Shown here piece by piece: positions 1 to 64,000 of a stretch of 64,000 nt of DNA. Both the position numbers and the translations under genes were made by a program. The number at the start of each line of letters is the position of its first letter. The first letter of the stretch is position 1. The DNA is from an uncultured bacterium (GTDB taxonomy: Bacteria > Krumholzibacteriota > Krumholzibacteriia > JAJRXK01). The stretch lies in contig CAZRMV010000010.1 of the NCBI GenBank assembly GCA_964601275.1, positions 70,999 to 134,998 on the forward strand, read 5' to 3'. The notes below the pieces were generated by a model that did no database searches, was not told the DNA's origin, and saw only the letters and a program-made list of their open reading frames with translations.

Positions 1-932
1 GCGGCGGTGACCCCGGGTTTCTTCTCGCGTCTCCATTTCATGTAGTTGCGCCAGACCAGCAGGATGGAGAGGCGTTCGGCGCTGCCCTGTCGTCGTTTGC
101 TGAAGGCGATGGTCTCGCGTTTGTGGTTGGCCTGGCTGTGGCGGATGAGCAGGTCGAGCTCGTTGACCACGAAGAGGGGATTCTGGGGATTGCGGGGTCT
201 TCTGGAGTGGGTGACCTCGTGGCGGACGGGACAGGGGACGGTCCGCAGGGCCGCGGGGTAGCTGCGGTGCTCGTCGCTGCGGACGAGGGCCCGGGAAGCC
301 TTCTGGAGGCAGACCCGCAGGAGCTCTCCCATGTCCTTGCGGATGGCCTGGGGATCGGGCCGTCCCACCTTCTCCTCGATCTGCTTCCGCCGCTTCTTCT
401 GGTAGGAGGTCATCCTTCCCTTGCGCCGCAGCTCGCTGTCGGTGTGGTAGAGCCAGAAGCCGGTCTCCGCCTCGACCGCCAGGTGGTGGTGGATGGGGTG
501 GTACTGGCTGTATTCGAAGCTCTCGAAGCCGTCGACGACGAGGGGTCCTTCGGGGGGCCTGCCCTTCCACCGATCCAGATGGAAGAGCATGCAGTGGCGC
601 CCCAGGCGGGCGATGAGGCGGTGGACCGTCTCGGGACTGCAGCCGAGATCCCGGGCGATCTGGCGGGCGCACATGCAGCCGACCAGGCGCATGAAGACCT
701 CCGGCAACCGTTCGGGGCACTTCAACCAGTAGTCCACCCGGAAGGTCTGGGAGGAAAAGGTGCGTCCGCAGGTGAGACACTCGTACCGCTGGATGGGACA
801 CCGGACACCTCGGCGGCGGTAGAAGCCCCGCTTGCGCCAGCGCCAGGAATCCTCGAACTGCTTGTGGTATCGACACTTCGGGTTGGGACAATGGGGAGGC
901 GACCAACCACCGTGGCCTGCCCTGCTCTCCAT
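1..932 (-). CDS. IS1-family transposase, 3' end cut by window edge
   Basis: ATG at 932 corresponds to ATG 63728 of the complete copy. Confidence 0.9.
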   Translation of the reverse strand, partial: MESRAGHGGWSPPHCPNPKCRYHKQFEDSWRWRKRGFYRRRGVRCPIQRYECLTCGRTFSSQTFRVDYWLKCPERLPEVFMRLVGCMCARQIARDLGCSPETVHRLIARLGRHCMLFHLDRWKGRPPEGPLVVDGFESFEYSQYHPIHHHLAVEAETGFWLYHTDSELRRKGRMTSYQKKRRKQIEEKVGRPDPQAIRKDMGELLRVCLQKASRALVRSDEHRSYPAALRTVPCPVRHEVTHSRRPRNPQNPLFVVNELDLLIRHSQANHKRETIAFSKRRQGSAERLSILLVWRNYMKWRREKKPGVTA

Positions 933-984
933 GACCCCAGCTCAACGCACTTCCCGTGCCATGCACATTCTTCGAGGCACAACC
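1..984 (-). mobile_element. IS1-family insertion sequence, copy 1 (left part outside window)
   Basis: Matches 62797..63780 at a constant offset of 62796 (overlapping ORF translations identical); ends in IR CCATGCACATTCTTCGAGGCACAACC at 959..984. Confidence 0.93.
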
Positions 985-1081
985 TTTCAGTTCCGCCTTC
1001 CTGGGCCAGGGGCTACATTCGGCGGGCGTGCCGCAGGGTTGCGCCCCTCAATCTTCGACCGACAGAACAGGAGCGATTGCG

Positions 1082-2995
1082 ATGACAATGTCCACCCGCC
1101 TTCGGGCGATCCTGGGTCTCTTCGTGTTTGTGGTCCTTCTCGTCTCCGCCGGGCAGACGCTGGCGATTCCCGACACCGACCAACGGGAGAAGATTCCCGA
1201 ACAGTACAAGTGGAACGTGAAGGACATCTACCCCGACTTCGACGCCTGGCAGAAGGACTACGATCATCTCGATTCCATGATCGATGAAATCGCCACCATG
1301 AAGGGAACGCTTGCGCAGGGAGCCGATCGCCTGCTCAAGGCCTACAAGATGCGGGATGACCTGGGACAGGTGGCCTACAAGGTGTACTCCTACGTGAGCC
1401 TCCAACACGATCAGGATCTTCGCGACACCGAGATCGATGCCCGTCGGCAGAAAGTGCAGGCGCTGTTCGCCAAGTTGAGCCAGGCGACCTCGTGGTTCGA
1501 GCCCGAGGTGTTGGCCATTCCCTTGGAAACCGTTCGGCAGTGGATGGATGCCAACGAGGATCTCGCGCTCTATCGATTCGCAATCGAAGATCTCTACCGC
1601 CAGCAGGAGCATGTGCTCGATGAAGCCGGCGAAGCCCTCCTGGCCAGGTTCAGCCGATTTGAGAGCAGCCCGCAGGACATCTACGCCATGCTCACCACCG
1701 CGGACATCCAGTGGCCCACCGTGACACTCAGCAACGGAGAGGAACTGGAAGTGACCGCGGGCCAGTACTACGCCCGGATGGAGAGCGAGCGGAACCGGGC
1801 GGACCGTGAGTTGATCTGGCGGGCGTTCCTGGAGACCTTCAACCAGAACATCAACACCTACGCTGCCATCTACAACGCCATCTGCCAGCGAGACTGGGCA
1901 GAAGCGCAAGCCCGGGGCTACGACAGCACCCTGGAGGCGGCGCTGGACGGCAACAACATCCCCACCTCGGTGGTGGAGAATCTGATCGAGGTGGCCAAGG
2001 AGGGGGCGGGTCCCCTGCAGCGCTACTACGACCTGCGCGCCAGGGTCCTGGGCGAGAAGCAGGTGGCGATCTACGACGGCTACGTCTCGCTGGTGCCCAA
2101 CGAGAAGAAGTATCCCTACGACGAAGCCAAGAAGATGGTGCTGCAGTCGGTGAAGGTCTTCGGCGAGGACTACTACAACACCATGAAGAAGGGCTTCGAG
2201 AGCCGGTGGATCGACGTCTACGAGAACGCGGGCAAGCGCAGCGGCGCGTACAGCTCCGGGGTGTACGGCGTGCATCCCTACATGCTGCTGAACTACACCG
2301 ATGGTCTCAGTGACGTGTTCACCCTGGCCCACGAGTTCGGGCACACCATGCACACCGTGTTGGCCAACGAGCACCAGCCGTTCGTGTACAGCGACTATAC
2401 CATCTTCGTGGCCGAGGTCGCTTCCACCCTGAACGAGGGCCTGTTGCTCGACTACTGGCTGGCCCACACCGACGATCCGAACGAGCGGATCAACCTGCTG
2501 CAGCACGCCATCGACCAGATCGCCCTGACCTTCTATCGGCAGACCTGCTTCGCCGACTGGGAATTGCAGGTCCACCGGATGGCCGAGCGCGGTGAGCCCA
2601 TCACCAGTGAGGCTCTCGACAAACTCTATCTCGATCTCCTGCGGCAGTACTACGGTCCGCACACCGACATTCCCGAGCTCTACGGGGCCACCTGGTCGCG
2701 GATTCCCCACTTCTTCCGCACCCCATACTACGTCTACCAGTACGCGACCTGCTTCGCGTCGTCGGCGCAGTTGCTCAGGGGAATCCGCAGCAGCGACCCG
2801 AAGGTGCGCGAGGATGCGGTGAAGCGGCATCTGGCGCTTCTCTCCGCGGGCGGCAGCGATTATCCCATGGAAGAGCTGAAGGCGGCGGGGGTGGATCTCT
2901 CCAGGAAGGAGACCTTCCAGGCGGTCATCGACCAGATGGACCGGCTGGTCACCCAGCTCGAGGCGGAGATCGCCAAGCTCGATCTGAAGAAGTAG
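1082..2995 (+). CDS. pepF: Oligoendopeptidase F (peptidase M3B) with N-terminal signal peptide
   Basis: W(N)VKDIY N-terminal motif, GKRSGAYS, HEFGH zinc motif, FVAEVASTLNE, HFFRTPYYVYQY; ATG 1082 preceded by GGAG. Confidence 0.92.
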   Translation: MTMSTRLRAILGLFVFVVLLVSAGQTLAIPDTDQREKIPEQYKWNVKDIYPDFDAWQKDYDHLDSMIDEIATMKGTLAQGADRLLKAYKMRDDLGQVAYKVYSYVSLQHDQDLRDTEIDARRQKVQALFAKLSQATSWFEPEVLAIPLETVRQWMDANEDLALYRFAIEDLYRQQEHVLDEAGEALLARFSRFESSPQDIYAMLTTADIQWPTVTLSNGEELEVTAGQYYARMESERNRADRELIWRAFLETFNQNINTYAAIYNAICQRDWAEAQARGYDSTLEAALDGNNIPTSVVENLIEVAKEGAGPLQRYYDLRARVLGEKQVAIYDGYVSLVPNEKKYPYDEAKKMVLQSVKVFGEDYYNTMKKGFESRWIDVYENAGKRSGAYSSGVYGVHPYMLLNYTDGLSDVFTLAHEFGHTMHTVLANEHQPFVYSDYTIFVAEVASTLNEGLLLDYWLAHTDDPNERINLLQHAIDQIALTFYRQTCFADWELQVHRMAERGEPITSEALDKLYLDLLRQYYGPHTDIPELYGATWSRIPHFFRTPYYVYQYATCFASSAQLLRGIRSSDPKVREDAVKRHLALLSAGGSDYPMEELKAAGVDLSRKETFQAVIDQMDRLVTQLEAEIAKLDLKK

Positions 2996-3038
2996 GGGTC
3001 AGGCCGGAAAGAGAGCGTGTCCCGGCGTTCGGAACGTC

Positions 3039-3125
3039 TGGTGCCCGGAGGGAGACTCGAACTCCCACGAGGTTTCCCCCACTACGACCTGAACGTAGCG
3101 CGTCTGCCAATTCCGCCATCCGGGC
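3039..3125 (-). tRNA. tRNA-Leu(CAG)
   Basis: GCCCGGA/TCCGGGC acceptor stem, anticodon arm CTACG-TTCAGGT-CGTAG, long variable arm, GTTCGAGTC, encoded CCA; 87 nt. Confidence 0.97.
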
Positions 3126-3169
3126 ACCGGGAGCGGGAAGGAGCCGAAGGTCCTCCCGGCAGGGGACGG

Positions 3170-3198
3170 AGGATAGTCAGGGCCAAAGCGGGTGTCAA
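3170..3198 (-). promoter_or_regulatory. sigma70 promoter for tRNA-Leu
   Basis: TTGACA-17 nt-TATCCT on minus strand, ~45 nt upstream of the tRNA. Confidence 0.7.
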
Positions 3199-3275
3199 GC
3201 GACGGCGCGGCAGACCGTCGTTGCCGCCGGGCCCGGGGTCTGCTAGCTTGGTGGACCGCCACGGGAGAGATCGGC

Positions 3276-3776
3276 ATGGCCGCCAGAAAACGACCCGCCA
3301 AGCCCGAGGGCGATCTCAAGCTCATCGCCCGTAACCGCAAGGCACGCTTCAATTTCGAGCTTCTCGAGCGCTTCGAGGCCGGATTGGTCCTGCTCGGAAG
3401 CGAGGTCAAGAGCCTGCGGGCGGGTCGCTGCAACCTCGGGGACGCCTACGCGGACATCCGGGAAGGGGAGATCTGGCTGCGCAATCTCCACATTTCTCCC
3501 TATGAACAGGCGGGCCGGATGAACCATGATCCCTTACGGCCCCGCAAGCTCCTGATGCATCGGCGGGAGATCCGCCGGCTGAGCGGGAAGGTGGCGGAGA
3601 AGGGACTCACCCTCATCCCGGTGAGTCTCTACTTCAAGAAGGGCAAGGCGAAGTGCGAGCTGGCGCTGGCCAAGGGGAAGAAGGTGTACGACAAGCGGGC
3701 GGCGGCGGCCGACCAGGACGTCAAGAAGAAGATGCGCAACGCCATGCGAGGCGGCATGCGGCGTCGGGAAGACTAG
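3276..3776 (+). CDS. smpB: SsrA-binding protein SmpB
   Basis: NRKARFNF, EAGLVLLGSEVKSLR, RKLLMHRREI, GKKVYDKR. Confidence 0.97.
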   Translation: MAARKRPAKPEGDLKLIARNRKARFNFELLERFEAGLVLLGSEVKSLRAGRCNLGDAYADIREGEIWLRNLHISPYEQAGRMNHDPLRPRKLLMHRREIRRLSGKVAEKGLTLIPVSLYFKKGKAKCELALAKGKKVYDKRAAAADQDVKKKMRNAMRGGMRRRED

Positions 3777-3784
3777 GAGAAGGG

Positions 3785-5410
3785 ATGTTCGTGGGCCGAC
3801 GGTGGAAGTTCGATCGCCGGGAGGTGGAAGGCGGTTCCGGACGCGGCGGCGTCGGCCGGAGGCGGCGGGCGTCCCGGGGCGTCCGAGCTCTCGCCTGGGC
3901 CGGCGTCCTCGTGGCCCTGACCGCGCTTTCGGCCGGGGCGGCCCCAAAGCGTCCCGACGAGTTCCCCGCCCGTTCGGCCAGCATCCGTCCCGGCGATGGC
4001 CGCCCCCCCATGACTGCCACTCTCAAGCAGCTCTCGCCGCCCAACCAGGAGTGGTACATCGCGGGCAGCGACCTGGCCGACGCCCTCCAGGTGGGCCGGT
4101 TCTGGCGGAGCGATGTGCGCAAGCTCGTGCTGCGGGTGGGCCAGAAGCGGATCACCTTCACCGCGGGCGCCCGCTCGGTGGTCATCGGCGAAAAGGCCAT
4201 CCTCCTGCATCTTCCGGTGGTCTTCCACCAGGGAGAGCCGTGGATCCCCCTGGAATTCCTGACCTCGATCCTGCCCCAGCTCACCGAGAAGGAGGTGCGG
4301 TGGGATCCACGGGATTTCGTCCTGCGACTGGGGACGCGACAGACCAATGTCGAAAGACTCGAGTTCCAGCAGGAAGAACTCTCGACCGAACTGCGGGTGC
4401 GGCTGGCTACGCCGCTCGCCTTCCGCGTGGACGACAGTCAGCCCCGTCAACTCGTCTTGAAACTGTACGGCGCCAGGCTCGATCCCGGCGCCCTGACCGT
4501 GCGCGAGCCGCGCGGTTTGATCGAGAGCGTCGAGGCCATCCAGCGCGGAGACCACGCCCTGCTCGTGGTCCACTTGAGCGAACTGGTGAGCCGCTACCAG
4601 TCGCTGAGCCGCGACGACGGCAGGACCATCGTCCTGAAGGTCTTCCAGGAGCCCATCACCACCATTCCCGAGCCGGTGCCCAAGGGGCCCAAGATCGTCC
4701 AGACCCTACCTTCGACCGAGGTGGGCCGGAAGGTGCGGGTGCGCCGGGTCATCATCGATCCCGGTCATGGCGGTGCCGACGACGGCAAGAAGGGCTTGAA
4801 CGGGCTCCTGGAGAAGGACGTCACCCTGGCCATCGCCCGCGAGCTGCGGCGCATCCTCGACGGTCACGACGGGATCGAGGTGCTCCTGACCCGCGACGAT
4901 GACGTGACCATGGGACTGATCGAGCGCACCGAATTCGCGAACCAGCAGCGGGGGGATCTGTTCATCTCCATCCATTGCAACGGCTGGTACGCGCCGGACG
5001 CGCACGGGGTGGAAACCTATTTCCTCTCCCCGGCCAAGAGCGAATGGGACGCCGACGTGGCCAAGGCGGAGAATCTCACCACCGGGGTGGCCGAGGACGT
5101 GGACTTCATCGTCTGGGACCTGGTGCAGAATCTCTACATCCAGGAGAGCGCGACCTTGGCCGAGGCGGTGCAGGAGCGGCTTTCCGGCGACCTGGACCTG
5201 GCCAACCGCGGGGTGAAGCAGGCGGGCTTCAGGGTGCTGGTCGGCGCCTACATGCCCGCCATCCTGGTGGAGACGGCCTTCCTGTCCAATCCGCAGGAAT
5301 CCCGGCTCTTGGCCAGCGGTGATTTCCATCGCCGGGTGGCGCAGGCTTTGGCCTCGGCCATTCTCGACTTCCGCCAGCGGATGGAAGCGGTCCGGGAGGA
5401 GACGCCGTGA
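3785..5410 (+). CDS. N-acetylmuramoyl-L-alanine amidase (Amidase_3) with N-terminal AMIN-like domains
   Basis: IIDPGHGG, EKDVTL, LTRDDD, FISIHCN, PAILVETAFLSN; Arg-rich then hydrophobic N-terminus; exact start uncertain. Confidence 0.9.
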   Translation: MFVGRRWKFDRREVEGGSGRGGVGRRRRASRGVRALAWAGVLVALTALSAGAAPKRPDEFPARSASIRPGDGRPPMTATLKQLSPPNQEWYIAGSDLADALQVGRFWRSDVRKLVLRVGQKRITFTAGARSVVIGEKAILLHLPVVFHQGEPWIPLEFLTSILPQLTEKEVRWDPRDFVLRLGTRQTNVERLEFQQEELSTELRVRLATPLAFRVDDSQPRQLVLKLYGARLDPGALTVREPRGLIESVEAIQRGDHALLVVHLSELVSRYQSLSRDDGRTIVLKVFQEPITTIPEPVPKGPKIVQTLPSTEVGRKVRVRRVIIDPGHGGADDGKKGLNGLLEKDVTLAIARELRRILDGHDGIEVLLTRDDDVTMGLIERTEFANQQRGDLFISIHCNGWYAPDAHGVETYFLSPAKSEWDADVAKAENLTTGVAEDVDFIVWDLVQNLYIQESATLAEAVQERLSGDLDLANRGVKQAGFRVLVGAYMPAILVETAFLSNPQESRLLASGDFHRRVAQALASAILDFRQRMEAVREETP

Positions 5411-5961
5411 AGGTGCCCCGTCGGCTCGTACTCGCTGTGGTGATCATCATCGTGATCGGCGGCGCTTTCGTGGCCCGGAGGATTCTCCACCAGGCTCCCC
5501 CGGAGGAGAATGCCGCGGTGGAGGAGCTGCCCGAGCAGGGAACGCGCAGCGTGACCTTGTTCTTCGGCGATCGAAATGCCGAGGGCTTCGTGGCCGAACG
5601 GCGGACCATCCCCGCCTCGTTGCATCGCGACGACGAAGTGCAGGCGGTGGTCGAAGAGTTGTTGCGCGGTCCCAACAGCCGGCGTGCGGTACGCACCTGG
5701 CCCAAGGGCACCCGGCTGCGCGGGGCGTTCTACGACGAAGACCTCCACCTGATCTATCTCGATTTCAACAGCGCGTTGGTCTCGGGCGACACCGGGGGCA
5801 GCGCGATGGAGACGATGACCCTCGGCGCCTTGCTGCGCACCATCGCGGTCGATTTCCCGGAGGTCATGGCGGTGCAGATCCTCGTCGACGGCCTGGAGGT
5901 GGAGACCCTCCAGGGGCACATCGACTGCACCAAGCCCTTCCGGCCCCGCGACTGGCTATGA
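5407..5961 (+). CDS. GerMN (sporulation/spore germination) domain protein
   Basis: N-terminal TM, VTLFF, ELLRGP, YLDFN, VQILVDG...TLQGH; GTGA overlap with amidase; gerM-like position next to murI-rph. Confidence 0.8.
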   Translation: MKVPRRLVLAVVIIIVIGGAFVARRILHQAPPEENAAVEELPEQGTRSVTLFFGDRNAEGFVAERRTIPASLHRDDEVQAVVEELLRGPNSRRAVRTWPKGTRLRGAFYDEDLHLIYLDFNSALVSGDTGGSAMETMTLGALLRTIAVDFPEVMAVQILVDGLEVETLQGHIDCTKPFRPRDWL

Positions 5962-6803
5962 CCTCCAACCCGGCGCGGCCCGAAGCGGCGCCTTCTTCAT
6001 CCATGGATTCTCGACCCATCGGCGTCTTCGACAGCGGCATCGGCGGACTGACCGTCCTGCACGCTCTTCGCGAGCGTCTGCCCGACGAGAGTTTTCTCTA
6101 CCTGGGCGATACCGCGCGGGTGCCCTACGGCACCAAGGGCGTGGCCACCATCCGCCGTTTCGCCCTGCAGGCGGCACGGTACCTGGAATCGCGCGGGGTG
6201 AAGCGCCTGGTGATCGCTTGCAACACCGCCAGCTCGCATGCCCTCGACCTGCTCCGGAAGGAGTGCTCGGTGCCGGTGGAGGGGGTGGTCGAGCCGGGCG
6301 TCGAGGCGGCCCTTGCGGTCACCCGCGGTCATGTGGGGGTCATCGGAACCCCGGCCACCATCGCCAGCGACCGCTACGGCGAACTGTTGCGCAAGGCCCG
6401 CGGCGACCTGCGGGTGGACAGCCGCCACTGTCCCCTGTTCGTCCCCCTGGCCGAGGAGGGGTGGACCGACGACGCCATCGCCCTCGGCGTGGCCGAGCGT
6501 TACCTGGCCGGCCTGCGGCGCCAGGGAGTCGATACACTGATCCTGGGTTGCACCCACTATCCGCTGCTCAAGGGGGTCATCTCCCAGGTGATGGGCGAGG
6601 GGGTCACCCTCGTCGACTCGGCCCTGGTGCTGGCCGAGGCGGTGGCCGAAGACCTGGAGAAGAACGACGCCCGCGCCGAAGGCCCAGGAAAGGTCGAGCT
6701 GGTGGTCAGCGATCTGCCCCAGCGTTTCCAGGAGATCAGCCGCCGTTTTCTGAGAATGGAGGTGGGCGAGGTCGAGGTGGTCGATCTCGACCTTCCGTCC
6801 TAG
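5958..6803 (+). CDS. murI: Glutamate racemase
   Basis: IGVFDSGIGGLTV, YLGDTARVPYG, IACNTAS, LILGCTHYP. Confidence 0.97.
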   Translation: MTSNPARPEAAPSSSMDSRPIGVFDSGIGGLTVLHALRERLPDESFLYLGDTARVPYGTKGVATIRRFALQAARYLESRGVKRLVIACNTASSHALDLLRKECSVPVEGVVEPGVEAALAVTRGHVGVIGTPATIASDRYGELLRKARGDLRVDSRHCPLFVPLAEEGWTDDAIALGVAERYLAGLRRQGVDTLILGCTHYPLLKGVISQVMGEGVTLVDSALVLAEAVAEDLEKNDARAEGPGKVELVVSDLPQRFQEISRRFLRMEVGEVEVVDLDLPS

Positions 6804-6949
6804 TTTCTCTTGTCTTGATGGAGGCGGAATCTCCGCGATTGGCGGCCGCGCCCGATTCGACCGATCCGGAAAGGTTGCGCAAGCGCCCGTGCCGGAGCTG
6901 ATACGACCGGAGACTGTGCGGGCTTTGCCCGCGTGAAAGGTGGAACCTC

Positions 6950-7696
6950 ATGAGCCGACCCAAGGACCGCAAGACGCACGCATTGCGTCCGGTCAGGATC
7001 ACCCCGAACTACCAGCGTCACGCCGAGGGTTCGGCACTGGTGGAGATGGGGGAGACCAAGGTGCTGTGCGCGGCCTCGATCGCGGCGGGGATTCCCCGCT
7101 GGCGGAGGGAAAGCAGTCTGGGTTGGGTGACCGCGGAGTACGGAATGTTGCCCCGGGCCACCAACGAGCGGACCGACCGCGAGCGGGGAAGGGTGAGCGG
7201 GCGCACCAGCGAGATCCAGCGGCTCATCGGGCGCAGCCTGCGCTCGGTGACCGATCTGAACGTGCTGGGGGAGTTCACCATCACCGTCGACTGCGATGTC
7301 ATCGAGGCCGACGGGGGAACCCGGACCGCCAGCATCACCGGGGGAAGCGTGGCCCTGTGGATCGCCCTGGAGAAGATGCGGCGCAAGCTGCGGTTGAGCC
7401 AGCACCCGATGTTCGATCACGTGGGAGCGGTCAGCGTGGGCATCGTGGGCGGAGAGATCCTGCTCGACCTGGAATACGAGGAGGATTCCATCGCCGAGGT
7501 CGACATGAACGTGGTGATGACCGGCAAGGGGAAGTTCGTGGAGATCCAGGGGACCGCCGAGGGAGAAGGCTCGGCCTTCGACGACGCGCAGCTTCAGGCC
7601 ATGCTGAACCTGGCACGCGGCGGCATCCAGCTTCTGCACGGCCTGCAGGTGCAGGCGTGCGAGATCGCGGCGAAGAGTCTGGATGAAAAGCGGTGA
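6950..7696 (+). CDS. rph: Ribonuclease PH
   Basis: [50 protein letters not shown]. Confidence 0.97.
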
Positions 7697-7745
7697 GGCC
7701 GGCAGACGGAGGTAAATCGATGTACCGTGGAGCGGAAACGTGCCG

Positions 7746-8384
7746 ATGAGTCCACGCCGGATCCTGGTGCTGGCCACGCGCAACCGCGGCAAGGTGGCCG
7801 AGATGAGCCGCTTGTTCACCGACTTGCCGCTGGACGAGTTGCGGTGCGCCCTGGACTTTCCCGAACTGGAGGAAGTGGTCGAGGACGGGTCGAGCCTGGA
7901 GGAGAACGCGTTCCTGAAGGCGCGATCGACGGCGCAGGCGACCGGCCTGATGTGCATCGCCGACGACACCGGTCTCTTCGTCGACGCGCTGGACGGCGCG
8001 CCGGGCATCCACGCCGCGCGCTACGCCGGCGAGGGCTGCACCTACGAAGACAACTGCCGCAAGCTGCTGCGCGAACTGGAGGGGGTGGCGCCCCCTCGCA
8101 CGGCGCGTTTCGAGACCGCGATGGTCTTCGTCGACCCGGCCGGGGTGGAGCACGTGGTGAAAGGGGTGCTGCAGGGAGAGATCCTCACCGCCCGGCGCGG
8201 CACCGGCGGTTTCGGCTACGATCCGCTCTTCCAGGTCGAGGGCGAGAGCCGTACCCTGGCGGAGATGGCGCTGGAGGAGAAGAACCGGATCTCGCATCGC
8301 GCGCAGGCGGCGGCGGCGATGCATGAGTATCTCAAGGAGTACCTGGCGGAGTATCACCAGGGTTATCCGGGCGGGTTGGCTTGA
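7746..8384 (+). CDS. rdgB: Non-canonical purine NTP pyrophosphatase (RdgB/HAM1)
   Basis: LATRNRGK, ENAFLKA, ADDTGLFVDALDGAPGIHAARYAG, GFGYDPLF, KNRISHR. Confidence 0.95.
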   Translation: MSPRRILVLATRNRGKVAEMSRLFTDLPLDELRCALDFPELEEVVEDGSSLEENAFLKARSTAQATGLMCIADDTGLFVDALDGAPGIHAARYAGEGCTYEDNCRKLLRELEGVAPPRTARFETAMVFVDPAGVEHVVKGVLQGEILTARRGTGGFGYDPLFQVEGESRTLAEMALEEKNRISHRAQAAAAMHEYLKEYLAEYHQGYPGGLA

Positions 8385-8420
8385 TCCAGCCGGCGCCGGA
8401 TTCTCCGCCGAAGAAACGGT

Positions 8421-8497
8421 CGGGGCGTAGCGCAGCCTGGTAGCGCACCTGCTTTGGGAGCAGGGGGCCGCCGGTTCGAATCCGGCCGCCCCGACCA
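8421..8497 (+). tRNA. tRNA-Pro(TGG)
   Basis: CGGGGCG acceptor stem, anticodon arm CCTGC-TTTGGGA-GCAGG, GGTTCGAATCC, CCA; 77 nt. Confidence 0.97.
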
Positions 8498-8603
8498 AAC
8501 CACCCCGTTCTTCCCATCCCTCGACTCGAGCCCTTCCCGGTGCGAACGGTGGCCCGAGGCAAACCCAGCCTGCGGCTCTTGCGCCAGCCTGGATCCGGCT
8601 GCA

Positions 8604-9504
8604 TCCGGATCCCCAGGGCGAAGGCCCCGAAGGCGTCGGGTCCATCCTGGCCGTGGAATTCCTCCGATCGCAGCAGGAGGGTGAAGACGAAACGGACAGG
8701 ATCGCAGGTGAGAGCCAGTCCGGCCTGCACGTCGGCCAACAGGTAGCGCTTGTCCACCCGCAGGCTGTCCTTGAAGGTGTTGCGGCGAGGAAGATGTTGT
8801 GCAGGACCGCACGTAGCTCGACGCCTCCGAAGAGACACCATCCGAACGTGCGGGTGGGAGCAAAGAACTCGGAGCCGGGCAGGCTCGGCCGAATGCGAGG
8901 CGGGCCGTAATCGGAGGGAAGGTCGTTGCCAAGTCGGATGCTTCCTCCCCCGGAGGCCTGGACCAGGACGTTGCCCAGGGCGGCCCACACATGCGGCATG
9001 GCGTCCACCTCCAACCCGAGCGCACACAGCAACGGCAGGTGATCGAGCTTGCGGCCACTGCGCCATTTCATCTCGCGGCTGATCAGCACCGCCAGCTCGT
9101 TCCCCAGTTGATTGGCCCATCCACGGGGCGGCGGTGAGCCCCACTGCACCATAGAGCCAGCCCGCATAGGGTCGATCATCGGGGATGGGGAGGGGATTCT
9201 TGATGCCCTCCGGCGTATGGATGTTTTGTCCGAAGGCGAAGTTGGTCCGCAGGTGTCCGTCCTCGATGAAGTAGGGAAGGGTGCGTGCTCCGGCGGACAC
9301 CCATTTCCAGCCCCGGTCCTTGCGGGTGATGTAGGAGAAACGGAGTCCGCTCGTGTAATGCCGGTCGCTCCGGCCGGTGGTGAAGACGTCATTCTCCCAG
9401 AGGGCGTTCCACACGCCTTTGCCGTCCGCCGATTGGGCCAGCATTGCCGCTGGTGCTCCCAGCAAGGCGATGGCAAACAGAATGATGGGCAAGAGGCGGT
9501 TCAA
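8604..9504 (-). pseudogene. LpxR-family lipid A deacylase, frameshifted and internally deleted
   Basis: WENDVF...DRHYTSGLR, GQNIHTP, DRPYAGWLY in one frame; WANQLGNE, YGPPRIRP, LHNIFL in a second frame; NTFKDS...EEFHGQ back in the first; no stop at the expected end. Confidence 0.75.
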
Positions 9505-9621
9505 GCAGTTCCCCGTTCGGCCCGGAAATCCTCTCTTGAGTTGGGGACCTCCCAGTGGGCAGTGGATGGCGAGGGAAGTCGAGCCTTGGACTCCCACGAT
9601 CGAATCCCGAGTGAGGTTTCC

Positions 9622-10690
9622 ATGTCGAAGAGAGTCCTTCGTTTCGTGCTGGCTCCCATGCTCATCCTGATTCTCCTGCCCGCCGCGGCTCGCTCGGAGG
9701 AACCCCTGGCCGACGGCAAGGCCATGGGGGAATCGACCACCTACACCTTCCTTCGCGGGTCCTACGTCTTCGGGGCGGGTTCTGCAGACCGCCGATTTCC
9801 TGAACGACAAGGAACTGGTCCAACCCACTTCCCTCCATGGCTACTTCAACTGGCCGTGGAACCGCCATGGGCGATGGGAGTTCCACAGCGGCATCGGTTG
9901 CGGGATCTCGACCAACTGGAAGCAGTACGACCCCGCGAACAATCCATACAACACTGCCATCGGATCGTTCCGCAATGCCTGCATCGATGTCAGCTTCTTC
10001 AATGCCAGCTATGCTCTGAGTCCCCGCTGGAAGTTCGTGCGTGGACTCGACGGGACCCACTGGTCGAACGGGGGAACCCGCAAGCCGAACGCCGGGATCA
10101 ATGTCATCGGAACGCAACTGCTCCTACGCTATGGCTTGCAGCCCGAGCACCGCCTGCCGGAAAATGCAGTGATTCCCGAGTACAAGGATGACAGCGAATG
10201 GATTGCCATCTTCATGGCGGGGTCACGGAACCTGATCGTCAACATTCCCAACGACGAGATCTGGAACGAGTACGTGGGCAACGATTTCGCGGTTCTGGAT
10301 CTAGCTGTAGGTTACCACCGGCAGACAGGCTGGAGATCGAAACTCGGCGGTGGGGCCGAACTGGTGTACGACGAATCGATGACCGCCGCCATCGATGCCG
10401 AGGATGGCAGCGTAAACGATGTCAGCGCGTCCTTCGGGGACAAACTCGGCCTCGGCCTGTTCGGAGGGTACGAACAGGTGGTGTATCGCGCCGGACTTCT
10501 GGTGCAGTTGGGCTACACCATCCTGCGCAAGGACATCAAGGACAATCCCGATGTGACCCAGGGCCCCCGCTTCTACCAGAGGCTGGGTCTGAAGTACCAT
10601 CTGTGGGCGAATACCTTCGTGGGCCTCAACGTCCACTTCCATGATTTCTCGCGTGCCGACCAACTCGTACTCAACATCGGGCGCCGGTGG
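9622..10690 (+). pseudogene. Acyloxyacyl hydrolase / PagL-like outer-membrane beta-barrel, frameshifted
   Basis: Signal peptide MSKRVLRF... in one frame; shift near 9778 to VLQTADFL...NPYNTAIGS...HWSNGGTRKPNAGIN...FYQRLGLKYH, which joins ORF 10037; no stop after NIGRRW. Confidence 0.65.
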
Positions 10691-11312
10691 AAGATGTCGA
10701 ATCCTTCCCATTTTCCTTCCATCGCAAGGAGTGCGGATCGAATCCTTCGACCAGGGTGGGTTTCACGATCTCGAAGTAGGGGGAGATGTCGAAATCCCGG
10801 GGAGCGAACAGGCTATGGTGGCGGATGTGCAGGAGTTCCTCGTGGAACTGGCGCCGATCGGCGTCGGGCGCGTTCTCCACGACGCTCTCGGGCAGAATGG
10901 GGTAGTGGATCGACTGGAACGCCTGCGCGATGAGCGACGAGCAGATGGCCCGGGTCGGATCACCACTGCCCAGGGCCAGAAGACGTCGGCGCCATCGTGT
11001 CGGCACCGGGGGCGTCGGAATGAGGTAGCGGGCCAGGTCGAGGATGTTCTTTAGGTCGTACCGATAGACGATCCGGGATCGGGCGTACTCGACCACCGCA
11101 TCGATTTCCCCCGTCTGGAGTCCCACCGGGCGGCAGATCCGGGCGTGGAGGTTCCAGTACTTGCGCACGGAAACGGTCTGGACCCCTTCCAGCACATCGC
11201 CCTTCCGCAGGGAGGCGACCAAGGCCTCTGGTTTCCCGGTGCTGAGGCGAAGCTCACTTCGCCGTGGCCGGGAAAGGTGTTGGGCAAGAGCACGGCTGAA
11301 TGGGTTCATCAT
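10671..11312 (-). pseudogene. YiiX/YebB-like permuted papain (NlpC/P60) protein with in-frame internal deletion
   Basis: LRKGDVL joined directly to EGV; ICRPVGL, YDLKNILDLARY, GSGDPTRAICSSLIAQAFQ, HHSLFAPRDFDISPYF retained. Confidence 0.65.
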
Positions 11313-11569
11313 CGAGCACCTTCGACGTCTTCCACGACCTTACGAAGGAAGAGCTTCGCGGTGTCAATCCCCTCGGCAACCCCGGTCCTCCTGGATGGTG
11401 GTCGATCGCCAGCGCCGCCGCCACGGTGTCAGCCCTCGGCCAGCCCGGTCATCCGGGGGGCGAGAACCTCGTCGTCCCCGGCCTGGGAATGTGGGCGGCC
11501 CGATGTCACGCCCGGAAGGCTACCCCGTATACGCCATCAGTCATTCGGCTCAAACGAAAGGACGACGAA

Positions 11570-12064
11570 ATGACGATGCTCTCGAAAACCAGTCCCCTGC
11601 GGTTTCTGGGCGTTCTGTTCCTGCTGACCCTGGCCGCTCCCCTTCTTTTCTCCGTTTCCGCCCAGGCGGCCGACCACTCCACTCCCGGAGTGGAAACCGT
11701 GGTCAAGGGTTCGGTCGACGACGCGGTCGCGAAACTGTCGAAGATGGTGTCGAACAACGGAATGATGGTGATGGGTGAACTCCATCAGGGCAAGGTCCTA
11801 AAGATGACCGGACTGAAGGTACAGTCAGAGACCGTGTTCGTGGGCAATCCCGATATCGGCAAGAAGCTCTTCAGTATCGACCGTTCCGCCGGATTGGTCG
11901 TGCCCTTCCGCATCAATATCTACCAGAACGAGTCGGGCCAGACCGTGGTCGCGTACATCAAGCCCTCCAAGCTGTTGGGTGAGTATCACAACGACAAGAT
12001 CGACATGATCGCGAAGATGCTCGACGGCAAGTTCGAAGGCCTCACCAAGATGATGGCGAAATAG
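11570..12064 (+). CDS. DUF302 domain exported protein
   Basis: Signal peptide, ETVFVGNPDIG, GLVVPFRINIY, VVAYIKPS. Confidence 0.8.
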   Translation: MTMLSKTSPLRFLGVLFLLTLAAPLLFSVSAQAADHSTPGVETVVKGSVDDAVAKLSKMVSNNGMMVMGELHQGKVLKMTGLKVQSETVFVGNPDIGKKLFSIDRSAGLVVPFRINIYQNESGQTVVAYIKPSKLLGEYHNDKIDMIAKMLDGKFEGLTKMMAK

Positions 12065-12073
12065 TCCGACCGG

Positions 12074-12100
12074 GGGAGGGCCGGCCCGGCCGGCTCTCCC
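12074..12100 (+). terminator. GC-rich hairpin after DUF302 gene
   Basis: GGGAGGGCCGGC-CCG-GCCGGCTCTCCC stem-loop; no U tract. Confidence 0.4.
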
Positions 12101-12153
12101 GCACATCGGGTCGAGGCTGAACTCTCGCAAACCGTGGTCGGAAAGGACTCTCC

Positions 12154-12804
12154 ATGGACAGGATTCTCAAGGAAGAAACGATTCTGAGCGGGGTGATCCT
12201 GCTCATGGCGGGCATTTCTCCGAATCTCTTTCCGGCCGCCCTGGCGGGCGTTGCGAAGCTGGATGTCACCGGCAAGTACGTGCTGCTGCCGTCGATCGTC
12301 ATCCTGCTGGCGGGCGCCTTCCTGGCCTCCACGCGCGGTCATCACCGGTTGGCCAACCGGATCTGGGCGGGAATGCTGGCGGGTTTCGTTGGAACCTTGG
12401 GCCTGGAAGTCGTTCGCGCCACCAGCTTCCGACTGGGAGGGATGCCCGGGGACATGCCCCGGCTGCTCGGCGTGCTCCTGACCAACCGATTCATGTACGG
12501 GCCGTCGTTGGGTTCCGATCTCCTGGGCTGGGCTTACCATTTCTGGAACGGCATCAGTTTCGGCATCATCTTCACCGTTCTCTTCGGTCGTCCCCGCTTG
12601 ATCTGGGCGGTGATCTACGCCCAGTTGATCGGCATCGGACTGCTTCTGGGTCCGGTGGTGAAGTCCTTCGGCATCGGGTTCATGGGCAAGGACATGCCGG
12701 CCATGCCCTTGACCGTCGTGGTGGCCCACCTGGTCTTCGGGGTGCTGCTGGCCGCGGTGGTGAGGCGCCGGGTCGCGGAGAAGGGTTGGCTTCTGGGCGG
12801 GTGA
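12154..12804 (+). CDS. Hypothetical multi-pass membrane protein
   Basis: 216-aa ORF with ~6 hydrophobic segments and GC3-rich codons. Confidence 0.7.
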   Translation: MDRILKEETILSGVILLMAGISPNLFPAALAGVAKLDVTGKYVLLPSIVILLAGAFLASTRGHHRLANRIWAGMLAGFVGTLGLEVVRATSFRLGGMPGDMPRLLGVLLTNRFMYGPSLGSDLLGWAYHFWNGISFGIIFTVLFGRPRLIWAVIYAQLIGIGLLLGPVVKSFGIGFMGKDMPAMPLTVVVAHLVFGVLLAAVVRRRVAEKGWLLGG

Positions 12805-12932
12805 TCCGCCATTCCCGCCGGTCCAGGAAAAGAAGATCCGGTCGCTGCGGGTCGATTCAAAGAAGAAGCGGCGGTCCAGAGCGGGCCGCCGTTCTTCTCG
12901 AGGTTGTGGAATCCCCGTGGAGAGCCGGGTGC

Positions 12933-13484
12933 TCAAGCGAGCGAGGAAGAGATCCTCACCGGGTTGCTGATTGTGTCCCAGATCGGGGAGTGTTCGTTCA
13001 CGTAGTCGTGGAGTTGCTGGATCTGCTCCTTCGATGCATTCGCCGCCTTGACGTGGGTCTTGATGGTGAGGTCGGAAAGACCGGGGCGCATATCGCCCAG
13101 GTTCATGAACCCTTCCAGGCTTCCATTGGCGGTGATCTCGAAGCGCAATTCCTCCAGTTCGATGTCCTGTGCCGCGGCGTTGGCGGCGTACCCGACCGCC
13201 AGGCAGGCGGCCAGGGAACTGATCAGGGTTTCCGCCGGACTGATTCCCGCGTCGCCTCCGAGGATCTCCCGGGGTTCGTCGGTCAGCAGGGTGTGGGTCG
13301 TGGCATGGTCCGCGGTCTCCGCGCCCACCCGGTAGGCTTCCGTCTGGTGCTCGGCCTTCAAGCCGCCCTTCCACTGGGAACGGACGGTGAAGGTGAGGCG
13401 ACCGTTGGCGGGATCCTCCTTCACCGCTTCGATGGCGGTCATGAGATCGTCGACATTCACTCCATTGCGGACATTGGTTGACAT
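12933..13484 (-). CDS. OsmC family protein
   Basis: NGVNVDDL, DEPREILGGDAGISPAETLISSLAAC, SPIWDTISNPV; GGAGG SD before ATG 13484. Confidence 0.85.
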   Translation of the reverse strand: MSTNVRNGVNVDDLMTAIEAVKEDPANGRLTFTVRSQWKGGLKAEHQTEAYRVGAETADHATTHTLLTDEPREILGGDAGISPAETLISSLAACLAVGYAANAAAQDIELEELRFEITANGSLEGFMNLGDMRPGLSDLTIKTHVKAANASKEQIQQLHDYVNEHSPIWDTISNPVRISSSLA

Positions 13485-13669
13485 AGGCGCCTCCTGATGC
13501 GGGGGGATCCCAGTCAGTCTATGTGCGCGCTGGAAATGCCGCAACCTACAAAGTTCCAACGACTTACAAGGAAGACCACCGGGTCTGATAACCCGCTTGG
13601 AATCGACCCGCAAGGGCTGTTCCCGCCTGCTGTGGCCTCCTGGATGGCCCGATACCCGGTCGCCGGTTC

Positions 13670-15382
13670 TCACCGAGGCGGCGGCCCGGTCAGGACCGTT
13701 CCTTCGAAATAGGGGATGAAGAGGATTTCTCCGTCGGCAAGGCGTTCGACCGGCTGCATCACCTGGTAGAAGTGCTTCAGGGTCGAAAGCTCCAACAGGA
13801 ATGGCGGGTTGTCGTAGAACCAGGCCAGAAAGAGACCGCCGCGAGGCCCGCGCATCTTCACCCGGCGTTCGAATTCCTTCAATTCCTGGTACTGGATCGA
13901 GAGATCGTGGCTCTGGTAACCCTTCTCCCGTGGTGAGCGGGGAGCGCGGAAGCCGCAGAGATAGAACACCGCATCGGGACGATTGGTGAGCATGCGTCCC
14001 TGGTACGTGCCCTGGCGGAGACGGGCGGCCAGTGGTGACGCTTGCCAGCGCGGCAGAGCGTAGACCGCGTCGCGCGTGCGGAAGTCGTGGAGATGGACGG
14101 GAAGATGGACAAGCCCGGCGACAACGGCCACGGCCAGGCCGGAGAGGACCGCGGCGAACGCGGGACGCAGCCGGCGTTGGTCTCTCCGGGAGCTCGTGAC
14201 AAGGCCCAGCGCCAGCAACGCGGGAAGAACGGTAGGGGCGAGCAAGCGCTCATTGGGACGGTCCATGGCGCTGCGCGAGATCGCAAGGGCGAGCAACAGG
14301 AAGAAGATTCCACAGAAGAGGAGCAGGAAGAACGCCTCGTCCGCCGCTCGGCCGTGGGGGTCTTCGACGGAAGCTGCAACATGGGGAGTTCCGGTGGACG
14401 CGTTCCCGTGGCACGGTTCGTGGGTCGAGGACCTTCGCCGGGACAGGCTCCATGCGAACAGTCCCGCCCACAGAACCATGAATACACCCAACCAGGCCAC
14501 GTCGGGCAGCCATCCGCTCCAGGACTCGCCCAGGAACAGTCGGGGCAGGGGCCTTCCCAGGAAGTGGAGGATCTGCCCCCAGTCCAACATCGCGGGATGC
14601 CGTGGTCCGGTCGGGCCCTCTCCCAGGCGGAGATTCCGGAGCACCCACAGTGCCGAGGGGAGAGACGCAGCCACGCCGAAGAGAAGGCTCTTCAGGAGCC
14701 TCGTTCTCCCGGTTTCCCGACGACCGACCAGGAGATAGATGGCTCCGCTCGAGATGAGGGCGACCCCCACGTAACGGGTGAGCGTGGCCAAGGCCGCGGC
14801 CGTGGCGGCCAGCCAGAATGCAGAAACGCGACCGCTATGCCGAAAGGTCGACAGTCGCTCGATCGTCAGCAGGCACAACGCGCTGAAGAGCAACTCGGAC
14901 CACAAGGTGCAGGCGCTCCGCAAGAGGGGGTAGGCGAAGACCGCGGCGGCGGCCAGCATCCAGACCGCAACGGTCGAGGCCTGGCGGCGGCGGAGCCAGG
15001 CCACCGAAAAGCCCAGCAGGCCCCCGTAGAGCACGCACTGGAACAGCCAGGCCACCTGGTCGGCTCTCCGTCCCAGCGCGGTGGGCAGGCTCAACAGGAA
15101 GGGAAGGAGCGGGGGCCAGGCGCTGAAGATGCTGCCGTCGTAGTCCAGCATCCTCCCTCCGTGGGCCAGGCTCTCCGCGGCCGAGAGGTAACTGACCGAG
15201 TCGGGACTGATGCCCAATCCCAGGCCCCGGGTGAAAAGGAAGACGAACAGCATGCCTCCCAAGGCCGCGGCCCATGCGGGGAGCCAGCGCAGCTGGAACC
15301 AGCTGCCGGGGCCCGGCCGGGTTCCTCCTGCGTCGCGCGAGGGCCGAGCCGCTTTCCTCGACGAGACGGACTTGTGGCCCAC
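13670..15382 (-). CDS. GT-C fold (ArnT/PMT-like, family 39) membrane glycosyltransferase
   Basis: ISPDSVSY, WPPLLPFLL, WSELLF, ATLTRYVG, multiple TMs; start uncertain. Confidence 0.7.
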   Translation of the reverse strand: MGHKSVSSRKAARPSRDAGGTRPGPGSWFQLRWLPAWAAALGGMLFVFLFTRGLGLGISPDSVSYLSAAESLAHGGRMLDYDGSIFSAWPPLLPFLLSLPTALGRRADQVAWLFQCVLYGGLLGFSVAWLRRRQASTVAVWMLAAAAVFAYPLLRSACTLWSELLFSALCLLTIERLSTFRHSGRVSAFWLAATAAALATLTRYVGVALISSGAIYLLVGRRETGRTRLLKSLLFGVAASLPSALWVLRNLRLGEGPTGPRHPAMLDWGQILHFLGRPLPRLFLGESWSGWLPDVAWLGVFMVLWAGLFAWSLSRRRSSTHEPCHGNASTGTPHVAASVEDPHGRAADEAFFLLLFCGIFFLLLALAISRSAMDRPNERLLAPTVLPALLALGLVTSSRRDQRRLRPAFAAVLSGLAVAVVAGLVHLPVHLHDFRTRDAVYALPRWQASPLAARLRQGTYQGRMLTNRPDAVFYLCGFRAPRSPREKGYQSHDLSIQYQELKEFERRVKMRGPRGGLFLAWFYDNPPFLLELSTLKHFYQVMQPVERLADGEILFIPYFEGTVLTGPPPR

Positions 15383-15589
15383 CGGGGTCACCTTCCTGGA
15401 GAGCAAGGGAGGAGTCGGACCGGCGCGACCGGCCCCAAGCAGGGTACGCCGCCGCTCGCGTCCCACCGCGGCGGCATTTCCACGATCATCATACCCGACC
15501 GGGGGCGTGGTTCCACGGATTTGATGGAGAGTTCTTGCGGCAAGGAACCCTCGTATACTCATTGGAGGGAAATCGAAGGAGGTCCAAGC

Positions 15590-15886
15590 ATGGAGATCAC
15601 CGGCGACATCCAGATCGAGGACCTGGTGAACCAGTGTCCACCCTCGGTCGCGTTGCTGCGGAAGTTCGGTATCCGTTGCATCCAGTGCGGCGAGCCTCTC
15701 TGGGGCACGCTGGCCACGGCGGCCGAGGAGAAGGGCATCACCGATCTCACCCCGATCCTGCAGGCCCTGAGGAAGGAATGTGACCGGGCCGGAGCGGGGG
15801 ATGGGGAGGAGGAGAACCCGAAGATGGATCCGGCAGCTCCCGGATCGTTGACGCCCAAGACCGATGACGAGGCCCCGTCATCGTGA
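15590..15886 (+). CDS. DUF1858 domain protein
   Basis: ITGDIQIEDLV, LRKFGIRCIQCG, TLATAAEEKG; AGGAGG SD. Confidence 0.75.
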   Translation: MEITGDIQIEDLVNQCPPSVALLRKFGIRCIQCGEPLWGTLATAAEEKGITDLTPILQALRKECDRAGAGDGEEENPKMDPAAPGSLTPKTDDEAPSS

Positions 15887-16701
15887 AGATCGCGCTGGTG
15901 CAGCAGTTCGCCTCGGACGACCCCGCCGCCAACCGTCAGAAGGGCCTGGAGGCAGCGCGCCGGGCCGCGGGCAGGGGCGCGGCGGTCATCGGCTTCGCCG
16001 AACTCGCCTTCGATCGTTTCCATCCCCAGAAGCCAGCTTCGACAGACCCCCGCCAACTCGCCGAAACCATTCCCGGTCCCACCACCGAGGCCTTCTCCGC
16101 TCTTGCCCGGGAACTGGGAGTCGTCATCGTCCTGAATCTCTACGAACGCGATGGAGACCATGCCTATGACAGCTCACCGGTCCTCGATGCGGATGGGCGC
16201 ATCCTGGGGGTGACTCGCATGGTGCACATCACCGACTACGCGTGCTTCCACGAGCAGGACTACTACACTCCCGGAGACCGCGGCGCGCCCGTCTACGAGA
16301 CCCGCCACGGCCGTATCGGCGTCGCAATCTGCTACGATCGCCATTACCCCGAGTACATGCGCGCCTTGGCGCTTCACGGCGCCGAGCTGGTCATGGTTCC
16401 CCAGGCGGGCGCGGTGGGGGAGTGGCCCGAGGGACTCTACGAGGCGGAGATGCGGGTGGCGGCGTTCCAGAACGGGTACTTCACCGCCCTCTGCAACCGG
16501 GTGGGAAGAGAAGAGTGTCTCACCTTCGCCGGAGAATCGTTCGTGTGCGACCCGGCGGGTCGGGTGGTGGCCCGGGCGGGCTCGGGAACCGACGAGATCC
16601 TCGTCTGCGAGATCGACCTGGCCGAATCGGAGAACTCCCACGCCCGCCGGCTCTTCCTCCGCGATCGTCGCCCCCGGCTCTATGGAGAATGGTTGGACTG
16701 A
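15883..16701 (+). CDS. Carbon-nitrogen hydrolase (nitrilase superfamily, N-carbamoylputrescine amidase-like)
   Basis: FAELAF (Glu), EQDYYTPGD, GVAICYDRHYPE (Cys), NRVGRE; usual Lys position reads RMVHI. Confidence 0.85.
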   Translation: MKIALVQQFASDDPAANRQKGLEAARRAAGRGAAVIGFAELAFDRFHPQKPASTDPRQLAETIPGPTTEAFSALARELGVVIVLNLYERDGDHAYDSSPVLDADGRILGVTRMVHITDYACFHEQDYYTPGDRGAPVYETRHGRIGVAICYDRHYPEYMRALALHGAELVMVPQAGAVGEWPEGLYEAEMRVAAFQNGYFTALCNRVGREECLTFAGESFVCDPAGRVVARAGSGTDEILVCEIDLAESENSHARRLFLRDRRPRLYGEWLD

Positions 16702-16751
16702 TCCCCCTGGGGTCTTGTTCTACCGGAGCCCCATCCCGGCCGTTGACGTTC

Positions 16752-17858
16752 TCAATCTCCACCCTTTCCGCCCGCGTGGCAACTGATGCAGGGCTGGTTG
16801 TAACCGTGCTTCTGGGCGCGGTCCCAGTGGCACTTCACGCAAAGAGCTCGCTGGCTGGGGGTGGGATAGGGGTTGGGAATGGGATAGGACCCCGAGACCG
16901 CCCCGTCGTCCTGCAGGTAGATGACATTGGGATCCCAGCGGAGGGCGTGGGGAGCGCTCGTGGCATGAGCGCGGTGACAGGTCATGCAGGTGAGCTGGCT
17001 GGTGGCAGAGGCTCCCTCCGTCGAGGAAGTGGTTCGGTTGATGTCCTCCAAGGGAAGTTCGGGAATGTACGCGGTGGCGTAGGCCCCTCCGGTGGGGTCG
17101 TCCTCACCGTTGAAGAGATTGTAGTTGTCTCGCTGCTTGTTGCCCAGTGTCTTGCTGTCTGGATGGTCGAACGGTTGGGATTTGCTCTTGTGATAGGAGC
17201 CATGGCAGTTTCCACACCAGAGCGACCAGCCTTCCTGGTAGGCGGTATGATGGACCACGCTCTCTCCCGCCCCGTCGAGCGCGATGCCTTGAGCCAGCGG
17301 TGCGTTCGTGGTGAAGATGAAACCATCCGGAGTTTCCTGTCCTTGTCCGTAGAGCATGCGGTAGTTGGTGTTGCCGTGGGGGTCATGACAGGAAGGGCAA
17401 CCGAGTTCGCTGGAGGGGTAGGTTCCTCCCGGGGCGACATTGTTGTCGGGATCGGCGAACAAGCCGTAGCCCGGAGCCACGATGCTGTGTCCGGCATGGG
17501 CGCCGGAGACGGGGCCCCCTCCGCCCATACCGCCGCTTCCGTCGAAGATGTCGTCTTCCAACAGGAAGGTGAAGTTGCCGGCGCCTCGTTCCCGAGGTGG
17601 ATTCAGGGGATCATTGCCCAACACCGCCCCCGAGCTGGTGGCGTGGCAGCTCAGGCAGACCTCGCTGCCATTGGCGCCGCGTAGGAGCGCCTCTCCCGTC
17701 GGCCCGAAGGCCGGCACCATGCCGTCCTCGCTTTCGTGCATGATGTGGCAGCCGTTGCAGTGGGCCACTCCGCCTTCATGGAAGGCCGACGCGGCGGGGA
17801 CAACGAGGAGGTTTCCCAGGAAGAAGAGCGGGATCACCCGGGCCAGTTGCTTGAACAT
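16752..17858 (-). CDS. Exported heptaheme c-type cytochrome, OmcS-like
   Basis: Sec signal ending ASA/FH; 7 CxxCH (CNGCH, CLSCH, CPSCH, CGNCH, CMTCH, CVKCH, CISCH); motif order matches recalled OmcS. Confidence 0.85.
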   Translation of the reverse strand: MFKQLARVIPLFFLGNLLVVPAASAFHEGGVAHCNGCHIMHESEDGMVPAFGPTGEALLRGANGSEVCLSCHATSSGAVLGNDPLNPPRERGAGNFTFLLEDDIFDGSGGMGGGGPVSGAHAGHSIVAPGYGLFADPDNNVAPGGTYPSSELGCPSCHDPHGNTNYRMLYGQGQETPDGFIFTTNAPLAQGIALDGAGESVVHHTAYQEGWSLWCGNCHGSYHKSKSQPFDHPDSKTLGNKQRDNYNLFNGEDDPTGGAYATAYIPELPLEDINRTTSSTEGASATSQLTCMTCHRAHATSAPHALRWDPNVIYLQDDGAVSGSYPIPNPYPTPSQRALCVKCHWDRAQKHGYNQPCISCHAGGKGGD

Positions 17859-18097
17859 GGTGGTTCCAGTGGTCGAAGGTGAAGGTCCGTTCGTGACCTG
17901 AACTCGGCGCAATGCCGGAGCGTTCTTACCAGGGCTCGAGAGCCTGGATCAAGAATAGAGGACCCCGCGCACCGGTTCAAGTGGACTCGGCGAGAAGGTC
18001 GCGATTTGTTCCGCGGCATTCGGGGGTGTCGGAGGGTCGGATCGTGGATAATATGGCAGTGGAATGGAGGGTGTTCCCGTTCGATGGAGGGCCGGTC

Positions 18098-18511
18098 ATG
18101 CGCGATACCATCCCGATCTCGACCTCGACGCGTGAAGAATTGGTCGATATCACCGAGGCGGTCCAGGACATCGTCGCCAAGAGCGGCGTTCTCGACGGGC
18201 TGGTGAATGTCTACGCCCACGGATCCACCGGGGCGGTGATGATCCAGGAGAACTGGGACGACTCGGTGCAGACCGACGTGGTGAATCTGTTGAAGAAGAT
18301 GATTCCCCGAGGGGTGTGGTTGCATGATGCACAGGATGGCAACGGCGACGCGCATCTGAAAGCGGGTCTGGTCGGCCCATCCGAGACGATTCCGTTGATC
18401 GGAGGCCGGCTGGGACTGTCGCGGTGGCAGAACATCTTCTTCTGCGAATTCGACGGACCCCGACCACGCCGGGAGATCGTGGTGACGGTGATCCGCGACC
18501 CGGCTGGATGA
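18098..18511 (+). CDS. YjbQ family (secondary thiamine-phosphate synthase) protein
   Basis: ELVDIT, HGSTGAVMIQEN, DGNGDAHLKAGLVG, WQNIFFCEFDGPR. Confidence 0.9.
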   Translation: MRDTIPISTSTREELVDITEAVQDIVAKSGVLDGLVNVYAHGSTGAVMIQENWDDSVQTDVVNLLKKMIPRGVWLHDAQDGNGDAHLKAGLVGPSETIPLIGGRLGLSRWQNIFFCEFDGPRPRREIVVTVIRDPAG

Positions 18512-18571
18512 TCGGTCCGGAGACCCTCGTTGGGGTGCAACCCGGCGGGAGGACCCCGCGGGCGGAACACC

Positions 18572-19384
18572 CTAGGGGCGACTTCCGCGATGCTTCCGGT
18601 TCCGGCGGGTCTTCGCCCACAGCAGGTAACCTGAGAGGACCACCAGCAACCCGAAGGCCGACAGCGCGCGTAGCAGGGGGTTGTTGATATCGTCCCGCCC
18701 GCGGTAGTCCATGGTGTGCAGCATCCAGAGGAAATCGAAGATCCGCCAACTCCGAGTCCGCAGGGTGACCACCTGTCCCTCCCGGGCGGCGACGTAGACG
18801 TGGGCTCTCGACCCGTGGTCGAAGGAGATCTGCCAGGCCGGAAGGGGACCGTCGCGGTATTCGTGCCCGGGGCCCACGTCGGACTCTTCGAGACGACGCA
18901 CCCGGGCGACCTTCGCCTCGGGCTTGAAGGCGGCGCGGGCGAGGGCGATGGCTTCCTCCCGGTCCAGTTCGCCCCGGATGCTTCCGGTGGACACGTCGGC
19001 AAGGAGGGTTTGCCGGGTCTGCTCGTCGTCGATCCAGCGGAGACGGTAGTAGACCCGGTCCAGGATCTCGACCGCCTCGATCGACCTCAACTGGCGCGGT
19101 CTGATCAGTCCCCCGCCTGCGAAGTCGATGGCGTCGGGGGAGACCCACCCGGGCTGGAAAGGGATCGGCTCCGGCTCATTGCGCAGGTGATCTCCATGGA
19201 TCTCGTCCAGGTCGGTCCAGGCGAAGTAGATGCCACTGGCGGTCCACAGGAGGAGCTGGAGGCCGATGACCACGGCGACCAGGCGGTGGAAGCGGCGGAA
19301 ACGGAAGACGGGGATCAAGTGTCCAACCTCCGTGGGGAACGGTCGCCCGTACCGGGGATCGCGTCGCGGGCCGGCAGGGTCCAA
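18572..19384 (-). CDS. PepSY-associated TM / PepSY domain protein
   Basis: FHRLVAVVIGLQLLLWTASG, WRIFDFLWMLHTMDY; true start probably near 19320. Confidence 0.8.
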   Translation of the reverse strand: MDPAGPRRDPRYGRPFPTEVGHLIPVFRFRRFHRLVAVVIGLQLLLWTASGIYFAWTDLDEIHGDHLRNEPEPIPFQPGWVSPDAIDFAGGGLIRPRQLRSIEAVEILDRVYYRLRWIDDEQTRQTLLADVSTGSIRGELDREEAIALARAAFKPEAKVARVRRLEESDVGPGHEYRDGPLPAWQISFDHGSRAHVYVAAREGQVVTLRTRSWRIFDFLWMLHTMDYRGRDDINNPLLRALSAFGLLVVLSGYLLWAKTRRNRKHRGSRP

Positions 19385-19487
19385 GGTGGTCGAGATCTAG
19401 CAGAAATCGAGCGTGCCCACCAGGGGCGAAGAACTCGAGCGGGAAAGGGAAGAAAACGGGGGAACCGCGGCGATCGGTGGGCGGGGC

Positions 19488-19862
19488 CTAGGTGGGCATC
19501 GGGGCGATTGCCGGGGACTTTCCCGGCGCGTCGTCTTCGACCTCAGCTCGTGTCGCTGCCGTCTCGCACCGGAGGATGTGTCTGCCGATCTCGACGACCG
19601 TCCCGTCACTGAGAGGTGCTTCTTGGCAGGAAACGCCATCGACCCGCAACCCATTGCGACTCTCCAGGTCGCGAATCACCGGTCCGTCGGGCCCCATCTC
19701 GATCCGGGCGTGATGGCGGGAGATGGTCAGGTTCTCGAGGACGATCTCGTTGTCGGTCGCGCGGCCGATTTCCAGGGGGCGTTCGTCGAGGGTCCAGCGG
19801 CCGAGTTCTCGATCGTTCAGATGCAGCCGGATGATGTAGGATGGTTGCGTGCTGCTTCTCAT
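19488..19862 (-). CDS. FHA domain protein
   Basis: IGRATDNEIVL, ISRHHARI, DLESRNG. Confidence 0.85.
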   Translation of the reverse strand: MRSSTQPSYIIRLHLNDRELGRWTLDERPLEIGRATDNEIVLENLTISRHHARIEMGPDGPVIRDLESRNGLRVDGVSCQEAPLSDGTVVEIGRHILRCETAATRAEVEDDAPGKSPAIAPMPT

Positions 19863-20007
19863 GGCTTCCCCTCCCGAAATGTCTTCGGGCTTCCCGATTG
19901 GAGATTGCAAGAAGCAAGCCACGCGTGTATATCACGGGCGGCTGCAAGGTGGCGGTCAGGCCGCCCTGGCACCATACTCTCACGGGTATCGGGCCCCGGG
20001 AAATCGC

Positions 20008-20084
20008 GCGCCCGTAGCTCAGCCGGATAGAGCATCGGACTTCTAATCCGACGGTCGCAGGTTCGAATCCTGCCGGGCGCGCCA
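20008..20084 (+). tRNA. tRNA-Arg(TCT)
   Basis: GCGCCCG/CGGGCGC acceptor stem, anticodon arm TCGGA-CTTCTAA-TCCGA, GGTTCGAATCC, CCA; 77 nt. Confidence 0.97.
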
Positions 20085-20135
20085 CACAACCCGGACCGTC
20101 AGGACCAGCCATTGGTGGATCGCGGAGGACACCCT

Positions 20136-23100
20136 TCACTTGAGCAAGGTCAAGCGCTGACTCTGCTCGATCCCCGGCGCGGACAGGCGCACCAGGTAGA
20201 TGCCGGACGCGACCGCCCGCCCACGGTCGTCCCGTCCGTTCCAGTTTCGCTGATACCTCCCGGATTCCATCTCCACTCCAGCAATCAATGTCTTCACCCG
20301 GCGTCCCCGGAGATCGTAGATCGCCAGATCCACCTGCCCCGGTATCCGCAGGTCGAAGCGGAGGACGGTGTGTGGATTGAAGGGGTTGGGGTAGGGAGGG
20401 TGCAACCGGCTCTGGGCGGGACGGTGGCTGCGGGTGAGACCCACGGTGAACACGTCCGGGGCGGTCACCCCGTCCCCGAGTGTCACGTCGTAGAGGTAAC
20501 CGATTTCCTCCACCTCGAGGGTCGCCGTCTCGGGGGTCGACTGGTTCAGGATGGTGAGGCTGAAGGATGGGGCCGCCGCACCCGAGGACGGAGGGATGTC
20601 CAAGGCCTGGTCGGTGGCCAGGTTGGCCGTCCAGGTGGAGCCGGTCGGATCGGTGGCGGTGACCAACAACGACACGGTCATGCTGTCCCGGTTGACGATG
20701 TGGAAGCCGTAGTGCTGCTGGTAGGGTTGGATCCCTACGGTTCGCGAGGCGCCCGGCGGAATCACGAATTCGCTGATCCGGGTGACGATTTGTCCGACGG
20801 AGGCGGTTGGATTCTGGTAGTTGCGCCGCAACAGATCGATCTGGATGGTGAGGTCGCTCGTCTCTTCCTCGGCGGTACCGGTGATCACCATGCCCACCGG
20901 GGGATCGCCGCTGTAACTCGATGCGTCGGTCAGGGTGCCCCATGGAGTTTGCGGTGGATCCGGATTGGGAAGCACCAGGTCATTCACGGCATCGCATTCG
21001 TTGGCCGCGGCGGCGAGCAAGGCGGCCCCGGTGCAGGTATTGCAGACCCGTTTCACTCCTTCCAACGGTTCGTCTCCACGCCAGAAACCGAAGGCGCTGG
21101 CCGCGGTGTAGCCCGAGCTCGGTAGCGGCGCCTTGCAATTGAAGACTCCGGTGGCAAGCGCCCCGGGGGTGTCGCCGCCCTTGTTGCCGTTCGCGCTGGA
21201 GAGGTTCTTCCGGACGTTGTCCACGAAGCCGTTGTAGAAGACGGTCTGGATGGGATCGGGGGAGAGGATGAATCCTCCCCATTGGCCGGCGGGGAGGTTG
21301 CGTTGGACCATCCAGGGCGAGGTGCTCACGATCTCGCGCACGCAGGAGTTCTGGATGTTGTTCCACACAAACAGGGCGAAGTCGTAGGCGGTGACATAGT
21401 GATCGCCCGCGTCGATGCCCGCCGCGTTGGTGAAGCTGGTGCTGGAACTCATCCCGAGCTGGGCGGCCCGGTTCTCCATGGTCTGGGCGAAGGAAGGCGA
21501 GGTGCCCTCCCAGCCATTCCACTGGTTGCCCTCTCCGCTCATGATGGCGCCCAACATCATGGCCGCGTCATTGCCCGAGACGGTCATCATCACCTTCAGG
21601 AGATCGCGGAAGGTCATGCTCTCCCCGGTGTACAGGGGCACCTGGGATCCTCCCACCTGGGTGGCGACCCACTGGGGAACGAAAAAGACCTGGTCGGGAT
21701 CCTGTCCATTGGCGATGGCCTCGCAGGCGAGAAGCAGGGTCATCGTCTTGGTCGTGCTTGCCGGTCGAAGGCGCTGCCAGGCGCGCTTCGCATAGACCAG
21801 GTCACCCTCGCAATCGAGAGCAGCCGACGAACGGTGGGGCCGACCCACGGGTTGACGCCAGGGAGCGTAGATGTAGACCTGCCCGGCCCCATAGGCGGTG
21901 GTAGCTGAACCGTCGTAGTACTCGTAGTCGGCGTCGGGGGCGCCGACGCACAGTGCACTGGATCCATTGCCGTCGAAATCGCCCATCGCCAATGACCAGC
22001 CCAGGTGGTCGTTGGCGTTGACATGGTCGTTGAAGTCGATACTGGTCAGGAGGGCAGTCGAGCTGAATCCGTTCTGTCCTCCCATCAACAAGCCGACACT
22101 GCCCGTGCTCGATTCCACGCCGAGGTAGGCGCTCTCCTGGACGTTGTTGTCCGGACCCCCGAAGGCAAGGTCATCGTAGCCGTCGCCGTCGTGATCGCCC
22201 GAGGCGATGGACCAGCCGAAGTGGTCGTTGGCTTCACGATTGGAGATGCTGCTGGAGGGTTCACGGAAAAGACTCCATCCGGGCTGGGGAGCGCGAGTGG
22301 AGTCGGCATAGCTGATCGAGACAACGCCCCCGGCCGCGTAGTACATTCCGTAATCCAGGTAGGGAAGGCCCGCCGCGAAGGACATCCCCGAACCGCGGTC
22401 GGTGAAATGGCCCACGGTCAAGGCCCACCCGAGACGTGCTCCCTGCGCGGGAATGAGGCCTTGATTCAATGGATGGGTGTGATCGACCTGCCAGGCATCG
22501 ATCGTGGTGAGCCCTCCCGGGCTGCCGTACACCACGTAGACCCTTCCCGCCTCGGTGACCGCGCCCACGTCGGTCATCGGCGCGCCGATGACGACATCGT
22601 CATAGCCATCGAGATCGAGATCGCCGCTGCCGATGGAATAGCCGAACCATCCGCCGGCCGCCGCGCTGTAGCCGAAGCTGGCCGGAGTGATCACCTGCCG
22701 GCCCGCCGGGTCGAGGCCGCCGCTGCTGCCCGGAATCATGACGACCATCCCGGTGTTGCCGTCTTCTCCAATGGCACCGACCAACAGGTCGTCGTAACCG
22801 TCGCCATTGATGTCACCTGTGGCCCGCGACCAGCCGAAGAGGTCGTTGGCTTCATCCAGCAGGGAGAGGCCGGACTGGTAGAAGAGCGCCGATGGAGCGT
22901 TCTGGACCCCCTGGGTCCAGCCATCGTAGATCCAGACGCCGCCCGTGTTTGTCGTTCCGAGGTAGTCTTCGGACGGCGCCCCGATCGCCAGATCGTCGAG
23001 ACCATCCCCGTTGAAATCGCCGGCGGCGAGCGCGTTGCCATAGCGAACCGAGGGGTCGAGGGGTTCTCCACGGCTCAATTCCGCCTGGGAAGGCCGGGTC

Positions 23101-23414
23101 AGTCCGAAGGGGCCACCGAGATTCACGTGGACGACCCCGTGGTTGTTGAGTTGATCCAGGCTGTTGGACTCCTGGGGAGTCCCGGTGGCAAGGTCGTCGT
23201 AACCGTCGCCGTTGAAATCGCCGACCGCGAGGGCGTAGCCGAAACGGTCGCCGGGTTCAGGGTGACCGGAGGTCTCGGTTCCCTGGCGGAGAAGTGCGAG
23301 GTAGGCGTGGGCGGCAGAGGCGCTCAGGACGAGGGAGAGCAGAACCATGACCATGCCGCGGCAACCGCTGCCATGCATCGTAGAACCTTCGGCAGTGGGG
23401 GAAGCAGGGCACAA
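20136..23414 (-). CDS. Secreted FG-GAP repeat + peptidase S11 (D-Ala-D-Ala carboxypeptidase) + FlgD-Ig CTD fusion
   Basis: Repeats such as FGYALAVGDFNGDGYDDLA; PASTTK, SGNDAA, KGG; C-terminal YPNPFNP...YDLRGRRV...WNGRDDRG...SGIY; start may be 23351. Confidence 0.85.
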   Translation of the reverse strand: MCPASPTAEGSTMHGSGCRGMVMVLLSLVLSASAAHAYLALLRQGTETSGHPEPGDRFGYALAVGDFNGDGYDDLATGTPQESNSLDQLNNHGVVHVNLGGPFGLTRPSQAELSRGEPLDPSVRYGNALAAGDFNGDGLDDLAIGAPSEDYLGTTNTGGVWIYDGWTQGVQNAPSALFYQSGLSLLDEANDLFGWSRATGDINGDGYDDLLVGAIGEDGNTGMVVMIPGSSGGLDPAGRQVITPASFGYSAAAGGWFGYSIGSGDLDLDGYDDVVIGAPMTDVGAVTEAGRVYVVYGSPGGLTTIDAWQVDHTHPLNQGLIPAQGARLGWALTVGHFTDRGSGMSFAAGLPYLDYGMYYAAGGVVSISYADSTRAPQPGWSLFREPSSSISNREANDHFGWSIASGDHDGDGYDDLAFGGPDNNVQESAYLGVESSTGSVGLLMGGQNGFSSTALLTSIDFNDHVNANDHLGWSLAMGDFDGNGSSALCVGAPDADYEYYDGSATTAYGAGQVYIYAPWRQPVGRPHRSSAALDCEGDLVYAKRAWQRLRPASTTKTMTLLLACEAIANGQDPDQVFFVPQWVATQVGGSQVPLYTGESMTFRDLLKVMMTVSGNDAAMMLGAIMSGEGNQWNGWEGTSPSFAQTMENRAAQLGMSSSTSFTNAAGIDAGDHYVTAYDFALFVWNNIQNSCVREIVSTSPWMVQRNLPAGQWGGFILSPDPIQTVFYNGFVDNVRKNLSSANGNKGGDTPGALATGVFNCKAPLPSSGYTAASAFGFWRGDEPLEGVKRVCNTCTGAALLAAAANECDAVNDLVLPNPDPPQTPWGTLTDASSYSGDPPVGMVITGTAEEETSDLTIQIDLLRRNYQNPTASVGQIVTRISEFVIPPGASRTVGIQPYQQHYGFHIVNRDSMTVSLLVTATDPTGSTWTANLATDQALDIPPSSGAAAPSFSLTILNQSTPETATLEVEEIGYLYDVTLGDGVTAPDVFTVGLTRSHRPAQSRLHPPYPNPFNPHTVLRFDLRIPGQVDLAIYDLRGRRVKTLIAGVEMESGRYQRNWNGRDDRGRAVASGIYLVRLSAPGIEQSQRLTLLK

Positions 23415-23631
23415 TGGAGGGACCCCATCATTCTCCGATACTCCCTGCGCCGTGGCAAGTCATTGGCATTTCAGGACGTACAGACCTTCAGGCCATCCAC
23501 TCGGAATCGATGCTCCCGCGACCGGTCGCCGGGTTCCTGGCCTCTTTCGGTTTCCGGCCGATGGGGGTATCATGGGCCGTCCTCGCCTCGAATTTCCAGT
23601 CAACCCCTCAACCCGGAGTCGAGCTTCTCCC

Positions 23632-24225
23632 ATGGCCAAGTCGCAATTGAAGGTTCTCGCGGTTGTCGGAAGCCTGCGCGATCGATCGGCGAGCCGGGTG
23701 GCGATCCGACATCTCACCCAGCGGCTCCAGGAAGAGGGCTGTTCGGTCGATCTGCTCGATCTTCGTGACGAACCGCTCCAGATGTACAACCCGGATACCA
23801 GCCCCTCCACCCCGGAATTCAAGTCGTTGCAGGAACGGGTGCGACGGGCCGATGTCTTCCTGCTGGCGACGCCCGACTACCACGGCAGCGTGAGTGGGGT
23901 CCTGAAGAACTTCCTCGATCACTTCTGGCGCGAGTTCACCGGGAAACTCTTCGGCACGGTCGTCGCCTCGCACGAGAAGGGACTCACCACCACCGACCAG
24001 TTGCGCACCATCGCACGCCAGTGCTACGCGTGGACCTTGCCCTACGGAATCTCCCTTCTCGATGGGGAGGATGTGAAGGACGGTAAGCTCGTCAGCGATC
24101 ATCTGACCGGGCGCCTGGAGATGATGGTCCATGATGTGGTGGCCTACGGAAGTGTTCTGGCGCGGCAGAGGGAAGCCGATCTGAAGGGAAGTTCTCCCGG
24201 TTTCCTAGCGCGCCTGCGGCCTTGA
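23632..24225 (+). CDS. NADPH-dependent FMN reductase
   Basis: VVGSLR, ATPDYHGSVSGVLKNFLD. Confidence 0.9.
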   Translation: MAKSQLKVLAVVGSLRDRSASRVAIRHLTQRLQEEGCSVDLLDLRDEPLQMYNPDTSPSTPEFKSLQERVRRADVFLLATPDYHGSVSGVLKNFLDHFWREFTGKLFGTVVASHEKGLTTTDQLRTIARQCYAWTLPYGISLLDGEDVKDGKLVSDHLTGRLEMMVHDVVAYGSVLARQREADLKGSSPGFLARLRP

Positions 24226-24248
24226 TTGCCGCGCGGCGGCGGATCGAT

Positions 24249-25820
24249 CTATTTCTCCTCGTGGTATTCCTCTTCGGCGTTCACGTCCCAGATGTTCGAC
24301 TTGTCGGTGCGGCCGTCCAGGATGTTGTCGACCCCGGTCATCGCGGTGAGCATCGAGTGATCCTGGTTGTTGTAGCGGTGCATCCCGTTGCGGCCGATCG
24401 GGAAGAGGTTCTCGATCCGATCGAGGTACGATCTCACTTCGTGGAAGCGGGCGTAGGTGCCGAAGTAGGCAGGATAGGTCTTGGGCATGCGCAGAACGGT
24501 GCCGTCGAGGACCTTCGCCCGGTCGATGATCTCGATGCGGTGCAGTTCCTCACTGCCCAGATCGATCAGTTCCCCGTCGCTGCGGCTCCAGATCGCGTCA
24601 CCCTCGTTGCAGAAGTACTCGAGCCCGAGCCATACCTTGCCGGGGTCTGAGACCAGGTAGGGGCTCCAGTTGTTGTAGATCTGCAGGCGGCCCACCAGGA
24701 CCTCGGGCTCCTGGATGTAGATCCAGTTGTCCGACAAGAACTTCCTGCCTCCATCGCTCTCATCGAAGACCCGCAGGTCGTCCACGAGGAGCCCGACGGT
24801 CAGGAAATCCCGGTAGATCAGGCCCTCGCTGACTTCCCGGACCGATGCCGGCACCTCCGCGTCCAGGGAACGGACCAGTTCGCGGACCGGCATGGTCGAG
24901 AAGCAATAGTCGGCGGGATGGGAGGTCTCCTCGCCGGAGACGACATCGCGGGCGGTCACCGAGGTGACCCGGTCGTGCTCGACGGTGACCCGGCACGCTT
25001 CTTGGCCCATGAGGATGCGCCCGCCCAGGGCCCGGATCCTCTCCGCGCAGAGTTCCCACATCTGGCCCGGGCCGTACTTGGGGTAGAGGAACTGCTCGAT
25101 GAGCGAGGTCTCCGTTCCCTTCTGCTCGATGCCCTCCTTCTTGAAGGGCTTGGACAGGGCATGGACGATGGCCTTGGAGATGGACAGGCCCTTGATGCGC
25201 TGGGCGCCCCAGGACGCTTCGATCCGCCGGCAGGGCACTCCCCATACCTTCTCGGTATAGGACTGGAAGAAGGTGCGATACAGCTCGTCGCCGAAGCGGT
25301 TGATGAAGAACTGCTCGAGGTTCTTCTCATCCCCGATGGGAAAGAGACGCGCCTTCAGGTAGCTCAGACCGATCCGGACCATGCGCAGCAAACCGAGGTT
25401 CCGCGCCGTCTGCAGACTGAGGGTGATGGGATAGTCGAAGAACTTCCTCAGGTAGTAGATGCGACTCCTGCGTGAGCGCACCAGCATGACCCGGTCGGTC
25501 GATTCCGGATCGGGAGCTTCCTTCCCGGCCCGGACTCCGCGGTCTCTTCCGTGGTAGCTGATGGTGGCGCTTCCCTGCGGCAGCGCTTGCACGGGCATGA
25601 GCTCGAGCCACCACTGCATGACCCGGTCGGACTTGGAGAAGAAACGGTGGCCGCCGATATCGATGCGGTTCCCCTTGTAATCGACGGTACGGGCGATGCC
25701 CCCGAGGATATCGTCCTTCTCCAGGACGACGACCCGGATGTCGCTGCGGCGCAGCAGTTCAAGAGCGGCGGTCAGGCCGGCCGGTCCACCCCCGATGATC
25801 ACCGCGGTCTTGTCAGTCAT
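24249..25820 (-). CDS. NAD(P)/FAD-dependent oxidoreductase (HemY/UDP-galactopyranose mutase-like clan)
   Basis: [48 protein letters not shown]. Confidence 0.88.
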
Positions 25821-25973
25821 TGGCGATGGACTCCGAACGCGAGAGTACCTAGAATCCGGCTGCTGCGGCCTGGTTTCGGGAGATCCGCCCCGGTTCATCG
25901 AAGTCTTCAAGGGTTGGGTAGTCTAGGGGCACACTTCAAGGCGGCGCAAGCCGAAGATGGAGGGTCCGCGATC

Positions 25974-26432
25974 TTGAATGCCACCCTGCATCGTCTGCTG
26001 ACGGAGGAAACCGACTCGACCGCGGTGCAGCTTCTTCGTTATGTCCTTGCCGGGGGGATCGCATCGGTCGTCGACATCGGCTCCTTCGCGATCTTCGCCA
26101 CTCTCCTGGGTATCGACTACCGCATCGCCGTGATCCTGTCGTTCACCCTGGGCTTGAGCACGAACTTCACCCTGAGCAACACCTTCGTCTTCCAGCGGAA
26201 GACTCTTTCCCTGCGGGTCGTCTATCTCCGCCAGTACATGTCCGGCCTCGCGGGACTGGCGGTGAACGAAGTGGTCATGATCGCCCTGGTGGAGGGACTG
26301 GGAATGGAGAACCTGATCCTGGGAAAAGTGGTCGCGACCGGCTGCGCCTTCTTCGTGAACTTCTTCCTGGTGAAGAACTTCGCGTTCAACCACCGGATCA
26401 CCTGGTTCGGGGGGTCTTCGCCGGGCTCCTAG
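25974..26432 (+). CDS. GtrA family flippase-like protein
   Basis: QLLRYVLAGG, NFTLSNTFVF, NFFLVKNFAF; four TMs; TTG start inferred. Confidence 0.85.
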   Translation: MNATLHRLLTEETDSTAVQLLRYVLAGGIASVVDIGSFAIFATLLGIDYRIAVILSFTLGLSTNFTLSNTFVFQRKTLSLRVVYLRQYMSGLAGLAVNEVVMIALVEGLGMENLILGKVVATGCAFFVNFFLVKNFAFNHRITWFGGSSPGS

Positions 26433-27840
26433 GTCGACTCGGCGGTAGCGGTGGCCCAGACCCGCGGTACACGGCGAAGCGCCGATTCGAAAAGACCGGT
26501 TCCTGGCCGGGAGGAGCGGTCTCGGTCGGTCCTGCCACCACGAAATAGCCGGCCTGGCTGTTCTTCGCCGAGACATTGTAGACCGCCCTATGCCGGCCGT
26601 AGAGGTACAGGACCCGCGGTTTGAAGAAGGAGAAGACCGCCTCCTTCTGGGTGCTCTGCACGAAGCTCCACAGTTCCTCCGCCTCGGGAGTGTACGGGCC
26701 CTCCACCACTTCGGGGTGGAAGAGGAACCCCTTCCGGGGAATCAAGTGGGCGTATTGGACGGTGAAATGGAGCAGGACCACCAAGGCGAAGCCGGGCAGA
26801 GCCCACCTCAGGGGCTTCAGATCCCGGCCGATCCTCTCCAGGCCCAGGGCGGTGTAGAAGCAGTAGATGGGAAAGAGAGGGTAGAGGAATCGGATGCCCT
26901 GGGTGGCGGGCCAGGCGAGGTACAGAAGGACGGTCAGCAGAAAGACCAGGACCATCGGCCATCGCCGGCGCAGATCCAAGGCCATGGCGTAGACCAGGGG
27001 CCCGAGACTCAGCCAGAAGAGATATCGCCCGACGTCCCTCGAGTAGAACTCCCCTCCTTCATGCAGGTAGTAGAGCAGGTTCCGCCAGATGGTATCGGCA
27101 CGGTACGCGTTCCAGATGCCCGCGTCGGTCCGGTAGGAGGGAAGGACGAAATGGGCGGCCGCGTGCCCCAGGAGGAACCCTCCCGAGGGAAGCAGGATCC
27201 GCCAGCCCTTTCGCCACCGACATCGACTCCAGGCGAAGCCGGCCCAGATGAGCACCGGGGCGAGCAGGAGAACGCCGTTGGGTCGGATCCAACTGCACCA
27301 GAAGATCCACGCGCCCAGGAGCAATCCCCAGATCGCGGTGAAATCGTCCCTGCGCCAGAGATCCATGATCACAAACGCTGTGAGGAAGAAGAAGGTGAAG
27401 GGAAGGTCGGAGAGGATCTCGTTGGTGAAAAGGGTGAGTGCGGGACTGAACAGCAGCAGAGCCAGGGCGAAACGCGCCGTCGACGGAGCAACCGACCGGC
27501 GGAACAGGAGCCAGGAGACCAGTCCCGATCCCAGGAGGAAGAAAACCATCAGGCCCTTGAAGACCGCCAGGTCCAGGCCGAAGAGGGCGTAGAAGGGAGC
27601 CAGGATCATCGGGAATCCCCAGCCATAGACCGCCGGTCCCACCGGAAGATCCGAATGGGCGGCGCAGTGGAGTTGGTCGAGGATGTACGGCTCGACGCTG
27701 CCTTCGACCAGGGCCCGCGCCTGTCCGAGGTAGCCGGCGAAGTCGCCTCCCCAACCGTGGCCCGGGTAGCTCACCAGAAGACACAGCAGGATGGTCGCGG
27801 CGAAGAGGCTCCAGAGCGGAATGCGATCGAGGATACCCAT
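26398..27840 (-). CDS. GT-C fold (family 39-like) membrane glycosyltransferase
   Basis: WGGDFAGY, YGWGFPMIL, EILSDLPF, IRPNG, RFLYPLFP; many TMs. Confidence 0.75.
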   Translation of the reverse strand: MGILDRIPLWSLFAATILLCLLVSYPGHGWGGDFAGYLGQARALVEGSVEPYILDQLHCAAHSDLPVGPAVYGWGFPMILAPFYALFGLDLAVFKGLMVFFLLGSGLVSWLLFRRSVAPSTARFALALLLFSPALTLFTNEILSDLPFTFFFLTAFVIMDLWRRDDFTAIWGLLLGAWIFWCSWIRPNGVLLLAPVLIWAGFAWSRCRWRKGWRILLPSGGFLLGHAAAHFVLPSYRTDAGIWNAYRADTIWRNLLYYLHEGGEFYSRDVGRYLFWLSLGPLVYAMALDLRRRWPMVLVFLLTVLLYLAWPATQGIRFLYPLFPIYCFYTALGLERIGRDLKPLRWALPGFALVVLLHFTVQYAHLIPRKGFLFHPEVVEGPYTPEAEELWSFVQSTQKEAVFSFFKPRVLYLYGRHRAVYNVSAKNSQAGYFVVAGPTETAPPGQEPVFSNRRFAVYRGSGPPLPPSRPRSPAKTPRTR

Positions 27841-27850
27841 GGATCGCCGG

Positions 27851-29245
27851 TCAGCGCCCCCGGAAGAAGCTCTTGAAACCTCCGGTGGTGGTCGATTCGG
27901 TGGGAATCGGCCGCAACTCGGTTCGGAAGGGCGTCCCGGGATCGCCCAGCAGGCACCAGCTCAGGTTGGTCCAGCGCTTGAAGTTCTCGACGGGAAGACC
28001 GGTCGGCGCCTGGGTCTTCAGGGTGGCTCGCATCGCGTCGCCTACCAGGACTCCGGAACCCGCGGTGATCTCGCCGAAGAAGGCTTCCAGGTAGGCGTGG
28101 GAACTCGATGCGAAGGCGGCGTCGACAAAACCGAGAGCCCCGGCGCTGCCTCCCTGGGGGGCGAGAACGAGATGTTCCAGGATGGAGTCATCGGCGAACG
28201 ATGCGGCGTCACTGGTCATCGACACCACGAAGGAATAGTGGGGGGCGTTGGTAAGCCCATCGAGATCGCCGTTGAAGATGTTTCCGTTGCCGACGGAGAT
28301 GCGATCGACGGAGCCCTCTCCGATGAAGCACAGCAGTCCCTGATTCCCCGAACCCAGTGCCTGCAGGGCGGAGGTCACGGTGAGGGCGGTCGAGCCGGGA
28401 TACCCGGTCCAGTTCTCATACCGCCGGTCAACCGTCGGTGGATAGGGGTGCAGTTGCAGGACGGCGGCGAGGTTCTCGCCGTAGGTCGCGCCGTCCAGGG
28501 TCGGGACGCCGCCGGTCCAGTTGCTGGGGAAGAGGACCTCGGCCAGGATGACCGCCGAACCGAAGCAGGGCGCCGGATCCACGGTGTCGTAGGCGATGAC
28601 CCTTTCCACGAAGTGCTGTGCCTGCGTCAGATCGTGGACCGGTGCGCGTCCGACCGCGAGTTCCGGATCGAGGTCGACCTGGTCGCCGGGGTCGCTGAAA
28701 CTCCGGTAGGCCTCTCCGAAGATCCCGTCGCCGTCGGCGTCCCAGTCGCCATCGAGGCAGGCGTAGTAGAGATCGGATTCGAGATCGCTGGAGCCCCCCG
28801 CCGGATACCAGGTGCTGCGAGCCAGGCGCACGGGAATGAAGCCGCTGTCCCCGCCGAGGAGAACGTACCTCAGGTTTCCCTTGGCGTACTGCTGGATGAG
28901 GTAGTTGCGGAGCGTCTCGGCGTCGTCGCGTCCGGGGGGCGCGGTGCCCAGGATCTCTTCGAGGGTTACCACGCAGCTCGGCAGATCCGCGACCAAGGTC
29001 CGATGCTGGGCCAGGGTCGCAAACGCCGCCTGGAAGGCCGACGGACAGATGATGAGATGGACGGCCTCATCCGCCGCGACCGCGGACCGGGCCGGCGTAG
29101 TGGAGGCGGCCGCAAACGCCGCCAGGACAAGAACCAGTACCAGAGAAGGCCACGCGGCCCGCAGCGCTGACGGAGTGGACACGGGAAACCTCCGGTCGAG
29201 GGTGGATCGCAGCGGAGAATGAGGTCGTATCGTCGATGCAATCAT
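27851..29245 (-). CDS. Peptidase C25 (gingipain)-like secreted protein, catalytic dyad substituted
   Basis: YVLLGGD, SDLYYACLDGDW, PELAVGRAP, LLGDP; GEG in place of GHG and MTSD in place of xACx. Confidence 0.8.
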   Translation of the reverse strand: MIASTIRPHSPLRSTLDRRFPVSTPSALRAAWPSLVLVLVLAAFAAASTTPARSAVAADEAVHLIICPSAFQAAFATLAQHRTLVADLPSCVVTLEEILGTAPPGRDDAETLRNYLIQQYAKGNLRYVLLGGDSGFIPVRLARSTWYPAGGSSDLESDLYYACLDGDWDADGDGIFGEAYRSFSDPGDQVDLDPELAVGRAPVHDLTQAQHFVERVIAYDTVDPAPCFGSAVILAEVLFPSNWTGGVPTLDGATYGENLAAVLQLHPYPPTVDRRYENWTGYPGSTALTVTSALQALGSGNQGLLCFIGEGSVDRISVGNGNIFNGDLDGLTNAPHYSFVVSMTSDAASFADDSILEHLVLAPQGGSAGALGFVDAAFASSSHAYLEAFFGEITAGSGVLVGDAMRATLKTQAPTGLPVENFKRWTNLSWCLLGDPGTPFRTELRPIPTESTTTGGFKSFFRGR

Positions 29246-29416
29246 AGTACCTCCGTTGCCGAAGGATGGAGCAAAGCCCGGCAGATCCCGGAGGACATCA
29301 ACCCGCCCAACGATCCAAGTGCTTGAAAATGAAAGAGCTAGAGACTTTCCCGGTCGGCTTCCCAAAAAAACACTAAAGAAGTCGTCCGGCCCGGCCGATC
29401 GAAAAGGGTAGAACCG

Positions 29417-29953
29417 ATGGAATGCCGCCGACTGCGGATGATCCCGGAAAGGAGGGTGGCCATGTGGATCAACAACTTCGTCTCAGCGTCTTCCGTGCGC
29501 CCCTTCCACGCCCAACTGCCACCGCGGGAGGGCGATCGCGGCACGCGGACTTCCGGGATCTCGATTCCCGGGCTTCCGTGGTCCCGCATCTTCCTCGTCA
29601 TCGTCCTGGCCTTCCTGATGACGGGCGGATTCCAGCAAGAGTCCGCCGATGGTTCCACCACGGGAAGGGTGCAGGTCAGCGCCCGGGTCCTTCCCCTGGC
29701 CAAGGTGGAGAAGACAACCTCCCGGTTGGAGAAAGAGTGGGAGGAGATGATCCAGGATCAGCAGCTCCAACGCGAGCTTTCGACTCTGGGTCTTCACCAC
29801 GCCGATGATCTTCGCCTGGAAGACCTCGACGCTCTCGGCCGGAAATGGATCGGTGAGCGAGAGGTGGGGAACGGTAGTGTCCATCTTGAATTCGTCGCCC
29901 CCGGCCAAGCCGGACTCAACCCAGTCCTCCTCGTCGAATGGATCAGCAATTGA
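29417..29953 (+). CDS. Hypothetical protein with one TM segment
   Basis: RIFLVIVLAFLMTGG then STTGRVQVSARV; start uncertain. Confidence 0.5.
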   Translation: MECRRLRMIPERRVAMWINNFVSASSVRPFHAQLPPREGDRGTRTSGISIPGLPWSRIFLVIVLAFLMTGGFQQESADGSTTGRVQVSARVLPLAKVEKTTSRLEKEWEEMIQDQQLQRELSTLGLHHADDLRLEDLDALGRKWIGEREVGNGSVHLEFVAPGQAGLNPVLLVEWISN

Positions 29954-30834
29954 AGTACCGAGACCAGGAACAACAAGATGTCTTGTCGGAAGCCAAGCTC
30001 GACCGCTGGTTCTGGCGCGTTTGGTTCCTTCTGGTGGGCGTTTCGGTGATTTCCATCGCTGCGCTCGCGCTCACGATCGAGACCATCCATTCCTCTGCAC
30101 GGGACCCGTGGCCTTGGGAGGGAACCGACCTTGCCCTGGTGGGCGCTCTCTTCTTGCTCATGGTCATCTTCGCGGCGTACATGACCCACCAACAGCGCAG
30201 GATCATCAACCTGAAGAATTCCCTGAGGGATGCCGAGAGAAAGAGCCGGGAAATCAGCCGCCGGCATCGCAATCACCTTGTCGCCTTCTACAGCGTGAGT
30301 GCGGTGGTGGGGCAGCAAAACGACCCCCAGAAGGTCTTTGACTATATCGTGCGGCTCTGCCGGAAGGTCTTCGAAGCTGATCGTGTGTCGTTGATGATCC
30401 TGGACTTCAAGACCCAGATGCTCGAGGTACGGGCGGCGATTGGCCACGAAAATCCCGAGAAGGTCATCGGATCGAAGAGGAAGCTCGGTGAGGGGATCTC
30501 CGGCTGGGTGGCCCAACAGGGCGAACCGCTTCTTCTGGGAGGGGCCATTTCGGAACAGGAATACCCCGGGCACCGGCCGTGCGACGAATCGATCGTCTCG
30601 GCCATGGTGGTTCCGTTGGTGGTGCGCAATGAGGTGTGCGGAGTCCTGAACGTGTCCAACGATCATAGCGGCACCATCTACGATCGGGAAGACCTCGACG
30701 CCCTGCGGGTGTTCAGCGAAATCGCGGAATACTCGATTCGGCACGATGAGCAGACCACGTGGATGCGTCAGACCATCGAGACTCTCCGGCGTCAGAAGAC
30801 CCCCTGTTCGAAGGGGACGGAATCGCCGGTCTGA
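29938..30834 (+). CDS. Membrane-anchored GAF domain protein
   Basis: Two N-terminal TMs; ADRVSLMILD, GEGISGWVA, AMVVPLVV, GVLNVS. Confidence 0.85.
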   Translation: MDQQLKYRDQEQQDVLSEAKLDRWFWRVWFLLVGVSVISIAALALTIETIHSSARDPWPWEGTDLALVGALFLLMVIFAAYMTHQQRRIINLKNSLRDAERKSREISRRHRNHLVAFYSVSAVVGQQNDPQKVFDYIVRLCRKVFEADRVSLMILDFKTQMLEVRAAIGHENPEKVIGSKRKLGEGISGWVAQQGEPLLLGGAISEQEYPGHRPCDESIVSAMVVPLVVRNEVCGVLNVSNDHSGTIYDREDLDALRVFSEIAEYSIRHDEQTTWMRQTIETLRRQKTPCSKGTESPV

Positions 30835-30838
30835 GGAC

Positions 30839-31798
30839 TCAGACCCGGGTGAGCTTTTCAAACTGGTCGATGCGGCGACGGAGGATCTGCAGTGCCTTGG
30901 AGTGGATCTGGGAGATGCGTCCCTCGCTGAGGCCCAACTCCTCCCCGATCTCCCGCATGTTCAGATCTCCGAAGTAGTACAACTGGATCACCAGTTGTTG
31001 TTGGGGATCGAGCGCGTCCATCGCCTCGGTGAGTTCCTCTTCGAGGGCGAATTCCTCCACCTCGCGCGGCAGATCGTCCTGGTGACCGGACAAGGACTCC
31101 CACAGCTTCATCTCCAGGGGACGGATTGCGGTCGAATCCATCTCCTCCAGGCTGGTCACCGAAAGTGCCGGATTCTGCGCCAGCAGATTCCGGTAGGACG
31201 CGCAGTCCAGGTCGAGGGCCTTCGCCATCGCCGCCTCGGTGGCACGACGACAGGTCTGGTGTTCGATGGCCCTGGAGAGTTGATTGAGCTTGCGGGCGAG
31301 TTCGCGGCTGGCGCGGGGCATCCAGTCGATCCTCCGCAATTCGTCCTGGATGGCACCGCGAACCCGGATCGCGGCATAGCGTTCCAGGGGAACTCCCTTC
31401 CGAGGGTCGTAGCGCTTGGCCGCCTCGACGAAACCGAGCGCGCCGACCACCACCAGATCATCGAGTTCCAGGCTCGCGGGAAGGCGGGTGGCGAAACTCC
31501 TGGCGATGGATTCGATCATCGGCAAGTGCTCGGCCAGCAGTTCCTCGATGTCCGGGGGAGATCCATCGCCGGGTTCGGCGCGGCGGCCGGTATCCTCCGG
31601 AATGAGACCGAGACCGGCCTCGCCCGCAAGATCCGACGGGTCTTCCGGTTCGGGAAGGGTCTCGAGCAGGATGTTCCCGGACTGGACCGTCGCGCCGTCG
31701 TGGTGTGGTGCGCGCGGGGGGCCTGGTTCACGCGAACGGATTCCGGGTTGGGTCGGTCGTTCTTGCCCCAAGCTTGCTTCTCCCTTCGGGGATTCCAA
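30839..31798 (-). CDS. FliA/WhiG-family sigma-70 factor
   Basis: LDDLVVVGALGFVEAAKRYDP, RVRGAIQDELRRIDW, LNMREIGEELGLSEGRISQIHSKAL; true start probably downstream of 31798. Confidence 0.88.
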   Translation of the reverse strand: MESPKGEASLGQERPTQPGIRSREPGPPRAPHHDGATVQSGNILLETLPEPEDPSDLAGEAGLGLIPEDTGRRAEPGDGSPPDIEELLAEHLPMIESIARSFATRLPASLELDDLVVVGALGFVEAAKRYDPRKGVPLERYAAIRVRGAIQDELRRIDWMPRASRELARKLNQLSRAIEHQTCRRATEAAMAKALDLDCASYRNLLAQNPALSVTSLEEMDSTAIRPLEMKLWESLSGHQDDLPREVEEFALEEELTEAMDALDPQQQLVIQLYYFGDLNMREIGEELGLSEGRISQIHSKALQILRRRIDQFEKLTRV

Positions 31799-31809
31799 GG
31801 ATCCGCGTT

Positions 31810-31825
31810 AGCAATGCCTGTGCCG
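31810..31825 (-). promoter_or_regulatory. sigma54 (-24/-12) promoter upstream of the FliA-like gene
   Basis: CGGCACAGGCATTGCT on minus strand; GG-N10-GC spacing, close to consensus TGGCAC-N5-TTGCW. Confidence 0.6.
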
Positions 31826-31927
31826 GGGCTCTGATCGGTCAAGATCGGTACGGAAAGCGCGGTGCCGGGCGGGCACCGTCAGGGGGGGACGGAGAGGTGG
31901 AAGAAGAGAAACCCAAGTCCCCGGGAC

Positions 31928-32560
31928 TCAGGGCTGGGTGGTCCGCGCCTCGGCAATCAATGCGTCGATCTTCGCGCGCAGCTCGGGGTCTTCCGGTGGG
32001 GTCTTCGGGGCGAAGCGGTAGCGTACCTTTCCCTGCGCATCGACGAGATACTTGGTGAAGTTCCAGGTCGGCTCTTCCAACTCGCGGGTCAGGAAGACGT
32101 AGACTTCGTCCTTCTCCGTTCCCTTCACGTGCCGCTTGGAGAAGAGGGGGAAGGTGACGCCATAGTTCTGGGTGCAGAAGGTCCGGATCTCCTCGGGGCT
32201 TCCCGGCTCCTGATTGAGGAAATCACTGGAGGGAAAGCCCAGGAGCATGAACCCCTCGTCCTGCTTTTGACGATACAGGGCCTCCAGGCCCTCGTACTGC
32301 GGAGTGAGTCCGCACTTGCTGGCCACGTTCACCACCAGCGTCACCTTGCCGGAATACTCCTGCAGGGAGACCGGGTCTCCTTCGAGGGTTGTGGTCTTCA
32401 GGTCGTAGAAGGATTCCATGGGACTCCCTTCCTGGCCGGCGCCGGTGTGGGTTCGAGCGCTGGCAGTCTGGGTTTTCCCCCCGACGCGGGAAAGGATCAC
32501 CCAGGATGCCGCCGCCCCGAGGAGCAGGACGGAGAGAAGAAGCAAATGCAGCGGTTTCAT
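31928..32560 (-). CDS. Glutathione peroxidase (Cys type) with N-terminal signal/anchor
   Basis: VNVASKCGLTPQY, LGFPSSDFLNQEPG, WNFTKYLVD. Confidence 0.92.
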   Translation of the reverse strand: MKPLHLLLLSVLLLGAAASWVILSRVGGKTQTASARTHTGAGQEGSPMESFYDLKTTTLEGDPVSLQEYSGKVTLVVNVASKCGLTPQYEGLEALYRQKQDEGFMLLGFPSSDFLNQEPGSPEEIRTFCTQNYGVTFPLFSKRHVKGTEKDEVYVFLTRELEEPTWNFTKYLVDAQGKVRYRFAPKTPPEDPELRAKIDALIAEARTTQP

Positions 32561-32950
32561 GACACCTCGCGAAGGGGGGAAGGTTCATCAAGCGATCGGG
32601 GGGATCGTCCAGGGGGAACGACCGCACCAGGATCTGCTGATGTCATGGGGAATCCCCGGTCACCGGTGCGCCGAAGGTCGCACCCGGATGGACTCAACAT
32701 AGGATGAACCCGCGCGAGCCGCGAATCGAGGACTGCCTTCGGTTCCTCCACCCTCCGGCGGAACGGGGAGCAGGCCCCCGAAAGCTGCGGCCGACTGCCG
32801 ACCAGAAACCTCTTGCTCCGGTTCTGCGTATGGGTTTCCATCGCGCGGGCATGCCATGCCCACGATCTGCAGTGCTGGAAGTCGATTGCCGCCCGCCGGA
32901 ATGGAGCCCCGTACTCGGCGCCTCTTCCGCGGTACCACGTTGGAGGATCC

Positions 32951-33889
32951 ATGCCCGCAGTCCTCACCGTCGAGAACCTGCGCAAGAGTTTCAGTGAAGT
33001 CCGAGCCGTCGACGGCATCGATTTTGAGGTCGCCGAGGGGGAGATCTTCGGCTTTCTGGGCCCCAACGGCGCGGGGAAGACCACCACCATCTCCATGATC
33101 GCCGGCCTGTTGCGGCCCGATGACGGCGAAGTCCGGGTCGATGGACTGTCCATCGCCGATCATCCCCGACAGGTGAAGGAGAAGCTGGGCGTGGTGCCCC
33201 AGGAAGTGGCGGTCTACCCGGAACTCTCCGCCCGAGAGAACCTGCGCTTCTGGGGAGGAATCTACGGAATGAAGGGGAAGACCCTGGCCGACCGGGTCGA
33301 GGAACTGCTCGCGGAGGTGGGTCTGGAGGACCGCGCGGACGAGCCGGTGAAGCGCTTCTCCGGCGGCATGAAGCGCCGCCTCAACCTGGCCATGGGCCTC
33401 GTCCACCGGCCGCGGCTCATCCTGCTGGACGAGCCAACCGTCGGCATCGATCCCCAGGCGCGCAAGAAGATCCTCGACATCGTCGAAGACATCACCCGCA
33501 GCGGTCAGACGGTTCTCTATACCACGCACTATCTGGAGGAGGCCGAGTCCTTCTGTGATCGCCTGGCGATCATCGACCATGGCCGCATCCTGGCTGAAGG
33601 AACCATCTCCGAGCTCAAGTCGCAGCTCGGGGATGGCTCCCTCCTGACGGTCCAGGGGTCGTTCAGTGAGCAGGAATTCCGACGGATCCTTGCCGACATG
33701 GAAGGTCTTCAGCCGGTGGAGATCTCCGACGGACGCGCCATGCTCCTGGTGCCCCGGGGAAGCCGGGGAGTCGGGGCGGCGCTGGAGAGCCTCTACGGCG
33801 CCGGGCTGCACCTGGAGGATGTTCTCATCAAGGAACCGAATCTGGAGGATCTCTTCCTGAAGCTGACCGGCCGGGAGCTGCGCGACTGA
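32951..33889 (+). CDS. ABC-2 exporter ATP-binding protein
   Basis: GPNGAGKTT, FSGGMKRRL, LLDEPT, TTH. Confidence 0.95.
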   Translation: MPAVLTVENLRKSFSEVRAVDGIDFEVAEGEIFGFLGPNGAGKTTTISMIAGLLRPDDGEVRVDGLSIADHPRQVKEKLGVVPQEVAVYPELSARENLRFWGGIYGMKGKTLADRVEELLAEVGLEDRADEPVKRFSGGMKRRLNLAMGLVHRPRLILLDEPTVGIDPQARKKILDIVEDITRSGQTVLYTTHYLEEAESFCDRLAIIDHGRILAEGTISELKSQLGDGSLLTVQGSFSEQEFRRILADMEGLQPVEISDGRAMLLVPRGSRGVGAALESLYGAGLHLEDVLIKEPNLEDLFLKLTGRELRD

Positions 33890-35136
33890 TGTGGCCGTTG
33901 ATCGTCAAGGACTTCCGCCGGCGCCGGCGATCGCCCCTGTCGACCGTGGTGATGCTCGTGTTTCCCCTGTTCATGAGCTTGACCCTGGGGGCGCTCATCG
34001 GAGATCCCGGGGCCGGGAAGAAGACGCCGCCGCTGAAGATCCTGGTGGAGAACCGGGACGAGAAGGGGTTCATCTCCAACGCCATCGTGGGGGCATTGGG
34101 AAACGGCGAGGCCGCGGGGCGATTGGACGCCACCCTGGTCGATGTGGGCGAGGGGGAGGCCTTGATGGAGAAGGGCAAGGCCTCGGCGCTGCTCATCCTT
34201 CCCGAGGACTTCAGCCGGGATCTGCTGGAGAGGCGGCCGACCCACATCACCGTGGTGCGCAATCCCGCCGAGGGCATCTATCCGGAGATCGCGGTCCAGG
34301 GTGCCGGAGTTCTTTCCACCTATCTCGATCAGGGCGCGCGCCTGTTGGGTGACGATCTGGCGGCGATCCAGGAGATGATCGACGACGGACATCTTCCCCC
34401 GGCGGCCAAGGTCGGAGAGGTGGCGGCCCATCTGATGGAGAAGGCGAAGGGGCTGAAGCGGTACCTGTTCCCCCTCCTGGTGACGGTCCACTCGACCAAG
34501 GCCGAGAAGGAAGGCGCTCCGACCTTCTCCATCATCGGCTACATCCTGGTGATGACGACGGTCATGGCGGTGTTGTTCGTGGCGGTGCGTTCGATCCACG
34601 ACCTCTTCGAAGAGGAGAAATCCGGCATGTTGAAGCGTCAGGCGGCGTCTCCGCTGGGGGTCTCCCGCATCGTCACCGCCAAGTTGATCTTCGGGATCCT
34701 GATGGGAGTCGCGGTCACCGCGATTCTCGCTTTGGCGGGGTCGCTCCTGGGCTGGATCAAGCCCCCGGTGGATGTCCTGGCCGTCGTGCTGCTGACCATC
34801 CTCTTCAGCGCCGCCGCGTGTGGCGTCGTGGCGTTGATCTTTTCAGTCAGTCGCAGCGAGAAGCAGGCGGGGATCCTCTCGTGGCTGGTGATCATGGGAA
34901 TGAGCGCGATGGGAGGAAGCCTGGTTCCATTGGAGGCGATGTCGGGGATGATGCGGCGCGCCGCGCCCTTCACCGTCAACTACTGGGCCATCGAGGGCTA
35001 CAAGCGGGTGCTGTTCGACGGCGCGCACACCGGCGGGATCTTCCAGGTCCTTCTGGTCCTGGTGGTGATCGCCGCCCTCACCCTGGTGCTGAGCGGGGCG
35101 CTCCTTTCCCGCCGCCTGAAGGAGATCCACCAGTGA
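33889..35136 (+). CDS. ABC-2 type permease
   Basis: N-terminal TM, extracytoplasmic loop, EEEKSGMLKR, six-TM C-terminal pattern. Confidence 0.88.
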   Translation: MWPLIVKDFRRRRRSPLSTVVMLVFPLFMSLTLGALIGDPGAGKKTPPLKILVENRDEKGFISNAIVGALGNGEAAGRLDATLVDVGEGEALMEKGKASALLILPEDFSRDLLERRPTHITVVRNPAEGIYPEIAVQGAGVLSTYLDQGARLLGDDLAAIQEMIDDGHLPPAAKVGEVAAHLMEKAKGLKRYLFPLLVTVHSTKAEKEGAPTFSIIGYILVMTTVMAVLFVAVRSIHDLFEEEKSGMLKRQAASPLGVSRIVTAKLIFGILMGVAVTAILALAGSLLGWIKPPVDVLAVVLLTILFSAAACGVVALIFSVSRSEKQAGILSWLVIMGMSAMGGSLVPLEAMSGMMRRAAPFTVNYWAIEGYKRVLFDGAHTGGIFQVLLVLVVIAALTLVLSGALLSRRLKEIHQ

Positions 35137-36335
35137 GACGGGTCTGGCACCTGGCGTGGCACGACTCCCGCCTCTTCCTGATGCGCCGGGAGAACCTCTT
35201 CTTCATGCTGGGAATGCCGGTTCTCTTCATGTTGTTCTTCAGTTCGGTGTTCCGCGGTGGCTCGGGTCCCCAGCAGGTGAGGGTGCAGTTGGGGGTGATC
35301 GATGCCGATCACAGTTTCCTCTCGATGGCGTTCATCGAGCAACTCAGGGACGAACACTTCCAGGTCGTGGTGCACGAACCGGCCCAGGCCGACAGCCTCG
35401 ACCTCGTGCGCACGGTCCATATTCCCCCGGCGTTCGGCGACAGCGTCCTGGCCGGCCGGCCGGTCACCCTCGAGGTTGTCAAGGAGGCGACCAGCGACAT
35501 CAACTTCGACCTCGCGGCCGATGTCCATCTGCACCGGACCCAGGTGGCCTTCCTGGGCACATTGATCCGCTGGGAACAGGAAACCGGTCGACATTTCCCG
35601 TCGGTGTCGCAGGTCGGTGAGGCCGACAAGGGGCGTTTACTGGCCCTGGCCGCCGAGTCCAGCCTGGTCACGGTGGAAGACCGCTACGCCGGCCGCGGTC
35701 GCCCGGTTCCGAGCGGAGCCGGCCAATCGATTCCCGGCATGCTGGCAATGTTCGTGCTGATGACCGTGCTCATCGGGGGCAGCGAGAGTCTCACCCGCGA
35801 AAAGCACGAGGGTACCCTGTCGCGGCTGGCGACCACGCCGTTCTCGCGGGGGGAAATCCTGGGCGGGAAGGTTCTGCAACTGACCGCCGTGGGCTTCATC
35901 CAAGCACTGGTGCTGATGGCGGCGGGACAGGTGATCGGCGCGATCCATCTCTTCGGGATCGACTTCTCCTGGGGACGGCATTTCGTCGCCCTCGCGCTCA
36001 TGCTCATCCCCTACGGCTTCGCGGTGGGATGCCTGACCCTCTTCGTAGGGGGGGTGTTCCGCACCACCCAACAGGCGGAGAGCCTGGCCTGGCTCTTGGG
36101 AATCATCATCTCCGCCCTGGGGGGCGCCTGGTGGCCGATGGAATTGATGCCCCGCGGGATGCAGATCCTGGCCCGGTTCCTTCCCAGCTACTGGGCCCTG
36201 GAAGGAATCCATTCCCTGCTGACCTTCGGCCGGGGACCTACCGCGGTGATCCTTCCCTCGTTGATCCTGGTGGGGTTCGGGGTTCTCTTCGGTTGGCTGG
36301 GCAGCCGGACCATGCGGATCGAAGGAATCGGCTGA
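35133..36335 (+). CDS. ABC-2 type permease
   Basis: GTG overlapping the upstream stop; REKHEGTLSRL, ALGGAWWPME. Confidence 0.88.
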   Translation: MRRVWHLAWHDSRLFLMRRENLFFMLGMPVLFMLFFSSVFRGGSGPQQVRVQLGVIDADHSFLSMAFIEQLRDEHFQVVVHEPAQADSLDLVRTVHIPPAFGDSVLAGRPVTLEVVKEATSDINFDLAADVHLHRTQVAFLGTLIRWEQETGRHFPSVSQVGEADKGRLLALAAESSLVTVEDRYAGRGRPVPSGAGQSIPGMLAMFVLMTVLIGGSESLTREKHEGTLSRLATTPFSRGEILGGKVLQLTAVGFIQALVLMAAGQVIGAIHLFGIDFSWGRHFVALALMLIPYGFAVGCLTLFVGGVFRTTQQAESLAWLLGIIISALGGAWWPMELMPRGMQILARFLPSYWALEGIHSLLTFGRGPTAVILPSLILVGFGVLFGWLGSRTMRIEGIG

Positions 36336-36400
36336 TCCGTGACCGCTTCGCCCGGGTTCACGCCGGGCCCATCCTGCTCCGGCTTCAAGCGCGCCTGCCG

Positions 36401-37321
36401 TCAGCTGGGAGAATCGCTGCTCCCGGCTTCTTCTTCCGCATTCCTCGTCAGCAATTCCTCGAGGTCTGCGTCCTTGCGTTCCCACAATCCCTGGACCCAC
36501 TGCTGGATGCGGTTGCGGTAGGCTTCGTCGTGCAGGTAGTCGCCCTGCATCAGGTCCTCCGGGAGATCCTCCAGGCGGGCCCGGACGCGGACCAGCGGCA
36601 CCTTCCCCCCCAGGAAGTGGAGGAATCCCGGGTTGCCCCGCGGGTAGGCGATGGTGAGATCGATCATCCGGCGCAGTTGGCCTTCCATGGCATTGAAGGT
36701 GAGGGCGACCCCGCCGGCGCGCGGCTTGAGCAGGTGACGATAGGGCGATTGCTGGCGCTGGTGTTTCTCCGGGCGGAAGCGCGTGCCCTCGAGGAAGTTG
36801 ATGACGGCGACCGGCCGTCCCCGATACCTCCGGCACATCTTCCGCACCGTCTCCAGGTCGCGTCCGCGTTGTTCGGGATGCTGCTGGAGGTACTCGCGGC
36901 TGTGGCGTCGCATGGCGGGGAAGTCCAGGCCCCAGAACACCGGTCCAATCAGCGGCAGCCACATGAGTTCCCGCTTGAGGAAGAAACGGGGGAAGGGAGC
37001 CTTGCCGGTCAGAACCTCCAGGAGGACCAGCACATCGACCCAGCTCTGGTGATTGACCACCACGAGGTATGACTCCTCGGGATCGGTGGGCTCGAACCAT
37101 TCGATTTCCCATCGTGTCGGCAGCACCAGGGTCTGGATGATGACGACCCCGTGCGCCCAGATCGTGCTGAGGCGGGTGATGAGGTCGGTGATGGTCTGGC
37201 GCCAATACCAGTGGGGGGTCAAGAGCTTCAGGAGCAGCAGGAGATAGATGGGAATGCACACCGCCGCGGTGAACAGGGTCGCGATGACCAGAAGCGCTGC
37301 GGCGAGGAGAAAGGAACCCAT
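36401..37321 (-). CDS. PlsC/YihG-like acyltransferase
   Basis: NHQSWVD (HX4D), FFLKRELMWLP, FLEGTR, LLKPRAGG. Confidence 0.9.
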   Translation of the reverse strand: MGSFLLAAALLVIATLFTAAVCIPIYLLLLLKLLTPHWYWRQTITDLITRLSTIWAHGVVIIQTLVLPTRWEIEWFEPTDPEESYLVVVNHQSWVDVLVLLEVLTGKAPFPRFFLKRELMWLPLIGPVFWGLDFPAMRRHSREYLQQHPEQRGRDLETVRKMCRRYRGRPVAVINFLEGTRFRPEKHQRQQSPYRHLLKPRAGGVALTFNAMEGQLRRMIDLTIAYPRGNPGFLHFLGGKVPLVRVRARLEDLPEDLMQGDYLHDEAYRNRIQQWVQGLWERKDADLEELLTRNAEEEAGSSDSPS

Positions 37322-37325
37322 GATC

Positions 37326-38282
37326 TCAGTTGATGCTCAGCTCATCGTCGTCGTCCAGCCATTGGCCGCTGCGGTCGAGGGTGTCGTCCCAAGGCTGGGA
37401 AGGTGCAGCCTCCACGCCTGGTGAAGATGAGGCCTCCACGGTCACCGGCGCGGTCAGGGTGAGCAGATTCTCGATGCCCTGGATATCCGCCATGGCATCG
37501 GCCTGGGCGGCGGGATCGCCGGGGCCGTTCAGCAGGAGTTCGCGGGCGACTTCCTGGTAGGCCAGCGCTCCCTTGGACAGCGGCGAGTACACCACCAGGG
37601 GACGCTTGCGGTCGGTCATCTCCTGCATCCGGACGGTGCGGGGGATCATGGACACCATGATGCGGTCGCCATGGTTCTCGTAGAGCTGACCGACGACCTT
37701 GCGGGCCATGCGGGTCCGCAGGTCGACCATGGTCAGCAGGAATCCCTCGCATTCCAGTTGAGGGTTGGCGGTCTCCCGGATCTCCTCGGCCACCTCCAGC
37801 ATCCGGGGCAGGGTTCGATAGCTCAGCTCCTCGGCCTGGATGGGGACCAGGTAGGAATCGGACGCGGCCAGGCAGGCGCGGGTGAGGTGGCTGAGGGTCG
37901 CCGGGCTGTCGATGATCACGAAGTCGAAGCGCTCGGTGACCTCGTCCAGGAGCTCGCGGAAGATGAAGGGGTCCTGCCGGGCCAGTTCGTGGAGGTGATC
38001 CTCGGTCTCGGTGTCGACCCTCCCCGCGGGCAGGAGTTTCAGTCCTTCCACCGAGGTCTCGACGATGGCCTCGTCCGTCGCAGCCCAGTTGCGCAGGACA
38101 TCAGCCAATCCTTTCCGCTCTTCTTCGGCCTCCAGCAAACTGCGGCTGAGGCCGCCCTGGGGGTCGGCCTCCAGCAGGAGGACTCTCTGTCCTTCCTGCG
38201 CCAGTGCGGCAGAGAGATTGGCGGCGGTGGTGGTCTTGCCCACCCCGCCCTTCTGGGAAACGATGGCGATCACCTTGGCCAT
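37326..38282 (-). CDS. ParA/Soj family ATPase
   Basis: SQKGGVGKTTTA, EADPQG, IIDSP, VPIQAE. Confidence 0.9.
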   Translation of the reverse strand: MAKVIAIVSQKGGVGKTTTAANLSAALAQEGQRVLLLEADPQGGLSRSLLEAEEERKGLADVLRNWAATDEAIVETSVEGLKLLPAGRVDTETEDHLHELARQDPFIFRELLDEVTERFDFVIIDSPATLSHLTRACLAASDSYLVPIQAEELSYRTLPRMLEVAEEIRETANPQLECEGFLLTMVDLRTRMARKVVGQLYENHGDRIMVSMIPRTVRMQEMTDRKRPLVVYSPLSKGALAYQEVARELLLNGPGDPAAQADAMADIQGIENLLTLTAPVTVEASSSPGVEAAPSQPWDDTLDRSGQWLDDDDELSIN

Positions 38283-38539
38283 GTGTGTCTCCTCCAGCCG
38301 AACCAGGACAGTCAAGGAGTGAAGTGGGGCGTGCAACAAGGCCGCCAAGGTACAACATCCGGCGAGGGCTGACCAGCCCCACTGGCGCTTTTCTTCGCCC
38401 CTGGGGGAAAAGTTCTCCCCAGATTTCTGGGCCGGTCCGTTGACCCGGGTGGCCCGGGTACGCTAGGCTTGGTTTTTCCGTGGAGGGGGCCGCGCGGCGG
38501 CCCCGGAACCATGCCTCTTGGGAAGGAACGAGCACGGAA

Positions 38540-38977
38540 ATGGCAGGAGTCAACAAGGCCATCATCATCGGAAACCTGGGCGCCGACCCCGAGATGCGGA
38601 CGACGCAGAACGGAACCCAGGTCGCCAATTTCAACGTGGCCACCACCGAGCAATACACCGATCAATCCGGCCAGCGCCAGGAGCGGACCGAGTGGCACCG
38701 CATCGTGGCGTTCGGGCGGCTGGCGGAGATCTGCGGTCAGTACCTGCACAAGGGCAAGCAGGTGTACATCGAAGGTCGCATCCAGACGCGCAAGTGGACG
38801 GACCAGAACGGGAACGACAAGTGGACCACCGAGATCATCGCGCAGCAGATGCAGATGCTGGGCCGGGTCTCCGATGGGGCCAGTGGCGTGGGAGCTTCGG
38901 CTCCTTCCGGCGGGGCCACCCGTACCGCGGCAGCGGGCGGGGAGATGGCCGCCGAAGACGACGACCTGCCCTTCTGA
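38540..38977 (+). CDS. ssb: Single-stranded DNA-binding protein
   Basis: [39 protein letters not shown]-terminal DDDLPF. Confidence 0.97.
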
Positions 38978-39132
38978 TCCCTTGCCCTTGGGACGCTGAT
39001 GACGTGGACGGCGTTCCGGCGTGTCCCTCGTAACGCCTTGGGCTTGTAAGAGCCGAACCGATGGTGGGGCCGGGAGCAATCCCGGCCCCCGTTTCCGTGG
39101 TGGCTTCGCCCGGTCCGATTCGTTCCGGTGGC

Positions 39133-39882
39133 TCAGGCCCGGGTGGGACACCACTTGTAGAGGGTGCAGTCGTCGCATCGAGGAGAACGCGCCTTGCACA
39201 CCTGCCGGCCGTGCAGGATGAGCTCGTGGGAGAACTGGACCCACCGTGCGCGGGGAATCAGGGCGTTCAGGTCGCGCTCGACCTTCACCGGATCGGTCTC
39301 GTCGGTCAGGGCCAGCTTCCAGGCGATGCGCTTGACGTGGGTGTCGACGACCACACCCCCCGGATTGTCGAAGGCATTCCCCAGGACGACATTGGCGGTC
39401 TTGCGCCCGACCCCGGGCAGGGCACAGAGCTGGTCCATGTCGTTGGGAATCTTCCCGCCGTGGTGTTCGACCAGGGCCTGGCACGCCGCGCGGATGTTCT
39501 TGGCCTTGTTGCGGAAGAATCCGGTGGAACGGATCGCCTCCTCGATCTCCTCCTGACTGGCCTGGGCGAAGTCGCGCGGCGTCGGGTACTCCTGGAACAA
39601 GGTCCGGGTCACCTGGTTCACCCGCACGTCGGTGCACTGGGCCGAAAGGATCGTGGCGATCAGCAGTTGGAACGGGTTGCGGTGGATCAACGCGCACTCG
39701 GCGGCGGGATACAGGCGCTGCAGTTCCTTGTCGATTTCCTTCCAGTGCGGATTGGGAACCACGCGGCGCAGATTCTTCGCGGCGGCGGCCCGGCCGCGGG
39801 ATGCCTTCGTATCGGACGTCTTCCGCCCGGCAGTCTTCTTCGATACGGTCTTGCGGGCGGCGCGTTCTTTCTTCTGGGCCAT
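39133..39882 (-). CDS. nth: Endonuclease III
   Basis: LLIATILSAQCTD, LPGVGRKTANVV, VDTHV, 4Fe-4S motif CKARSPRCDDCTLYKWC. Confidence 0.95.
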   Translation of the reverse strand: MAQKKERAARKTVSKKTAGRKTSDTKASRGRAAAAKNLRRVVPNPHWKEIDKELQRLYPAAECALIHRNPFQLLIATILSAQCTDVRVNQVTRTLFQEYPTPRDFAQASQEEIEEAIRSTGFFRNKAKNIRAACQALVEHHGGKIPNDMDQLCALPGVGRKTANVVLGNAFDNPGGVVVDTHVKRIAWKLALTDETDPVKVERDLNALIPRARWVQFSHELILHGRQVCKARSPRCDDCTLYKWCPTRA

Positions 39883-40052
39883 GGGTGGTCGGATCCTGAA
39901 CAGGGGGGACATCAATCGGCAGGGGGAAGGGCCAAGGATAGCCGAGAGGGGGAAGGCCGGCCACGCTTTCCCTCGGCGCCGGGTTGGATGCTCCTCCCGA
40001 CCGGGGACGATCGGGCCTCGATGGGTTGGCAATCCCCCCTTTCGGGGCGACC

Positions 40053-40081
40053 TTGACAGTGTCCCGGGGCCTTGCTACATT
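40053..40081 (+). promoter_or_regulatory. sigma70 promoter for tRNA-Lys
   Basis: TTGACA-17 nt-TACATT. Confidence 0.7.
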
Positions 40082-40164
40082 GCCGGTCCGCTTGGCAGGC
40101 GACGCCGCTCTGGGCTCCTCGAGCTCCTTCCCGGCCCGGTCGGCTCGCGCCACAGATCTTGGGT

Positions 40165-40240
<76 letters not shown>

Positions 40241-40364
40241 ACCAACCTTCTCGGCGACAGTCCGTTGCGTGGATGGGCATGCAAGGCGGCAGAGCCGACC
40301 GGTTCCGCGATCACATGGTGAAGAGAGTCATCCGCCGCGACGGAGAAGGTCCTGGACAATCACT

Positions 40365-41071
40365 TCAATACGTCACCTGCGCTTCCACGAGTTCCGCCGC
40401 ACGCTCGGAGGCGATGGGAGGGCCGAGTGCACCAGTGAAGGGATCACGTTCCCGGGAGATCATGCGTTCCCGGCAGCGAATGGGTCCTACCTGCGGCGCG
40501 TAGACGATGATGCCGGCGGCATAGGGGTGGTACGAGTCGATCACATCACCGCTTTCATTGGTGACCTCTTCCACGCCGAAGTCGACCGCGTAGATCACCT
40601 CGATGCAGTATGCGTAGTCGCGCCCGCCGATCATGCAATCGCCCTCGCTCCACACCGTGGCGTACAGCCAGATGTCGTTGGCCAGGGCCGGGATGAGCTG
40701 GTGAGAGAACGAGTGACCCGGCGAGAGATCGCTCTCGAGATACTTCCACGCGAGGAGGGTGTCGACATCGCCATAGGTCCCGATGTACGAGGCGGTCCTC
40801 TCCCATACCGCACCGAAGAGAAACAAGGGCTCGAGGTATCCGCGGACGCTCACTTTCCGGGCCTCCGGGCCGGTCATCAGTGTCGGGTAGACGCTCCGTG
40901 CCTCGTCGCGGAGACCCGGCCGGGCCCCCAGAAGCGGTCGCAAGAGGTTCGAGCCGGGATCGACCTCGATGCTTCTCAGTTCGGAACCGATCGGAATATA
41001 GAAGGTCTCCTTCAGATTCTGACCCGTGGCGCCCGACAAGGTCGTTCGGTGTTGGGCCAGATGTTCTCCAG
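40365..41071 (-). pseudogene. Hypothetical lipoprotein-family paralog 2, N-terminus deleted/frameshifted
   Basis: Collinear with paralog 1 (LAWKYL/LAWKCL, HQLIPALA/YQLIPRLA, DFGV, IVYAP.GP); remnant LENIWPNTE in another frame at 41045..41071. Confidence 0.6.
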
Positions 41072-41731
41072 GGTCGCCCTGGGTTCATCCGTGCCAGGTA
41101 CCGGAAGACCGGCCCCGCGCCGGGAGCGTAGACGATGGTCCCGACGGTGAAATCGCGCAGGTACTCAGCGCTTCCCGGTGAAGTCTCAGAAACCCCGAAG
41201 TCGATCAGGTAGACGCATTCCAGACTGTTCCGGTAGCTGATGCCATCCCCTCGATAGGTGAACTGCCGTCGGATCCACGCGTGGACCCATACCTCCGACG
41301 CCAGGCGGGGAATGAGCTGGTAGTCGGAGCGGCTGCCAACCGTGAGTTCGGAAGCGAGACACTTCCAGGCCAGGTCCTGGTCGGAATCGCTCAAGATGCC
41401 GATGTGGTCCTCGGACTTCTCGAAGATTCCGCCGTGCAGCAGGGTGAAGGGGAGGATGAGTTCCACCGCCTCGGAGCTCGCGGTGCCGGTCGCAAGCTGG
41501 AGACGCTCCTGCAGGTCCGGCCGGGTCGGGTCGCCGGGCAGATCCTGGCGCATCCACTGGTAGGTCCATGTCGTTCCGTCGGCGTTGGGCCAGAGGCTGT
41601 CGAGGCTCGGCGGGTTGACGCCCGGACCGGTGGTGTCATCCCCGCAACCGGCGGTGAACACGATTCCGGTGGTGGAGAGCAGGCCGGCAGCGAGCAGGAG
41701 GAGACGAGTCTATCAGAAAACGTAGGTCATG
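41072..41731 (-). pseudogene. Hypothetical lipoprotein paralog 1, signal peptide interrupted
   Basis: ATG ACC TAC GTT TTC TGA TAG then in-frame TRLLLLAAGLL...TAGC lipobox; LDSLWPNADGTTWTY. Confidence 0.55.
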
Positions 41732-41891
41732 ACGATTGCAATGCCCAACGGGTCGCGCTCGCGAGGGCGATTGCCACCAGGAAACTCAGAGGGTTCCGAT
41801 GAGGATGTATTCGGACTGCGTCTGCTTCTTGGCTTCTTCGAACCGGAGGACGGACTTGGCGGCGATAGGGCCTCTTCGGGCCACACTCCAC

Positions 41892-41917
41892 CCATGCACA
41901 TTCTTCGAGGCACAGCT
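41892..41917 (-). mobile_element. Solo, degenerate terminal IR of the resident IS1-family element
   Basis: 23 bp identical to the IR (CCATGCACATTCTTCGAGGCACA), two mismatches in the outer three bases. Confidence 0.8.
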
Positions 41918-41932
41918 CTCCCAGTCCCGGGG

Positions 41933-41970
41933 CCGGCCGGCCCGAGGTGCTGAAGAGCCGGGCCGGCCGG
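41933..41970 (-). terminator. 12-bp inverted repeat downstream of the cytochrome gene
   Basis: CCGGCCGGCCCG ... CGGGCCGGCCGG. Confidence 0.45.
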
Positions 41971-41994
41971 TGTTGCCGTCGTGACGGCCCGCGG

Positions 41995-43494
41995 TCAGTT
42001 CATGGCGGCCAGGATCTCCAGCGCCCGGTCGTTGGCGTCGTTCAGAAGAGCCATCAGGTAGTTGTGGTTGTGGAAACCACTACTCTCATCCGACTCCGCA
42101 TACGCCAGGTTGTGCTGCGCCTCCTCCAGTTTCGACAGCAACGTCGGATCGGTCGATCCGTTGAGAACGGTGGCGGCTGCTTCCACATTGGCCGCCACGG
42201 TCGCATCCAGGGTCGAGAAGGACGACTGGAAATTGTCGATGATCCCCTGGGCGGTCGTGGCATCGAAGGAGGGATGACAACTGCTCTGTCCGCAGGAGAC
42301 GGTGTCTCCACCGGTGCCTTCCGGTACGAAGATGCTGAACCCATGGCCGTGGAACATGGACGAATTGCTCCCATCCACATCGCTGACGTACATATGACAA
42401 TCCTTGCACCCGGCCGAGGGCATGAGTTGCTGGGAAGCAACGCCGATTCCGCCTTCTCCAGTGCGGATGTCATAACTGAGATGGTCCGTGCCGGCGAAGC
42501 GGAGGCTCCCATGGCATTGTCCACACAATTCGTCGGCATCGGTCATCGCTTCGTACTCCATGGTGGCCGAATTGAAGTACGATGGGGTGTCCGGCTGATG
42601 CGGATCGTGACAGGCGACACACGAGACATCCGGCCATTCCGCGGTGTTCCTCGGAGAGGTTCCCTCGGTGAAGACGCCGCCACTGGTGGTGAAGAAATAC
42701 GCCAGGGCTTCGTCCTCCCGCATTCCCCCGTTGGCCAGGACCGCGGTCGGGGCATGACAGGCCACGCAGTTTTCCGGATCGGCGCCGGTGACGGTTTCAT
42801 GGGGCGTCTCACCCGCGCGTTCGGCCGCCAGCTCATCGGCGACATCCTGCTGGGTGATGGCGTGCCTGCTGCTGCGCCACGCGTCGTAGGTCCGGTGATC
42901 GGTCTCGGCGAAGCGGAGGCTTCCGTGGCATTGACCGCACAAAGCACTCGATCCGTCCATCGGCGTGTAGTGCGCCGTGCGGGAGTCGAAGATGGAGAGG
43001 ATCGGTGGATCGTCCGGGTGGTCCTGCGAGACATCGTGACACACCGCGCAGTCGACGTGTGACCACTCGCCGGAATGCAGCGGTTCTGTCTGGGCGGTGA
43101 ACACACCGTTGTCCGTGGTGAAGAAATATTCCAGCGCGTCGGTCTCGGTCATCGATCCGTTGGCCTGGACCGCACGGGGACCGTGGCACGCGATGCAGTT
43201 CTCGGGGTCGCTGCCATGGAGGACTTCGTCCGGGGTTTCCCCCGTCCGTTCCGCGGCGAGTTCCTCGGCGACATCGCTCTGGGTGTCCGCGTGACGGCTC
43301 GCCTGCCACACCGCAATCTGCGATGAATGGCATTGGCTGCAATCGGCGGAATCGATCCCGGGATTCGGCGGGCATTCGGGACAATTGTTGTCGTTGCTGC
43401 AGCCCGCCATCATCAGGATGAACGCAAAGGTGACCATCAGCGCCACGAGGACCCATCCCGAGACCCCCGGTGTGCGCTTCTGTGATCTCATCAT
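41995..43494 (-). CDS. Multiheme c-type cytochrome lipoprotein (8 CxxCH + 1 CX4CH)
   Basis: LMMAGC lipobox; duplicated triheme module; C-terminal helical region with SSGFHN as in c552/NrfA-clan cytochromes; GAGGAGG SD. Confidence 0.85.
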   Translation of the reverse strand: MMRSQKRTPGVSGWVLVALMVTFAFILMMAGCSNDNNCPECPPNPGIDSADCSQCHSSQIAVWQASRHADTQSDVAEELAAERTGETPDEVLHGSDPENCIACHGPRAVQANGSMTETDALEYFFTTDNGVFTAQTEPLHSGEWSHVDCAVCHDVSQDHPDDPPILSIFDSRTAHYTPMDGSSALCGQCHGSLRFAETDHRTYDAWRSSRHAITQQDVADELAAERAGETPHETVTGADPENCVACHAPTAVLANGGMREDEALAYFFTTSGGVFTEGTSPRNTAEWPDVSCVACHDPHQPDTPSYFNSATMEYEAMTDADELCGQCHGSLRFAGTDHLSYDIRTGEGGIGVASQQLMPSAGCKDCHMYVSDVDGSNSSMFHGHGFSIFVPEGTGGDTVSCGQSSCHPSFDATTAQGIIDNFQSSFSTLDATVAANVEAAATVLNGSTDPTLLSKLEEAQHNLAYAESDESSGFHNHNYLMALLNDANDRALEILAAMN

Positions 43495-43649
43495 TCGCCT
43501 CCTCGAATGGACCTTCCCCCGGTGGGTCCGGATGTGCCCGTACGGGGAGAGGTCACCACCACCCCACGGGGAGATTGCGAACGCCCGCCGTGGGGTGGAC
43601 ACCCCAAAGACAGGACTTTGGACCCCAGAGATCAAGAGTTATGGATCGT

Positions 43650-44225
43650 TTACCCTGATATTTGCACAAACGAACGTCCGCTCATCGCAGGGTCTTCCGG
43701 CCAGCGCGCCTCCATGAACTTGCCGATCCCGAACGCGGCTCCCTGGACGGTGGCCACCAGGCCGCCGAGGAGGATCACCGCCTGTGCGCCGAGCGGATCC
43801 GGAGCCGATGGCCCGGGCGTCATCCGGGTCATCCACCAGCCCAGGAAGGCGAGACTGGCCGCATGCACCACCTGGTCGACGAGAAAGGCCTGGGCCGTAT
43901 CGCGGAATCGTTGCTTGAGGCCGTCGATCAAGGTGTGCACCGCGAAGAGGGTCACCGGGAGAAGCCACAGTCCCCAGTTCTGGATCGCCAGGTAGGCGAC
44001 CGCGGCGTGGATCAAACCATGCAGCAGGAGGAATCGCCCGTTCCTCTTGCGTTCGACGAGTGCGTCCGGCTGGAGAAGGAAATCGGCCAGGCAATGGGAA
44101 GCGAGGAGGATCAGGATCCAGTGGGTCATCGGTCGCGCCTCGGGCTCATCGGTCGTGCCTCCCTCGACGCGGTCGGGAAGGGGGGATTCCCGCGGTCCAT
44201 CGCTTCGACGACGCCCAGAGCTCAT
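43650..44225 (-). pseudogene. DUF3307 domain membrane protein, probably 3'-truncated
   Basis: SHCLADFLLQP, LLHGLIHA, HTLIDGLK, FLVDQVVH; ATGA overlap with SatD stop (alternative start 44129). Confidence 0.65.
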
Positions 44226-44869
44226 TCCCGATCGAGAGCTCGGAGAATCTCCTCCTCGGCCCAGCGCAAGGCCTGCTGGACCGCCGGCCAGTGGGCGCGT
44301 TTCAAGGACTTCGCCACCGCCTGCCTCGAGATCGAACCGCCATCGGTCTTGGGGGGCCATCGCCGGGCGATCTCTTCTTGGGTCAAGCCCTGGAGTGCCC
44401 CGGAGACCGCCCGGGATTCGGCGGGGGCCCAATCGAGCGCCACGGAATCCAGCAGGGGGGTCACCGCCCGGGCCAGGGCCGTCCGCTGCCCGAACCAACG
44501 CAGGGGGGAGGAGAAGCCGAGGGTCACACCCCCCAGCGCATCCAGTCCCTTGCCGGAGTGGAGGAACGCGGCGCCGCGGGAATCGGAGATCCTCTCCTCC
44601 GAGATGTCCTCGACTTCACCCAGCCCGATGGAGATGCGGGTGTCGTAGCGTACCGGGGGTTCGGAGAGCATCTTGAGACGACACCGCAGGAACAGCGCGG
44701 CGCGGAAGCAGAGTTCGGGCTTCGTGAGCAACAATTGCCAGCTGTCGTGACGAAAGGTATCGATGCTGCCGCGGATGGAGTGAGGATGGAACGACTCGAA
44801 TTGCCGGGCCGCTTCGGTCAGTTCATCCATCGCCCGGCGGCCTTGCTCCGCCGTCAACCTGGATGCTTC
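44222..44869 (-). pseudogene. SatD family protein, 5'-truncated
   Basis: FRHDSWQ, DTRISIGLG, SRGAAF..SG, C-terminal HTH LTQEEIA...ISRQAVAKSLKRAHW; begins directly after the pcm stop with no GD-containing N-terminus. Confidence 0.65.
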
Positions 44870-45601
44870 TCAGTGCTTTCCGTGATCGCCGGTCACCGGC
44901 ACGAAGCGGACCGGGAGGAGGCGCCGGGTCGTGTACTCGTCCTCCTGCGTCTTCTCCACCAGGACCAGCTCCTGGTAACCGCCGGCCTCGCCGAGCGGCA
45001 TCAACAGCTTGCCGCCGACCCGCAACTGCCCGAGCAGGGTCTCGGGAATCTCGGGCGCCGCCGCGGTGATGATGATCCGGTCGAACGGAGCCGCCTCGGG
45101 CCATCCCGCCCAGCCGTCCCCCGCGCGGACGTGCACGTTGTCATACCCGAGTTCCTTCAAGGTCGCGGCGGCCCGCTGGGCCAAGGGCTTGTGGATCTCC
45201 ACCGTGTATACCTCTTCAACCAGCCGGGAAGCGACCGCGGCCTGGTATCCCGAACCGGTGCCCAGTTCGAAGAGCTTGTGCTGGGGCTTCAGATCCAGTT
45301 CCTGGGTCATGTACGCCACGATGTAGGGCTGCGAGATGGTCTGGCCGTCGCCGATCGGCTGGGGCGCGTCCTGGTAGGCGAAGGCCCGGTACGCCTTGGG
45401 TAGGAAGAGATGGCGCGGCACTTCCCGCATCGCCTCGATCACTCGTGGATCGTGGATGCCGCGCTTGAGGATCTGGTTCTCGACCATCGCCACCCGCTGT
45501 GATTTCCAGGAGTGCTGGTTGGCCACGAGCAGCGGAACGGCGAAGAGGGCGGCGATCGAGGCGGCGCACCTGGCCAGGATCCGAGTGAGGAAGGTGCTCA
45601 T
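44870..45601 (-). CDS. pcm: Protein-L-isoaspartate O-methyltransferase
   Basis: VPRHLF, IGDGQTISQPYIVA, ELGTGSGYQAA, GDGWAGWPEAAPFDRIIITAA, VRFVP. Confidence 0.95.
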   Translation of the reverse strand: MSTFLTRILARCAASIAALFAVPLLVANQHSWKSQRVAMVENQILKRGIHDPRVIEAMREVPRHLFLPKAYRAFAYQDAPQPIGDGQTISQPYIVAYMTQELDLKPQHKLFELGTGSGYQAAVASRLVEEVYTVEIHKPLAQRAAATLKELGYDNVHVRAGDGWAGWPEAAPFDRIIITAAAPEIPETLLGQLRVGGKLLMPLGEAGGYQELVLVEKTQEDEYTTRRLLPVRFVPVTGDHGKH

Positions 45602-45788
45602 GGTCAGCTCCCGGGAATCCGTTCTCTGTTCCTCCAAGTACGCAAGGGATGCGCGAACGGCAAGTCGCCGCCGGCCAAGACGCAGGGGCGATTCCTCCAA
45701 GGTCTTGGAGTTTCGACACTTGACACCTTGTCCCTGACCTCACAGTTTCGGCCGTAGCGCTCGATGCGAGACGAAGGCGAGTCCATCC

Positions 45789-48032
45789 ATGAGCCACGTC
45801 ATTCCCCCGGAATCCTCGTTCAGGATCAGCACGCCCACCTCCACGATCCCATTCCGGCGCTTGTCGGGTCTGATCGCACTGCTGTTGGCGGTGCCTCTTC
45901 CCGCCGGCGCAGCCGTTCCACGGACGACGGTTCTTCCGGTGGTCACCGCGGGGCATTCCACCGGCGAGATCCAACTCGACGGACGCCTGGACGAGGAGGC
46001 CTGGCAACACGCGGGGATCATCTCCGACCTCACCCAGCAGGATCCGCACCCGGGGGAACCCACGCCCTTCAAGACCGAGATCCGGGTTCTCGTCGACCAG
46101 GAGAACCTGTACTTCGGCGTCTATTGCCACGACCCCGATCCGCAAGCCATCGCGATACACACCATGTCCCGCGACGGCAACCTGTGGGGCGACGACAACA
46201 TCGCATTCGTCCTGGACACCTTCGGTGACCAACGCACCGGATACTTCTTCCGCACCAACGCGGCCGGGGCCCGCCAGGACGGTCTCATCTCCAACTCGGA
46301 GGACTCATCGACGAACTGGGATGGGATCTGGGACGTGAGAACGCGCCGGGTGAAGGACGGTTGGACCGCGGAATTCGTGATTCCCTCGCAGACCTTGCGG
46401 TTCACCCGCGGGCTCGACCAGTGGGGATTCAACGTGGAACGCAGGATCGCCCGCAGCCGCATGAGCCTTCGCTGGACCGGGATCACGCTCGATTCCCGTC
46501 TGAACGACTTCCGCCGAGCGGGCCGGTTGGCTGGGGTGGGCGGATTGCGGCAGGGAATCGGACTGTCGGTGAGTCCCTATGGCCTGGTGCGGGGAGAAGG
46601 TGGGGTGAACGGGGTCGACCGGGTCACCACCGGCGATGTCGGAGGAGACGTCACCTGGAATCTCAGCTCGAACCTCACCGGGGTGGTGACGGTGAACACC
46701 GATTTCGCCGAGACCGACGTCGATACCCGCCAGATCAATCTCACTCGCTTTCCCCTGTTCTTCCCGGAGAAACGCGCCTTCTTCCTGGAGGGGTCGAGCC
46801 TCTTCTCGTTCGGGACGGGTTTGAGAACCGATTTCATCGCCTTCTTCTCACGGCGCATCGGTCTGTACCAGGGCGATGAGATTCCGATCAACGCCGGATT
46901 GAAGGTACTCGGGAGAGCCGGCCGGTGGAACATCGGCGCCCTGGACACCTTCATGGGTTCCAGCGAAGCCACCCGTTCGACCAACCTGTTCGCCGGGAGG
47001 GTCACCTACGACGTGGACGATCACTTGACCGTTGGGTTGATCGCCACCAACGGGGACCCGAGCGGGAAGGCGGACAACTCCCTCCTGGGGGTGGACGCGC
47101 AGTGGCGAACCTCCACCTTCCATGGCGACAAGAACCTCGCCTTCGGAGCCTGGGGATCCTTCACCTCCAGTTCGGATGTTCCGGGCCGACCGGCCGGCTG
47201 GGGTCTCAAGCTCGATTATCCCAATGATCTGTGGGATCTCTTTCTCATCTACAAGCAATTCGGGCGGGAGATGGATCCGGCGCTGGGGTTCTTGCCCCGG
47301 CCGGGAACCCGGTGGGTCCAGGGCGGAGGCGCATTCCAACCCCGGCCCAACGTCCCCGCGCTTTCGTGGATCCGACAGTGGTTCTTCGAGACCTTCGTCA
47401 CCTGGGTGGAGAACCTGGACGGGCACACCGAGTCGTGGCGGCTGTTCACCGCGCCCATCAACATCGAACTGGAATCGGGGGAACACATCGAAAGCAACTG
47501 GGTTCCCCAGTACGAAAGCCTGGATGAGGATTTCGAGATCGCCGACGGGGTGGTCATTCCCGCCGGCGACTACGATTTCACCCGCTTCAGGGTGGAAGCG
47601 CAGAGTGCGCGGAGCCGCCCGTGGCGCATCGGCAGCACGGTCTGGTTCGGCGAGTTCTACACCGGCCATCTCACCCAGATCGAGGCCTTCGCGAACGCCA
47701 CGATCGGAAGCGGTCATCTACGCCTGGAGCTTTCCGGTGAGCTGGACGAGGGCAGCTTGCCCGAAGGCGACTTCACCGAGCGTCTCTATGTCCTCGATAC
47801 CACCTACGCGTTCAATCCCGATCTGCTGCTGTCACTCAATCTCCAGTACGACTCGCCGTCGCGGACCCTGGGCGCCAACACCCGCCTGCGCTGGACCCTC
47901 GAGCCCGGCAAGGACCTCTACATCGTCTGGAACCGGGGCTGGCGGCGATCGGATCCGAGCGCGCGCTCCGATTTCCTGCGGCCGGTCGACGACCAGCTCG
48001 TGGTCAAGCTGCGTTGGACCTTCCGGGCGTGA
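45789..48032 (+). CDS. CBM9-like / DUF5916 outer-membrane protein
   Basis: LDGRLDEEAW, WTAEFVIP, VNTDFAETDVD, FFPEKRAFFLEG, FFSRRIG; ends in W-x-F. Confidence 0.8.
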   Translation: MSHVIPPESSFRISTPTSTIPFRRLSGLIALLLAVPLPAGAAVPRTTVLPVVTAGHSTGEIQLDGRLDEEAWQHAGIISDLTQQDPHPGEPTPFKTEIRVLVDQENLYFGVYCHDPDPQAIAIHTMSRDGNLWGDDNIAFVLDTFGDQRTGYFFRTNAAGARQDGLISNSEDSSTNWDGIWDVRTRRVKDGWTAEFVIPSQTLRFTRGLDQWGFNVERRIARSRMSLRWTGITLDSRLNDFRRAGRLAGVGGLRQGIGLSVSPYGLVRGEGGVNGVDRVTTGDVGGDVTWNLSSNLTGVVTVNTDFAETDVDTRQINLTRFPLFFPEKRAFFLEGSSLFSFGTGLRTDFIAFFSRRIGLYQGDEIPINAGLKVLGRAGRWNIGALDTFMGSSEATRSTNLFAGRVTYDVDDHLTVGLIATNGDPSGKADNSLLGVDAQWRTSTFHGDKNLAFGAWGSFTSSSDVPGRPAGWGLKLDYPNDLWDLFLIYKQFGREMDPALGFLPRPGTRWVQGGGAFQPRPNVPALSWIRQWFFETFVTWVENLDGHTESWRLFTAPINIELESGEHIESNWVPQYESLDEDFEIADGVVIPAGDYDFTRFRVEAQSARSRPWRIGSTVWFGEFYTGHLTQIEAFANATIGSGHLRLELSGELDEGSLPEGDFTERLYVLDTTYAFNPDLLLSLNLQYDSPSRTLGANTRLRWTLEPGKDLYIVWNRGWRRSDPSARSDFLRPVDDQLVVKLRWTFRA

Positions 48033-48096
48033 TCCAGCTCCAGATCTCCATGACACCGGGGCTTCGTCCCCCCGTCGCCGGGCTTTCGTGCCCCCA

Positions 48097-49050
48097 TCAC
48101 CACGGTCGGGTCTTCTGCATCGGAAGGAAGGTCGGGGCGGTGGCCTCCCCGTCGAGAACGGCCTCCTGCAGCAATTCCACTTCGATCAGGTGCAAGGTTC
48201 CAAGGACGTTGCCCGACGCATCGGCGACCTCCCGGTTCAATTCCGATTTCAGTCCGATGTACCCGATGCGGCCATACCAGAGCTCGGTGCGGTCGTCAGG
48301 TCCGAAGACCGAGGCGTCGATCCGGACCGTCCACCCGGGCGTCGGGCCGGTGGGTAGATCGAAGGTCTCGCGGGCCACGACCTCCGCCGTGACCCGGACG
48401 TCGTCATCCCGGACGATCCACGTGGTCCCCAGGCCCAGCGGGTACTGCAGGAGGAGGAATTCGTTCTCCTCGACCCCGGTGGGGAAGCCGGAAACCCCGG
48501 CATGGACCGCGTTCCACCGGGCCGCGAGTTCTTCCAGGGCGCTTTGCCAGGCGGGCGGGACGCCCCGCGACAGCAATGTCGGCAAAGCGTCCGGTGGACC
48601 GACGTTGAAGGGCAGATCCGCGACGTAGAGTCCCTCCTGATCCTGACGGTAGTCGATTCTCTGGAACGCCACACTGTTCCCGTCGCGGATCTCGACTTCC
48701 TCGACGACATACTCCCGCCCGAAGACTTCCTCGCGGCCGGTCAGGCGCCGGGTGCGCCGGAGCGTGAGATCGTTGGAGATCACCGTTCCTTCGTCATTGA
48801 CGATGCGCAGGCTGATCTGGCTGAGGTACTCCCAGCGGTTGCCGACCTGGAGAGGATAGAAGTCTCCACCGGTGGGTGAGGGGGCTGCGGTCGGGCTGGG
48901 GTTTTCCCTGTCCGTGCACCCGCCCACGCCCCAGGAGACGAGCGGAACCAGGAGGAGGAGCAGGGTGATGCGGAAGACGGCCCCGGGATGGAGATCCTCG
49001 ATCGAGCGTCGCGGCTTGGCATCGGGCGGGTGATGGCGAACGATCGCCAT
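48097..49050 (-). CDS. Hypothetical lipoprotein
   Basis: LLLLLVPLVSWGVGGC lipobox; FYPLQVGNRWEY; start probably downstream of 49050. Confidence 0.6.
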   Translation of the reverse strand: MAIVRHHPPDAKPRRSIEDLHPGAVFRITLLLLLVPLVSWGVGGCTDRENPSPTAAPSPTGGDFYPLQVGNRWEYLSQISLRIVNDEGTVISNDLTLRRTRRLTGREEVFGREYVVEEVEIRDGNSVAFQRIDYRQDQEGLYVADLPFNVGPPDALPTLLSRGVPPAWQSALEELAARWNAVHAGVSGFPTGVEENEFLLLQYPLGLGTTWIVRDDDVRVTAEVVARETFDLPTGPTPGWTVRIDASVFGPDDRTELWYGRIGYIGLKSELNREVADASGNVLGTLHLIEVELLQEAVLDGEATAPTFLPMQKTRPW

Positions 49051-49087
49051 GGGCCGAGCCTCCTCTCCGCGGAACGGGAGTGCCTTC

Positions 49088-49681
49088 CTAGAACATCCCC
49101 AACTTCAGGGTGATCATTCCGAACCCGCCCTCGGCGTCGGCATTGCTGAGCACCGTCAGGTCGACCCCGCTCACGTAGCGGTAGCCGCCCCCGGCGGTCA
49201 GGCGGGCGAAGTCGGTCAGGTTCAGGACAAGCTGCACCGTGGGCTCGAGCACGAAGACCGAATCGGAGTCGGGGTCGTTCTCCGACCCCGCCACCGGATC
49301 GCGCAGCTTGATGCCGCCCAGGCCGGTGAGGATCGACAGGGTGGGGTGGATCACCGAATCGGCGAAGAACGCATACTCGAACTCGAAGCCGCCGTAGGTG
49401 AACTTGACCACCCGGTCGAGTCCGTCGGTGTTCTGCACGATCACGTCGCTGACCATGGTGTAGAGACTCGCCCCCAGCACGATCTTGTGATCGAGGATCC
49501 ATCCGCCCCGTCCGCCGAGAAAGGTCTCGTGGTCACCCTTGAACTCGCTTCCCTTGACCACCGGGGCAATGAACCCCCCGGACTCGATGTGGCCGGAGAA
49601 GAGACTTCCGGCCCTCCCGGCGGAGGGAAGGAGCAGGAGGATGGCGACGAGAAGGAGGAAGAGCGTCGATCGATGCGTCAT
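49088..49681 (-). CDS. Hypothetical small outer-membrane beta-barrel protein
   Basis: Signal peptide, alternating beta pattern, C-terminal Phe. Confidence 0.65.
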   Translation of the reverse strand: MTHRSTLFLLLVAILLLLPSAGRAGSLFSGHIESGGFIAPVVKGSEFKGDHETFLGGRGGWILDHKIVLGASLYTMVSDVIVQNTDGLDRVVKFTYGGFEFEYAFFADSVIHPTLSILTGLGGIKLRDPVAGSENDPDSDSVFVLEPTVQLVLNLTDFARLTAGGGYRYVSGVDLTVLSNADAEGGFGMITLKLGMF

Positions 49682-49953
49682 GGAGGATCTCCCCGGGAGG
49701 AAGAGCGGAAACCGGATGCCAGGAACCCGTCCATTCTACCCTACCGGCGCGCGCGGCGCATCTGCTGACTGCCCGGGCCGCCGATTCCGAGGATCTTCGA
49801 GCGGGCCTGGAATCGCCCTCCGGGGTGGAAAACACCACCGGATCGTCTCCCGCAATCCCCACCCGGATCGCCCTCTTGCGTGGCGGCGGCGAAAGACGGC
49901 TGGAAATCCCGGGAAAATGATGGGAATAATCAAGACACGAGGAGGCGATTGCC

Positions 49954-51045
49954 ATGAACGACCCCGGCTCGGCCCGCAGGGGCCGATCGAAGCTTCTGCT
50001 GATGATCCTCCTGATCCTGATCGGGGGGATGGCATCACTGGTGGGGTTTCCGCACGATGTCGAAGCGGCGGAATCCCCGAGCGCGGAACGCCCGGCCTGG
50101 GTGCTGGTGATCCATGGGGGCGCGGGAACCATCCGTCCGGACAAGATCGACCAGCAAACCGAAGAGGCCTACCGCAGCAAGCTGCGCCAGGTGCTGGCAA
50201 CCGGCGCCGCGGTCCTCGATCGCGGAGGCTCCAGCCTGGACGCGGTCGAGGCGGTCATCCGGGAGATGGAGGATTCCCCGCTCTTCAACGCCGGCAAGGG
50301 AGCGGTCTTCACCGCGGCCGGCACCAACGAGATGGATGCCTCGATCATGGACGGTCGCACGCTGGAGGCCGGGGCGGTGGCGGGCGTGAAGACGGTGCGG
50401 CATCCCATCTCGGCCGCGCGCGCGGTCATGGAGCGTTCACCCCACGTGATGCTCGCCGGCGAGGGGGCGGACAGTTTCGCGGCGGCGGAGGGGCTGGAGA
50501 TCGTCTCGCCCGACTATTTCTGGATCGAACGGCGTTGGAAGGACTATCTGCGCCGGAAGCAGGAGATGGAGGAAGAACGCGGGATGGATGGGGGAGAGGG
50601 CGAAGAGCATGGGACGGTGGGTTGCGTGGCCCTCGATCGCAACGGGAACATCGCCGCCGGCACCTCGACGGGTGGGATGACGATGAAGATGTGGGGGAGG
50701 ATCGGCGATTCACCCATCATCGGCGCGGGAACCTATGCCGACAATGCAAGCTGTGGCGTCTCCTGCACCGGCCACGGCGAGTATTTCATCCGGAACGCGG
50801 TCGCCTACGACATCACCGCACTCATGAAGTACAAGGGGCTTCCGCTCGAACAAGCGGCCCAGAACGTGGTCAATGGCAAGCTGAAGAAGCAGGGGGCGGC
50901 GGGAGGAGTCATCGCACTCGATCGGCAAGGCAATGTCTCCATGGTATTCAATACCCCCGGAATGTATCGCGGTTTCCTCAAGGAGGGAGGCGAACCCAGG
51001 GTTTTCCTCTTCGCCGGTGAAGAAGGTCGTTCCGACGGGAAGTAG
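49954..51045 (+). CDS. iaaA: Isoaspartyl peptidase / L-asparaginase (Ntn hydrolase) with signal peptide
   Basis: VIHGGAG, FNAGKG, EMDASIMDG, GTVG (Thr nucleophile), GTSTGG, GRIGDSPIIGAG, CTGHGE. Confidence 0.93.
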   Translation: MNDPGSARRGRSKLLLMILLILIGGMASLVGFPHDVEAAESPSAERPAWVLVIHGGAGTIRPDKIDQQTEEAYRSKLRQVLATGAAVLDRGGSSLDAVEAVIREMEDSPLFNAGKGAVFTAAGTNEMDASIMDGRTLEAGAVAGVKTVRHPISAARAVMERSPHVMLAGEGADSFAAAEGLEIVSPDYFWIERRWKDYLRRKQEMEEERGMDGGEGEEHGTVGCVALDRNGNIAAGTSTGGMTMKMWGRIGDSPIIGAGTYADNASCGVSCTGHGEYFIRNAVAYDITALMKYKGLPLEQAAQNVVNGKLKKQGAAGGVIALDRQGNVSMVFNTPGMYRGFLKEGGEPRVFLFAGEEGRSDGK

Positions 51046-51074
51046 GAGCGGGTTCTTCCCGATTCGCGGTCTCG

Positions 51075-51104
51075 GTGTGATTCCGGGTGGTTCCAGGTGT
51101 CCAA
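51075..51104 (+). promoter_or_regulatory. Candidate ECF promoter GTGTGATT-N15-TGTCCAA (copy 1)
   Basis: Identical bipartite motif and spacing recur at 55073..55102. Confidence 0.55.
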
Positions 51105-51711
51105 GCGATCGACATCCAATGGCATCCCCTACCGGAGGCTTTCCGAGGAAAGCCTGCTGCATCGAATCCGTGCCGATGCCGACGGAGAGGAGGACCGCCA
51201 AGCGGCCTCGGAGCTGTTGGGACGGTACCGCCGCCAGGTCTATGTCTGGTGTCATCGCTATCTGCGTGATCATGAGCGCGCGCTCGATCTGAGCCAGGAT
51301 GTGCTCCTGGCGGCCTACCGGGCTATCGGACGCTTCGACGGGCGAAGCAGCATCGGCACCTGGCTCTTCGTCATCGCCCGGAACCGGTGTCTGAACGAGA
51401 TCGACCGCCCGCACCTGCTCCGTGATCCCGAGGTCGACCCGGACAGCTGCACCGCACGCGGTGTGGACCCGGAGGACGAGCTGCTGGAAAAGGAGGACGA
51501 GGAGACGATTCTGGCCCTCATCCGCAAACACCTCGACGAGGTGGAACAGACGGCCCTGTGGATGCGGTGCTTCGAACGGATGCCGGTGGATGTCATCACG
51601 CGGGCTCTCGACTTGAAGGAGAAGGGTGGAGCGCGGGTCACCTTGCAACGCGCCCGCCGGAAGCTGCGGAGAGCCCTCGCCGAACGCGATGCCAAGAAGG
51701 ATGCGTCATGA
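51097..51711 (+). CDS. ECF sigma-70 factor
   Basis: ALDLSQDVLLAAY, FDGRSSIGTWLFVIARNRC, region 4 ARVTLQRARRKL; start may be CTG 51154. Confidence 0.9.
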   Translation: MSKRSTSNGIPYRRLSEESLLHRIRADADGEEDRQAASELLGRYRRQVYVWCHRYLRDHERALDLSQDVLLAAYRAIGRFDGRSSIGTWLFVIARNRCLNEIDRPHLLRDPEVDPDSCTARGVDPEDELLEKEDEETILALIRKHLDEVEQTALWMRCFERMPVDVITRALDLKEKGGARVTLQRARRKLRRALAERDAKKDAS

Positions 51712-52346
51712 ACCACCAATGCCTTCCGATGGAAGAACTGGAGAAGATCCCGGCCCTCTCTTCGGACGATCCCCGGCGGATCGACGCGGAACGGTGTCCG
51801 CGGTGCGCAGCCCGGCTGGCCGCCCTGCGGCTCTTCAACGATCTGTCCCGGCCCGCCCCCGGGGCCGACCCAGAAGACGCCGAGCGTCGCCTGAAGGAGT
51901 TGCTGGCTCCCGGCCGCCTGCCGCGAAACGGCCGGCGTCGTATCCTCTCCCGCCGCTGGTGGCTCCTGGTGCCGGCCGCGGCGGTGGTGTTGCTGATGTT
52001 CGTTCTGCCCCGGGACGCTTCCAAGCATGCTTCTCCCCCCGTGTTGCGGGGGGAAACGCAACTTTCCTCCGCGCTCCCCCGGGGCGAAGGTGGTTGGACG
52101 GCCGACGGCAGTCTCGACCTGAGCTGGCCGCCCTTCGACGGCGCGGAGCAGGTGGAGGTGGTGTTCTTTGCCCTGGATCTGGCGGAGATCGCCCGCGTTC
52201 CCGCTCCGGATGGAACCAGTCTCCATCTCGAGGCCGCGGACCTGCCGCCGACGCTGCGGCAGCGGAAGGCCGTTTTCTGGTCGGCGATTGCGATCGGAGA
52301 GGGACATCCGATCGGGCGCACCGCCCGTCAACTCCTGGAACAATGA
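51708..52346 (+). CDS. Putative membrane anti-sigma factor
   Basis: ATGA overlap with sigma; CPRC Zn-like motif, single TM (WWLLVPAAAVVLLMFVL), C-terminal extracytoplasmic domain. Confidence 0.7.
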   Translation: MNHQCLPMEELEKIPALSSDDPRRIDAERCPRCAARLAALRLFNDLSRPAPGADPEDAERRLKELLAPGRLPRNGRRRILSRRWWLLVPAAAVVLLMFVLPRDASKHASPPVLRGETQLSSALPRGEGGWTADGSLDLSWPPFDGAEQVEVVFFALDLAEIARVPAPDGTSLHLEAADLPPTLRQRKAVFWSAIAIGEGHPIGRTARQLLEQ

Positions 52347-55078
52347 GGCGTTCCGGCCGGGTGGACCGTACCGCGCTCAAACTCTTCGGCCTGGCGCTGT
52401 TCTGCGCGGTTCTCGTGGATGGGGCAAGCTTCGCCTCCCCGGCGGGTACATCGAAACCCCGCCAGGATCTGCTGGCCGAAGTGGACAGTCTCTGGACGAA
52501 CGGCTTCCACGATGAGGCCCTGCGGCGGACAGAGCAGATCTGTGGACACGCCCGCGCCCTCGGTGATTCGTCGACCCTGGCCCTGTTCCTGGTCCAGCGG
52601 GGCGCCCAGTTGCTCTCGATGGGGAAGGCTTCCGCCGCCGAACCGCTCTTGAGGGAGGGCCTCAAGATCTCCTCCGCCCTGGGCGACTCCCTTCTCGCTT
52701 GTCGAACCCGCCGGTGGTTGAGTGTGAGCGTGGGTGCGCTCGGCCGTCGCGAAGAGGCGCGGCGGCTCTACGATGAGCTGCTCGGTTGCGCGCGGTCCTT
52801 GGGTCAGAAGGGTCTGCAGGGTTGGGCCCACGTGGGCATGGCCTGGGACGAGGCCCAGCTCGGGGACTATTCCTCATCGGAGCACCATTACGAGGAGGCG
52901 GTGCGGCTGTTCCAGGACGCGGGCGAGATCGATGGACAAGCCTGGGCGCTGAACGGTCTCACCATCGCCCGGCGCAACCAGGGAGACCTCGACGAAGCGC
53001 GCGCCGGATATCAGAGAGCGCTTCAGCTCGCCCATGAGCATGGAGTGGACATGGTGGAGGGCATGGCCTTGAACAACCTGGCCAACCTGGAGTGGACGGT
53101 GGGGGATCCCGGGCGGGCCATGGAAGGTTTTGCCCGGGCGGCCGCCTTCCAATCCAGGAGAGGCCGTTACCGCGAAGCCATCATCCCCCGGATCAACCTC
53201 GCGTACTGCCTGGCCGAACTGGGTGACGTTGTCGCGGCGCGGGACACCCTGCGGGCCTGCCTGGAGGAAAGCCAGGAGCTGTCGGCCCCGGACCTCGAGT
53301 CGATGGCTTGGGAGAGCCTGGGTCGGCTCAGCCTGAAGCAGGGGGAATGGGGCGAGGCGGCGGCACTCTTCCGGAAAGCGCTCCAGAGAGGGGAGGGTCT
53401 CCAGTTCGAGGCGGTTCGGAACAGCCTGCTGGGCCTGAGCACCGCGCTGGCCCGGCGGGACAGCAGCCGGACCGCGCTCGAGGTGCTCGAGATGGGGCAG
53501 AGCTGGTGCCACCTGGGAGGGGAGGTCGCCTTCTGCGCCCGTCTCGAACTGGCCTGGGGTCGGCGACTGCTCGAACTCGAGGAGCTTGTCGAGGCGGCCC
53601 GCCACTTCGAGCGGGCGGACAGCATTGCCGCGGCCGGTGGCGTCCAGCAACTGCGGGTGGCCGCATTGACCTCACTCGCGGAGGACCTGGAGAAACTGGA
53701 CCGTCCCGCGGAAGTCGAGAAGGTTCTCGACCGGGCGGTGGAGGTGTGGGAGGCCGAACGCGGCCTGCCGATGGATCCGGACTGGAGAAGTCTGCGGGGG
53801 GCCCAGGGTCGCCGGCTGTTCACCGACCTGGCGGCGTTCTGGATTCTCCGTCCCCGGGGAGCGGAAAAGGCGTTCGATGTGTTGCAGCGTTACAAGGGGC
53901 GGGGGCTCTTGGAACGCCTGCGGGGCCCCGACGCGACCGGCGACGGTGGGGAGCTGGAGACCGTCGACGCGGCGGACTTGCGCACCAAGGTGCTCCGACC
54001 GGGAGAGATCCTTCTCGACGTGTACCTGGGACCGGAACACTCGGTGTTGTTCGCGGTCGATCGCAAGGAATGTCGCGCCTGGCTCCTGCCGCCGGAAGAC
54101 GACCTGGAACCGCGCATCTCCCGCCTGGGAGAGGAATTGTTCCAGCCCCAGGGAGCGATTCCTCCCGAGCTCTTCGAAGAGATCGCGGCTGCCCTGGCCG
54201 GTGAACTCTTCGGTCCCATCCTCAATGAGCTTCCCTCCTGTTCGAGTGTGCTGTTCTCGCCCGATGGCGTGCTCAATCTCCTGCCCCCCGCGCTGTTCGA
54301 GAAACCCGGTGGGCCCCGTTGGTCCCGCATTCCCTCGGCCGGGGTGCTCGCATTCCTGCGGAACGGCGAGGGTGCGACGGAACGCACCGGTCGGCGGCCG
54401 AGGTCCGAAACCGAGCTGCTGATCCTGTCGGCCGGCCGGCGGTCCGATGGGGTTCTCCTGCCCGGGGCACAACGGGAAGGCCGTTGGCTGGCGGACCACT
54501 TCGCCGGAGTGGAGTTCTTCCAACCCTTGGATCCGACCCGATCCGCCGAGATCCTGCATGTCGCCGCCCACACCATCGCGGACGACCGCCGGCCGTGGCG
54601 GTCTCGCATCGTGCTCGACCAGGGGCCCGATCTCACCGCCCGGAAGTTGATGGAGGAGAAACGCCCCATCCGGCTCGCGGTCCTGGCCAGTTGCGGGTCG
54701 GCCACCGGACGAACCCTCTCGGGGGAAGGGGTCCAGAGCCTCTCCACCGCGCTGCTGGCCGGGGGAGCCGGAGCGGTGGTCGCGACCCTCTGGCCGGTGG
54801 AGGACGAGGCCACCTTCGCATTCATGCGGCGTTTCTACCGCGAGATGGCCGACGGCGTCGCCGCCGGGGAGGCGTTGCACCGGGCCCAGGAGTCCTTCCG
54901 GCGGTCGAGGGACCGGGCCCAACCCTTCTACTGGGCCGCCTTTGTCCTGGAGGGGGAGCCCGGACTCCGGGTCGACCTCCACCGGAAGGCCTCCGGTCTC
55001 CGGTGGCTCCTTCCCGCTGCCATCCTGTTCGTCCTCCTTCTCTACCTTTCGGTGAGGATTCTTCGACGCCGCGTGTGA
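52343..55078 (+). CDS. TPR-CHAT (caspase-like) protease, exported with C-terminal TM
   Basis: Signal peptide; TPRs (AWALNGL, MALNNLANL); FSPDGVL, LHVAAH, VLASC, GEGVQSL, VVATLWPV, PFYWAAFVLEG; C-terminal TM. Confidence 0.9.
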   Translation: MRRSGRVDRTALKLFGLALFCAVLVDGASFASPAGTSKPRQDLLAEVDSLWTNGFHDEALRRTEQICGHARALGDSSTLALFLVQRGAQLLSMGKASAAEPLLREGLKISSALGDSLLACRTRRWLSVSVGALGRREEARRLYDELLGCARSLGQKGLQGWAHVGMAWDEAQLGDYSSSEHHYEEAVRLFQDAGEIDGQAWALNGLTIARRNQGDLDEARAGYQRALQLAHEHGVDMVEGMALNNLANLEWTVGDPGRAMEGFARAAAFQSRRGRYREAIIPRINLAYCLAELGDVVAARDTLRACLEESQELSAPDLESMAWESLGRLSLKQGEWGEAAALFRKALQRGEGLQFEAVRNSLLGLSTALARRDSSRTALEVLEMGQSWCHLGGEVAFCARLELAWGRRLLELEELVEAARHFERADSIAAAGGVQQLRVAALTSLAEDLEKLDRPAEVEKVLDRAVEVWEAERGLPMDPDWRSLRGAQGRRLFTDLAAFWILRPRGAEKAFDVLQRYKGRGLLERLRGPDATGDGGELETVDAADLRTKVLRPGEILLDVYLGPEHSVLFAVDRKECRAWLLPPEDDLEPRISRLGEELFQPQGAIPPELFEEIAAALAGELFGPILNELPSCSSVLFSPDGVLNLLPPALFEKPGGPRWSRIPSAGVLAFLRNGEGATERTGRRPRSETELLILSAGRRSDGVLLPGAQREGRWLADHFAGVEFFQPLDPTRSAEILHVAAHTIADDRRPWRSRIVLDQGPDLTARKLMEEKRPIRLAVLASCGSATGRTLSGEGVQSLSTALLAGGAGAVVATLWPVEDEATFAFMRRFYREMADGVAAGEALHRAQESFRRSRDRAQPFYWAAFVLEGEPGLRVDLHRKASGLRWLLPAAILFVLLLYLSVRILRRRV

Positions 55079-55102
55079 TTTCCCCGCGCCCGGTCTGTCC
55101 AA
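55073..55102 (+). promoter_or_regulatory. Candidate ECF promoter GTGTGATT-N15-TGTCCAA (copy 2)
   Basis: Overlaps the CHAT stop; 75 nt upstream of ATG 55178. Confidence 0.6.
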
Positions 55103-55177
55103 CGAATCGCAGGCGCCCGTCCTGGGGGCTTTCCGCTGATCCTGGATACCTGGCTTACCTATCTCTGGGGGACCATC

Positions 55178-58100
55178 ATGTCACGCACCCGCCATGCTCT
55201 CTGGATTCTGTCCTTTGTCCTGTTCCTGGTGGTCAACGCGCCGGGGGCCCATGCCCAGCAGCTCAGCCCCGAATACTGTGTCGCCAACACCGTTCTTCCC
55301 TGGGGCTACCAGGCCTGGCAATCCCAGAGAACCTGGATGGGAATCGCGGTATCTCCGCAGAACCCCGCCCAGAGCGTCTACCTGGAGGTGTTGCAGGGGA
55401 ACAGCTTCGCCGACACCACCGCCTACTCGCCCCCGGTCGTTTCGACCTATTCCAACGGGACCAACTTCCTGTTGAAGGATTTCGCGACCGCGAGTGATCA
55501 GTGGACCCTGGCCAAGGCCTGGAACCCGGGCTTGGGCAACCTGGGGCACACCGTGGAGTGGGACCCGGGGCAGGGCGCCTTGGTCGCGGGAACGGCGCCC
55601 ACCTACAACTACGGTGGACTGGCCGGCGGATGCGGCATGATCCGGGTGTTCAAGGTCGCGCTCACCGCGGGTGAGACCTACCATTTCCACTTGACCAGCA
55701 CCCAGACCAACGACGATGTGCGCATGGGCCTGTTCTGGTCGGGAAGCCTGCCGGACGGTTGGGTGACGCGGAGCGACGCGCTGTTCGAGAGGCCGGCCGA
55801 TCCCAGCGGTTCCACCGCCTACGAGAGTTTCACCGCCACCCACACCGGAAACCACGCCCTGGTCGTCTTCGTGAACGACCTGACCGCCGCCGGAGGCCAG
55901 TACACGGTTTCCTTCGAGCCATACACGGCCCCGCCGAACCAACCCGATCTCGTGGTGACCTCGATCCTGCCCGTTACGGCGACCCAGGGAACCGTGGTGA
56001 CGGCGACGATCCAGGTGGCGAACCAGGGAACCGCGGACGCTGCCGCATGCGTGACCGAGGTCACCCTCGATGGCTCGGTGACCTGCGCCACCATCACCAC
56101 CCCGGCGCTCGCGGCCGGGACATCGACCTCGATCCAGTGTGTACTGGGGACTCCCGCCTTGGGCGCCCATACCATCGGCGCCACCGTGGACCCCACGAAC
56201 GTGGTGAACGAGGCGGACGAGACCAACAATTTCCACAGCAACACCCTGAACATCCTCAGCCCCTCCCTTCCCGATCTGGTGATCACCCGGGTCATGCCTG
56301 ATACCGCCGTACCCAACCAACCGGTGTGGGTCTCGGTGGTCGTGTACAACAACGGGAGCCTGGACGCCCCGGCGTGCACCACCCTCTACAGCGTAGACAA
56401 CGGAGCGGTCACCGTATCGATCGCCACCCCCGCCATTCCAGCAGGGGGGAACACCATCGTCAGCGACTTCCTGCCCGCCCTTTCCGAGGGAACGCACGCG
56501 GTGGTGGCCACGGTCGACAACGGGAACGTTGTGACCGAGGCGAACGAGTCGAACAACAGCCTGGCCCACACCATCGTGGCCCAGGGGCCCAACCTGGTGA
56601 TCGATTCGATCTCTCCGACCACGGTCTACGGAAATGCCGCGCCGAACTTCCAGATCGTCGTCAAGAACACCGGGACGGTGGACACCGGGGATACCTATAC
56701 GCGACTGCAGGTCGATGGGGCGGACGAATGCACATCCATCGCCACCGGTCCCGTCCCGGCCGGAGGAACCCTCACCGTCACCTGTCCCGGATCGACGCTC
56801 ACCCCGGGGACCCATACGGTGACCGCGATCGCAGATGTCAGCCGCCGGGAACTGGAGAGCGATGAAACCGACAACACCCTGACGGTCACCGTGGAGATGA
56901 TTCCCACCTCCACCGTCGTCTATGCGGACGGGTCAGGCTACTACGCCACCATCCAGGAGGCGATCGACGCCATGCCGGCCGGCGGGGAGATCCTGCTGGT
57001 GGGCGGCACCGTCTACAGCGGGCCGGGCAATCGCGATCTCGATTTCGGTGGCAAGGACCTGTCGATCGTCGCGGCCTTCGGAGGCGGCGCGACCATCGAC
57101 TGTGGAGGCGATCCCGCCCAGGCGCACCGGGCCTTCAATTTCCATTCCGGCGAGACCAACGCCGCGAGGGTTCAGGGCCTCATCATCATCAATGGATGGT
57201 ACGAATACGGGGCGGGGGGTGGCATTCTCATCACCGACGCCGAACCGACGATCCAGGATTGCCTCATCCGCAACTGCACGGCCGACGTGGGCGGCGCGCT
57301 GGCGTTCTCGTCATCGGCCAGCTACTACCATCCCCAGATCGTGGGATGTACGATCGTGGGCAACCACGGGAATACCCTTGCTGCCGCGGTCTACCTGGAG
57401 AAGAACAGCGCACCGGTGTTCACCCGTTGCCTGATCACCGGCAACAGCAGCTACTACGGCCCGGTGTCCTGCGACCCCTACCTCGGAACTCCCCAACCCG
57501 TATTCACCTGCAGCGACATCTGGGGGAACAACGGAGGGGATTGGACCGACTGCATCAGCGGACAACTGGGTGTGGACAACAATTTCAGCCAGGACCCCCT
57601 GTTCTGCGACCCGGCCAACAACGTCTATACCCTGGCGTCGAACTCGCCCTGCTCCTCAACGGTGAACGGCACCTGTAGCCGGATCGGGGCCTACGACGCC
57701 GCGTGCGGCCCGCTGGGGGGCACCATTCGTCATGTGAAGGCGGACGGTAGCGGCGAGTACCTCACCATACAGCACGCGATCAACAACAGCGTTGACGGAG
57801 ATATCATCGAACTGGCCGATGGGGTCTACGTCGGCACCGGAAACACCGACGTCAATACCCTGGGACTGAAGATCGTGATCCGGTCCGCGAGCGGCGACTC
57901 GTCCGCCTGCCGCATCGACGCCCAGAATGCCCACCGGGGTTTCGTCTTCGACCACGGGGAGACCCCCGAGACCACGATCCAGGGGATCGGGGTGGTCAAC
58001 GGATCGAACGCGAACGGGGCCGCGATCTACTGCCAGGGTTCGTCTCCCACGCTCCTGAATCTCTATCTTTCCGGCAACAACGCATCCGGCGACGGCGGCG

Positions 58101-60217
58101 GTCTCTACTGCACCGGATATGCTTCGCCGGTGGTCGAGAACTGTTTCTTCGAGAACAACACGGCGGTCGACGACGGTGGCGGACTCTATGCCTACAACTG
58201 GTCTTCTCCGACAGTACGGAACTGCCGTTTCGTCGGAAACACCGCGGTCGACCGGGGTGGTGGGGCCGTCTTCAGCGTGAACTCCTTTCCCGTGGTCGAG
58301 AACTGCACCTTCCAGTCGAACCAGGCGGTGAATGGTGGCGGTTTGATCTTCGTGTACGCCTACGGCCCGGTCACCAATTGCGTGTTCCAGAGCAATACCG
58401 GGGACTATGGTGGCGCGGTCCAGTGCTATGGGAACGCCCATGCGGACTTCATCGACTGCACTATGAACGACAATGCGGCGGCCCAGGGAGCCTGTGTCTA
58501 CATGCGGGCGAATTCCTCGCCGACCTTCCAGTCATGTATCCTCGCGTTCGGCCGCAACGGTGCGGCATTCGACCGCTACGCGGCCGACTGCAACCCCGTT
58601 CTCAGCTGCACCGATGTCCATGGGAACGCCCTGGGCGATTGGGGGCCGATCATCTCCTCCCAACTGGGGGTCAACGGGAATTTCAACGCCGATCCCCTGT
58701 TCTGTGACCGCGTAGGCGGCAACCTCACTCTCCGGGGCGACTCGCCCTGCGCCGCGGTGAACAATGTCGGATGCGGCCAGGTCGGCGCGTTGGGGGTCGG
58801 GTGCAGCGGAAAGTGGCTGGTTCGGCCGGATGGAACCGGCGACTTCGCCACCATCCAGGAGGCGATCGACGCCGCGGTGGCGGGAGAAACGGTGGTGCTC
58901 GCCGACGGGGTCTTCACCGGCACGGGGAACCGTGACATCGACTTCCGGGGGAAGGAGATCACCGTTCGTTCCCAGAGCGGGGATTCGACCCAGTGCATCA
59001 TCGACTGCCAGGCCAGCGCCACCGATTCGCATCGGGGCTTCGTCATGATCAGCGGGGAGACCAACAATTCGGTCCTGGAGAGAGTCACCATCCGCAACGC
59101 CTACCGGACCTACGGAGCGGCGATGCGGATCGACAACGCTTCCCCCGTGATCCGGGGGGTGATCTTCAGCGGATGCCAAGGAGGCAATGGCGGAGGCATC
59201 CTCATGGGCAATGGCGCCGCTCCGATCATCGAGGACTGCATTTTCGAGAACAACGTCGTCAGCGACGCCGGCGGAGGCATCTACGTGAACGCGAGTTTCC
59301 CCCAGATCTCCCGTTGCGTCTTCCGGGGCAACAGCGCCACCTGGGGGGGAGGAGCGGTCTACCATCAGCATGCGGCGCCGAATTTCGCCGATTGCCACTT
59401 CGAGAACAACAGTTCCGAGCACTGGGGAGGGGCGGTCCACAACCGGTATTCCGAGAGCGCGCCCCACTTCAACAACTGCCTGTTCACCGGGAATACGGCT
59501 CCCCAGGGAGGAGCGGTCTACGGGCGGGATGGAAGCTATCCCTCGTTCACGGCCTGCACCTTCAGCGGCAACTCTTCGGCGGACGGTTCCGCCTTCCACC
59601 TGCGGTCCGCGTCCGGAGTCTCGATCATCCGCTCGATCCTGGCCTTCGCCCCTGAGGGCGCGGCATTGACCAGCGACGGGACGGCGACGGTGCAGATCTA
59701 TTGCTCAGACGTCTACGGCAACGCCGGAGGCGACTGGATCGGGGATCTCGGGGGGCAGTTGGGCAGCAACAACAACTTCTCGTTGAACCCGTCGTTCTGC
59801 GACCAGTACGCCGGCGATTTCACCCTGGCCAGCAACTCACCCTGTCTTCCGGTCCACAACCCGTGCAATCTGCAGGTGGGGGCCTTCGGCCAGGGTTGTG
59901 TCGCAACCGAGGTGCCGGAGACCCCCCGGCGCGTTCCGAGCGAGCTCGTGCTCGAGCCGAACGTCCCCAACCCCTTCAATCCACGGACGACGATCTTCTT
60001 CTCGGTTCCGGACGAGGGGGACGTGAAGGTGTCGATCTACGGGATCGACGGCCGCCGAATCACCACTCTGCTGACCGGGGTCGTGGGACCGGGCCGCCAC
60101 CAGGTGGTGTGGACCGGGACCGACGATCAAGGTCGGCAGGTCGCTTCGGGAGTCTACCTGGTGCGGGTCGAAGCAAAGGGGGAGTCCAGGGTGCGCAAGC
60201 TCGCCCTGGTCCGGTGA
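55178..60217 (+). CDS. Large secreted protein: CARDB x3, three parallel beta-helix modules, FlgD-Ig CTD
   Basis: Signal peptide; PDLVV/PDLVI/PNLVI...E..E.NN repeats; three modules starting ADGSG/PDGTG..TIQ.AI; PNVPNPFNP...WTGTDDQG...SGVY. Confidence 0.88.
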   Translation: MSRTRHALWILSFVLFLVVNAPGAHAQQLSPEYCVANTVLPWGYQAWQSQRTWMGIAVSPQNPAQSVYLEVLQGNSFADTTAYSPPVVSTYSNGTNFLLKDFATASDQWTLAKAWNPGLGNLGHTVEWDPGQGALVAGTAPTYNYGGLAGGCGMIRVFKVALTAGETYHFHLTSTQTNDDVRMGLFWSGSLPDGWVTRSDALFERPADPSGSTAYESFTATHTGNHALVVFVNDLTAAGGQYTVSFEPYTAPPNQPDLVVTSILPVTATQGTVVTATIQVANQGTADAAACVTEVTLDGSVTCATITTPALAAGTSTSIQCVLGTPALGAHTIGATVDPTNVVNEADETNNFHSNTLNILSPSLPDLVITRVMPDTAVPNQPVWVSVVVYNNGSLDAPACTTLYSVDNGAVTVSIATPAIPAGGNTIVSDFLPALSEGTHAVVATVDNGNVVTEANESNNSLAHTIVAQGPNLVIDSISPTTVYGNAAPNFQIVVKNTGTVDTGDTYTRLQVDGADECTSIATGPVPAGGTLTVTCPGSTLTPGTHTVTAIADVSRRELESDETDNTLTVTVEMIPTSTVVYADGSGYYATIQEAIDAMPAGGEILLVGGTVYSGPGNRDLDFGGKDLSIVAAFGGGATIDCGGDPAQAHRAFNFHSGETNAARVQGLIIINGWYEYGAGGGILITDAEPTIQDCLIRNCTADVGGALAFSSSASYYHPQIVGCTIVGNHGNTLAAAVYLEKNSAPVFTRCLITGNSSYYGPVSCDPYLGTPQPVFTCSDIWGNNGGDWTDCISGQLGVDNNFSQDPLFCDPANNVYTLASNSPCSSTVNGTCSRIGAYDAACGPLGGTIRHVKADGSGEYLTIQHAINNSVDGDIIELADGVYVGTGNTDVNTLGLKIVIRSASGDSSACRIDAQNAHRGFVFDHGETPETTIQGIGVVNGSNANGAAIYCQGSSPTLLNLYLSGNNASGDGGGLYCTGYASPVVENCFFENNTAVDDGGGLYAYNWSSPTVRNCRFVGNTAVDRGGGAVFSVNSFPVVENCTFQSNQAVNGGGLIFVYAYGPVTNCVFQSNTGDYGGAVQCYGNAHADFIDCTMNDNAAAQGACVYMRANSSPTFQSCILAFGRNGAAFDRYAADCNPVLSCTDVHGNALGDWGPIISSQLGVNGNFNADPLFCDRVGGNLTLRGDSPCAAVNNVGCGQVGALGVGCSGKWLVRPDGTGDFATIQEAIDAAVAGETVVLADGVFTGTGNRDIDFRGKEITVRSQSGDSTQCIIDCQASATDSHRGFVMISGETNNSVLERVTIRNAYRTYGAAMRIDNASPVIRGVIFSGCQGGNGGGILMGNGAAPIIEDCIFENNVVSDAGGGIYVNASFPQISRCVFRGNSATWGGGAVYHQHAAPNFADCHFENNSSEHWGGAVHNRYSESAPHFNNCLFTGNTAPQGGAVYGRDGSYPSFTACTFSGNSSADGSAFHLRSASGVSIIRSILAFAPEGAALTSDGTATVQIYCSDVYGNAGGDWIGDLGGQLGSNNNFSLNPSFCDQYAGDFTLASNSPCLPVHNPCNLQVGAFGQGCVATEVPETPRRVPSELVLEPNVPNPFNPRTTIFFSVPDEGDVKVSIYGIDGRRITTLLTGVVGPGRHQVVWTGTDDQGRQVASGVYLVRVEAKGESRVRKLALVR

Positions 60218-60253
60218 GTCGGGTCGAACCGGCTGCCGAACCGCGATGCCTTG

Positions 60254-60283
60254 TCGAGCCCCGGGCGCATGCCCGGGGCTCGA
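60254..60283. terminator. Perfect 13-bp hairpin between convergent genes
   Basis: TCGAGCCCCGGGC-GCAT-GCCCGGGGCTCGA. Confidence 0.65.
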
Positions 60284-60353
60284 GCAATCCAACGAGCATC
60301 GTTCCACATTTGACAGTCACCGGTGGCCGGGAAGGTCTTGACGGGGGTGGCCG

Positions 60354-61292
60354 TCACTTTCCTTCCACGTTCTTGAGATACCGGTAGAAATCACCCTCGG
60401 TCGAAAGCAACAGGAGGGTCTGGGCGTCGATGGTGTTCTCGTAGCTCTTCATCGTCTGCAGGAACTCGAAGAAGCTGCGGGATTCATCGGAACGATCATA
60501 GGCCCTCGCGTAGATCGTGGTGGCCTCGGCGTCGGCCCGGCCCTTGATCTCCTGGGCCTTGCGGTAGGCCTCCGATCGGATCCGCAGCAGCTCACGGTCC
60601 TTCTCTCCGCGGATGCGGGACGCTTCTCCTTCGCCTTCACTGCGGAAGCGGTCCGCAATACGTTTCCGCTCGGCGATCATCCTCTCGTAGACCTTCTTCT
60701 GGACCTGTTCGACGTAATTGATGCGCTTGAATTCGACGTCGAGGATCTCGATGCCCAGGTCCTGGGTTCGCGACCGGGCGTTCTTGAGCACCTCGTTGCG
60801 CACGGTATCGCGCCCGTAGGTGATCGGCGCCAAACGATTCTGGTCCTCCGGAAGGGTGTTCCCCTCGTTGGGAGTCCGATTGGTGCTGCGAACGACTTCG
60901 ACCAGGTCGTACTTGGCGATGGCGTTGCGGGTCTCGCCGTCGAGGATGTCATCGAGCCGGGTCTGTGCACCCCGCTCATCGCGGAGACGTTGGAAGTAGA
61001 GGAGTGGATCGGTGATGCGCCACCGCGCGTAGGTATCCACCCAGATGAATCGCTTGTCCTTGGTGGGGAGCTGGTTCGCATCGCCGTCCCACTCGAGGAA
61101 ACGTTTCTCGAAGCGGTGGACCTTCTGGATGAAGGGAATCTTCAACTTGAGTCCGGGGGTGTTGATCGGGTCACCGACCGGCTTGCCGAACTGGGTGATG
61201 ATCACCTGTTCGTACTCCCTGACCGTGTAGAACGGGTTGGCGATGGTCAGAACGATGATGGCGGCGATCAAGATGATGATGGGGCGCATCAC
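60354..61292 (-). CDS. hflC: Protease modulator HflC
   Basis: ITQFGKPV, PGLKLKIPFIQ, VYERMIAERKRIA..FRSEG, FFEFL. Confidence 0.93.
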   Translation of the reverse strand: MMRPIIILIAAIIVLTIANPFYTVREYEQVIITQFGKPVGDPINTPGLKLKIPFIQKVHRFEKRFLEWDGDANQLPTKDKRFIWVDTYARWRITDPLLYFQRLRDERGAQTRLDDILDGETRNAIAKYDLVEVVRSTNRTPNEGNTLPEDQNRLAPITYGRDTVRNEVLKNARSRTQDLGIEILDVEFKRINYVEQVQKKVYERMIAERKRIADRFRSEGEGEASRIRGEKDRELLRIRSEAYRKAQEIKGRADAEATTIYARAYDRSDESRSFFEFLQTMKSYENTIDAQTLLLLSTEGDFYRYLKNVEGK

Positions 61293-62302
61293 CGACCACC
61301 TCCTTTCGTGTCGGCCGGGCTCGGGGCGCCGGCCCCTTGCAGGTTCAGGAGAGGAAGGATGCCCTCGATCGCGTCATCGATCACGATCTTGCGTTCCACC
61401 TTGGGCAGGACCCGGTTCATGGTCTCCAGGTAGATGCGCCGACGCGTGACGTCGGGAGCCTTCCGGTATTCCTCGAAGAGGGAAGTGAAACGGGAGGCGT
61501 CACCCTGGGCCCGGTTCACCCGGTCGAGAGCGTAACCCTCGGCTTCCTGGATCGTCTGCTGGGCCTCGCCCTTGGCGCGTGGAATGACCTTGTTGTATTC
61601 GCTCTGAGCGACGTTGATCAACCGCTCCCGCTCCTGCTGGGCCTGGTTGACCTCGTTGAAGGACGACTTGACCGGATCGGGCGGATTGACGTCCTGCAAG
61701 ACGACCTGTTCGATCTTGATGCCGGTTTCGTACTGGTTGCACAGTTCCTGGAGCCGTTTGTCCACTTCCGAAGCCACTTCGGCACGACCCACCGTCAGCA
61801 CTTCATTGACCAGGCGGTCGCCGATGACGCTGCGCATCACCGCCTCACTCATGTCGCGCAGGGTTTCGTCGACATTGCGGACGCGGAAAAGATACTTGTA
61901 GGGTTCGACGATGCGGTACTGGATGACCCATTCCACAACGGCCGCGTTGAGATCGCCGGTGAGCATGTTCGATTCGCCGGCGTAACCGCGCGTGGTGAAC
62001 TGGCTCTTGACCCCGGCGCTGAGAGTGCGAAAGCCGAATTCAGCCTTCAATTGACGCTGGATCGGCACCTTCAGGGCGGTCTCCACCCCGAAAGGAATCT
62101 TGAAGTGGAGACCCGGATCGGCGGTGCGGACGTACTTGCCGAAGCGCAGGACCAAGGCCACCTCTTCCGGATCGACGGTATAGAAACTCGTGGAGAAGAA
62201 GATCAGGGCGAGCAGGATGACCACGATGGTGCGGAAGATGTTGCCCGTGATGGGATTGCGGGGCATCCGGCTCCGGATTTCCTCGAAGACCTCATCGGTC
62301 AT
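61289..62302 (-). CDS. hflK: FtsH protease activity modulator HflK
   Basis: VLRFGKY, PGLHFKIPF, MLTGDLN, LQDVNPPDPV..SFNEV, VTRRRIYLETM. Confidence 0.93.
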   Translation of the reverse strand: MTDEVFEEIRSRMPRNPITGNIFRTIVVILLALIFFSTSFYTVDPEEVALVLRFGKYVRTADPGLHFKIPFGVETALKVPIQRQLKAEFGFRTLSAGVKSQFTTRGYAGESNMLTGDLNAAVVEWVIQYRIVEPYKYLFRVRNVDETLRDMSEAVMRSVIGDRLVNEVLTVGRAEVASEVDKRLQELCNQYETGIKIEQVVLQDVNPPDPVKSSFNEVNQAQQERERLINVAQSEYNKVIPRAKGEAQQTIQEAEGYALDRVNRAQGDASRFTSLFEEYRKAPDVTRRRIYLETMNRVLPKVERKIVIDDAIEGILPLLNLQGAGAPSPADTKGGGR

Positions 62303-62405
62303 GGCGGATTCTCCTTCGAAGCGGTGAGACTCCCCGGGATCTCTTCCTGAGGGAGCGGGCACACGATGAAGGATACAGACGGATCGCCAGAGGCGACACC
62401 GTAAA

Positions 62406-63780
62406 GGTTGTGCCTCGAAGAATGTGCATGGATGCGGAGTGGGCCGAACGGGCTCTCCGGTGTCTGGTATCTGGTGTCCGGGAGGCTCTTCAGGGGGATG
62501 GGGAGGGGCTAATCCGGCGGTTTCAGGCGAGAACGGGGGGGAGGTGGAGAGCCTCCGTGGTGGTTGGCCCTCGTCGCCTTCGATGCTGCGGCACCCCGGT
62601 GGTTTTTCCGGGGAAAGGAGCGTCTCAGAAGGCGTAGCGGAGGTCGTGGGTGCGGTTGTGGGGGATCTCGCGGGTGAAGACCCGCCGGTGGTAGTAGAGC
62701 TTCCAGCGCTCGGGCAGGCGGATCCGGGTGGGGAAGAGTCTCTTGTGGAGGATCCGGGAGAGGGGGAGGCGCTCCTGGCAGATGCCCTTGAGCATGGCGG
62801 CGGTGACCCCGGGTTTCTTCTCGCGTCTCCATTTCATGTAGTTGCGCCAGACCAGCAGGATGGAGAGGCGTTCGGCGCTGCCCTGTCGTCGTTTGCTGAA
62901 GGCGATGGTCTCGCGTTTGTGGTTGGCCTGGCTGTGGCGGATGAGCAGGTCGAGCTCGTTGACCACGAAGAGGGGATTCTGGGGATTGCGGGGTCTTCTG
63001 GAGTGGGTGACCTCGTGGCGGACGGGACAGGGGACGGTCCGCAGGGCCGCGGGGTAGCTGCGGTGCTCGTCGCTGCGGACGAGGGCCCGGGAAGCCTTCT
63101 GGAGGCAGACCCGCAGGAGCTCTCCCATGTCCTTGCGGATGGCCTGGGGATCGGGCCGTCCCACCTTCTCCTCGATCTGCTTCCGCCGCTTCTTCTGGTA
63201 GGAGGTCATCCTTCCCTTGCGCCGCAGCTCGCTGTCGGTGTGGTAGAGCCAGAAGCCGGTCTCCGCCTCGACCGCCAGGTGGTGGTGGATGGGGTGGTAC
63301 TGGCTGTATTCGAAGCTCTCGAAGCCGTCGACGACGAGGGGTCCTTCGGGGGGCCTGCCCTTCCACCGATCCAGATGGAAGAGCATGCAGTGGCGCCCCA
63401 GGCGGGCGATGAGGCGGTGGACCGTCTCGGGACTGCAGCCGAGATCCCGGGCGATCTGGCGGGCGCACATGCAGCCGACCAGGCGCATGAAGACCTCCGG
63501 CAACCGTTCGGGGCACTTCAACCAGTAGTCCACCCGGAAGGTCTGGGAGGAAAAGGTGCGTCCGCAGGTGAGACACTCGTACCGCTGGATGGGACACCGG
63601 ACACCTCGGCGGCGGTAGAAGCCCCGCTTGCGCCAGCGCCAGGAATCCTCGAACTGCTTGTGGTATCGACACTTCGGGTTGGGACAATGGGGAGGCGACC
63701 AACCACCGTGGCCTGCCCTGCTCTCCATGACCCCAGCTCAACGCACTTCCCGTGCCATGCACATTCTTCGAGGCACAACC
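62406..63780 (-). mobile_element. IS1-family insertion sequence, complete copy 2 (1375 bp)
   Basis: Perfect 26-bp IRs GGTTGTGCCTCGAAGAATGTGCATGG at 62406..62431 and 63755..63780; single transposase ORF. Confidence 0.93.
62625..63728 (-). CDS. IS1-family DDE transposase (Zn ribbon, HTH, DDE in one ORF)
   Basis: CPNPKC/CLTC, ARQIARDLGCSPETV, VVDG, SDEHRSY, NELDLLIR...RETIAFSKR. Confidence 0.9.
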   Translation of the reverse strand: MESRAGHGGWSPPHCPNPKCRYHKQFEDSWRWRKRGFYRRRGVRCPIQRYECLTCGRTFSSQTFRVDYWLKCPERLPEVFMRLVGCMCARQIARDLGCSPETVHRLIARLGRHCMLFHLDRWKGRPPEGPLVVDGFESFEYSQYHPIHHHLAVEAETGFWLYHTDSELRRKGRMTSYQKKRRKQIEEKVGRPDPQAIRKDMGELLRVCLQKASRALVRSDEHRSYPAALRTVPCPVRHEVTHSRRPRNPQNPLFVVNELDLLIRHSQANHKRETIAFSKRRQGSAERLSILLVWRNYMKWRREKKPGVTAAMLKGICQERLPLSRILHKRLFPTRIRLPERWKLYYHRRVFTREIPHNRTHDLRYAF

Positions 63781-63782
63781 CT

Positions 63783-63811
63783 TTGACCACCTCCGGATCG
63801 CCTGATAAGGT
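63783..63811 (+). promoter_or_regulatory. sigma70 promoter for the sulfotransferase gene
   Basis: TTGACC-17 nt-TAAGGT with an extended TG, starting 2 bp after the IS end. Confidence 0.5.
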
Positions 63812-63853
63812 GGGAAACTGTCGACACAAGGTCCTCGTCTCCCCGGAAGCAAT

Positions 63854-64000
63854 ATGTTCGATGGTCCCGTCTTCGTGGTGGGCTCCGGCCGCAGTGGCAC
63901 GACCCTGCTCTATCACATGTTGTTGTCCGCGGGGGGCTTCGTGATCTATCGGACCGAGGTCCAGATCTTCGAGACCCTCGCGCCCGCCTACGGAGGATTC
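63854..64000 (+). CDS. Sulfotransferase family protein, 5' fragment (cut by window end; absent from ORF track)
   Basis: MFDGPVFVVGSGRSGTTLLYHML carries the 5'-PSB/PAPS-binding motif. Confidence 0.75.
   Translation, partial: MFDGPVFVVGSGRSGTTLLYHMLLSAGGFVIYRTEVQIFETLAPAYGGF

Follow-up and report, generated by a model that had tools for sequence, protein, structure and literature searches.

Two copies of a probable ECF sigma factor promoter, one of them placed over the annotated start codon of the sigma gene itself

A 64 kb stretch of DNA (64,000 nucleotides, referred to here as the window) carries two copies of a bipartite motif, GTGTGATT-N15-TGTCCAA, at 51075..51104 and 55073..55102 on the forward strand, and these are very probably promoter copies read by the ECF sigma factor encoded next to the first of them, linking this sigma factor to a large secreted protein. 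The pair as such is an ordinary regulatory design, whereas the position of the first copy, on top of the sigma factor's own start codon, is unusual. We infer the dependence on the sigma factor from co-location, conservation and co-variation of the sites.

Direct reading of the sequence places the two boxes of the first copy (P-sigma) at 51075-51082 (GTGTGATT) and 51098-51104 (TGTCCAA), and those of the second (P-target) at 55073-55080 and 55096-55102. The spacers, 15 nt each, agree at just 3/15 positions and are unrelated, so that the repeat is not a duplication. Both copies are followed, after exactly 3 nt, by ATCG (51108-51111 and 55106-55109). The description given in an earlier note, of an identical motif with the same spacer length and differing spacer letters, an ATCG at this distance, and an overlap of the first copy with GTG 51097, the start chosen by the gene caller, is thereby borne out. 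In terms of promoter elements, the first copy has a (GT)GTGATT -35 (core 51077-51082) and a (T)GTCCAA -10 (core 51099-51104), and the corresponding cores of the second are at 55075-55080 and 55097-55102, with 16 nt between cores in either case. The first site occupies the 51-bp gap that follows an asparaginase gene, its -10 overlapping GTG 51097; the second holds in its -35 the TGA stop codon (55076-55078) of the gene for a TPR-CHAT protein, and it ends, at 55102, 75 nt ahead of the ATG (55178) that opens the secreted-protein gene.

With as many as 2 mismatches permitted, a pattern search detected no window sites beyond these two, while 0.06 would be expected from shuffled sequence, and 0/100 shuffles contained two or more matches. 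As this pattern had been defined from the same data, an independent test was added, using a position weight matrix (PWM) trained on 46 other loci from which the window and two related loci (L083, L085) were excluded. The two copies rank first and second in the 64 kb (24.0 for P-target, 20.6 for P-sigma), the next-best score on either strand being 13.8; across 20 Markov shuffles no score exceeded 18.3. The core-to-core spacer in the training loci is likewise 16 nt, occasionally 15 or 17.

Conservation at orthologous loci had been named beforehand as a test of the promoter reading, and the motif is present there. It is kept at both positions, sigma and target, in syntenic Eisenbacteria orthologs, where spacers and flanks have diverged. 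The sigma-gene copy is retained in L083, L085 and L087, and a comparison of four orthologous sigma upstream regions yields a phylogenetic footprint in which only GTGA and TGTC-AA are invariant. Orthologs of the target gene occur in L083 (two copies) and L085, and each of these CARDB genes has the motif in front. More generally, of 67 relatives with at least 41% identity, 54 have GTGAyT-N16-GTCyhA upstream of the sigma gene, a site being counted as present at a PWM score of at least 12. More distant relatives lack the motif: all of the 37 control loci with identities of 37% or less score 8.7 or lower.

The family alignment carries information content in three places only, TGTGATT, cGTCyhA and, 4 nt further on, an ATG. 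Within the -10 core, G, T and C occur in 41/46, 40/46 and 45/46 sites, respectively, mostly preceded by C, and the GTCCAA of the window contains the (C)GT(C) core expected of ECF promoters. The -35 is (T)GTGAT(T), with TGA invariant (46/46 sites); unlike the -35 of many ECF groups it has no AAC core, and this element is a group-specific variant. The GTC core and the 16-nt spacer fit the general ECF promoter architecture described in PMC6061681.

The gene adjacent to the first copy (51097..51711, forward strand) codes for a protein of 204 aa when read from GTG 51097. Judged by its profile matches, this product is a bona fide ECF sigma factor: Pfam Sigma70_r2 is matched with E=4e-17 and TIGR02937 with 79.4 bits (cut-off 42.9), and the sigma profile matches the structures of AlgU, sigmaE and SigW. 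Region 4 is weak in Pfam (E=0.0037), yet aligns across the AlgU and sigmaE structures, and a comparison with NCBIfam gave no equivalog above cut-off. In 27 relatives an in-frame start codon is located exactly 4 nt past the -10, and 41 of the 54 have one at -1..+5; an ATG 4 nt past the -10, as seen in most relatives, implies a leaderless sigma mRNA there. This feature of the wider family, a start codon at the predicted transcription start, is missing at the window locus, where an in-frame TCG (51109-51111) occupies the position of the leaderless ATG. GTG 51097, inside the -10, is the sole canonical sigma start in the window, and a search of the stretch from the end of the -10 to the conserved (S/T)D/E-E motif found no ATG, GTG or TTG.

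The earlier note had proposed that the sigma factor starts further downstream, for instance at CTG 51154, preceded by GAGGAA. The CTG 51154 start finds no support, since this codon belongs to a near-invariant residue of helix 1, Leu20, and GAGGAA encodes the conserved Glu17-Glu18 of the (S/T)-D/E-E motif. The alignment with solved ECF structures already begins at residue ~14-16, so that residues aligning with helix 1 would be lost, and the matching codon in L087 is CTC. A broader version of this idea, which we consider unlikely, accepts the promoter as real but has the sigma factor translated from P-sigma transcripts at a downstream non-canonical codon (candidates being ATC 51124 and CTG 51154/51157), with GTG 51097 as a gene-caller artefact derived from the TG of the -10. 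It would account for the fact that a transcription start past the -10 leaves GTG 51097 out of that mRNA, and, with a T often standing ahead of GTC in the motif, an xTG easily arises. Precedents are provided by Mycobacterium tuberculosis sigE P3 (PMC10027907) and by a DdvS-dependent start in Myxococcus xanthus (PMC6061681), and in-frame downstream codons do exist in L085 (ATG, +13) and L083 (TTG, +25). The window, however, lacks any such codon, and the eight loci arranged as in the window share no downstream start position. Moreover, an in-frame start within the promoter is over-represented among exactly those relatives that lack a downstream start (8/9, vs 11/41 of the others; Fisher p=0.001). 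The promoters of these loci are not degenerate (median PWM score 21.1 vs 18.1), and the arrangement is seen in several branches of the tree. These sequence comparisons thus tip the balance towards GTG 51097 as a real start codon.

A second alternative is that the motif is regulatory and is read by something else, either a paralogous ECF sigma factor from another locus or a DNA-binding regulator whose half-sites are spaced by two helical turns. The genomes of relatives hold several paralogous modules with very similar consensus (L016, L027 and L034 share one sample identifier, MFD05942, though they are listed as three different MAG bins, and a single MAG contains both L026 and L028), and both sites could be read by a paralogous ECF of the same specificity from another part of the genome; the link to the adjacent sigma factor is a comparative one. 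We nevertheless regard this explanation as improbable, because rare -10 variants co-vary between sigma-site and target-site, locus by locus: GCCCAA, GACTCA, GTTTCA, ATCyCT and GACAyA are each common to both sites of the same locus, and identity between the two sites within a locus is 14.5 vs 12.2 of 19 positions (permutation p=5e-5). An operator is also at odds with the fixed distance of 4 nt to the start codon in 27 loci, which fits a transcription start, and with boxes that are neither palindromic nor a direct repeat. The motif is lost together with divergence of the sigma sequence, and sites are nearly all on the sense strand: among the extra sites scoring at least 16 in 753 kb of related loci, 3 are antisense. 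These extra sites precede genes for signal-peptide proteins, with a T9SS-type C-terminal domain in 6/9 of those tested. Conservation at orthologs and co-variation of sigma- and target-sites, together with specificity and sense orientation, make it a well-supported claim that this is the cognate ECF promoter, joining the sigma factor with its target.

That the repeat is non-regulatory, arising by chance, by local duplication or as a by-product of coding constraints (copy 1 covers codons 1-3 of the annotated sigma factor, N-terminal Met-Ser-Lys, and copy 2 the last codons and stop of the CHAT gene), is hardly credible in view of the 2 matches where 0.06 are expected, the unlike spacers, the different coding contexts of the two copies, a -10 that in most relatives is non-coding and upstream of the ATG, and the contradicting evidence from PWM ranking and ortholog conservation.

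If the two sites are promoters for the adjacent sigma factor, the (T)GTGATT -35 would be read by its sigma4 domain and the (T)GTCCAA -10, 16 nt downstream, by its sigma2 domain, with transcription predicted to start ~4-7 nt past the -10, i.e. at the ATCG of each copy, near 51108-51111 and 55106-55109. The second copy would drive a single-gene unit (55178..60217, forward strand), its transcript having an unstructured leader of ~70 nt and an own Shine-Dalgarno sequence. In the 1679-aa product of this target gene, a signal peptide is combined with 3 CARDB domains, parallel beta-helix/PMP repeats and, at the C-terminus, a FlgD_ig/Por_Secre_tail (T9SS-type) domain.

The first copy would head an operon of three genes, all on the forward strand, in which the sigma gene is followed, with an ATGA overlap, by the gene for a probable single-pass anti-sigma factor of 212 aa (51708..52346), and this in turn, with another ATGA overlap, by the gene for the TPR-CHAT protein of 911 aa (52343..55078). 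The anti-sigma factor shows the arrangement C5...D26xxxC30xxC33 and one TM helix at about residues 113-130; all members of its family share C30 and C33, with C5 and H26 kept in at least 90%, the window having D26. A weak match to an NCBIfam anti-sigma family (E=1.8e-4) was obtained, searches of Pfam (including zf-HC2) and PDB sequences gave no match, and single-sequence modelling with AF2 gave a poor result (pLDDT 51). The TPR-CHAT protein matches Pfam CHAT (E=2.7e-41) and TPR families. Its topology, as read from the sequence, comprises an N-terminal signal peptide, a C-terminal TM anchor and an RRRV tail, and from signal peptide and anchor the bulk of the protein is predicted to be periplasmic.

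Classical positive autoregulation fits poorly with a -10 element over the sigma start codon, and transcripts from the first copy could not encode the annotated sigma N-terminus. The most likely wiring, we infer, is one where full-length sigma factor is made from transcripts with an upstream start that read through from the asparaginase gene (49954-51045, forward strand), a possible source of transcripts that include GTG 51097. This gene is preceded by a sigma70-like promoter match (49901-49930, forward strand), and the read-through model rests on two observations: no terminator-like site was matched between it and the sigma gene, and the synteny is kept in L083 and L085. The first copy would then mainly feed the anti-sigma and TPR-CHAT genes, each with its own initiation signals, and may also give an N-terminally shortened sigma factor from a non-canonical codon. 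The membrane anti-sigma factor (CHCC/ZAS-like) presumably restrains sigma activity and, on the model of M. xanthus DdvA, would release it after a periplasmic signal in which the TPR-CHAT protease takes part.

Autoregulated promoters of ECF (group 4 sigma70) factors are known from E. coli sigmaE, B. subtilis sigmaW and M. xanthus DdvS, among others. The window resembles them in having bipartite -35/-10 elements with a spacer of ~16 nt and a GTC/CGT -10 core, one copy at the sigma operon, another at a nearby target, and a probable co-transcribed membrane anti-sigma factor. It differs in its (T)GTGATT -35 without AAC core and in the overlap of the -10 with the sigma start codon.

In gene content, the module looks like a split form of DdvA of M. 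xanthus, a transmembrane anti-sigma factor with a cytoplasmic CHCC zinc domain and a periplasmic TPR-CHAT part, whose partner is the ECF sigma factor DdvS (PMC11506125). The DdvS promoter is GTAA-n16-CGT, and an annotated ATG coincides with a DdvS-dependent transcription start (PMC6061681). Both systems have an ECF sigma factor followed by a single-pass anti-sigma factor (a probable one in the window), with a C...HxxxCxxC pattern in the family of the window protein, a TPR-CHAT part facing the periplasm (in the window predicted, and encoded in the same operon), and local sigma-dependent promoters, again predicted in the window. In contrast to DdvA, the window has separate proteins, the TPR-CHAT protein having its own signal peptide and anchor, and the two genes (51708-52346 and 52343-55078) rule out a single polypeptide of the DdvA type. 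In the window anti-sigma factor the His ligand is replaced by Asp and no sequence match to a PDB chain was seen, and the target is a T9SS-type secreted protein whereas the targets of DdvS/DdvA are CBASS/CRISPR. At best, the pair is functionally analogous to DdvA. DdvA-like proteins have been reported only in Myxococcota and one Comamonas (PMC11506125).

Two promoters of M. tuberculosis sigE are comparable. P2 is SigE-dependent and yields a leaderless sigE mRNA, much as would be expected for the 27-41 relatives with a start codon at, or close to, 4 nt past the -10. P3, read by SigH, lies within the ORF and produces an mRNA without the main start that is translated from two non-canonical codons, the short isoforms having been shown experimentally (PMC10027907). 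P-sigma transcripts would similarly miss the main sigma start, although the window has no evident alternative start. In type III-E CRISPR Craspase, the TPR-CHAT protein Csx29 cleaves Csx30, which controls an ECF sigma factor (PMC10028731). [quoted passage not shown] Unlike the cytoplasmic, RNA-guided Craspase, the window has no CRISPR genes and a CHAT protein predicted to be periplasmic.

To our knowledge, no regulatory data exist for this ECF family of uncultured FCB-superphylum bacteria, for which the results provide a link from sigma factor to target, tie the family to T9SS-type secreted proteins, and offer a consensus, TGTGATT-N15/16-GTCyhA, as a testable promoter model. They also correct a tempting re-annotation to a CTG start, and reveal that gene callers systematically set sigma start codons within the -10 in this family. 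The fixed spacing of 4 nt between -10 and ATG implies leaderless sigma mRNAs family-wide and, with the recurrent module, adds a split architecture in another phylum to the one TPR-CHAT anti-sigma system characterised so far, DdvA. We tentatively suggest, as a doubtful generalisation, that a widespread "split DdvA" of Eisenbacteria/Krumholzibacteriota (sigma factor, small CHCC anti-sigma factor and separate periplasmic TPR-CHAT protease) controls T9SS cargo, with a leaderless, self-transcribed sigma factor in most members, while in several lineages, including that of the window, the promoter over the start would leave a wiring of negative feedback only, with the sigma factor supplied by read-through. 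Sigma-driven transcripts in such lineages would then encode only inhibitor and sensor genes.

The module of sigma, anti-sigma and TPR-CHAT genes, with the CHAT stop codon set within the -35, recurs among the relatives, whose genomes hold several such sigma modules each. In the data examined, this sigma family was found only in Eisenbacteria, Krumholzibacteriota and similar MAGs.

The two copies of the bipartite motif consist of GTGTGATT at 51075–51082 and TGTCCAA at 51098–51104 (copy 1, at the start of the sigma gene), and of GTGTGATT at 55073–55080 and TGTCCAA at 55096–55102 (copy 2, ahead of the gene for a secreted protein), as read directly from the sequence. The 15-nt spacers have 3 positions in common and no more, and ATCG follows exactly three bases after the -10 box in both copies, so that boxes, spacing, ATCG and the unlike spacers are all as first described. 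Allowing up to two mismatches, copies 1 and 2 are the only occurrences of the pattern in the window (0.06 expected), and two or more matches were found in 0 of 100 shuffled sequences. As this pattern had been defined from the data, an independent weight matrix for the GTGATT-type -35 and the GTCCAA-type -10 was trained on 46 related loci that included neither the window nor its two closest orthologs. Over both strands of the 64 kb, it ranks the two copies first and second (scores of 24.0 and 20.6), with a third-best score of 13.8 and a maximum of 18.3 over 20 Markov shuffles. Further candidate regulon members at 62599 (+) and 19935 (-) score 13.8 each, which is inside the shuffle noise, and an additional ECF-type copy upstream of copy 1 was found neither by sequence inspection nor with the matrix.

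The window is part of a metagenomic contig that resembles Eisenbacteria. Copy 1 lies downstream of an asparaginase gene (49954–51045) and at the 5' end of the ECF sigma gene (51097–51711; Sigma70_r2, E=4e-17; TIGR02937, 79 bits vs a cut-off of 43). ATGA overlaps join the sigma gene to that of a 212-aa single-pass membrane protein (51708–52346), and this in turn to the gene for a 911-aa TPR-CHAT protein (52343–55078; CHAT, E=2.7e-41). The latter begins with a signal peptide and ends in a TM helix plus RRRV tail, which places most of it, by prediction, in the periplasm; the TGA stop of its gene (55076–55078) sits within the -35 box of copy 2, GTG[TGA]TT. The target behind copy 2 (55178–60217) encodes a 1679-aa secreted protein with a signal peptide, three CARDB domains, beta-helix/PMP repeats and a T9SS-type C-terminal domain (FlgD_ig/Por_Secre_tail). 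Two overlapping HflK/HflC-like (band-7) genes at 60354–62362 (-) are convergent with it, and the target is therefore taken as a one-gene unit. In the target leader, an Rfam search gave no RNA family, its matches being three tRNA genes elsewhere (8421–8494, 20008–20081 and 40165–40237) that are unrelated to the motif pair, and no structured RNA is indicated at 55106–55190, where the fold is weaker than that of its shuffles (z=+2.2).

Two syntenic orthologous loci, L083 and L085, with sigmas 71% and 69% identical to that of the window, have the same gene order (asparaginase, sigma, anti-sigma, TPR-CHAT, CARDB protein). The possibility that the motif is absent from orthologous loci, raised in the earlier note as a ground for rejecting the promoter, can be set aside, because both loci carry the motif at the sigma and at the target position. 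The sigma sites read TGTGATT-N15-aTGTCCAA-acgATCG in L083 and TGTGATT-N15-aTGTCGAA-gaaATCG in L085. The CARDB gene of L083 is present as two tandem paralogs, each behind its own GTGTGATT-N15-TGTCCAA or TGTCCTA, and in L085 the motif occurs twice upstream of the CARDB gene. The L083 paralogs, of CARDB/beta-helix type, lie at 14264–19309 and from 19453 onward; the window has one such gene. When the regions upstream of sigma are aligned for the window, L083, L085 and L087 (60%), GTGA and TGTC-AA are the invariant intergenic columns, and spacer and flanks have diverged.

The comparison was extended to 160 related loci, both genomic and metagenomic. A site scoring at least 12 is present at the 5' end of the sigma gene in 54 of the 67 loci where the sigma is at least 41% identical. 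When aligned on the -35 box, the information-content profile has signal at (T)GTGAT(T), at (c)GTCyhA 16 nt on and at ATG(A) 4 nt past the hexamer, and no conservation upstream of the -35. Where the sigma is at most 37% identical (37 loci; Acidobacteriota, Proteobacteria and others), scores reach at most 8.7, and the motif therefore tracks the sigma clade of the window. Four acidobacterial relatives (L032, L044, L151, L160) have GTTCCG-N17-CGTCTCA, that is, the same -10 and another -35, with an ATG about 5 nt later; judged from these sites, this neighbouring sigma clade keeps a near-leaderless spacing despite its different -35. A search of the literature on Eisenbacteria sigma factors yielded nothing relevant.

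The strongest non-experimental argument for the motif as a cognate promoter is co-variation between sigma-site and target-site, as analysed in the 17 loci that have at least two sites. Sites within a locus agree at 14.5 of 19 positions, those of different loci at 12.2 (permutation p=5e-5); for the -10 block alone the values are 7.1 and 5.5 of 10 positions (p=5e-5). This is as would be expected if the own sigma of each locus reads both sites. Rare -10 variants, too, are shared locus by locus, namely GCCCAA (L010), GACTCA (L022), GTTTCA (L116, L118), ATCyCT (L018) and GACAyA (L119). The co-variation also speaks against recognition by a generic regulator. On comparative evidence, we consider it well supported that this motif serves as the cognate promoter of the ECF sigma and ties it to the secreted-protein gene, as the earlier note had proposed. 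The element itself is of an ordinary type: it belongs with the promoters through which ECF sigmas act on their own genes and on targets, and its -35 is group-specific. What is moderately novel, and directly testable, are leaderless sigma mRNAs as the family norm, lineages whose promoter contains the start codon, and a split TPR-CHAT/anti-sigma module.

Of the 54 loci, 41 have an in-frame start codon at a distance of -1 to +5 nt from the end of the -10 hexamer, and for 27 of these it is exactly 4 nt. Since this spacing leaves no room for a leader, we infer that sigma mRNAs in the family are as a rule leaderless, with the start codon at their 5' end; the SigE-dependent, leaderless promoter P2 of M. 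tuberculosis sigE (PMC10027907) is a precedent for such an arrangement. The window departs from this norm: the in-frame codon 4 nt past the hexamer is TCG (51109), no ATG, GTG or TTG occurs between the -10 and the conserved sigma N-terminal motif, and the sole canonical start, GTG 51097, overlaps the -10 of copy 1. The same arrangement is seen in eight loci (the window, L087, L088, L093, L094, L101, L013 and L113), while L083 and L085 have a start inside the -10 plus a downstream in-frame TTG (+25) or ATG (+13), respectively. In a neighbour-joining tree the arrangement turns up on several branches.

A start at CTG 51154, as had been suggested, is not supported, because this codon is the near-invariant Leu20, the GAGGAA before it represents codons Glu17-Glu18 of a conserved (S/T)-D/E-E motif, solved ECF structures (AlgU, sigmaE) align with the profile from family positions 13–15 onward, and the equivalent codon in L087 is CTC. 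We favour GTG 51097 as the real start, used on transcripts from upstream, because in-promoter starts are enriched where a downstream start is absent, and the promoters of those loci score higher. Eight of the 9 loci without a start downstream of the -10 have an in-frame start at most 20 nt upstream of the hexamer end, inside the promoter, as opposed to 11 of the 41 with a downstream start (Fisher p=0.001), and their median promoter score is 21.1, compared with 18.1 in the others.

Full-length sigma would then be translated from GTG 51097 on transcripts entering from upstream, where asparaginase synteny is conserved. Full-length sigma could not be made from an mRNA of the sigma-dependent promoter, but both the TPR-CHAT protein and the anti-sigma could; an AAGGA box stands 6 nt upstream of the anti-sigma ATG. 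This wiring, with copy 1 feeding anti-sigma and TPR-CHAT, is the most likely one but unproven; the alternative is that sigma is translated from a non-canonical start downstream of copy 1, for which M. tuberculosis sigE P3 offers a parallel. No sigma70-type promoter from which a transcript could begin shortly before GTG 51097 was found in the gap, the single match (TGGAAA-18-AATAAT, 49901–49930) lying 24 nt before the asparaginase ATG, and no terminator match was found between this match and sigma. The asparaginase TAG is in frame with the sigma GTG, at a distance of 17 codons.

Throughout the family, the gene directly downstream of sigma is conserved; its product has invariant C30 and C33 and near-invariant C5 and H26, a C...HxxxCxxC pattern ahead of a single TM helix, with Asp instead of the His in the window. 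Nothing significant was obtained with Pfam on 29 family members or in PDB profile searches with the full length and the N-terminal 75 aa, and an AF2 single-sequence model was poor (pLDDT 51). From its position, topology, ligand pattern and a weak NCBIfam match, the product is probably an anti-sigma factor. In eight relatives (L008, L010, L029, L094, L107, L108, L113, L120) the long ORF ending in the -35 TGA of the sigma promoter encodes a TPR-CHAT protein in 8 of 8 cases, each with a C-terminal anchor as in the window, and TPR-CHAT is thus a constant partner of the sigma family. The order there is CHAT then sigma, while in the window it is sigma, anti-sigma, CHAT, target; by this comparison TPR-CHAT usually lies upstream of sigma, and downstream in the window. 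The sole characterised anti-sigma with a periplasmic TPR-CHAT domain, DdvA of M. xanthus, has a cytoplasmic CHCC zinc domain and was reported just from Myxococcota and one Comamonas (PMC11506125). In the window, by contrast, the CHCC-pattern membrane protein and the periplasmic TPR-CHAT protein are encoded separately, and the module looks like a split DdvA, by analogy and not by membership: the likeness is without a sequence-level match to PDB chains. TPR-CHAT gave generic TPR matches only among PDB sequences, and no DdvA, separase or Craspase.

Additional sites scoring at least 16 in 753 kb of related loci, scanned on both strands, are nearly all on the sense strand, typically directly 3' of the anti-sigma or the CHAT gene. 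The genes behind them encode signal-peptide proteins, and 6 of 9 tested proteins have the FlgD_ig/Por_Secre_tail C-terminal domain along with varying passenger domains, e.g. FG-GAP. In two target promoters (L011 14986, L098 5067), too, an in-frame ATG follows the -10 at a distance of 4 nt; in these T9SS-tail proteins the signal peptide starts about 36–39 codons past that ATG.

In the sigma family alignment, Trp51-Cys52 and Arg157-Cys158 are invariant and Cys98 is near-invariant (C52, C98 and C158 in the window). Conserved cysteines in both sigma2 and sigma4 are unusual for ECFs, and a redox or metal role is possible.
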